Assembly (NCBI GenBank): GCA_964234715.1
Contig: OZ174283.1
Length of the DNA stretch: 64,000 nucleotides
From: Podarcis melisellensis
Taxonomy: Eukaryota
Reading direction: 5' to 3' (one strand)
The notes below the pieces were generated by a model. That model was given only the letters and a program-made list of their open reading frames with translations, had not been told where the DNA came from and did not search any database. Shown in pieces: positions 1 through 64,000 of the stretch. Position numbers and translations under genes: made by a program. Position 1 is the first letter of the stretch, and the number at the start of each line of letters is the position of its first letter.

Positions 1-257
1 ATTGAGTGGAGAATTAAATGCTGAAACGTACTATCTACAATATTCTTCATCTATCAATTTAAAAGTTACAAAATGTCTACTGAAACTTTCTGCAATGAAT
101 AATGGAAAAAATATTTAGATTAACAATTTTCAGTAGAAGACCCAGTATGATCAGCAATTTGATGGTTATATAATTCTAAATTGGGAGAAAGGAATAAACA
201 TTGGACAGTCAACATTCTTAAAAGGTACATGAGATCAAGACAACAAATGTTAATATA

Positions 258-421
258 CCATATTTTTCTGTGTATAAGACTAGGTGTCCCCCCCAAAAAA
301 TAATGTCAAAAATCAGTGGGCGTCTTATACACGGATAATGCAGAGGGTGGACTGGCGATTGGTTGTTGTCCCCAAAATGTTGTCTTATACATGGGGGCAT
401 CTTATAGATGGAAAAATATGG
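258..421 (-). mobile_element. Tc1/mariner-superfamily (Tc2-like) MITE
   Basis: TIRs CCATATTTTTC..TATAAGA at both ends, TA on both flanks; same family as 3168..3334 in the opposite orientation. Confidence 0.75.
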
Positions 422-637
422 TAGTTTGTCATCTCTGTTATTAGATTGGGTAGGCAATAGATCAGAAGTGATATCATAACTGTATAACCATGCCAAAAAG
501 ACAAAATAGTGGATATATGCAGCTTGTCATGAGAAACACCACTTTGGGTTACCTGCTTCTTAAATACTTGATACATTTGTGAAGTTTTGAGGTGCAGAAA
601 GAAAACAAAGTATCTCTTTTTAATTTTTATGTTCCAG

Positions 638-17458
<16,821 letters not shown>

Positions 17459-17501
17459 ATTCTAAGTTTTTATCACTAACTTTAAAGTAGTTCTTTAATT
17501 T

Positions 17502-17527
17502 TACGGGTCTTCATAAGATGTACTGTA
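17502..17527 (+). promoter_or_regulatory. miRNA seed matches in the SMARCA5 proximal 3'UTR: miR-99/100 7mer-m8 (TACGGGT, 17502-17508) and miR-101 8mer (GTACTGTA, 17520-17527)
   Basis: Exact reverse complements of the seeds ACCCGUA and ACAGUAC. SMARCA5 is a known miR-99/100 target in mammals. Confidence 0.6.
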
Positions 17528-17617
17528 CAATTCTCAACTATTATGTCATTAAAGGACATTGGGTTCATGTGTTTACTTACTGAACTAGAAGAATAGTAAT
17601 GTAGTTTCACTTTTTTA

Positions 17618-17667
17618 AATAAAACAGCTGTGCTGAACTTTTTTTTACCATTAACACTTGAAATAAA
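17618..17667 (+). terminator. Candidate SMARCA5 polyadenylation signals (AATAAA at 17618-17623 and 17662-17667)
   Basis: Two canonical hexamers 160-210 nt after the stop codon, with T-rich sequence downstream; usage not verifiable from sequence. Confidence 0.45.
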
Positions 17668-17997
17668 AAATAGGCTTCATTTACTGGTCACTAACTTTTT
17701 TATATGTTGTCCCTTTCTTTCTGCATGAATAATGTTGAAACTCATGGCTCAAGATTTGTTGGGTTCAGAAGTAGCAATACAAAGTGGCTTTTACAGTTGT
17801 CTATTTTAACAGTGACCGAGATAAACCTAGAGGTGCTGACACTAATTGTTAATGTGGAGTAAGAAATAGGCAAAGAAAAATCTCAAAGGTAAGTACAGTT
17901 CCTGAGAGGTCTGTTGCATTCACTTACATGCAAACATCTTTTGCAGTGGTTGGTACTGATTGCTTGATTGTTGTACAAACTAGGCTTTCTTAACTTA

Positions 17998-18467
17998 CCG
18001 TATTTTTCGCCCTATACGATGCACTTTTTCCCCTCCAAAAATGAAGGGGAAATGTGTGTGCATCCTATGGGGCAAATGCAGGCTTTCGCTAAAGCCTGGA
18101 GAGCATGAGGGGTCGGTGCGCACCAACCCCTCTCGCTCTCCAGGCTTCAGGAAGCTCTCCGCAAGCCTTGGGAGCCTGGCGCGACTTCCTGCTGGGCTCC
18201 CAAGGCTTGCGCACAGCAGCCTGCAGCCCGAAACCCGGGGAGCGCAGTTGAGCGCGCCCCGGGCTGCTATCCACAAGCCTGGGGAGACCGGCGGGAGTTC
18301 CCGCCGGGCTCCCAAAGCTTGCGGATAGCAGCCTGCTCTGGGGGCTGGGGTCGGGGGAAGCTCGGGCTTCCTCCGCCCCAGCCCCACGCCTGGGGGGGGG
18401 GGATTTTCTTTATTCCCCTCCCCCCCAAAAAAAAACCTAGGTGCGCCCTATAGGGCGAAAAATACGG
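17998..18467 (+). mobile_element. Tc1/mariner (Tc2-like) MITE, young, with multiple internal hairpins
   Basis: Perfect 19-bp TIR CCGTATTTTTCGCCCTATA, TA target duplication, CpG-rich interior. Confidence 0.88.
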
Positions 18468-20882
18468 TAGTTTGAACTGACCAGCTTAATTTTCAGGGGT
18501 AATACAGCGTAAGAATAGTAAGGAGACAAGTAATTCACACAAAAATGTATTAAAGAAAAAAACCTTTATAAAACATTTTGGCAATTTCACAATGCAAAGT
18601 GTAAGGTCACAATTATAAGAACGTATAAGCGACAGGACAATTCAATGATAATGTTTCAGTGCTTGCCTGAACCGGCTTTGCTCATATCTGGAAAACAAGT
18701 AGTAGCATAAGCATATTGCAGAAATATACAACAGTGTCAAATGTATGTTTTAATGCTTATATCTCTGATTCCATAAACAGCAAGAAAGGAGCTGGTCAGT
18801 AACAGGTCACGCAGAAGGTGAGGTAATGAAGGAATACTTGCATTTTAGACCCTTTCAGTAACTTTGTATTGTTGAAACATCTGCTTCAGCATCCCGAGAC
18901 TGGGTTGGTGGGACTTGCTGGATTAATTTGCTTTGCCCTCCCTTGCACTCTGGAAAAAACAGGTCCCAGGTAGGCAGGAGGAAGATCCCCTCTACCTTAG
19001 TTTAAAATGCATAGCATCAATTACTTCCAAGCAAGTTTAGAGAATTGCACTGTAAGTCCTGAGTTCAATGGGGTTTACATATTACATAAACAGGTTTAGA
19101 TTGCGGACTTTTAAACACATAGTAACTGTTCTCCTTTGTCAAAAGGTTGCTGCAGTCTACTGGGCCACAGTGGCTAAATGAAGTATCTGAGGTCAGCTGC
19201 CATAGTAAAACTCAATTTCCATGTTTGGAGGGCTAGCCTGTAGCCCCTACCATATTGTGTATGCTCTCTAGTTTGTAGAAGGCAGATTTATCAATTGACA
19301 GCTTTCCCAGTTCAGTTTCATCACTTAGGTTTTTTCTTAACAACACTATTTACAGTTATGTGCTTTGGGGGGTTTTAAAGTCAATAAGGAATTTTTAATT
19401 ACCGTAATTGCATATATGTTTGTTTCTTTTGTGATAGAAACAAGTATTGGGGCACAAAGTACCTCCTGAATGAAAAAGCAAATACTTCTAAAATAGGCAC
19501 CACCACTTAGCTGTTAAAAAAATCTGACCAATGAAGCTTAGTGAACATGTCTCATAAAAATTATGACTTGCTTTTGAGTAAACATGCATAAAATTCTCCA
19601 TAATTGAATTTTCTGTGAACAGACCTTCTAAACCCATTATCTTAGCTGTAGGCAATGCTCAGCAGAATACATGAAATTTACAAAAGCTGCATGTAGAATA
19701 AATGAATCTTTAACTACATTTTTTTAGTGTTATATATACTTACTGGCAAACTGAGATGGTTGCTGTATTTAAGTTGTCATGGACGTGACTGTCTTCATCT
19801 TACAGCAATTTGAGTCTGTCAGATGCTGACCAGTGCCAAATATTGTTTCAAAAATGTGGGCAAAGGTAAAGGGTTACCTGACATGGAACAGAACAGCCTG
19901 AACCACATGGTGCTGCTTCACACAAATAAGAAACCATGCAGTCTAGCTTCTTCGTACCACCGTTACAGCATTAGAAAACATGCTTCGCACAACCCTTTAC
20001 CAAAACATTTGGTGGTAATGATTCCAAGTTCCTTTACTGAAGTGGCTGCATTTGATGGTTTAGAGATTACATAGCTGGATTAGTTCTTTTGCTCAGTGAA
20101 TCTGACAACAAATTATAGGATATAAATGTCTTAAGTTATTCACAATATCTTACAAAATTTGCCAAACTAATGGACATTTTACTAACTGCAGGCAGACAAA
20201 AGGAAGGGCCATCTAGTAATGATTTAGGGTTATTGTAAAAGGCATGATAAAATACTAAGGACGCGTCAGCTTTCGCGTCTTGTATTAAGGTGTGTTTGTA
20301 ATACCATTTGGGAAATACTCTTTAAATTAGCTTTCCATTTTTTCCAGTGTATCTCTCAGCCACTCAGACAGTACAATTCTGCCCTGAGATTTAATTACAG
20401 ATACTTTTCTTCTACCCTATCTCATTAAAATCTGACCCCTTCTCTCATTCTCCCTCACACCACCCCTTTCCATATACAAGACGGGTTATAACTAGACATC
20501 ATACAAGTTAAACAAAAAGGAAATCAATATCCCTTTGAGGAGCACCAGGCTTTCATGATGGTAGGTAAGGCACATTAATAGCTGCTAGCTGATGATTTAT
20601 CTTTTTTAGCACCATTTGAAGAAGAAAGGGGGAAAGCTAAGTTTATTCCAGGAATCCATCCTGTTTTCCTGGGTAGGTGGGGAGGAAGTTAAGTTATAAA
20701 TAAAGCACTCACACTTCTACACACTTCACCTTGTTTGCTACACTTTTTGTATGCTGGATATCTCACACAACCTAGCACCAACACGGCAGCTCCCAAGTCT
20801 GTGCAAACACAGCCCCCCAACACCAGTTTTTATGATGAAATGAAGTATCTTCAAACAACAACCCTCACCTTTGTGATGTGAT

Positions 20883-21413
20883 TTAGACTTCAGAGCTATC
20901 ACTGCTGCTGTGCCGCGTGGTCACAGTTTCATTACTGCTGGAATAGCCAGTGCAGGAATTTGCTTTCCCATTAGTAGAACGTCCCTTTCTCTTCAGTAGG
21001 AAGATGATAATCAAAACTGTGCTGATCAGAAGCAGCAGCCCAGCTGCACCTCCGACAATAGGTACAATCCTGTCTTCCATGTCGCTTCCAGTAATTTCCA
21101 GGACCGGCTTCTCATACGGTTTACCTGGCGGGGACCAATCTTTCTGCTCAATAACAATTTTGTTAGACCGGTCAAGAGCTATGTGCTGGATGTTGGTGCC
21201 TCTATTCTTATCTGCACTGATATCTTGCGCAAGCGTAGGAGCATCCGAGATGGCTCTCCGACTGCGACCAGAATGTGTAGCACCTGGGATTCCACTGGCT
21301 GAAGATAAAAAGTGATGGTACTCGACACTTCTCTTTCCAAGGCCTCTGTGGGCATTCTCACGGGACCGAACCATGTAGATAGTGTGGATGTACCATTCTC
21401 GACCTGCTGCTAC
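20883..21413 (-). CDS. FREM3: FREM3 last coding exon ([13 protein letters not shown]...RSRR...[27 protein letters not shown]...DSSEV*)
   Basis: minus strand aacag|GTA ... TAA; furin-type RSRR, a 25-aa hydrophobic helix followed by KRKGR, and a class I PDZ ligand. Confidence 0.93.
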   Translation of the reverse strand, partial: VAAGREWYIHTIYMVRSRENAHRGLGKRSVEYHHFLSSASGIPGATHSGRSRRAISDAPTLAQDISADKNRGTNIQHIALDRSNKIVIEQKDWSPPGKPYEKPVLEITGSDMEDRIVPIVGGAAGLLLLISTVLIIIFLLKRKGRSTNGKANSCTGYSSSNETVTTRHSSSDSSEV

Positions 21414-24400
21414 CTGTTAAATTAAAAACACACATGACAACTTTAAGCAAATTTAAGTTGCTAAATGCCTCCTAATCTCTCTGGGGCTCAAGATTTCAAA
21501 TATGACTGTCACCCAGAGTACTGCTCCTGACACAAAAATAACATGACAATGCTATTTTGCATGGGAGGGGGGCAGACTTTAACAACACTGTATGCAAACA
21601 TAAAACATGTCCCTTGATTTAAGATGGAATGTTTACAATCTATTCCAGGAGGTATTTGAAGGCGAGGATTATGCATCCCTTGATCAATAACATTTAACTG
21701 TTTTATTTATTTAGTTCTACTGACATGAAAAAAGATTTCATAATAAATAGGTTTGGATTGATGGTGCCCAAAATTGTCTTTCATGTAAATTTATATGACA
21801 AAGAAAGCAAAAAACGTTTTTGACAAAATTCCCAGAACACTTTTTTTTAAAAAAAAATCACTCTTATGCATAAGGCTGCGTTTCGAAAAACTGCAAGAGT
21901 TTTGAAAAATACCTTGCTAGTTAGGAAGCTAGTTTCCAACATACAAAGGTTCTGGAACAATATTGCTCTCAGAGGTTACCTGGAATAGCGGAGTCGACAA
22001 CATGCTGAATCCATCAGACCCTGGCTGCTTTACCAAAGGATAACCATCTATGTGATCAACAGCGAGTTTTGCATTGAAGGCCATATTTCCAAACACTTTT
22101 GCCTGGGTATCAGGCTGAGCTTTATCCTAGAAGACAAAGAAACCAACACTGGTACATTATTACATTCAGGATTTCAAACTTGTTGTATTAGGACTGTGCT
22201 GTAGTGTACCATGGTACATACCAGAATCTTGAATCTGTATAAGAGGGAAGGGGAGTCTGCTAGGCAACCATATTCCTTGTTATCCGGACTGTACTTGGGG
22301 ACATACCCGTCAGCCCCAGTGCACAAAAACACCTTCTCGATGTTACAGATGAAAGAATCTCCTAAATTCTGGACAGGATCCACCATGACACGACCATAGA
22401 TTTCAGAGCCTAGAAATATTTTTAGAAAAAGTTATTTAGGAATACCATTGATACCCCTTACCTTCAAACGCAATCAGACCCCATAGGGCAGACAATAGAA
22501 GACTAATAATATACAATATAGAAATAATTAACATCAATTATTTTTGTTACAATAAATGTAATTAAAAACATACAATAAAATAAAATGTGTACTACTTTAT
22601 ATAAAGCCCGGTATCCCAAAACACAGCATAAACACCTTTAATGCTCCAAAGATCTCAATATTTCTTAAAGTTTTTTGGGGGGGCAGGGATATTTTTCCCT
22701 GATGCCTAAGACAGGCACCCTGTGAACATCTCTGGGAAAGCATTCCAGAGGTGAGGACTCTTTTGTATGTCACCATCTGCTGCACTTCAGAAAGCAGAAG
22801 TACCTGGAGAGAAGTCTCAGATGAAAATGTGAACTGATAAAGGGGAAGGCAATCCAACAGAGATCTAGGTCCTCCGCTCCATTTTTTAAAAGGCCAAAAC
22901 ATACCAGGTGCCAATGAAGTTGTTGCAAGGTAGGCTCTATTAATGTGACTTGCATTAGCAAGTGAGCCACAGTATTTTGAACTAGCTGCAAGTTATGAAC
23001 CTTTGGCCCTTCAGATGTTGCTGAACTGCAACTTCTACCACCTCTGACTATTGTCTATGCTTGCTGGGGTTGTTGGGAGCTGACGTTCAGCAACATCTGA
23101 AGGGCCAAAGGTTCCTCACACCTTGTCTAGAAAGCATGGGTCACTGAGGTCGGAAACCAGGAACCCTTAAGTCTCTGTTGGTGCTGTAAGTATCCAGCTG
23201 AAACCACTCCATTTCTGATACCAAAGTTTGGGGCTCTTTTTTTTAGTAGTGAGAATGTTTGAATACATTCTTTTCATAACTTCTCCCCTGCACCCCACCC
23301 CCAGTTGTTAAGTGGACCATTTGCATCTCATAACTTCACCAAAATATTGCTCTTGCACAGAATTTGAAATGTGCAGAATTAAGCATTCTGAGAATCTCTC
23401 ATTTTGTGCATATGCAAATTTTTAGGCTTCTTGTCAGCAAAGTTGGACTTTAAAATGTACAAGTAATGTCTGCTAAAAAGAAACCAGAGCAGAAAAGGAA
23501 ATGGTGCTTCAAGGGACTACTTCTTGCCCCTCATGTCAAGCAGAATAAAATTGTTCATAATACAGTGGTACCTCTGGTTACGTACTTAATTTGTTCTGGA
23601 GGTCTGTTTTTAACCTGAAACTGTTCTTAACCTGAGACACCACTTTAGCTAATGGGGCCTCCCGCTGCCGCTGCACCGCCGGAGCACAATTTCTGTTCTC
23701 ATCCTGAAGCAAAGTTCTTAACCCGAGGTACTATTTCTGGGTTAGCGGATGTAACCTGAAGCATATGTAACCCGAGGTACCACTGTAAAGCAATTGTGCT
23801 CAATTTGCATGATGTACACAATGGTGCTAACCTTACTTGGTTAGCAAAGTAACTTTGCAATCAGGATGGTAGAATCAGGCTTTCACTTACTGGGCTGACT
23901 AATGTTAAAGTGAATTTGCACAAGCTTATCTTGCTAAATGACTTCACATCAATCCTAGTTAAGCGTTCTCTTTGCATTTCTCAGAGATACAACCATCTTG
24001 TCAAGACATGTTGAGTGCAACCCCACTTTTCCTCACTAGGGGGCAACCCATATCCAACCACACAAGCCCAGGGGGTTCTGCATAATAGATGTTAATTAAG
24101 TACTGATCAAACAGATGGTTTTGCTTTCCTAGCAACAGTTTGAGTATGCAACACATTATGAACACTATGAATCCTACTTTCTAATAGCAATTTCATTCAG
24201 GGTCACTTTGTTCAAGAACTTTCAAACTCAAGAAATGGTTCTTAAATACAGCCACCCTTTAAAACACCCTTGAAGCCTAACCAGAGCTATTTTTCCTGGT
24301 AACTTTTATTAAAGCATCTTCTTCCTTCAAAACACGCCTCCTTTTTCTATTCCCTTTTCACGTTCTCAACTATGAAATCATAGCATTAGTCAAAGGTGGG

Positions 24401-27400
24401 GAATAATATTAAGAAGAAAGAACATTAATTGATCCTAACACGATGCTAAAAGTAGCATGCCAGCATCTATATGTAAAGAGTAAAACTATTTCTTTGCCTT
24501 CTGTGAATGCAACATCTGTTCCTTCTCCAAATCCCATGGAGCCATCAGAAAGCCAGAGGTCCTTCTTTGACAACAGGAACATTTGGGTGTTTAGACTGAA
24601 TTCAGCTGCTACCGGGTCACTGACCTATATAAAAAGAAAAAGAATCACTGTTTTGAAACTCAGCTATTAGTTTCTCAATTTCAGTTCTTTCTGATGCTTG
24701 CTCAACATCAGCTTGCTTGCTTTAGCCCTTCAAATTTAAAACAGCTAATTATGCTGTTTTAAATGTATATTTTATATTTAACTTTCTTTAGTAATTTTTC
24801 TTATGAAATATTTAAGATAATATTTTAGTTTCCTGTTAATTATGTTGTTTTGACTGTATACTTGAACTTATTTGGTAATGTTTTATTCTGGATTGTTTTA
24901 ACTGATGTGTTAATGTAGTCATAAACCACTTTGAGATTTTTCTTCTTAAAAATATAAAGCAGTATAGAAATGAAAATAACAACAACCACAACCTCTTTGC
25001 ACAAGAGCAGAGTCTGTGCAAGCAGACTGAATCCATTAACCCATTTATTAGAAGAAACACACTTTCATCAGAAAGTTCTATTCATAATATAGTGCAGAAG
25101 TCTTGAAGACAACCATACTGAGTGAGACCAGTGGTCCACCTAGGCTTGTATTATCAATGCTGAAGAGCAGTAGCTTCTGAAGACTCAGGCTAAGATCCTT
25201 CCCATCACTTCCTTATTTGATTCCTTTAACTGGTGATTTGGGCATTGATCTTGGGGCCTTCTGCATATAAACCACTACTAATGAATTATGCCCCTCTTCT
25301 TCCCATTCATTAGGCTCAGTATAGCTTTTAAATCTTGGCTGATCCCTCCCATCTTATGGCACTTCCAGGAGAAGGATTTTGGGCCAAACACTCACAAATC
25401 ACTAAAGGACTGTGCTAGTTTTGATGCTCAATGCAGCTGGTTAAAAATGAGAGACCAAGGACCAGCAAGACACCATCAGTGGTACAGTCCAAATCAGTTA
25501 CTACAATGCAGCCCTCTTGTGCTAGCTAGTAGCTCTACACTGAAGTGCCCTCTCTTCTACTTCAAGAGTGGAAAGGGACATGGAGCTGCTGCCCAAAGTG
25601 GTGGGCATGTCAAATGAGCTCTACTCTTTCCCTGTAACCATCCGCAATCCTTCCCAGCCAAGTGATATGGAGAAGATACAGGGAAACATAGCACGCAGAT
25701 AAGTGTGCCAAAATTACGGGGAGAGAGGAAAAATAACTTGGCACAGGGCTGTGATTTTCAAGTGGGACATCAAATTCCACACCCAAGTTTAGCACTACAG
25801 TTAATGGCAAAGAAGATTGGTTGTATCCAATAGCGGCTTAGTGCAAGAACCATGGCAAAATGGGGTCTCTTGTTTGGCTCTTTGGCTAGCTCAAAGTCAC
25901 CACTGGATACAGTCCACTGTAAATTTAAACATTAATTCTGCTCCCCACTCTTCACCCCAAGTAGGTGGATTTTTAAATATTCAGGACCAGCTCTTCTAAG
26001 TCAGTGGAAAATAAAAAATACAGTATGTAAAACAAGTACCGACTCTACTACTGATGAGCTGCACAAGTAAACAATTTAGTTCAATTTAATTGCCAAGGGA
26101 GTGTGCATGATGTGCCAGATAAATGCAGTCAAAATACTTTGTTGAGAGCATTAAACACAAGAGAGGTTTTACCTGCTGGAACCTGATATCTAGATCAAAG
26201 GTGATTGGCTCCCGGGGGCTACAAATGACAGGCTGGGTATATTCTTGGCTGGGTGCAGCAATACAGGGGATAAGTTTCACAGTGTAAGTCCCCGAATAGT
26301 CACGTACCTACAATAAGGGGTGCAAGATCAGAATATGAAGTTTTTGTTTAAAAGTGTTTTAGTTTAATACATGCACACACACACACACAACAAAAAGATA
26401 CTACATTTGTCAATGGTCTCTTTGGCATAATACTGCTTCACTTGGCTGTTTAAATTCATCTGTTTTGGGCATCTACTTTTTAAGAATCATGGTGGCTGCT
26501 TCTGAGCAGAGCATCAGCTGTTTCTTCTCACTGATTCTGACACCCACCCACATCATGCAACTCTTTTTGTCTTCCTACAATCCTAACGTGCAACCCCACT
26601 GAACTCAATGGGATGTACTTCTGAGCAAACATATTTAGGGCTGGATATGCTTAGGATTCAAGAAAGGGCTTAAAAGATTGGTGTTCATTTCTGTCTGCAT
26701 CCAGAGCTGACAGGTATTTTATATTTTAATTAAGGTGAAACCATTATGGCTTTCCTTCTAGCAGTAAGAATCACAGGTGACTGAAGTTATCATTCGAAAC
26801 CAATGTTGAGGCTGACATATCTTTGGTATATAAATCTTCCACTATCTCATCATTTATTTGCATTTTGCTTTTCTCCCCTAAAAGGAAGCCCAAAGTAGCT
26901 TACAACATAAAAAACCCCAAATACATACAAAGCAAAGGACCCCATACCCCCAAAATCTGAAAATAAAAGAACTACAATAAGTCTATATGATAAACATTAA
27001 ATTCAAAACTTAAGAAAACACCAGTTCAGTTAATAAAGAATAAAAAGTACTGATGATTTTTTTTGGAATTGAGAAAATTTTACATTTCAGATTCCAAGAG
27101 GCACTGTGTGAATTGGGCATAACTTTCTCCATAGTTTGTGCCCAGCAGGGGACACTGTAATGGTGTTGAATTTGGAGAAGTGATGTTCATCCATGTATTC
27201 AGACATGAAGCTTGCTGGGTAGCAAAATGCTGGACAAAATACGCAGATGTGTTGGTTTTGGAGAACACACAATCTATCAGCTTAACCAATCATAGAGTTG
27301 TGAGAACAATGTATTATGTAACAGCCACAAGCCTCCCCACCCCCCTCAAAAGGTACCACAGAAAACTGCATTGTTGGCACTCACAGCAAAATCTGAGACA

Positions 27401-30400
27401 AATTTCCATTGCTGCATAGGCTGGTGGAAGGTTTGTTCACTTTGAGAAAGGCTGAGTGTAAATGTGAGGCCAGGGTGATCAGCAGACATCACCATTGATG
27501 ACAAAGAAGTACCTGTCAAGGAAAGGGACACGTTGTTATAATGGAATGAATGTTGCCATCCAGCACACAGTGGCACACAAGGGCTTCTTATGATCTCTGA
27601 AAAGAAATATTTCACTTCTCTTTGATCACAAAAAGCAAAACAAAATCTCCACCCAAAAAAAATAAGGAGAATTTAAGATTCATTGCATACCTAAGGTAGA
27701 AAGCAAAAAGCTAATCTTACCTGGGTGGGACATCACAAATTGCCCTCTGAATCGAATCTCAGTCCTGAAGTAGACAACAAGCCGCCCTTCATCATTGATC
27801 TGCATGCTGGTTGGGTAGAGGGAGCCTAAATTCAAACAACCATTGTCATTACTATATACAAAAAGGTATTAAAGCTTTGCCACTTCTAGCATTTGAGAAT
27901 ATCAGGTGCTACGTACATCCCAGTTTACTGTGATTTTCAGATTGTTTGATTTCAGTGGAATAACTCTATTTGCAAACATGGGGTACCAATCTCCTCTGGG
28001 CAAAATTTTCATGTTTCCCCGCCAAAACAATATGCTGGTACAATTTTGGAGGAGCACACAGAGAGTGTTGAAGGTGATGAATAAATTATTTGTAATAATA
28101 ATAAAAAGTAAAATGTACTCAACATTGTAAACCCAGGGTCAGGGGCTGCCATTATTGGTCATTGTGAGCCATTCTGGAAACCCTATTTCAGCTGAAAAGT
28201 AGATAAAAATGCTTCAATTAAATAAGAACTGAACAAAATCACCTTGGAGCTCAGCTTCTGGTGGGCTTCCTATGCCGTCCTTCCAAAGAATGGCAGTATC
28301 ATACACAAAGGTGAGCTTGAGCTCAGACTGCAAGTCAAAGTGCTGCCAGCCTCCAACAGCAGCCGGGGAATGGAAGACGTAGGAGACATACAGGGGCACT
28401 CGCAGAGTCACATATGACTGGACCAGATTTAACACCTGCAAAACACCATAGTATTTGGTTATGCTATGTTCAGATTGCATCCTGAGAAGTCAATTTCACA
28501 ACCATTCTGGGAATGGTATTAAGTCTCATCCTCATTCCGTCCTGAGTTGCTGAGTTTGACAGATGTTGAGTGTGTACATGTTGGCTCCTGAACAAACTTC
28601 ACTGGCTTTGATTAGAAATCCACTTTGATGATTTATGAATGAATTGCAGCTTGTGTTGAAGTGTGAGAGAATGAAGCACGGATCAAATCCAAGCCGGCAG
28701 GCAGACAGGCAAACACTCTTGCTGGCTTCTGAGATGCAACCCTGGCAAAGAACACAAACACCCTGGAATTGACTTGACAGTCATCCCAAAGTGTAATCTG
28801 GAGTTACAGCTAAGTCCCTATTATAGGATTAAGTTGATACTAACAGTCTCACAATCGTTTGTGACCTCCAGTGCATTCCGGTCCAACTTTCTGGAAGTGA
28901 ATGGGTAATGATTAAGCTCTTGTTCAGTGAAATGGTCATTTAAAGAAACAACAATGCAGATAGTTTGGGGAAGTTAAAACTGAAGCTTGCTTCCCATTTC
29001 CCCTTTACTTAACTTTCAGCACTGATAACAAATCACATGGCAGTTAAGAAATGGGCCAGTCAAAAGTCCAGACATTAATAAACACATGCTATGACTTGCT
29101 CAGAATCCAAACAATAAGAAACACTCAAAAATGAAAGCAGTTCCTCGGCCTTTGATCAAAATTAAAATGCAACTCAAATCTTTACTGACTTGCCCTATCG
29201 ATTATGCTGGATTCCCAACTTCTATCACACCATGGGAGTTGGAGTCCAATAACATCTGGGCAGCCACAGATTTCCCAACCTTGATATGGCAAGTAAATGA
29301 TCCTAATTTTATTTCAATTATCATCAACAAAAAATTCAAGATGCTCTTGTCTAGCCCATTATGCCATGTATATATATACATGTTTACTGCATGCACAATG
29401 GTGTTAAGAGTGGTGACTCCTGACAGGTGGAAGACATCTTTAAGCCTCCATGGACCAACAGGCCAGGGTTCCCACCTGCATGACTGTTTCAACCAAGTTT
29501 TACTCAGAGTAAACCTAACTGAGCCAGGTCCATTCATTTCAAAAGGTGCACTCTGAGTAAAATTTAGTTGAAACAATACTACTGCTGCTGCTTTTAATGA
29601 CTGAACAGTTATTTTCTTTTATTGTTATGTTTTTCTTCTTGTTGTGCTATGACTACTATAAATAAAATAATGAATGAATAAATAATGTTAACCCATTCAC
29701 TACAATGTCATATTTCATCTTCCTTGAACTTGCAAGATAAAATCCCATGTTGCAGTGATACACTTACTGCAAATGAGTTTGCTGTCAACACAGGCATCTT
29801 TTACTTGTGTGTAAGCAGCACATAAGAGACGCGGGTGGCGCTGTGGGTTAAACCACAGAGCCTAGGACCTACCGATAGGAAGGTCGGCGATTCGAATCCC
29901 CGTGACAGAGTGAGCTCCCGTTGCTCGGTCCCTGCACCTGCCAACCTAGCAGTTCGAAAGCACGTACAAGTAGATAAATAGGTACCGCTCCGGTGGGAAG
30001 GTAAACGGCGTTTCCGTGTGCTGCTCTGGTTTGCCAGAAGCAGCTTAGTCATGCTGGCCACATGACCTGGAAGTTGTACGCCGGCTCCCTCGGCCAATAA
30101 AGTGAGATGAGCACCGCAACCCCAGAGTCGGCCACGACTGGACCTAATGGTCAGGGGTCCTTTTACCCTTTACCATTTAAGCAGCACATAAATGGAAATC
30201 TTTGCTTCTCTCTCTGAAAGTGGCTCCACATGTATTTCATGGCAAAGGGGCTTTTGAAATCCAAGGGACAAGGGCTTATCATGTGGTGAAAAGGTTTATG
30301 TCCTTCACACAAAAATCCAATGTACACATGCAACATCTAGTGCCACACAGTTTAAAAGATGATCATGTATGCTCACTAACGAGCATCATGTTATGGTCCT

Positions 30401-33400
30401 ACTGATTAACTTAATGGCATATGAAATAGAACGTGCCTGCCTCTGAGTCTGGGAATCCTTTGTGAAAGTCCAAGCCTTGTTGCTAGGCAGCTTCAAGCTA
30501 CAAGATGCTAAACCCTTGTGTGTGTTCTCTAGAGGTGCTGCTAGATAGAGGCAGGAGGCTGAGTTAATGAGCAGAGTCCAGATGGGGGCGGCTGGGCAGA
30601 GGTGACTAACAGGGGAGCATATGCATTTGGAAACAACCAACAGCTGAACTACATACAGAACTATTTTGCTACAACTGTCATGAATTTTAAAGAAGGGGCA
30701 GGGAAACCACTAGAAACCTTTGTGTGTGGTATGAGCCAACATGACTGCACAAGCGAGTTTTTGACACTCTTCATTTTGCTTTCCTTACAGTTTTACAATA
30801 ATAGTTGGTTTCAATACAAGATGCTGAGTTACCCGTCAGCTTTTACTAATCAAGGGAATGTTGTAAAGATTTAAGTTGGGAATGAGTCAGATTAAAGATA
30901 GATGAGATCAATCATTCATTGGTTTTCACATGTGGGCTCTCTAGAAGACTGTCTGTATTAGTGCAAATCAGTATATCATTCCCTTGTCAGGAGCACACTG
31001 TGTGCCAGACCTCACTCTTGCCTGCCCAGCAAGTGACTGCAATGTCCATGTCACTGCAGTGCTGTGTATGCAGTGAGCTCCCATGCCACATCCATCTTGG
31101 TTACTGAGGTGAGCAGTGTTCGTCATAAATCAAATAGTGTTTCGAATGAGGTCATGCATAGTATTTGACAGTCACTGCACATGACTGCCATGCTGTTTGT
31201 GGCAATTTCTTGGAGCCCAGCAAATGGGAATGTTAGACTTGTGTGGAAGAAGCAAAACCTACACTGGGCCACTATTCCTGTAAAGGAGGTCTGTGATAAT
31301 TGGCAAATCAGGGAGGGGCCGTAGCTCAATGGCCATGCACATTATCTGCATGCAAAAATCCCAGAAAGCTCCAACTTCCACCCTCTGCCCCCAGTAAATA
31401 AATCCTGGACCCGTCTCTGTCTCCAGATTTCAAATATTTTAGCTAGAAGGGTTGGAAAAGATCTCCATATGATGCACCAGAATGCTGCAGCTAGTTAGAG
31501 ATGGATGGGTCAATGATGAACTCAATATAAGTTAGCTTCATGTGTTCATGGCAGGCTCTGCTCTGGATAAATGAGAACGAAACCTGTTTGGCGTAAGAAA
31601 GCACAGCTGGCACAGGTGCAAGCTAAAAAAACAAAACCAGATGCAGCTACCACAAGCAGGTAGCTGTTTCTACCAGTTTTCAGCCAGGCTGTCATGTTGT
31701 ACCTAATCTGAAGGTACCGTAACAAGTGTGCCTGTATAACCAGGATCAGAGTTAAGTGCTAAAGGCAATTCAGATTTAGCAAGCTCTGTATTGACCTGGG
31801 TGGGTTCCAGCAATCACACTGACTTGTGGCTAACAGTAGAGAGTGGTTTAATAGGACAGATAAACAAGGAAGCTTGCAGCCACCAACGGAGTGGCATAGA
31901 AGTAAAAGGTTCAAAATGTAACATCTTAGGCTTCTGTGTTTGCCAGGGAAGAGCAGGCCAGAGTAGCAGCAGGGGCTGCTGGGAATTACAGACACAAGAC
32001 TCCATAATCTCATTATAATGCAAATTAAAACAAAATTACTCCATTAGTCTCTGTAAAGTTACACTAAGAAGAGTGAATCCCGAACAGAATGAAATAAAGG
32101 AAATTGGAGGGAATAGAAAGCCCCTCACTTTTACCAAATGTTTCTAAATATTAATGATGGTTTAAAAGGATTTGCTCCCAAAGTTCCTTTGAAATCTTGG
32201 TGTGGATCATTATGAGCTTGGCACCAGCCTCCACTTTCATCCAAACTTACCTGGCAGTGGAGACGCCAAACACCAGCACCAGGGAGCTTCATTATACCTG
32301 ACATAGCTGTGCTCCAGAAACCAGATTCCTTGGGAAATGTAGTTCCTTAGGGCACCTGAGTCTTAGGAACACTAAGTAAAGTATTTTTTCAAGAAGCTTT
32401 GATTTTCAATCTTGTGCAGCCCCATCCCCCTGACTATTTCAGTGTGCCACAGAGATGTCTTAAGAAACCGTCAATGACGACATTTTGCCAAGCAAATTAA
32501 TTTCCGATGGTAGAGTCACTATTTGGTGTTTAAACTCAACCTGTTCTAAGATATGGACCATTAATAACAACACGGGTAGTACTGGAAATGCATCAAGTAT
32601 CGCACAGAAAAGCAAAACACAAGAAAGGAAACTAAATCCTACTTCCACAAACCCGTTAAGTACAGTTATGGAGCAGATGCCAAGATACCCTTCAGCTGCC
32701 ATATAAAACTCAATTATCGCCCCATGGCTTCCATAGAGACGGGCTCAGTGGCAGAGCCCGCCCATTTAAATGAGTCAGGCAGTGAGGGATGTAAAGGACC
32801 TCACCCACAAGAGCCACCACCATTCGGAGTAGATAAATGGACAAATAAGGCTAGATAGGTGAATAGTTTGTCTTTGTATAAAGGCAGCTTCGCAAGTTCC
32901 CATGCCGGAAACTCAAGTGCATGCAACTGGGCATAATGCTAGCATTTTCTTTTCAGTTACATAGGCTTGCTTTTCATGCACGCAGCATACCTGACCATCT
33001 GTGCCAATGGAGCCACTGCAGTCGGTCAGCAGTTCTGACATGTGATAGTAGCTGTTAAACTCCCACAGGCAGGCCTCCAGATTGAGGTTACGGTAGAAAC
33101 GCAAGGTCTTGGCAGATCGCACAGCGCTGCTGTACTGGTAGGGTGAAGTTTCTCCAATCACTTCTGGGTTCTTGGTCTCCTCTGTGATGAATCCGTAAGT
33201 TGTCTCAATTTCGTTATAATCCAAGAGGTTTGAGCACTTGTGATTTCCTACACGAGTGCCATCAGGGCTAAGAGTCAGCTCAAAATTGGACAAAGGTCTA
33301 GTTGATATAACTGGCAGCATCCCTGAAAATAGGAGGACATGTAAGAAAAGCCATATAAAGCAACCTGTTTTGCACAGTGGGCAACCATGAGAATTCCACA

Positions 33401-36400
33401 GTTCTTCCCTAACAACTGGTACATTCAGGGGCAGGATAGCATCACAACTAGCACCAATGGTAGCCTTATCTCCATGATTTTTAAACCCATTTAAGTTGGT
33501 GGTCACCATCCCATATTGAGAGGGTGAATCCAAGTGTTTAACCATGAATCACCAGTCATGTGATTGTGATGACAGATAGTGCTGCACCAGTTGTTGTTCA
33601 GTATTAATCAAATGCACGTGTCTGCTACTTACCATCCATATGAGGCATTGTAACTGTTAATTTGATCAGGTTGGAATAGTCAGGATCATCAGGACCTGTG
33701 TAACGTATTCTGGCTGAGAAAGGTTCTGCTCCGACCGTCCCTGGTATACGGGGCTGACACAATCCTACGTGGAAAAGGGCAAAAGGTTGATTAAAAACAA
33801 AGTGAGAGCAATTCAGCTTTGCCTTTCCTTGGAAGAACCAAATTTTAAAATGCTGATACTTTAAAAACTCATGGAATCTTATGGTTGACATAATATACTC
33901 TTGATCTGATTGTGAAGCCAACACTACTGAGCACAGCCCCAGTTTACTTGAGTAGCAGCAGGGCCACTTTTTCTTCCATGCAGCACCACCCCCAATTCAA
34001 GAGGACAGGAACCAGTGTGGGATGAAGCTTTCCTCTACCTCCACGGGAAAGACAGAAGCTATACTATGCATCACAGATGGCGCCATCTTGGTCTCTCATT
34101 CACAGGAACTGCTGTACGGACTGATATTGCCCTTTTATTTCACTTCCTGATGATGAAACTAAGTTATATTGGGCCTGTGCCTGCCTGTGGGATCATACCC
34201 ACAGGTATGATCCATATACTCATCCATATATGATTAAACATCCAGTTCCAGCAGGTTGCAGAGCAGACATGTGAGAGCAGAGCTCTTTGCTTTGATTATG
34301 GAACTTGCCTACTTTACAGTTTCAGCTGCAAGATGTAAGGAAACTCTTGGTGGAAGTGCAAAATATGATAACAGGACAAAATACGTGATGGGCTACAACC
34401 AAGGTTTGCCTTCTGGTTTACAGCTTGTAGTTCAGCAGGGGAAATGAAACATGAGCCAGGGGTTGGATGACATGCTCAGTCAAACCATGGCTTGGCTCAG
34501 CACATCGGCAAAACGGCCATAACATCCCTGTGTGCAAAGTCACTGATTTCCATAGCCTTTCCACCCATTTCATTAAGGTGAAAGCGCTACAAGAAGCAGA
34601 CATATACTATACAACTTTGCAGAGGATGAGAACCTCAGGACTGGATCTGAATGTGGCCCTCCAAGCTTTTCTATCTGGCCCCCAAACTTTCCCCAGGATA
34701 GACCCCCCTCCCCAACCACATCTCCTACATCCCGTGCTTCACATCCGCTGTGTGTGTCCTTGAACTATAAAAAAGCCCTTTGAAACAAACATCTATTTCA
34801 GCTTCACAAAAACCTCTTGATTTTACTTCATTCATGAAGACTTTCTGCTTCCTTACCTTCTCCTCTGTTTATTGTGTAAATTGGGCTCAGTAATTCTAAA
34901 CCCACATCTCCATTGGCATTGACAGCACGTGCTGCACACTGGACCCTCGAACCAGCCTGGAAATATATGGAGTCCAAGGCAATGGACTTGGTGTTGGTGA
35001 AGAAAGTGTTGGAGTCCACTTCTCGCATGGGACTGGTAACCCCATCACTGCCACTTGGAGCGCTGACAAGCCAGCGATACAAAGTCAGCGTGTCATTGAT
35101 GTTTTCAGCAGCACAAATAGATCCAGTCTTGTCATAATCTGAATATTTGGGGTTGCATGCCTGAAGTTAAATAGAAACATACAATGAATCCATTGAGTTA
35201 TATCTAAACATGCTCCAGGAAAGTAAATAATTCAGATCAAATTCTAAGTAAAATGTATTTTTCCTCATGTTGCATTAGTATTTAAGAAGTTCATTTTTTT
35301 TCTTGCTACTGGTTTCATCACCATAGATGCTGCATTTTAGTTTCATAATAATTGAGAAATTGAATCTTAATGTATGTGGCATATAAAATTAACAATCTGA
35401 TACTGTGGAAAGCCTTCAATTTATCACAGCTCAGATGCCTCCCAGGTGCTTGGAAGGAAAAGAAACCTGTGTCATATAATATATGTAAATGATACCATGC
35501 ATTGGCTAAAGTCAGAAAAAAGGCAGGAACTGAAGTTCATTTCTTCTTGTGCTTTCATCCAATTGTGAGCCAGAGCTTGAAAATTTAATAAGTTTAAACT
35601 GGCCTCAGTTTCCCAAAACAGAAAAGTAAGAACCTGGATAGGATACAACCTCCATGGACGGCTCATTGAGTGGTATTGAGCATCTTACTATCTCTTTACA
35701 TCAGTTTTCTATCTGTGAAATGGGAGTAAAAGTGACTCATCTCACGGGCATGCAAAATGAAGATCACAATATGCTCTGAAAACTGAAACTGCTATAAAAT
35801 GCCAAATATCAGTTCTCGAGAAATGAGGTGTGTAATTCTAAGTACTGAAATTGAATGCATGCCTTAAGCCTCTAGGAGAGCTAAGGAGATCATAGAATCA
35901 CATAGAACTGTAGAGTTGGAAGGGAACCCAAGTGTCATCTAGTCCAACCCCCTACAATGCAGGAATCTCAACTGAAGCATCCATGACAGATGGCCATCCA
36001 ACCTCTGCCTAAAAACCTCCAAGGAAGGAGAGGCCACCACCTCCCAAGGGGATCCATGCCACTGTTTTACACATCCAGAAAGTGTTCACTTCCTAGCTAG
36101 TAGCAGACCTTTAGAAAATATAATCTGGAGAAGAGCTGGCAGAGCAGAGCGTACCGTTACACACACAACAGGGTAGCCAGTTGGAGGCTGGGGGTTTCCT
36201 TTGCTTTTAGCAGTGTCGTCATACAGCAAGAGAGAGACAACCTGGGGCACAGCTGGGAAAGTCACATCTGCCACACTGTCCATTTCTTCAATGTACACAA
36301 TAGCTTTGTTCATCTGAAAGGAAAGGCAGAAAAGAAGGTTCCATCTGCAGGCATGCTGCTTCTACTGTAAACTTTTATACTGCAACCTTTGCAAGATGGA

Positions 36401-39400
36401 GCAGAAAGGTTCCTTTCCACTGGAGTAAGGAAACATTTGGATCCACACTATGTCTGTTATAAGGTATCTTTTTTAAAAAAATGCACTAAGCTAACTCAAT
36501 TTCCAAAACTTTTAATAAAAGCAAACAAACAACCAGATGACATCAGATGGCTGTTTGTATGTGAAATAAGTTCTGCCACAAAACAGATAATGTTTGAGCA
36601 CAGATTAGGCACATAATAAAAATAGGTATTTTTCATTGAGGGTCCAACTAGGTACGATTAGATTGTATTTGAACACATTTCTCAAATAGCACCTAGGGGG
36701 AAGGATTTCAAATTAAGTAAAAGGGAGAAGGATGAAACTTCCTTCAGTGTCACAGTTCTGTTTAGATTTGAGGTCCTGCGTATCTGATACCAAAGGTGTT
36801 TTTTTTAAAAAAAAAAAGCAGGAGACCTGATCCTAGGCTTCCAGTCTAGTTTGGTCCTCAAAATTGGCATCTAAGGAAGTAAAAAAACAGCGACACTTTT
36901 ATTTGTTGCTGTTTCTGAATCATCATGATCAAAGGCAATTGTGTCCACAACTAACCAAAAATAACCTAGTTCTTACCTGTGTCTCAGCTACCATATTCTC
37001 ATCTGGTTTCAGGTGCACTGTGAATGCTTCACGCATTTCTCTCACTCCATCATACAAAACTTCAACCTCAACAAAGTGTTCTGTTTCTCCTTCTTTGAAT
37101 TCAATATCTGAAATGAAGATATATTATAGAAAGAAGTAAACTTTCCCTCTCCAGTCATCAGCACAGTTAGGCTAGGTTCCAAAAGGCAACAGTCTTGGCT
37201 CCTCACAAGCCGTGTCAAACTCATGTTGGGCAGCTGGCTGGCAGAAAACCAACTGCTAAAAACCAAGCAAAATATCTAGGACTAGTACGAATAGTCTAGG
37301 GGTGCTCATTGTTGTCAGTGGAGGTTAACAGCGGCTGAAGGCACCCTTTCTCAGTTTTGGCTGTTGTGCCAGATTCTGGACAGGGATCCGATGACCAGAG
37401 GGATCCATGCACTGGTAACCTAAGGATTGGACTGTTGTAATACACACTGTGTAGGGCTGCCCTTAAGGTTGGTCTGGAAGCTTTAGCTCATGGGTAGGCA
37501 AACTAAGGCCCAATCGCCTTCTAAATCCGGCCTGCGGACGGTCCGGGAATCAGTGTGTTTTTACATGAGTAGAATGTGTGCTTTTATTTAAAATGCCTCT
37601 CTGGGTTATTTGTGGGGCATATGAATTCATTCATTCCCCCCCCCAAAAAAAATATAGTCTGCCCACAAGGTTTGAGGGACAGTGGACCGGCCCCCTGCTG
37701 AACAAGTTTGCTGACCCCTGCTTTAGCTTGTGTAAAATGCAGCAGTTGGGTTGCTAACAGGAGCAGCCTACTTTGATTATGAAACATCTCTGCTAAATAA
37801 GCAGCACTAGATGCCAATTTGCTACTGAGTCAAGCTTAAGTGTCTGTTGCTGACTTTAAAAAACACTTAACAATCTGGTCAGTGGAGGAAATACCTGCAC
37901 CCATATAGGCCGCCCAGGCTACTGAAATTCTCAGGGCGATGCCCTCTTGGTTGTACCACAGCCTATGGAACTACCTCTGGTAGTGACCAACGGAAGAGAA
38001 GGCCTTAGCTGTTGTGCACTCAGCTGTATTTTAATTTGCATTCAACTGAGCTAATTTATAATGTGTTTTTACTGGTTTAAAATTATAATCTGCATGCATA
38101 TGAAAGGTGTGTGGGGGGGTGTGTGTGTAAATAAATAGCATTTACTGTAGTTTTTCTAAGATTCAGAGGAAAATCTCACCGTCAGACATTGGATTATAGT
38201 CTTCTCCAGAGGTAGCTGAACCATCTTTAGTATGGATTCTCACAATGGAAACTTTGGAACTGTCCCCCACACGCAAGACTGGAATCTTTACAACTGCAAT
38301 CTCCCCAGGCTCTTGAGGTTCTTGAATGCTGTATTTGATTTCGGAGAACTTAATCACTGGTTCTGCAAGAAAACTGAAAAACATCACTCTCTCCTATTTA
38401 ATAATGTTATTTATACATAGGCAGAATTGTCTGAAGGACACATGCAGGATTGTATCCTTAGTGCGTATAGGGTGTCTCTGGAGATGAACAACAAAAAATG
38501 TGCACACAAAGCCATCAAACAACACCAGAAAAAAAATGAAAAGCAATGAGCTGTCTGTCAGGACAGCAGCAAAGAACACAGAAATAAAATTAATTCACCT
38601 ATGCATCCTGCACCCACTTTTCATTTTCTTGTTTTGTCTTCTTTCAGCTATTGAATTAAGCTTTCTTTACATTTTAAAATCTCCAATATTCACTTGGGGG
38701 AGTGTATGGGTATGGTTTTTTAGTAACATGATATTTTTTCAACAAGAATTGATTGTACTACTGGGAACAATGCTATTTTTACGCAAGCAATTAAAAAACA
38801 ACTGTGCTTGAATGCAGGGCATATGAGAAAATAAACGAATGCTTTGTTCCATTTAATCCCACACCTTTGATCTGACAATATGTAATGAGTACAAAGTGGC
38901 TGATAAACTCACTGTCTTCTTCATCTTTAATCTTCACCAAAGTTTCTTTTTGTTCCCCAACGGAGGCACCAAATGTTGAAGTGCTTTTAGGTGTTCCAAG
39001 CACCAGTCTGAACTCTTCCTCCTCTTCATAGATGGCATCATCTTCAAGGACCACCACACACGGCTTCTCAATCTCTCCTGCAGGAGGCAAAACACCAGAT
39101 TAGTTGACATAAATATTTTGGGTAGCACCTACAATCTAACTCCAATTTCCAAATTAAATATATGCTGGGTTGTCTCCAATGTTGTGCAAGAAAAAGTCAG
39201 CTCACGCCATAGAACATTATCTTCCCCTCCTCTGATGCTGGTGTGTGTGTGCATGTGTGAATACTGAACATTAAGGACTACAGTAGAGGGGGAATTGCCC
39301 AGAATATAATTCACTGGCTTCACATTGAGGGCTCCCTTTGAAGCCCCTTTGAACCTTAAAAAAATGATTTAATATTTGTATGTTAATTTCCCAACAACAA

Positions 39401-42400
39401 AACTGAGCTGAATGCTTAATCTGAAGGAAGCACAACTGAATTCAATAGGTATCTGAAGAAGTGTGCATGCACACGAAAGCTCATACCAAAAACTAACTTA
39501 GTTGGTCTTTAAGGTGCTACTGGAAGGAATTTTTTTTGTTTTGACTATGGCAGACCAACACGGCTACCTATCTGTAACTGAATTCAATAGGATTTACTCC
39601 CTAGTATGTGAATGTATAGGACTGCAGACTTAGGGCCCTTTTAGACTAGCGGGGTTGTTGTTTTTTGTGTAGCATGTCACTAAGCAAATAGCAGTGCATT
39701 AGTAGTGGATTTATATTGAGCCACATAATTTTGCTTTCCTGGTTGTTCTGTGATGCTTCCTCATTGCTGTCACATTATTGGCATTTGGAGGGGTGCTCTT
39801 GCAGTACAGCACAACAGGAGCAGGACAAAGCAACAACATTTGTGGTACAGGATGCAGTTTTTCATCAGAAGGTACAGAACATGCATCAACTGGAACTTGA
39901 AACTTTTGCAACTGCAAATTATCACTGAAAGAAGGATTTCGTCTAACTGCCCTGGTACAGATACTGTCATGAATGCACAATAAAAAAAGGAAGCCTGGAA
40001 CAACCCTTAGTTGCTACAAACTTTGGTCAGTTATAAATAAAAACAAGCCCTTTCATGATAAATTTTGAAAATGCAATAGCTTCCTTGCAAGAGAAACTCT
40101 TGCTTTCTAAGGATGAGACCTTACCTGGGAGGAAGACCACTACAGAGTCATCAGTGTTTGGTCTCTCTTCATAGTCCATCATGACCTGGGCAGAGCCTTG
40201 GCGGGTGTAGCAGCGGACTGTAGATTTATGATTAACATCACCACTACGGTAAATTATAGCTGCCAGTTGCCCATCTTTTTCATTCACTGTGTATACAGGT
40301 TCCTTGAACTGGACTTTGGGTACTAGAGGGGAGGGAAGCATTCCAGCATCATGAGTTAGTCTTTTTATATCTCGCTATGATCACCTATGATTCAGATTCA
40401 TATGGGGCCATTTCATGGTAATTCATCACCTTTCTCTTACATTCATACTGGGGAAAAGTTAAAACGTTAAGTTCATATCAACAGTTACACAGGATTACTG
40501 ATGTGCATATGTGTGTGCATAATATAATTAGGGGGGGGGTGTTTGTGCTGGGAGCACGAATGTGGAAATCGCAGCAGTTCCTATGCATGTTTACTTGGAA
40601 GTAAGCCACACTGTGCTCAATGGGACTTAATAAATGTGTTTGGGATTGCAGCCACAAACAACTTTCCCCTTAGTGAATTTTCTAGGCAATTGAAAGGTTG
40701 TAGAATCTAGAGTACTTACAATCAGTGATGGTATCATTGATGAAAATGGTGGTTTTGCTTGGTTCCCCAAGTACTGCATTCATGGGCATTCGTAGAACAA
40801 GTTCAAACTTTTCTGGTCCCTCAAGGACAGGCTGTCCTAAATCATCCAAGATGGTCACACGGAAAGTCTGCATATTTACACCAGGTACAAAATCCAGGTT
40901 TCGGCTGATGCCAACGTAATCAACTCCAGCTACATAAGAAGCAAGAGGGACTATTTCGAATCACATCCATTAGATTTTACAACTGTCTTATTAAATTAAT
41001 ATTTATTTTATTCATAGAATGATAGAATTGTAGAGTTGGAAGGGATCCCGAGGATCATCTAGTTCAACTCCCTGCTTTGCAGGAACCTCAACTAAATCAT
41101 GCATGACAGGGGACCACCCAACATCTGCTTAAAAAGGTACAAGGAGAGTCCACCACTTCTTGTGGATGTCTGTTCCACTGTCAAACAGCTCCTACCATCA
41201 GAAAAGTCTTCCTGATGAATCTCCTTTCTTGTATCTTGGAAGCCACTGATTCGGGTCTTACCCTCCAGAGCAGGAGAAAATAAGCTTGCTCCATCTTCCA
41301 TCTTTAGTTATTTGAAGATGGCCATGATATCTTCTCAGTCTCCTCTTTCTGAGGCTAACCATACCCAAATCCCTCAACAGTTCTTCATAGGGCTTGGTTC
41401 TAAGTGCTCACAGACCAGCCATTTCATTATCTGTTCTAGGACATTTCCTGGAATCAACATTAAGCTGACTGGTTGGTCACCTGAGTCTTACCTGAGTCTT
41501 CTTTCACCCTGCTTTTGAAGATGGGGATAACATTTGCCTGCCTCCACTCTGCAGGTACCTCATCTATTTTCCAATAATTCTCAAAGATTATAGACAGAGG
41601 CTGATATTACATCTGCAAGCTCTTTAGTAGCTCTTTAGTGCAGCTCATTAACAATTATTAACCATTACATTTATTTTTAGCAAATCAGATTTTTGTCTTA
41701 TTGTTATTCTTAGGTTAGTTGGATTAAACCAATTAAATTCCTCAGTTGCACTCTAAAAATAAAAATATTAGGTTCTCTTATAATTTTGCCCATAATTCCA
41801 CACTCTGGAATCACAATATCTGAAGGAAACTGTTGGGGAGTATTCTGGGCAGCTATTTATTGAAAATGTGTACTGAGATTTTCCTGGGGAAATCTGCATA
41901 TGTCTGAATAATGCACAATGCAAACGTATCTGGACTTAAAGATGACATCTGCACAGAGCAGAAATCAATGCTGAGATACAGCACATCAGTAATGCCTCTT
42001 GGAAAAATTAATTCACCTTCTGCAGATAATGGTTCTGTTTTCCTGGAGCGCACAGTGACAGTGGCTGCTTTAGACAGGTCAGTTCCAGTTCTCCAAACAC
42101 GAACTTCGATGTGGCCAGCACTCTCAGCCACATGATATTCTGTGTCACCAAAGTAAAAAGCAGGTTCTAGAAGCGGAACATAAAAAGGAGAAAAGAGATA
42201 AGAGCTCATCAATTTCCCAAAAGACAGTGATCAGGTAACAAACCTGTAACTTGCAAACAAATGAATCAGCAGGGCAATCCTTTTAGGGAAATCTCTTGTA
42301 AGTAAAATGAGTTAGAACTACGCAACCAAAGGAACAAAATGATTTTTTTAAAAATGATTTTTGGCAATTAACAAAAATTGTTGCCAAAATAGAGTCCTTT

Positions 42401-45400
42401 ATTTACTATACACATGGTATTATTCTTCATTCCTCAAAGTGAAAGACTTGCCTTTTATCAGGGTGAATCCCAAAATTTACAAATCAGGTCAGGGAAAAGG
42501 CCAGAGTAAAAATGGGCTTAAGTAGTCACCCCATTGTTTAGTGTAAGAGATCAAACATCACAAGACTGACTGAAACTAGCACTAATTTAGCAGCTCAGCA
42601 CATTAATTAGCTGGGCAGGTGGATGGGGAATGTCTTCGTTTTCAATTAAAAGCAATTTCATTATACTTTGTCTAACACAGTGAATACAGCAGCCTTTGGA
42701 CTTAAGTTTTTTAATTGATATTCTGCTTAGTTCCAATGCAGCCCTCAAGGCAGCTCCTCTATCTTCATACAGGCAATAATTGTGTCAGCCCTGCTTGAGG
42801 ATGCTTACTTTGGTTTTCCTAACCTGAAGCACTCTAAAAACCTTTAAAATTGATTTAACTGATGATCGGGTATTAAAAAGTGAAGTATATATTTTGTAGG
42901 GAACAACAGCTCTGAAGTACTGGGCCAGTCACCCAGAGAGTGTGTCTGGAAACAGTACTCTCTGTAAAGTCATACATTCACTTTTCATCTCACTCTGCTA
43001 TGATTGCCTGGCTCGCACCTCAATATTTAGGCACTTTTATGCACAAAGAGAGGATATTTCCAGGGGTGACAGCAGGGGAGACAAGACTGTGGACAAACTC
43101 ACAGATACCGGACAACTGCAGGAGATGGAACGTCTCTTAGCCTAACCGTTTGCACAACACAGCACTTTGCCATAGGCAGCTGGTTCAGCTGTGAGCTGAC
43201 CACCCAGGAGGCAATAATGGCAAAGAAGGCCAAGCCAGCTCCTCACCAATTGGAGTTCGCTTGTCAGTAGATACTTAAATAAAACATGGGGAGGGGACTC
43301 TTTCTCCAAACTTAGGGTGCTTCTTGACAGGAGATGAATACTACAAATGAGAGATGTCACCAATTATAACTGGCGACAGGCTTACTTTAAACTTAATTGG
43401 ATTTTCTGAAGAAAGCATAAATCTGGATTAAATGGGGGTGGGAATACAGGCTAGCACTTTGCTGCTGATTTTGTCAGCATAATAAATCCCATAATAAACA
43501 TACGTCTGGAAGCACACATAGTTAAATGTTTATAAACCTGCTTCCATGGTTGATGCTTATATTTTTTACAGATCCAATAGATGCTCTTCCAGGCACAGTG
43601 AGAATACTGGCTAGGTGGTAACAGCTGCCCAGACTAGAACCAGCAGCTTTCATAGAAACAAAGAGCTAGAAGTGACCCTGAGGGCCCCTTGATCCAACCA
43701 CCTGCAATGCAGGTATCTTTTGCCCAACACGGGGCTCAAACCCACCACCCTGAGATTGAGAGCCTTATGTTCTACCAAGTGAGCTATCCACAGGGCGCTG
43801 TGCAGCTGCCCCGTGTAGTGAGCTGTCAACTTGACCCCACCTATCCAAGCTCAACATTGCACTCTCTTTGTTTGGACAGGGACCTTCCCTGAGCATCAAG
43901 GTCTTTCTGGTGTCCCCCACCAAACCCTGCATTCCTTGTCACTGACTGCTGGCATTGTTCCTGAGATCCAATTCCTAGCTTGGTCGCTCAGGTCTGACTT
44001 CTCGGTCAGTTCTTGGCTTCTGGATCACCTTTGACAACTGCTTTCAGCTCAGCCTTGACCCAAGTCAAGGTGTGCTGATAAGGACCCAATACCTTATCAG
44101 CACACCTAAGTTTGCTGGTGGAATATAATACAGTCCCTGCCCATCAACGCTATGATTAGTGGTGCTAACACATTCAGAATATTAGTGCCAATTTGGGTGA
44201 GAAAAATACTACCAATTTGCCTCACTGGATATTTTGCCTATCTCCAAGTGTCTGCAATATTTAGCTTCCTGTGATTTAGCAAACCGAACAAGAGACAAAA
44301 TAAGAAATCAGAGGCAAAGGAATTGCTAGTTTCAAACACTGATAAGCAGCTTCAAACCATGTTGCAAATTGCAATGAACAGCTGTTGGTATATAAATGTC
44401 TGTGTTTCTGTTGCTATGCACATATGCCGTGAGATATTTATGTTGCACATATTTTCATTTGTGCAGCCCTCGGCAATTAAGATCCATGCCATAAATACGT
44501 TTCAGAATAAATATATTTATATAAATATTTGTGGGCACAGGGCCAGATCCTGATCTCACTCTCAGATCATTCTCCCAAAGGGCAACTCCCTCCCAGCATT
44601 TGCATTAGTGTAACTGTAACAAAGCACCTGCACATAATATCTAAAGCTTATGAGTTCAAACCCCTATTTTCAACCCCCACCCCCTGTGGTGTGCCAATCA
44701 CGAGAGCCCAAGCCATAATAGGATATAACAGAAGAAGCACACCATCATAGAAGTGTAGAGTTTGAAGGGACCTTGAGGGCCATGTAAGTCGAACTTCCTG
44801 CAATGTAGGAATCTCAATTAGATCATACATGACAGATGACCAGCCAACCTTGCAAGTGTAGTCAAGACATCAATGATGCCGGAACCCCCCCCCCCCCAGT
44901 TTCTTTTGTTATGTTTGTCCACCACAGCACTGCCACTTCTATTCCTTTTAGTGGGGCTGTCCTGGGACGCCCACTGTAAGCACCACTAGAAAACAATGGC
45001 GGCTCAATAGTAACAGTTCCTGTTGCTTAATGAATTAAGCACAAAGTGTGCATGCCTCAGTGTACAGTTTGTGCACAGAAACTAAAAAGAGCAGTGCCGG
45101 AGCCATTATATAGCATCCTCAACATTTTAATTAAATACAGTTACTCTTCCCATTCATACAAAAATTAATTAGGAGACTACTAAACAGACATGACTGGAGG
45201 CCTTCAGAACATGACCCTAGTCACGCCTCAGTTATTACAGGGATTTAATCACTTGTCTCTGAAATATAATCCACTCTTGCTAGATGGACCTAAACACACT
45301 GCCAGCAAGCTTTGAGGCGGAACCCACTAATAACTGGAAGAGAACAGAGGCCTATCTAACATATCTCCTTTTCTCTCTTGGCAAGACAACAACCCGTGTA

Positions 45401-48400
45401 GCTGGAGCTACACCCCAGTCAGAAGAGAAAATATGTGCTTTTCTTGTTCTTCATTTTCCATCTGTACCAAGCAAAGCCAATAAAGCCAGGAAATTTTTAC
45501 AATAAGGTAGTCCAGTAACAATGAAGTCAATTTTCTTATGGCAGTGAAATATTCCACATGAACTTCTTCTGCCCATGGTATCTCTAGAACAATCTTTCAA
45601 AGACAGGCCACAGCAAATAGGATAAATAATAAGAGCCTTTAAAGACTTTTCTCGGTCAACAATTTCCTTAAGTAGGTGCCCAGATTGTGAAACAATTGCC
45701 ACTAATGCTTTAATGAGCACACATCCAATAGCAGAAATGGTGTCAGAAAGAGAAGAACAACAGACTGAGGTTGCTTTTGTAATTTAGCACTCACTCTTCT
45801 CCTCTGCCTCTAGCAAAGCTTGGGACTCTGCTATACAGCTACAAATGAAACATTTTAAATGTGTTGCAAAGTGCATTATACAAATGTGACACTAAATGGT
45901 GATGGTGAGCTATGGCAAATTGAATATATTTTTCAAAACTTTTTTCAATTTTTTTTTCACTTTTCTTAAAAAAAATCGCAGCGTTTTATATATGTTTCTA
46001 GATTCCACCTTGGTTAGAAGGGAACACCTTTATAGAATCATAAACATTAACCCTATGCAAGATTTGATACTGCTTATATGCGTATATAAACAAACAATGT
46101 TCTATTTTAATTTTAAAAACAAGCTATTTTAAACACATTTTCAAACATTTCTTTATGAGGAAATTTATCAGCAGATAATGATGTTTGTAAATTAAAAAGG
46201 AAAAAAACTGAAAAAGTTACACTGCTCTGAAATATGTGAGCTAATGAAGCGGCAACTACAACAAAGAAGGTAATGCCTTTCCCCTAAAATCCTTTTATTT
46301 ACTTAGTATCATCCACAAATACATACAGTTTCTTAAGCTAACTCAGCACTTTTTTTAATGGCAGTGAAATCTTTTGAGCCAGCGGTTAATTTAAAATCTA
46401 TTTCTGTTTTCTTCAGAGAAGACTTTACGGTGTTTACTCAGGCTATCTGGATAACCTTGTTGTTCCCTTATTTAAAAACATAAGCACTGGACACAAAACC
46501 TGTTCTACCAGCCATGCCACTTAAACATTCCTGTAATAGAGAACCATGGTAAGATTTCCGCTTCCTTATAAAATCACAAGTTGTTTGCATCTCTGTCTTC
46601 AAAGCGCATTACCGTACAACTGGATCCTTTGTTCAGCTACACATGATCAGAAGGCATGCTTCTGAAGAACAAGAAAATAACACAGAACCCACAGTTTACT
46701 ACTAGTGTATGATCAAGGGCTTGCTGCAAATGCCATACTATTCAGCCGTATCTAGAAAACCAAGATCAAAGGATTGGCTTTTTGTCTTGACTACCTGTTT
46801 ATGAAGCTTTTTTAAAAAAGGAATCATCAACAGCTGGCACCTGTGATGTTACAGATCAACAGGTCACTGATTACCTTTTGAAATTCAATTTAAGCATTTC
46901 CCTTATCAAGCACATGTCTTACTTAAAAGAATTTAATGTGGAACACACATGAATATACAGACAGAACCTTTGATTTGCTGTCCTTTAAATAGCATGAATC
47001 TGCATCACCAATATGCAGAACTCCAGTTGGATCAAGTATTTATACGGGTATACCTCATTTATTTCACACCACTTTACTGCTCTTCAAAAATATTGCGGGT
47101 TTTTTTTTTTAAAAAAACAAACAAATTGAAGGACTTGGAGACAAGGATGCAGGAGCCTGTCCCTGCTGCAAAGTAACTCTTGCTGCACCTTACAAGGACA
47201 TGGGCGCAGCTGCAGGCAAGACCCTGCATCAGAAAAAAGATTATGACTTGCTGAAGGCTCAGGTGATGGTTAGCATTTTTTAGCATTAAAGTATTTTTTT
47301 AATTAAGGCATGTACATTGTTTTTGTAAAATGTAATGCTATTGCACATTTAATAGACCACAGTATAATGTAAACATAACTTTGATATGCAATGGGAAACA
47401 AACAAACAAAAATGTGTTACTCGCTTTATTGCATTATTTGCTTTATTGCGGTGGCATCAAGTGAACTCACAATAGATCAGTATTGACTTGTATTGACTTT
47501 AGCCTAGACACCTGTATTGCCTAGACGCCTGTATTGACTTTAGCCTAGACACCTGTAGCATACTCTACTTTCTAGCCCCATCAACTGTTCATCAGGGATG
47601 AATGGAGACCTTTGCATGGAGCCCATACAATTGATACTCATGGTTTCCTGAGCAGTTTTTTAGGCTCTTGTCCTGCAATATACCCATTATGCTGGGGAAG
47701 GGGGTGGGGGAGAAGCTAAATGGTGCATACTGTACAAAGGAATAAAACTTGCTGTGTGCTTTCCCCTCCTGCAGGTCAAGCCCAGATTTCCATCACCTAT
47801 GAGAATGGAGTGCAATGAATCATGATTCAGCAGCCTGTTTTGATCATTCCTGATACTTTAGAAATATTTAGAAAACATTGCACGTGCATTTATAAAATCA
47901 AATGTATATTCATGACTTTAAGAAAACAAAAAAGGAGTAACAATTGCAGTATGTTTGTAATATCACTGATTTCCTGTCAACCTTCACAATGCAGAGCCAG
48001 TTTCTGCTGTGAACACACAAAAGTGGCTTCCCCTGAGATCTGTCCAGGAGAGCAGGTTAGCAGCACATCGCTCCCAGAGTCCCGGAATCCAGGTCCTTCC
48101 GCAGTCTAATGCCCCACAGTGTGTGTTGCTGCACATTGTCAAAATAAAAGACGACAACAAAACTCAAAGAAACTAGGACTTAAAGAGTGCTCCCTAACTT
48201 AAAAAACCAATGCCATGCTATATATACCAATAGCAAACACATTCTCCAAGTGTGAACCTTCATGCAGCTCAAACATCATTACCCACAAAGAAGAGGAAGG
48301 TATCATGAGGGTCTAAAGTTTGAAGTACAAAAAAATTGTTTGAACAAAAATCCTAAAGGGGTGGGGGGAGATTGCATTTTATTCCTCACAGGGCTTCAGT

Positions 48401-51400
48401 TCCCAGCAACCTTAACAAATTATGGTTCCCCGGTTTCAGGGGTGTGAGAGTTAAATGTATGGTGTGTGCATGCAGCCATTTCTCACTTCTCTGTTGATCC
48501 CCATAAGGAGGCATTAGATGCTTGCGAAACAGGATAAATTTTGGGATCTTGGGAGCGACTGCTGCCATTGTTCAGAGCTCCTTTCCCTGCATTCAGCTGC
48601 CCTCAATTTGAAACACATTAAAATGGCATAATAGGATCAGTGGCAATACTGAACAGCCCAGTTTAACAATCCGGTGTTAATAATGGATAGAGATCTCACA
48701 TCTGAATTTCCATATGATTTCCTACTTAGATGTCAAGGTCCATCAGATCCAAATATACTGTTTTCCTGCCCAGATAGAGCAAAGAAACATGATATTTCAA
48801 GCATTTTAATCTTCACTTTAAATTTAGTTTTTATTCAAGGTTGGGTTTTTTTACCACTTAATATTATCTCTTTCAAGCTCTAATACCAGATTTACAGAAA
48901 GGAAATACTATGTATAATTACTTTATTGTTGAGTGAATGACAGATGGGTATCAGATAGTGATCGCTCTGAATTACAGTATTGTCTTCTCTCAGAACAATT
49001 TTTTTTCTCTCCCTCAGCCACCACTCAGACACCATAGGAAATAATTGCAGCTCTATAGCTTTCTCTCCTTCAATAAACCTTAGAACATTAGTTAGGTGAC
49101 AACAGTTGAATTTATTTCTCTTTCTGTCGCAGAACTGATACGCCCAGGAAAAAGATCAAGCCATACACAGTTTTGTAGATTTCACTAACAGGATGCAGCA
49201 CAAATGTTTTACAGTGGATTTTTAAAAATAATTTTATAAGCAAATGCAGTTTTTAAAATATACAAATAATGAAAAGGCAATTTACAGCGACACTTACCTT
49301 CAAGGTCTGGTGCCTGCTTCACACCATGATCCAGTGTGGAACATGGCAGAAGGTGTTTTCCAAGGCCAGAGCGACTCCAAACTGGTCTCACGCTGGCCTG
49401 GGAAGTGGATGCTAGCTTGCCCAACATCTGGCCAATCACAGCCAGGCTGGATGCAGCGCTCTACCCAGGGGGCGGTCCCAACTGAGCCAAAAGGTTTCAC
49501 TCTAGTCCGTTTCTGGACTATTTAAACCTGGCCTGCCTCAATAGTGAAAAGGTAATTTACAATGTACATTCATTGTTCGTCCTTGTGCCAGCCAGTTTTT
49601 GTCAACCTGGTACCCTCTACTCTCATCAGCCCCTAACAGCATGGAACAAGGTCAACAAAGGCTGGACTTGACTCTAACCCAAAGAAGAAAACTGCAGTGA
49701 ACTTTGTAAATAATACCTCTAGTGGAATGTATATTTATACTGCTTTAAACACTCTTAAAGTTTATTTTACTGACAATATCTGTGCCCAAATCTCATCATA
49801 ATGGATTTGTAAAATGCCACCACCACAAAAAAATCTTCGATAAATACTTTATGATAAATCTCTGTATTTATCTATAAACATTGCGATGAAATACATTTTT
49901 CCTTATCCAAAGTTCTGCTCTTTTCTAACACCGCCTAATCTGTCAAGCTGATAATTACATACTGTTGTTCAGTTTTCCAACTTAATTATCCAATTTAAAT
50001 TATTTTCCCTCTGTTTTCAACACTGACATGCAAGACTAATTTGCAGATCACACTAAACTATGTTTAGCAAGATGTGCACAAGCAGGGATTGACCTGCCAT
50101 GACTTCAGGGCTCATGTCCCCACCCATGCAGTTTTAAGTTTCACTTTTAAAGTTGGCTTGTTGTGTTGTTCAGGTCAGGGATTGTGGTTCACAAGAAACA
50201 AGCCAGTTTCAGAAACCACGGTTTGAAGTTTTGAAAGTGACCAGAGTTTGTTTCAAGCCAAGATCCCTTGTCCAGATGACATTTCAAGTTGACATTCAGA
50301 GGAAGAAGAAAGCTGCTTAAGGCTTCTCCCAACTGCATGAGGCTCCAAAGCATGCTGTGACTTCTTCATGTGTCACTAAACCATGGTTTAGAAAGATGTG
50401 CAAACTGAGAATGGCAATTAAGTACCAAGAAGAAAGGGGGCAGCCTTACTTCCTCTACAACATAAAGTATCTATATATTTAACTATTAATTGATAACATC
50501 TCTATTTTGTAACATTATTATTCAATCTCCAATTGCCCTTTTTAAACAAAAGAAAACAAAAACCTCTTCAGTTCCCAGACTCATTCCTTTGATTACTATA
50601 TAGCTGACATAAATCTTATTCCCAATCTTTGCTGTTTTTATGTTTGAAATAACATGCAAGTGGAGAAAAAAAACCTACTTTCTAGTATGAATTATAGTGG
50701 CATGAATAGTATGCATAATTAATTTAATCTTCATTTAAGATTTGCCAAACACATCATTTCTTAGCTGGAAATGTTGGAACACTTTAGGAAGATGTGCACA
50801 ACTTGAATACTAATTTGATTTGTCTAATTTTTCATTTATCACTCATTAAAATCTTCTGCCACTATTAATTTTCCCTCCCTCCACTTATCTGCATTTCTAA
50901 CTAATCTCTGTTACTTTGTGTGTGAACAGACTAATCTGCACATCTTTTTTTAGCAGTGAAAATGTACCCTTCATAAAGTCCTTTACTTGAAAGATCTATC
51001 TGACAACTCTTACCATAAGTAATAAAAAAATAAACCGAAGTTTTCTCCTTTTAAAGAAAATGTGATGTGGGAAAGGTACAATAAGTACAGATAAACCTTT
51101 TGCTGCAAGTTTTGGATGATAAAAAGGGCTATTGCTACTCTATGCTTTGATATCCATTTCTGAAATGTTATTACTATATATTTGGGTTACTTCCTATTTC
51201 CAACCCTTCTGTTAGTTTTGTCCGTCTTGATATCTGCTGGAGTTCCCCTGCAACTGCCTGCACTGAGAAGATTCCTCTCCAAAGAAAATCCTACATGCCA
51301 AATAGGTTTTTTTAAGAATACAGTAAAACAGAACACACTTGTAAGCGCTTTTAACAGTCACCTCACTCTAAGCAAAGCACTGAAACCCACAACTGGTCAG

Positions 51401-54400
51401 CTGAACTACTTACATGCTTAATACTGTGCACAAATGAAACAGAAGACAGACAGCTCTATGCCGAAGTCAGACAAGCAGACTATCCTGACGCCAAATCAAG
51501 TTGAGATAAGAAACACACTGCGGAACATTAGTTATTGTGCCCATTAATGTCGTTAGTTTTGAGACAAGTACACAGCATGGGAAGCTGCTTCATCCGTTGT
51601 TGCCAAGTGGACTTTTCAGGAAGTCAAGGAAACCCTGGCCTTCAAAGTCTGGGAAAGAAAGTAATTCTCTTCTTTTCACAATGGCTTAATTCCCTCTTTA
51701 TTCTGCTTTCCTGTTAAGCAAAATAGGATAAAGAAGCAGGGATGCAATGCAAGTGGAAAATATAATGGCCTTTGGACAAGTTCTGTCTAGTTAAAAGGCC
51801 ATTATGGCTTGATTAACTCCACTCACTGGGGATTTCTCTGGCCCATTCTCTTCCTTTCTCCACTGAGGAAACAAAAATATTGTCTTTCAGCCTATTTGTT
51901 TGCTAGTATCTGTCCCAAGTCCTTGAATTTCTGGAGAGTATGCAATCAGCATTTGATCAAAAAGTTGTTTTCTAGTTTGAATTAACACTAGAATGTCATT
52001 TAAAACCAAGTGGTAGATTTTGATTTTTGCACAAAGTCGGCCTCAAAATATTTATTGTTCAAGGAAGTTAAGTGTCCATCATTTAATGGGCACTGCTGAG
52101 AGTCTCGGGGGGGGGGGGGGATGAGGAGAACTGATGTACACTCACACCTATTAAAAGAATAAATGCACTGTTCCTGATCTTACACATTAGATATTACACA
52201 AAGCCTGCTCAGAGTGTTGATAATGAAAAAGGATTAACTCTTTGTTTTGTAAAGACCTGAATTTAAAAGCCTTCTTTCATAACGAGAACCAGTTCTGTAT
52301 TCTTACGAAATCCTTTTACAAACCTCTGGCTTTATGGCACACTGACCAACTTTTTAACCTGCATAAATTTGCATTTTTAATCGACACTGCACAGACATGA
52401 ACGTACCTCTCATCTTTTAAAACACACATCAGCTCGGGGTTCACATGACTTATTGTGTTGGATCCTGGGTTCCTCCCATGCTGGGATCCAGCAGAAGCCT
52501 CTGCTGAAGAGAGGAGGGAGGAGGCAACTGCCATTAATTCCTCCCTCCTCTTGCGCTATCTACAAACAACTTTTCAGGGGCCACAAGTCATTGCATGGGG
52601 AAGGAGGAGTTAGCAAAAGCTGCCCCCCCCCCGCTTTCTGCCACTCACAGAACCCTAAAGCCAACCAATTGTAAATGCGTCTCAGACAGGAGTTGTCTGG
52701 AAATTTCATTTCGTACTAGGGGGAAAAAAGGATTCTTATAACCTGATTGATCTTCAATGCAGCTGCTTTGAAGAAAGCGGAACATAGAAATGATGAAGGG
52801 TGCTTAGTTCCATAAGTGTGCGCAGCTGCAACATTACAGAAATCCAAATTAAAAAGCAACAAGTCCTGGCAACATATTGTTATCATTGGGTTGGATTCAG
52901 TCGAGGTTAGTTGCACATATGTCCCATTCTACTGAATGGGAACTGAAATCATGACTATCATTTCACACTGCTTCCAATAAGGCCTTAGGTTCAACTCACA
53001 ATCCAGATCTAACCCATTTTGTTTCCATAGACATAGGACATATAATTCTATCTAAAATGCGGAATTTTCTAGGTAGAATGTTTAGAACTTATATAACAAC
53101 GCTTTTTTAAAGTCCATTATTAACTTAAGAAGTAGTAGCTGCTACATTTTTACTATAACCTACTTCTAAGAGGAAGCAAAGGGTTATTCAGGAACAAGGA
53201 ACAGCTTACTGAAATACTTGACCAGGGCCTCAATCTTGATCATAATATATCTAGCTAAAATAAGAAAAATGCATTTTGTACCATAAAGTTTGATGAAGCA
53301 GGTCTCTGATGTGGACCTTTCTACTCACCATCATCTCTGTCAGCTAAAATGGTTACTTTGGTGCTGGGGAATTCCGTTCCAATTTGTCCGCCCATTGGCA
53401 TACTTAATGTGACGTTGAAAGTTTCATCTTCCTCATAAAGCGAATCATCAATGATGATGACACGGCAGGTTTTCTCCGTCTCATCCTTGTCAAAGCGAAT
53501 GAGGCTAGTATGGTCTTCAGGACGAGAAATGTAGTCTGAGTAAGACAAGACAGTGGAGGGAATCGTGCCTGTGGCAGATCCTAAAAAAGGGGGTGGCAAA
53601 GGAATGAAAAGCATTAGAATGATGAGAACAATGACTTTGAGCAGCAGAATACTAAATCATCCTTTCCTTTCCAACTCCAATCTTCAGTTTTTTCTAAAAA
53701 ATAAAAACCCCACCAGTTATGAGCCTTAAAAAACCCTCATTCTCTCTGCTTAACAATATGAATGACATGATCACGACTTTTCATAATGTGCCAGTTTCCT
53801 GTTCTCCACAGCTATGGTTCATCCCCCAAGCAACCACTTTTGCTGGTTTCAGGGATCATGTGATGGTAAGAAACCTTTCGAAGTTTCCTGTGACTCAGCA
53901 AGCTTATCAACGCTGCCCAGACTACTTGTGGGGCAGGCCAGTGGCTGCCGTGGACTGGGAATGGGGAGGAGCTTCTCACGAGCTCTTGTGAGGGCAACTA
54001 CATATCATGTGGCTCACTGGGCTCTCACAAAGCAGCAGGGTGGTGGAAACCTTTCAAAGGACTAGCCACCATCCTTCTCATCTTTGTTCCTTCTATCCTT
54101 GGGCAGAGGTAAACTTGGGATTTCTTGCATTTGCAAACTGTGGAGCCTTTCCTGTAGTTTTACCATTTTCCTTGCTTCTAGCAAACAATGTTTGCAGGAA
54201 AATATGGCTACAGTAGATGCCTGGTCTCATGGAATTAACCATAAGAAGAGCTCTTAATCATAGAAGGGGTTCTCTGTTCTTCTTTTGGTTTCCAAACATT
54301 CATCAGGTGAAAGTCAACTTTTCCTCTGCAACTATGAATGCTGAAATTCTTACAAGTCAAACATGTTCTTTTCCAAGTTAGAAGTTACACTCACTGAAAT

Positions 54401-57400
54401 TACAGGCAGGATCAGTCACAAGGACGAAAATTGCAATAGGGAAAGCAGTCAAATTCTGCACTAGTTACCATTTATCTTTTAAGGTATGCATTAAATTTGC
54501 TATGAACACCTCTCCCCATCAGAAAATCTGGCTGTGTGTAGCACAGTACTGTGTATAACAAAATCAATCTGTGTGCGAGATCAACTGTAGTTTTTCACTA
54601 AAAGGTTCATAGTTTGAACAACATAAATTATTTTCTTGTCACTGTTTGCTGTATGTCTTAATATCTTCAAATTAATAGACACAATAGCAAATGAACTGGC
54701 TTCACCAAAAATTATCATTATCTTGCGGAAAGATATATTAGTCTTTGAAATACTTTTTTACATGCACCACTGCTCTACCAAGTCACATTATGCTTACCAT
54801 CAGTGAAACTGCAGAGGTACAATCAAAGGTGTTTGTGTATACTATTATATACACATTTTAACTTTCCCCTGAAGCAGCCACATGTAGCAAGATTCAAACA
54901 TTGTAACAGAATTAAATTCAATGTAAAAGCTATAAATCTGTGTATCTGGTACACAATGTAGTACCTTGATAAGAAAAAAAAATCCACCTGCCCCCTCCCC
55001 CCATCATACTTCTAAAGCACATTGAAATGTGTTTTAAATGTATGATATGTAGACAGCTAAAGACAAAAATCTAGAGGGTTTTCACAAGCCATTTAAGACT
55101 CAATTCAAAAAGAGTCAAATCCTCTTTAAAACCAATTTGGAATATTTGAATATTTGCTTTCAAAATCATATTCTGTTAAATTATTCTTCTGCTGAAGGAG
55201 TCCAAGGGCCCCTTCTAACATTCGGTAGGTGGCAAACAAGACAGTCACCTCAATCCAGCATGATGGGCTGGGACAGTGCGGCTCACCTTACCGCCTGTTG
55301 CCTGCATCACTGCTGCATACTGGGATGAAATGGGGGAGCAGGGAGGTAGTGGTGAGGCTGGGATGGTGCAAATGCACTAGTAGGAGACGACTGGCTCTGT
55401 TAGTGCATTTTAAACACACAAACCTCCCTGGCCTCCCTCTATCCTAGTATGCAGAAGCAACACAGGTGATTGCAGGTCAGGTAAGCCTTGCTGCCCCACC
55501 CTGGGGCCTGTTACTGAGGATACTGATCTCTGAGCAGTAGGGACTCAACTTATGGAACACCCTGCACATAAATATTTGTTTGGTACTGCATTTTATATTT
55601 TAGGTGCCAAACCAAAACTGCTTTACTCTGCTGGAAATTTATTAGGATGGCTGCTTTGCTGTTATATTATCACTTTTTCAGTTTTAAGCTGGATTTTACA
55701 GTTTGATATTTTATTGACTCTGGTATTGGTATTTAGTTTTTCCACTCAGTAAGAGGGATAAAAGTTATTTTAAATATATCTTTCACAAACAGTTTGCTAA
55801 AAATAAAATGTATTTCAGAACATTAAAGATGCTCGTTTCTGAAGTTTGAAATGTTAATACTTTAAATATATATTTCCAGTACATGCAATATCCCTGAATT
55901 ATAGTTTGAGCCCTGTACAAAGAGACTGATATTTAAATCTCAAACTGCAGTGTTTTTATCATACCCAAAATAGAGGATCGGTCAAATAAGGTTATCATAT
56001 ATGCTCAAGTGACATGATATACTCAAGTGAAACTATTCTATAGCCTGTTTGACGGTAGAGTGTGTTGTGCTGTCAAAAGTGGGTCTTTTGACTCATTTTA
56101 CTTAGGAACTGAGAGTATAGAGCAACAATTAGGATCACTGCACAAATGTGTGGTAGCAAAATGCTTAGTTTTGTTAAAGCCAGAGAATGTTGGCAGCTTA
56201 CAAGGCTGCAAAATTCCAAGCCACCCTTGAAGATTTTCTGTGCGCCAGTAAACAACAAAAGTTGGAGTATGGGAAGAACAAATGGCATTTAAGGCTCTGT
56301 AATAACTCACTGATTAAATAACATATGACCTTTGAATTCTTGACTTTCAAAAAGATTCCTGCAAGGCANNNNNNNNNNNNNNNNNNNNNNNNNNNNNNNN
56401 NNNNNNNNNNNNNNNNNNNNNNNNNNNNNNNNNNNNNNNNNNNNNNNNNNNNNNNNNNNNNNNNNNNNNNNNNNNNNNNNNNNNNNNNNNNNNNNNNGGC
56501 AACACAGAAGCAAAAGACTTAAAAAAGAAAACTTTGGGAATCCCAAATGCAGGAAACCCAATACTTCACTTCCATTTTCATGCTCCCAGACTATGCAGGA
56601 TGTGGCTCTCCCAAGCTGATCAGCTGGCAGAGGACTTCCTTGGTAGAAAAAAATAGAGCCTCAGCCTTGCCTGCTCTCACTTGGATTTGAATTCCATTAT
56701 TTGGGGAGCACCACTGAAAAGGCTCGATTTCATTACACACCAACCTAATTGTAATTTAAAGGCAGGCATCTCAACAGGGCTGCAGAAGCACATCTTAAGG
56801 TATGGACAGCATGATATGGCTGAAGGTGGTTCTTAAGGTAAGCTGGTCCTAAACCATTTAGGGCTTTAATGGTCTTCATCTGCACTTTGAATTGGGCCTG
56901 AAAACGTACTGACAACTGGCGCAGCTGGCTCAGTACTTGTGTAACATACTCTGCCTGCTGCGCTCAAACCAGTAGGCAAGTGGCAGAATTCTCCACTAGC
57001 TGAAATTTCCAAACTATCTTCAAAGGTGGCATGACATACAATGCGTAACAGAAGTATAGCCTGGAAGTCACTGGAGCACTTACAACAGAAGCAAGGTTCA
57101 ACATCTTCAGATAGGGTCACGGCTGGCATGCAGTTGAAGATGGCAGAAAGCACCCCTAGACGCCACCTGCGCTCCCGCAGTTAGCACCATGCCCGAAATC
57201 ACACCCAAGCTGTGAACCTGGACTTTCAGGGAAAGTGCAAACCCACCTCAGACCAAGTAAACGCCTCCAGCCTCATGCAATAGAATGTTCTCCTCATCTC
57301 TCTTCCCTCTAAATCTGTTATGGGGGCTGCTCCAACCCTCTGGAGAAAATCTGGTGATTGGGAGGGACACCATGTGTGGTGGCAGGAGATAATTACCTTG

Positions 57401-60400
57401 CATAAGCTGAATCCATTCTGCTTTTGGAATTATTTAGTTCAATACCACTCACAGTATTTGGGCAGGGTGGGCACATGTGTGGAAATCATGGAAGAACATT
57501 CTATCATTTGAACTCCCGCTTGGAATCTGAAGTGGCAGAGCCAAGATACAAGTTTTCATTCTCAGTGAGAATGAAGCCAACATCACTTCTGCCATATACG
57601 AAAACCCTAGGTGACAAAGGCATCTTAGGTGTACTCTCTCACAGACACATTTTTGTTTATTTCTAAGTAGAAGCTCCCCTGCACTACATGAGAAGCTGTT
57701 TTCTCTCAAGTGTCACAAAGCACCTTCCATTGGAGCTCAGAGAAAAGCAAACATTTCCAATGGGGTACAAGGGAATTAAATGCGCCACTGTGACACAGAC
57801 TTCAAATGCTTCTTATACTGACAATGAGGGGAGAAACTTCAAGCCTCATTATAGATGTGACATAAATAAAATTCTGTTATAATAATAAAAGAAACTTTTG
57901 CTTTTCTCTGAGCTCTAATGGAAGGTTCTTCATCTGGTCTCCCCTACCCACCCTGCCCCCACTGGCTCACTGTAAGAGAATGTGGCCATAAGCAAATCCT
58001 AATCTAGAAGTTAGCCCTTATCTTTGGTGTGGGGGCCGGGGAGCTGCCTCATATAAACTAAGATGCTTTCCCTACAATCTGTTGAAGAGCAGCACGTACT
58101 TTAAAAAAATCCCATTCCTCAACCACCCTCATTCCCAAATCTTATGTGGAGGCATAATTTTTATCTTTTGCATTTGGGGAGCACAAAATGTCGGGCAAGA
58201 AATGGCAGGAATGCAAAGAAGAATGGTTATCTCTAGAAAGGGCAAATATACAAAGAAAGGAATTTATCTGAAGCAGCGGGTTTTCTTTTCAATTAAAATA
58301 GAATTTAGACTAAGGCACTTAAAAACCAAACTTTGTTGTTGCTGATATTAGCTCTGTCCTGTTGGTTTTATCATGTACTGTTGTTTTATGCTATATTTAG
58401 GTTTCATGCTTTTAACTTTTATGCAAGTTGTTCCACTGTTAGAAAACCAAATAACTTTTATTATTAAACAGTATATATAGAAAATAGATTAATAAAAATA
58501 CTGGGTTGTATTGCCTCCAACAAACTCATCTTGTTAGTGCAAAGACTTCCACTTTCACAGACTCCTGTCCTTACACCTCCCCCTACATCTGCTCTGGAGG
58601 GCTGGGGGCACCCAAACAACAGATTTGGGGGGGGGTGCTCAATGGAAGAAGGGATATTCCATTGCACAAGCAGAAGTCCTTGCATGAATGGAACAGCTCT
58701 GTTGAATACAGCCCCACAGATAGTACAGCCCAGTGCCCGTTTGCTCAGACATAAACGCAGATTACTTCTAAGCACATGAGTTTAGGCGTACTTGGAATTA
58801 AGTGCCATTGACTCAAGTGCAACTTCTCTAGTTTGAACTGGTCTCAAAGTCCCAGTTACAAATTCTTAAATGGGTCACCCTGATATTTATAGAGAAGTAA
58901 TGCAAGCTCAATATACACAGCATATAAAAAGATCCACTCCTTTTTTGACTGCATTCCATTCACAGAATCCATAATTGGTGCCGGGTGGGGTGGGGTGGGG
59001 GGGACAGCACAACCCTTCCAAGATGTTTCGGAAGAATCTTTTTTATAATTATTTTAATTGTTTTTTTTACATATATTTCCATACATAACATCTAATACAC
59101 AAAAGTAAATAAAACTTTTGGCTGCTTAAGCCTGTGACTTCCTTCCTCCCCGACTGTAGGCTTTCAAACCTATTCTCTAAACACTGCATTCTCCTATATT
59201 TCTTAATACTATTAAATCTCATAAATATTAAATTAGCTATAATTAATAAGTAGTAGTTTTAACCTTACAAAACTTCTTGTAACTTCTTGTCCAGACCTTC
59301 AAGTTCCTCTCAAGGTGACCGTTTAGAAATCTAGTGTGCTTTTCAAGAGAAATTGCAATATAAAAAGGAGACCTCCAGTGCAATCCTGTCTGTCTACTCC
59401 TAAGTAAGCCTCACTGAGTTTAACAGGATTTACTCGCTAAGTGTGCATACGACTGCAGCCTGCATGACCTGGTATCAATCAGCAAGCTTACACTCTCAGC
59501 ACTATCTCTATAAAGGCCACCAAGCAACTCCAGCATAAAAGTCTGCAATGGCAAAGCAATCTAATCTCTGTAAAAAGTGGCTATGGACCTGTTTTTTTAA
59601 TGCTTTCATCTTCCTATTACATCCCACAGCTGTGCTAGCATACTTAACATCTGAAACTGACCAACAGCTGTCATGCTTCACCGAAACAACTTGACTAGCT
59701 GTCTAACCCATGGGGCATAAATCTTTCAGCACGTGCACCATGCAAAAAGGGAGTGCTTCCTAATAAGGAAACTAGGAATTAAAAAAAAATCACCTGGCAT
59801 ATATTTTCCACCAGCCCTCTCACAAAGATATGAATAAGCTGAACAACAACAAAAAAACGAATATCCAAAGAATATTATACTTGAACATTCAGCATAAGTT
59901 TCTGCATATATTTTATATCACTTGTACTTAGCATGTAGCAGTTCACTTTCAAAATAATCATTTTATAAGTCATTTTACAACTACATGAGTAGCTGAGCCC
60001 ATGACCAACCTATTATCTCAGCAGTAAATCCTACGGAGTTCTGTGGCCTTAAGCAAGTGCAGGACAGCAGTTTGAGTGAAATATACAGATAATTGTTGTG
60101 GGAATTTATTTTTTATTACATTATTATCCCACCTTTCCTCATAAAGGAGTCCAGGGCTGCAATAACAAGTAGTAAAACATTTTTTAAAAAATTAAGCACC
60201 TAAGATATTTGATCTGAATATTTTAAGGAAACCTGAAACCTAATGTATTTACCTAATATTGCCACATAAATTACCTCATTAGGTATCTGATACTATGTTT
60301 TTGTTTGCCATCAAAGGAAGCGTAGAGCTTGTACACAAAAGGAAAAAAGGGAGAATATGTTTAGTTGGTTTAACTGGATCGCATTTCCTAGCAAATGAAA

Positions 60401-62360
60401 ATAAAATAATATTTTAGAGCAAATCTCCCCAGTCACTTAATGTATGTTTGTATCTGCTTTAACTATATTCCAGGATGAATATATGTGATACATTTTTGAA
60501 CATGCCATGCATATTGCAAATTCTGCTGTATGATGCAAATGCATCACAAGTCATTCCTAGGCTGTAGAGGCACTACGACAATCGGGGGCAGTGTGTCATG
60601 TTTCACCGTCTGAGGCAAAATGGGAGCGTACTGCTGTGCCGCCCCACACTGCCAAAGCATCCCTTACCTGTGGTGGCGATTTCCAGAAAGATCTAATGAG
60701 ATCTTTTGGCACCGCTGAAGGCACCGCTTCTCCACCAGTGACGGAGGTGCTGTGGAGCCCACAGGGACACTGCCACTTCTGCTGCCTGAGGAGACTGCTT
60801 CACCTTGCCTTATGGGCAGGCCAACCCCTGAAAACCGCTAACAGCAGGCCTAATGTAGTAAGGAACACCTTACCTTGATGTGTGGAACAAATGACCATTA
60901 ATTCATGGCTGGCATCTCCAGATCTCCTGACAGGAATTAGCAGCTCGCCAATATCTTCTTCTATTCTATACTCTGGCCCAGGAATGTACACGGTAGATTC
61001 TGGAAAAGAGTGGAATGGGAGAGAGAGAGAGAAAGATCGAGATCAAATAAATACTAAGTAAAATAATTTAAGGTAGATGGCATTACAGTGGTACCTCGGG
61101 TTAAGTCCTTAATTCGTTCCAGAGGTCGGTACTTAACCTGAAACTGTTCTTAACCTGAAGCACCACTTTAGCTAATGGGGCCTCCTGCTGCTGCCGCGCT
61201 GCCGGAGCACGATTTCTATTCTCATCCTGAAGCAAAGTTCTTAACCTGAAGCACTATTTCTGGGTTAGTGGAGTCTGATACCTGAAGCGTATGTGACCTG
61301 AAGCGTATGTAACCCGAGGTACCACTGTACTGTCTATACTGGGTGGTATTTAATTGTATTCTTATGCAAATGGTATACCTGAAGGAGCATCTCCAACCCC
61401 CATTGTCCAGCCGGGACACTGAGGTCCAGCTCAGAGGGCCTTCTCTGTGGTAGTTCCTTCATTGTGAGAAGTGAGGTTACAGGGAACAAGGCAGAGGGCC
61501 TTCTCTGTAGTGGCGACCACCCTGTGGAACACCCTCCCACCAGATGTCAAGAAAATAAACTATTTGACTTTTAGAAGACATCTGACGGCAGCTCTGTTTA
61601 GGGAAGTTTTTAATGTTTGATGTTTTATCGTGTTTTTAATATTCTGTTGGGAGCCGCCCAGAGAGGCTGGGGAGGCCCAGCCAGATGGACGGGATATAAG
61701 TTATAAATAATAAGTTGTTGTTGTTGTTACTACTACTACTATCCTTCTGTTGATGGAACAGTGTATGATTGAGCAGGAAGTCTCTACTGATAGAAAGGGA
61801 GCGAGGGGTTCCATTACTGATTGCTCCCTGTGGTTTCCCACACCACTTTCCATGCTGCTCTGAAGGGTCCGCAAAACCCTCTGCAACAAGTTCTCAGGAG
61901 TGCAAGAGGCTGCGGGTGAAGAGTGAAATGAGAGTTGACAAAAAGTGCCCCCCCCATCCATTAGTGGAGGCACCCACTGCATCAAAACCCTTCTGCAAAC
62001 AGAAAGGAACAATTGTTTTCCACCCATTGTAATCCAATTCTGAATTCCATTCCATGGGGACAGGATTGGAGTGCCTTTATAGGGGAGAAAAATTAAAGCA
62101 GGAATAAAAAGTAAGGAAAAACCACATACCATCACCTGGATCCACAATTTCCACCATTGCCTGTTCTGGAAATTCCAGGGCAGCCATAACTGGATCGGAC
62201 AAAACAATCTGGAATAGTTCTGATTCCTCGTATTCATTGTCCACTATTATTCTTACTTTCCAGGTAGCCACTGTCTGCCCTGGGTTGAACTGAACCTGTT
62301 TCTGGGCTTTTCCTTTGAAATCTTTATCCTTTTCTGCTGTTCCATCTCTAGTCCCAATGC
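20883..62360 (-). CDS. FREM3: FREM3 (FRAS1-related extracellular matrix protein 3, full-length FREM2-like form), spliced CDS exons ~4-24, 5'-partial: complement(join(20883..21413,21980..22126,22222..22409,24498..24624,26173..26307,27385..27512,27721..27825,28243..28435,32991..33322,33633..33764,34857..35160,36155..36313,36977..37107,38180..38362,38913..39077,40125..40322,40720..40929,42017..42166,53329..53580,60874..60999,62130..62360))
   Basis: 21 exons (4127 nt) splice in frame. Calx-beta repeats are followed by the FRAS1/FREM2-type C-terminal region, a TM helix and an SSEV tail. The FREM3 rather than FREM2 call rests on tail-to-tail synteny with SMARCA5. Confidence 0.88.
21980..22126 (-). 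CDS. FREM3: FREM3 exon ~23 ([22 protein letters not shown]...STPLFQ)
   Basis: minus strand tctag|GAT ... CAG|gtaacc; 147 nt. Confidence 0.92.
22222..22409 (-). CDS. FREM3: FREM3 exon ~22 ([29 protein letters not shown]...YRFKIL)
   Basis: minus strand tctag|GC ... CTG|gtatgt; 188 nt. Confidence 0.92.
22997..23114. repeat. Palindromic hAT/URR1-like MITE core with a perfect 30-bp inverted repeat
   Basis: GAACCTTTGGCCCTTCAGATGTTGCTGAAC (22997-23026) and its exact reverse complement (23085-23114). Confidence 0.75.
23563..23785 (+). mobile_element. Tigger/pogo-type MITE (same family as 61086..61327)
   Basis: ta|CAGTGGTACCTCTGGTTA ... TAACCCGAGGTACCACTG|ta. Confidence 0.87.
24498..24624 (-). CDS. 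FREM3: FREM3 exon ~21 ([42 protein letters not shown]), GC splice donor
   Basis: minus strand tatag|GTC ... AAG|gcaaag; 127 nt; only the GC donor keeps frame with the next exon. Confidence 0.85.
26173..26307 (-). CDS. FREM3: FREM3 exon ~20 ([15 protein letters not shown]...DLDIRFQQ)
   Basis: minus strand tgtag|GTA ... CAG|gtaaaa; 135 nt. Confidence 0.92.
27385..27512 (-). CDS. FREM3: FREM3 exon ~19 ([21 protein letters not shown]...WKFVSDFA)
   Basis: minus strand gacag|GT ... GCT|gtgagt; 128 nt. Confidence 0.92.
27721..27825 (-). CDS. FREM3: FREM3 exon ~18 ([34 protein letters not shown])
   Basis: minus strand tttag|GC ... G|gtaaga; 105 nt; absent from the ORF track. Confidence 0.9.
28243..28435 (-). 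CDS. FREM3: FREM3 exon ~17 ([19 protein letters not shown]...PPEAELQ)
   Basis: minus strand tgcag|GTG ... G|gtgatt; 193 nt. Confidence 0.93.
29826..30177 (+). mobile_element. Full-length Sauria SINE (POM/Squam1-type)
   Basis: tRNA-derived head with A box TGGCGCTGTGG and B box GATTCGAATCC, an (ACCTTT)-like tail, and a 14-bp TSD TAAGCAGCACATAA at 29812-29825 and 30178-30191. Confidence 0.9.
32991..33322 (-). CDS. FREM3: FREM3 exon ~16 ([21 protein letters not shown]...[10 protein letters not shown])
   Basis: minus strand ttcag|GG ... CAG|gtatgc; 332 nt. Confidence 0.93.
33633..33764 (-). CDS. FREM3: FREM3 exon ~15 ([21 protein letters not shown]...MPHMD)
   Basis: minus strand cgtag|GA ... 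G|gtaagt; 132 nt. Confidence 0.92.
34857..35160 (-). CDS. FREM3: FREM3 exon ~14 ([16 protein letters not shown]...[12 protein letters not shown]...INRGE)
   Basis: minus strand ttcag|GCA ... G|gtaagg; 304 nt. Confidence 0.93.
35890..36065 (-). mobile_element. CR1 LINE 3' end fragment
   Basis: TCATAGAATC..GTAGAGTTGGAAGGGA..CATCTAGTCCAACCCC is a reversed CR1 tail; similar copies at about 4822, 41012 and 44745. Confidence 0.7.
36155..36313 (-). CDS. FREM3: FREM3 exon ~13 ([20 protein letters not shown]...GYPVVCVT)
   Basis: minus strand ttcag|ATG ... ACG|gtacgc; 159 nt. Confidence 0.92.
36977..37107 (-). CDS. FREM3: FREM3 exon ~12 ([28 protein letters not shown]...AETQ)
   Basis: minus strand ttcag|AT ... 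CAG|gtaaga; 131 nt. Confidence 0.92.
37489..37720. mobile_element. hAT-Charlie (OC1/MER30-like) MITE inserted in an L2 LINE fragment
   Basis: TIRs CATGGGTAGGCAAACT / AGTTTGCTGACCCCTG; perfect 8-bp TSD CTTTAGCT at 37481-37488 and 37721-37728. Confidence 0.85.
38180..38362 (-). CDS. FREM3: FREM3 exon ~11, Calx-beta ([15 protein letters not shown]...[14 protein letters not shown])
   Basis: minus strand tgcag|AA ... G|gtgaga; 183 nt. Confidence 0.92.
38913..39077 (-). CDS. FREM3: FREM3 exon ~10 ([27 protein letters not shown]...IKDEED)
   Basis: minus strand tgcag|GA ... A|gtgagt; 165 nt. Confidence 0.92.
39448..39487 (+). ncRNA. Minimal type I hammerhead ribozyme motif
   Basis: GGUAU-CUGAAGA-A-GUGUG(CAUG)CACAC-GAAA-GC-UC^AUACC: stem I GGUAU/AUACC, intact catalytic core, palindromic AGCU stem III. 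Confidence 0.75.
39450..39575 (+). mobile_element. Short Penelope-like element (pseudo-LTR fragment) insertion
   Basis: 16-bp TSD AACTGAATTCAATAGG at 39434-39449 and 39576-39591; motifs TTAGTTGGTCTTTAAGGTGCTAC and CAGACCAACACGGCTAC recalled from reptile Penelope ends; carries a hammerhead motif. Confidence 0.72.
40125..40322 (-). CDS. FREM3: FREM3 exon ~9, Calx-beta ([17 protein letters not shown]...VVFLP)
   Basis: minus strand tctag|TA ... G|gtaagg; 198 nt. Confidence 0.92.
40720..40929 (-). CDS. FREM3: FREM3 exon ~8, Calx-beta ([16 protein letters not shown]...[10 protein letters not shown])
   Basis: minus strand tgtag|CT ... T|gtaagt; 210 nt. Confidence 0.93.
41012..41640 (-). mobile_element. 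CR1 LINE 3' fragment
   Basis: Reversed CR1 tail ATAGAATGATAGAATTGTAGAGTTGGAAGGG followed by decayed ORF2-like sequence; end approximate. Confidence 0.7.
42017..42166 (-). CDS. FREM3: FREM3 exon ~7, Calx-beta ([27 protein letters not shown]...PLSAE)
   Basis: minus strand tctag|AA ... G|gtgaat; 150 nt. Confidence 0.93.
43650..43789 (-). mobile_element. tRNA-Lys-derived SINE with a CR1-type tail (P.s.1/Squam2-like)
   Basis: Minus strand GGATAGCTCACTTGGTAGAACAT...AATCTCAGGGTGGTGGGTTTGAGCCCC...TTGGGC (decayed tRNA-Lys) joined to a CR1 3' end. Confidence 0.65.
47045..47490 (+). mobile_element. Internally deleted Tigger1-like DNA transposon
   Basis: 5' ta|CGGGTATACCTC...CAAATTGAAGG and 3' AAAAAGATTATGACTTGCTGAAGGCTCAG...CTCGCTTTATTGC...GCTTTATTGCGGTGG match my recollection of both Tigger1 ends. 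Confidence 0.7.
47480..47557. repeat. Local imperfect tandem duplications (GTATTGACTTTAGCCTAGACACCT units)
   Basis: About three overlapping copies directly at the right end of the Tigger1-like element. Confidence 0.75.
53329..53580 (-). CDS. FREM3: FREM3 exon ~6, Calx-beta ([22 protein letters not shown]...ILADRDD)
   Basis: minus strand tttag|GA ... G|gtgagt; 252 nt. Confidence 0.93.
56369..56497. other. Assembly gap (129 N)
   Basis: Run of n; lies in a FREM3 intron whose flanking exons join in frame. Confidence 0.99.
57722..57926. repeat. 30-bp inverted repeat pair (29/30 identical) with a ~145-bp spacer
   Basis: ACCTTCCATTGGAGCTCAGAGAAAAGCAAA (57722-57751) versus TTTGCTTTTCTCTGAGCTCTAATGGAAGGT (57897-57926). 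Confidence 0.8.
60874..60999 (-). CDS. FREM3: FREM3 exon ~5, Calx-beta ([28 protein letters not shown]...STHQ)
   Basis: minus strand tccag|AA ... G|gtaagg; 126 nt. Confidence 0.92.
61086..61327 (+). mobile_element. Tigger/pogo-type MITE (same family as 23563..23785)
   Basis: ta|CAGTGGTACCTCGGGTTA ... TAACCCGAGGTACCACTG|ta; interior nearly identical to the 23.6 kb copy. Confidence 0.88.
61370..61740 (+). mobile_element. L2-type LINE 3' end with a microsatellite tail
   Basis: GGGCCTTCTCTGTGGT...CTGTGGAACACCCTCCC...GGAGCCGCCCAGAG...AAATAATAA followed by (GTT)n(ACT)n; related decayed pieces at about 9750-10010, 22600-22980, 37400-37770, 56740-57290 and 60560-60800. Confidence 0.6.
62130..62360 (-). 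CDS. FREM3: FREM3 exon ~4, Calx-beta ([28 protein letters not shown]...EIVDPGD)
   Basis: minus strand ttcag|GC ... G|gtatgt; 231 nt. Confidence 0.92.
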
Positions 62361-62741
62361 CTGAAGGAATATTTGGAAGAAATAACAATAAAGGGATAAG
62401 AAAATATTCACTTTTTCTACTCCCCAAGAGGAGCCACTTCAAGAAAAAAAGAATCCATTCTTGAAATTTCAGAAAACTGTCATGTACACATATATAACAT
62501 ATATACCAATATCCCTGTCCCAGAAAAGATAGTGCAGACAGAAAGCCTACAGCATCATTCTGCACCCTGTGGCAACCTGTTGTATCATTTAACAGCCAAA
62601 AGAGACATACAGGTGAGTAAACAGAAATCTGGAATGGGTGAGGAGGAAGGAAAGATGGTGAGCAGGGAACAGGTTTGTCTTTGCCTTGATCTTCACTTCC
62701 TCCAGTAATTTTTCTAGTTGGCCCATCTTTCTTTGTGAGAA

Positions 62742-62742
<1 letters not shown>

Positions 62743-62779
<37 letters not shown>
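62743..62779. repeat. (TAA)12 microsatellite
   Basis: Read directly from the sequence. Confidence 0.95.
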
Positions 62780-62780
<1 letters not shown>

Positions 62781-64000
62781 TACATCAAAATCCCCATCAG
62801 AGCAGTATCTTCATCAGGATCAACAACAAAAAAGTACTTATCCATTGGCCTGCTCATAAAATATAATGATTTAAGACAAGGCAAACAATTATTACAATGA
62901 CAAGCTAAAGAAGATTTTAAACAACTGTGTAAGACTTCAGCATAGACAAAGTGGAGGTGGAGGAAAAGCTGGATGTGGTATTATTTGATACCCAAGTATG
63001 CAGAGTAACAACCTTGAGACGGAATGCTGGAGGAGATTTGCAGACAAAATTGCATTTCCCTCTCAGGGTGCAAGACAGATTGTAAGATGCATCCTAGTCT
63101 ACAGGCACAAAAAATAAAAACATATGTTCTCTCCTTTTTGAGAATATAAAATCTTGGTTCATTTTTAAGCCCCAATTGGGAGGCTATGTGTATGTGTAAA
63201 TACATGTTTTTACACAAACACTGCTTAGAAAACTGAAAATCGACTGCAGCTGTAGCTTAATGTTACTGATTTGATCATCCAAAGAGAACCTGACAATTCT
63301 GTGGCTCTTAATGCTATTGCTGCAATACTGGTGATATTTTAATATGGACCTAAATAACTAGTTCTGTTACTTATTGAATGTATTAATAAGTTGTATGCAT
63401 GATGCCTTAAAATCCATATCAGAATCAAATGGCTGAAGCTGATTTCTTTCTTTTTTAAAAAAGTGAGAGGGTGCCATACACAATTCTACCAACACATTTA
63501 AGATACTGGTTATGTCCTTGACAGCTTTTAAAATTTCAGCTGCAAAAGTGTGATTTTACTGTTGTCTATAATTTTAAACGGAGAAAAAAGTGGGCACAGT
63601 TTAATGTCTATGAAGTTAGATTTTGAATTTCTTAATGTCTAACATTTCTACTCTACTTCAGCTTAAATAAGCGAACTATTTTATTTAATTTATGGTTTGA
63701 CACCATCAGTTAGGAAACTTTACCTCTCTGTCAGAGAATAATGAACCTTTGTCAAGCTGAATCCCTCGCCCAGGTCTGGGAGAACCTGATAGCCTGCAAG
63801 AAACTTCTGAAAGCTGTGAAGTGTGAAAACCATTTCCACTTTAGGACTTGCAGTTCTTACACTCCTGACCTAATTAGAAATGCTTCATATAATTAGGAAA
63901 GCCTAAGTCAGCATTAAACCTGCTCTACCAGGTTTGCTCTTAAATACTTGATCAGCTAATAGTTGTTTTTTCAGTGTCAAAATGATGGAAGGAAAAAAGC

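What the first reader, a model, noticed from the sequence alone, without database searches (positions are those of the whole stretch)
20883..40322. FREM3 here is a full-length, membrane-anchored FREM2-like protein, unlike truncated mammalian FREM3
Seen: past the exon ending ...NDTITD, 16 further exons (3158 nt, about 1050 aa) splice in frame with no stops. They encode two more Calx-beta repeats, the FRAS1/FREM2-type C-terminal region, a TM helix and a cytoplasmic tail ending DSSEV. Known: human and mouse FREM3 lie next to SMARCA5 but are short secreted proteins with three Calx-beta repeats and no TM, whereas FREM2 has five Calx-beta repeats, a TM and a GRIP1-binding PDZ motif. As I recall, fish frem3 is also long. 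Inference: this lizard keeps the ancestral anchored FREM3, giving it a second GRIP1-linked Fraser-complex component that could matter for skin and scale basement-membrane adhesion, and the truncation is lineage-specific. Annotation pipelines may mislabel this gene FREM2-like.
Basis: partly seen in the sequence, partly recalled or inferred. Interest (0 to 1): 0.75.

Follow-up and report, generated by a model that had tools for sequence, protein, structure and literature searches.

The report
Full-length anchored FREM3 in a lizard
This wall-lizard gene is an ordinary, already annotated full-length FREM3; placental mammals are the odd ones, having cut the gene short and left dead exons behind.

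Summary
Past the exon ending NDTITD (40720), 16 further minus-strand exons (40322 down to 20883, 3158 nt with the stop) splice in frame. They encode Calx-beta repeats 4 and 5, the conserved C-terminal region, one TM helix and a 36-residue tail ending DSSEV. Spliced transcript contigs from four public runs join 40720|40322 and four neighbouring junctions exactly as modelled. Differences between those contigs and the window are 17 synonymous to 1 non-synonymous.

It is FREM3, not FREM2. It lies tail to tail with SMARCA5, sits inside squamate FREM3 in the trees, and is 99.6% identical and gapless to the public 3190-aa Podarcis FREM3 records. Long FREM3 is annotated from sharks to birds, and zebrafish Frem3 was described as Frem2-like in 2010. 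The finding is therefore true but already known.

- Placental FREM3 ends by reading through this same splice donor. Decayed copies of the lost exons survive downstream of the stop in squirrel, rabbit and otter.
- A 2026 paper lists FREM2 among orthologues it could not retrieve in 261 squamate genomes, and my searches found no squamate FREM2. Long FREM3 is then probably the only FREM2-type subunit in lizards, not a second one.

The parts
62130..62360 (-). FREM3 exon E1 of the window (end of Calx-beta 1); the gene's 5' part lies beyond 64000
   Evidence: tblastn to Rhineura FREM3 residues 1823-1904, 85%; Pfam Calx-beta 7e-14; GT donor
60874..60999 (-). exon E2 (first half of Calx-beta 2)
53329..53580 (-). 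exon E3 (second half of Calx-beta 2)
   Evidence: 94% to Rhineura FREM3; Pfam Calx-beta
42017..42166 (-). exon E4 (first half of Calx-beta 3)
   Evidence: joint 42017|40929 in four runs
40720..40929 (-). exon E5, ends NDTITD; last coding exon shared with placental FREM3
   Evidence: placental FREM3 ends about 10 codons past this donor
40323..40719 (-). intron 5 (397 nt); read-through would add [12 protein letters not shown] and a stop; holds no AATAAA or ATTAAA
   Evidence: removed in contigs of four runs
40125..40322 (-). exon E6, first half of Calx-beta 4
   Evidence: Pfam positions 7-60, 3.6e-07; joints on both sides
38913..39077 (-). exon E7, second half of Calx-beta 4
   Evidence: Pfam positions 71-118; joints
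38180..38362 (-). exon E8, first half of Calx-beta 5
   Evidence: Pfam positions 7-59, 1e-07; joints
36977..37107 (-). exon E9, second half of Calx-beta 5
   Evidence: Pfam positions 64-99, 1e-04; joint 38180|37107
36155..36313 (-). exon E10, start of the FRAS1/FREM2-type C-terminal region
   Evidence: 94% to Rhineura FREM3; splice sites
34857..35160 (-). exon E11
33633..33764 (-). exon E12
32991..33322 (-). exon E13, the most conserved C-terminal exon
   Evidence: 164 library proteins match at E<=0.001, including FREM2, FREM3, FRAS1 and invertebrate relatives
28243..28435 (-). exon E14
27721..27825 (-). exon E15
   Evidence: 100% to Rhineura FREM3
27385..27512 (-). exon E16
26173..26307 (-). 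exon E17
24498..24624 (-). exon E18, followed by the only GC donor of the model
   Evidence: the junction is gapless against Podarcis FREM3 proteins
22222..22409 (-). exon E19
21980..22126 (-). exon E20
20883..21413 (-). last exon E21 with the stop codon
21255..21266 (-). RSRR, a proprotein-convertase-type site. It aligns with RKKR/RQKR of FREM2. A conserved GKRS lies at 21327-21338.
   Evidence: alignment, coordinates; cleavage itself is inferred
20994..21068 (-). transmembrane helix
20886..20993 (-). 36-residue cytoplasmic tail; its last residues DSSEV (SEV at 20886-20894) form a class I PDZ-ligand motif
   Evidence: DSSEV is nearly invariant at the end of FREM2 and long FREM3 from lamprey to birds
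2119..17458 (+). SMARCA5 (ISWI ATPase), convergent neighbour. Its stop is at 17458, 3.4 kb from the FREM3 stop.
   Evidence: the same arrangement in Rhineura and shrew

Best explanation
The minus strand from 62.4 kb to 20.9 kb carries the 3' half of the lizard orthologue of FREM3. It is a full-length 12-CSPG Fraser-family protein of about 3190 residues. The window encodes the end of Calx-beta 1, Calx-beta 2-5, the C-terminal region shared with FREM2 and FRAS1, a juxtamembrane convertase-type site, one TM helix and a short cytoplasmic tail ending DSSEV.

Shown here: the exon structure, its splicing in transcripts, purifying selection on the downstream exons, and orthology to FREM3.

Inferred from what is published for mouse and zebrafish FRAS1 and FREM2: the protein is made as a type I membrane protein in basal epidermal cells. 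GRIP1/2 take it to the basal surface through the SEV PDZ ligand. A furin-type convertase sheds its ectodomain. The ectodomain then joins FRAS1 and FREM1 below the lamina densa to anchor epithelium to mesenchyme.

The long form is the ancestral jawed-vertebrate state. Placental mammals derived the short secreted FREM3 by reading through the donor of exon E5 and letting the 16 downstream exons decay.
For: - Exon model: in frame, canonical splice sites, 3158 nt for E6-E21.
- Transcripts: spliced contigs of 12.7, 9.1, 5.3 and 1.1 kb from four runs in four studies cross E4 to E9 at the modelled borders.
- Selection: in exons E4-E9 the contigs differ from the window by 17 synonymous and 1 non-synonymous change, pN/pS 0.017. 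In E6-E9 alone the counts are 9 and 1, binomial P 8e-06.
- Identity: 99.4-99.6% and gapless over 1374 residues to Podarcis FREM3 records of 3190 aa; 91-94% to other lizard FREM3, equal in E1-5 and E6-21; 70-75% to FREM2 in E6-21.
- Trees: FREM3 clade 100*, the window inside squamate FREM3 100*. On the 322 columns shared with placental FREM3, all FREM3 fall on one side of a branch at 99/94*.
- Synteny: convergent with SMARCA5 here and in Rhineura and shrew.
- Domains: five Calx-beta in lizard FREM3 and tuatara FREM2, three in horse FREM3.
- Conserved features: convertase-type site, TM helix and DSSEV.
- Literature: furin-dependent shedding and GRIP binding of Fras1/Frem2, and zebrafish Frem3 partly redundant with Frem2a and of identical domain structure (PMC2855323).
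- Dead exons downstream of the placental FREM3 stop.
Against: - No experiment on any reptile FREM3 exists. GRIP binding, shedding and complex formation are all inferred by homology.
- The runs laid are only guessed to be RNA. Intron-less contigs argue that they are.
- Contigs cannot show expression level or exclude a minor read-through isoform.
- The 5' half of the gene (Frem_N and CSPG repeats) lies outside the window. It is known only from orthologues.
- Splicing of E10-E21 was not seen directly. One laying call was allowed, and it covered E4-E9.
Confidence: 0.9

Rival explanations
1. The gene is really the FREM2 orthologue, moved next to SMARCA5 or wrongly named FREM3. That would explain why no other FREM2 is found in squamates.
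For: No squamate FREM2 was seen and FREM2 is reported as unretrieved in squamates. FREM2 and long FREM3 have the same architecture and both end in DSSEV.
Against: The window protein is nested in squamate FREM3, within amniote FREM3 that also holds placental FREM3. It is 91-94% identical to lizard FREM3 and 70-75% to FREM2 in E6-21. Tuatara has both genes, and the window groups with tuatara FREM3. The convergent SMARCA5 neighbour is the same as in shrew and Rhineura.
Confidence: 0.02
2. The long form is a minor isoform. The main lizard product is a short secreted FREM3 of the mammalian type, made by reading through the E5 donor.
For: Read-through gives a stop after 12 codons ([12 protein letters not shown]), and placental FREM3 ends in just this way. 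Contigs cannot measure isoform ratios.
Against: In all four runs the FREM3 contig crossing this point is spliced 40720|40322; other contigs laid inside the intron look like repeats. The 397-nt intron has no AATAAA or ATTAAA. The downstream exons are under strong purifying selection and as conserved as the upstream ones.
Confidence: 0.07
3. The downstream exons belong to a separate transcription unit, or are decaying relics as in mammals.
For: None beyond the mammalian precedent.
Against: Single contigs bridge E4 to E9. The 1374 codons hold no stop or frameshift. Synonymous to non-synonymous changes are 9 to 1 in E6-E9. The true relics in squirrel and otter carry stops and frameshifts and are only 36-64% identical.
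Confidence: 0.01

Closest known systems
FREM3 of non-mammalian vertebrates (e.g. RefSeq XP_028600819.2 Podarcis muralis, 3190 aa; zebrafish Frem3 of Carney et al. 2010)
   Same: It is the same gene. It is 99.6% identical and gapless to the Podarcis records. It has the same 5 Calx-beta repeats, C-terminal region, TM helix and DSSEV end, and the same SMARCA5 neighbour.
   Different: Nothing of substance. The window holds only the 3' 43% of the coding sequence.
FREM2 (Fraser syndrome protein, e.g. human Q5SZK8)
   Same: Identical architecture in the part seen, a convertase-type site at the same place, a TM helix and the identical last five residues DSSEV. It is 70-75% identical over E6-E21.
   Different: It is a paralogue, in a separate clade (98*) at another locus (with STOML3 on chicken chromosome 1, per PMC13005343). 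FREM2 is reported as unretrieved in squamates.
Placental mammalian FREM3 (about 2130 aa, secreted)
   Same: It is the orthologue, with the same SMARCA5 neighbour. It shares everything up to the end of Calx-beta 3 (64-76% identity over E1-E5).
   Different: It stops about 10 codons into the former intron 5. It has 3 Calx-beta repeats and no C-terminal region, TM helix or PDZ ligand. In mouse it localises independently of Fras1 and its loss causes no Fraser phenotype (PMC7004800, PMC10095167).
FRAS1
   Same: It shares the Calx-beta repeats, the C-terminal region, a TM helix and a C-terminal TEV PDZ ligand. It is shed by furin and trafficked by GRIP1.
   Different: Only 29-37% identical. It has N-terminal VWC and furin-like repeats and is about 4000 aa long.

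Membership tests
FREM3 orthologue group | Groups with FREM3 rather than FREM2 in a gene tree that includes mammalian FREM3 | tested here: met
   FREM3 clade 100*, squamate FREM3 100*. On the shared 322 columns all FREM3 fall on one side at 99/94*, and amniote plus placental FREM3 at 99/90*.
FREM3 orthologue group | Convergent neighbour of SMARCA5 | tested here: met
   SMARCA5 lies on the + strand and ends at 17458; the FREM3 stop is at 20883. The same arrangement is found in Rhineura and shrew. The two genes share one human chromosome 4 region in PMC4559194.
12-CSPG Fraser-complex proteins of the FREM2 type | Frem_N (NV) domain and twelve CSPG repeats | not testable with these tools
   That part of the gene lies outside the window. 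Pfam finds Frem_N and 11 Cadherin_3 stretches in the Rhineura orthologue. The Podarcis records run 1816 residues upstream of the window's first residue.
12-CSPG Fraser-complex proteins of the FREM2 type | Five Calx-beta repeats | tested here: met
   Exon-by-exon Pfam hits cover the end of repeat 1, the second half of repeat 2 and both halves of repeats 4 and 5. Repeat 3 (E4-E5) was not scanned in the window; it maps to Pfam stretch 2021-2141 of the Rhineura orthologue, which has 5 stretches in all.
12-CSPG Fraser-complex proteins of the FREM2 type | Single C-terminal TM helix with a short cytoplasmic tail | tested here: met
   A 25-residue hydrophobic stretch followed by KRKGR, and a 36-residue tail.
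12-CSPG Fraser-complex proteins of the FREM2 type | C-terminal class I PDZ ligand that binds GRIP1/2 | tested here: inconclusive
   The motif DSSEV is present and identical to that of FREM2. Binding cannot be tested here.
12-CSPG Fraser-complex proteins of the FREM2 type | Proprotein-convertase-dependent ectodomain shedding | tested here: inconclusive
   RSRR aligns with RKKR/RQKR of FREM2 and GKRS is conserved. Cleavage is shown only for mouse Fras1 and Frem2.
Mammalian-type short secreted FREM3 | Protein ends just after the third Calx-beta repeat, with no TM helix | tested here: not met
   Transcripts splice on from 40720 to 40322. 1052 further codons are open and conserved.

The most novel reading that the evidence does not exclude
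The FREM2/FREM3 pair was sorted in opposite ways in two amniote lineages. Squamates lost FREM2 and depend on the long, GRIP-linked FREM3 as their only FREM2-type partner of FRAS1. Placental mammals kept FREM2 and cut FREM3 down to a secreted protein by reading through one splice donor, leaving recognisable dead exons between FREM3 and SMARCA5. If so, knocking out FREM3 in a lizard should give a Fraser-like blebbing phenotype, which mouse Frem3 loss does not give.
Probability: 0.5. Interest if true: 0.55.

Novelty: already known. Interest (0 to 1): 0.3.

Why it matters
As stated, the finding adds nothing to public annotation. The same 3190-aa FREM3 model is in RefSeq for the same genus, and the Frem2-like structure of fish Frem3 was published in 2010.

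The useful outcome is context. The mammalian literature treats FREM3 as a short protein that works independently of the Fraser complex, but that is a derived placental state. Its origin can be read from the genome: read-through of one donor, with decayed exons downstream.

Together with the reported absence of FREM2 in squamates, this makes lizards a natural test of whether long FREM3 can carry the whole FREM2 role in skin, digit, eye and kidney development. It also warns against transferring FREM2 and FREM3 names by best hit.

Tried and rejected
- **Wrong first guide.** The first full-length guide, P0010, was the best long hit to exon E13. It turned out to be a true bird FREM2, not FREM3. E13 is too conserved to tell the paralogues apart, so I changed to Rhineura FREM3 as guide.
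- **Splice chaining.** A greedy chain of HSPs lost exons, and the first junction solver failed on short exons. This was fixed.
- **Trees.** The mixture-model tree did not finish, so LG+G4 was used. On the short shared region the FRAS1 outgroup attached beside the amniote FREM3 group that includes the placental rows. I take this as possible long-branch attraction. Holding FREM3 together gave a higher likelihood (p-AU 0.58), and leaving FRAS1 out gave a clean split.
- **Searches that gave nothing.** Earlier notes of this scan hold nothing on FREM2 or its neighbours. The supplement of PMC13005343 is not held. No paper deals with lizard FREM3.
- **Loci without DNA.** None could be had for Rhineura, Chrysochloris or Tenrec, because the gene or the file was too large.
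- **Shrew.** No dead exons were found in the 10-kb flank searched, of which only 4.2 kb lies between FREM3 and SMARCA5.
- **Left out on the operators' rule.** The joined spliced protein was sent to no search tool. Searches were exon by exon, by reference. The join was used only in local scripts for alignment, identity and trees.
- **Other limits kept.** The N run at 56369-56497 was left as it is. No primate locus was fetched. One human FREM2 protein and one chimpanzee FREM3 protein returned by the homology searches served as tree rows.
Full report
**What is in the window.**
SMARCA5 lies on the plus strand from about 2.1 kb. Its last codons...[10 protein letters not shown], end at 17458. Its exons are 78-100% identical in translation to the ISWI gene next to shrew FREM3. 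A large gene of Calx-beta exons runs on the minus strand from at least 62.4 kb down to a stop at 20883. The two genes are convergent, and their stop codons are 3.4 kb apart.

**Check of the observation.**
I mapped a full-length lizard FREM3 (Rhineura, P0298) on the window with tblastn. I then solved each junction for AG/GT (or GC) borders, an open frame and the best fit to the guide. This gives 21 exons.

The 4125-nt model has one stop, at its end. All acceptors are AG behind pyrimidine tracts. All donors are GT except a GC donor after 24498.

Pfam was run exon by exon, by reference. E6 and E7 match Calx-beta profile positions 7-60 and 71-118. E8 and E9 match positions 7-59 and 64-99. These are repeats 4 and 5. 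The last exon holds a 25-residue hydrophobic helix, a KRKGR stop-transfer and a 36-residue tail ending DSSEV. The joined protein was not sent to any search tool. It was used only in local scripts.

**Is it transcribed and spliced?**
Twelve runs of one organism (coded A) and several runs of related organisms hold about 14% of the sampled words of 32.9-42.2 kb. The exons make up about 21% of that stretch.

I laid four runs from four studies on 36.9-42.2 kb. Each has a contig that lies only on E4 to E9. The contigs are 12,748, 9,068, 5,293 and 1,137 nt long. Their joints are at 42017|40929, 40720|40322, 40124|39076, 38913|38362 and 38180|37107, all with GT..AG ends on the minus strand. The 12.7-kb contig goes on for 3.75 kb past E9, which is enough for the remaining 2.48 kb of coding sequence plus a 3' UTR.

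The contigs differ from the window at 18 exonic changes. Seventeen are synonymous and one is V to I. This gives pN/pS 0.017. In E6-E9 alone the counts are 9 to 1, binomial P 8e-06.

**Which gene is it?**
The most conserved C-terminal exon (E13) hits FREM2, FREM3, FRAS1 and invertebrate relatives alike. My first guide, a tinamou protein, proved to be a true FREM2.

A search with coelacanth FREM3 showed that records named FREM3 of 3100-3200 aa exist in many groups. These are sharks, ray-finned fishes, lungfish, amphibians, turtles, crocodilians, birds, tuatara and many squamates.

| Compared with | Identity of the window's model |
|---|---|
| Podarcis lilfordi, muralis and raffonei FREM3 (3190 aa) | 99.4-99.6%, gapless over all 1374 residues to their last residue |
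| Other lizard FREM3 | 91-94%, the same in E1-5 and E6-21 |
| FREM2 | 70-75% in E6-21 |

Two maximum-likelihood trees were built.
- **Whole region** (58 rows, 1369 columns, FRAS1 outgroup). It gives a FREM3 clade (100*), with the window inside squamate FREM3 (100*) beside Rhineura. The FREM2 clade (98*) is separate.
- **Shared region** (the 322 columns shared with the short placental proteins, without the distant outgroup). All FREM3 rows, placental ones included, fall on one side of a branch (99/94*). Amniote FREM3 with the placental rows has 99/90*.

The same convergent ISWI neighbour lies 3.5 kb from Rhineura FREM3 and 4.2 kb from shrew FREM3. The gene is therefore the FREM3 orthologue. The gene model is already public under that name.

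**What is already known.**
[quoted passage not shown] Its loss gives no Fraser phenotype (PMC7004800).
- Mouse FREM3 localises independently of Fras1 (PMC10095167).
- Pfam here finds three Calx-beta repeats in horse FREM3, the last ending 13 residues before the C-terminus. It finds five in Rhineura FREM3 and in tuatara FREM2.
- Carney et al. [quoted passage not shown] They showed partial redundancy with Frem2a, furin-dependent shedding of Fras1 and Frem2, and a role of Grip1/2 through the conserved C-terminal residues (PMC2855323).

**Likely mechanism.**
In the alignment of the juxtamembrane region, the window's RSRR lines up with RKKR or RQKR of FREM2. A GKRS site, the motif [13 protein letters not shown], the TM helix and the final DSSEV are conserved in FREM2 and long FREM3 from lamprey to birds.

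From this I infer, but have not shown, that lizard FREM3 behaves like FREM2. It would be a type I membrane protein, sorted basally by GRIP1/2 through the SEV ligand, shed by a furin-type convertase, and stabilised together with FRAS1 and FREM1 under the basement membrane.

**How the mammalian form arose.**
All short FREM3 proteins retrieved (about 2100-2250 aa) are placental. They end ...TITD followed by CKQSACSSFH or similar.

In the lizard, E5 ends ...ACT GAT T, followed by the donor GTAAGT. Reading through gives T|GT AAG, that is C K, then a stop after 12 codons. The placental C-terminus is thus the read-through of this same donor.

I fetched four placental loci and searched the 10 kb past the FREM3 stop with the lizard's E6-E21 protein.

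| Species (locus) | Relics found downstream of the stop | Identity | Damage |
|---|---|---|---|
| Squirrel (L001) | E7, E8, E13 (inverted), E14, E15, E19, E20 in exon order | 37-64% | In-frame stops; E13 split across two frames |
| Otter (L004) | E6, E11, E12, E13 | 36-63% | In-frame stops; E11 split across two frames |
| Rabbit (L003) | E14 | 59% (E 3e-10) | Not examined |
| Shrew (L002) | None; only 4.2 kb separate FREM3 from SMARCA5 | - | - |

The reversed query gave no hits. Ten shuffled queries gave none in three flanks and one in the otter flank. The lost exons are therefore still visible as dead exons. This supports a truncation in the mammalian line rather than a gain elsewhere. Whether marsupials and monotremes share it is open, because none of their FREM3 proteins appeared.

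Three results argue against that.
- Among the best 120 relatives of a bird FREM2 there are birds, turtles, crocodilians, tuatara, mammals, amphibians and fishes, but no squamate.
- The 90% clusters of tuatara, turtle and crocodilian FREM2 hold no squamate.
- Every squamate record named FREM2 that I met sits in a FREM3 cluster.

A 2026 study of 261 squamate genomes lists FREM2 among the orthologues it could not retrieve. In chicken FREM2 lies in a chromosome 1 cluster with STOML3 and INTS6. The study attributes the BLAST coverage it saw to paralogues, and it never mentions FREM3 (PMC13005343). Its text places FREM2 both under 'ortholog loss with retained paralog' and under 'remain as unretrieved', so its classification of FREM2 is not settled.

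The simplest reading is that long FREM3 is the only FREM2-type gene in squamates. I could not test this on the genome itself.

**Verdict.**
The orthology and the ancestral-state inference are supported and strengthened. The claim of a second subunit is probably wrong. The novelty claim fails, because the model is in RefSeq and the idea has been in the literature since 2010.

What may be new is the reciprocal pattern: FREM2 gone in squamates, and FREM3 truncated in placentals with dead exons left behind. That goes beyond the finding as posed, and half of it rests on a published absence that I could not verify on the genome itself.

Noticed in passing
L001:75254-80868; L004:96108-103441; L003:102521-102643: Decayed copies of the ancestral FREM3 exons E6-E21 lie downstream of the annotated FREM3 stop in squirrel, otter and rabbit. 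The squirrel and otter copies carry stops and frameshifts.
   Followed up: yes
L001:77541-77872: The squirrel relic of exon E13 lies on the opposite strand to the other relics, which suggests a small inversion after the exons died.
   Followed up: no
window 24496-24497 (donor after exon E18): This is the only GC-AG intron of the model. The junction is gapless against Podarcis FREM3 proteins, but it was not covered by the one laying call.
   Followed up: partly
window 37431-37784, 39378-39731, 40971-41324: Intronic stretches reach contig depths of thousands to over a hundred thousand in the transcript runs, with many variants and loose ends, so they are high-copy expressed repeats. The middle one overlaps the Penelope-type insertion noted earlier (s1-505082).
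   Followed up: partly
window 56369-56497: A run of 129 N lies in the intron between E2 and E3.
   Followed up: no
proteins P0504, P0505, P0524 (Gekko kuhli), P0517 (Varanus), P0318, P0331 (birds), P0282, P0343 (fishes): These records are named FREM2 or FREM2-like but belong to FREM3 clusters or rank among FREM3 hits, so best-hit naming confuses the two paralogues. An axolotl 'Frem2' regeneration marker was likewise reassigned to the Frem3 locus (PMC12923738).
   Followed up: partly
(hit lists): No marsupial or monotreme FREM3, long or short, appeared, although their FREM2 did. The state of FREM3 in those mammals is open.
   Followed up: no
P0376 (Falco tinnunculus FREM3): This Ensembl model ends ...NAGSQI instead of DSSEV, probably through a different last exon in the model.
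   Followed up: no
tree: Placental FREM3 sits on a long stem (0.18) and mouse on a long tip (0.46). This fits relaxed or changed constraint after the truncation.
   Followed up: no
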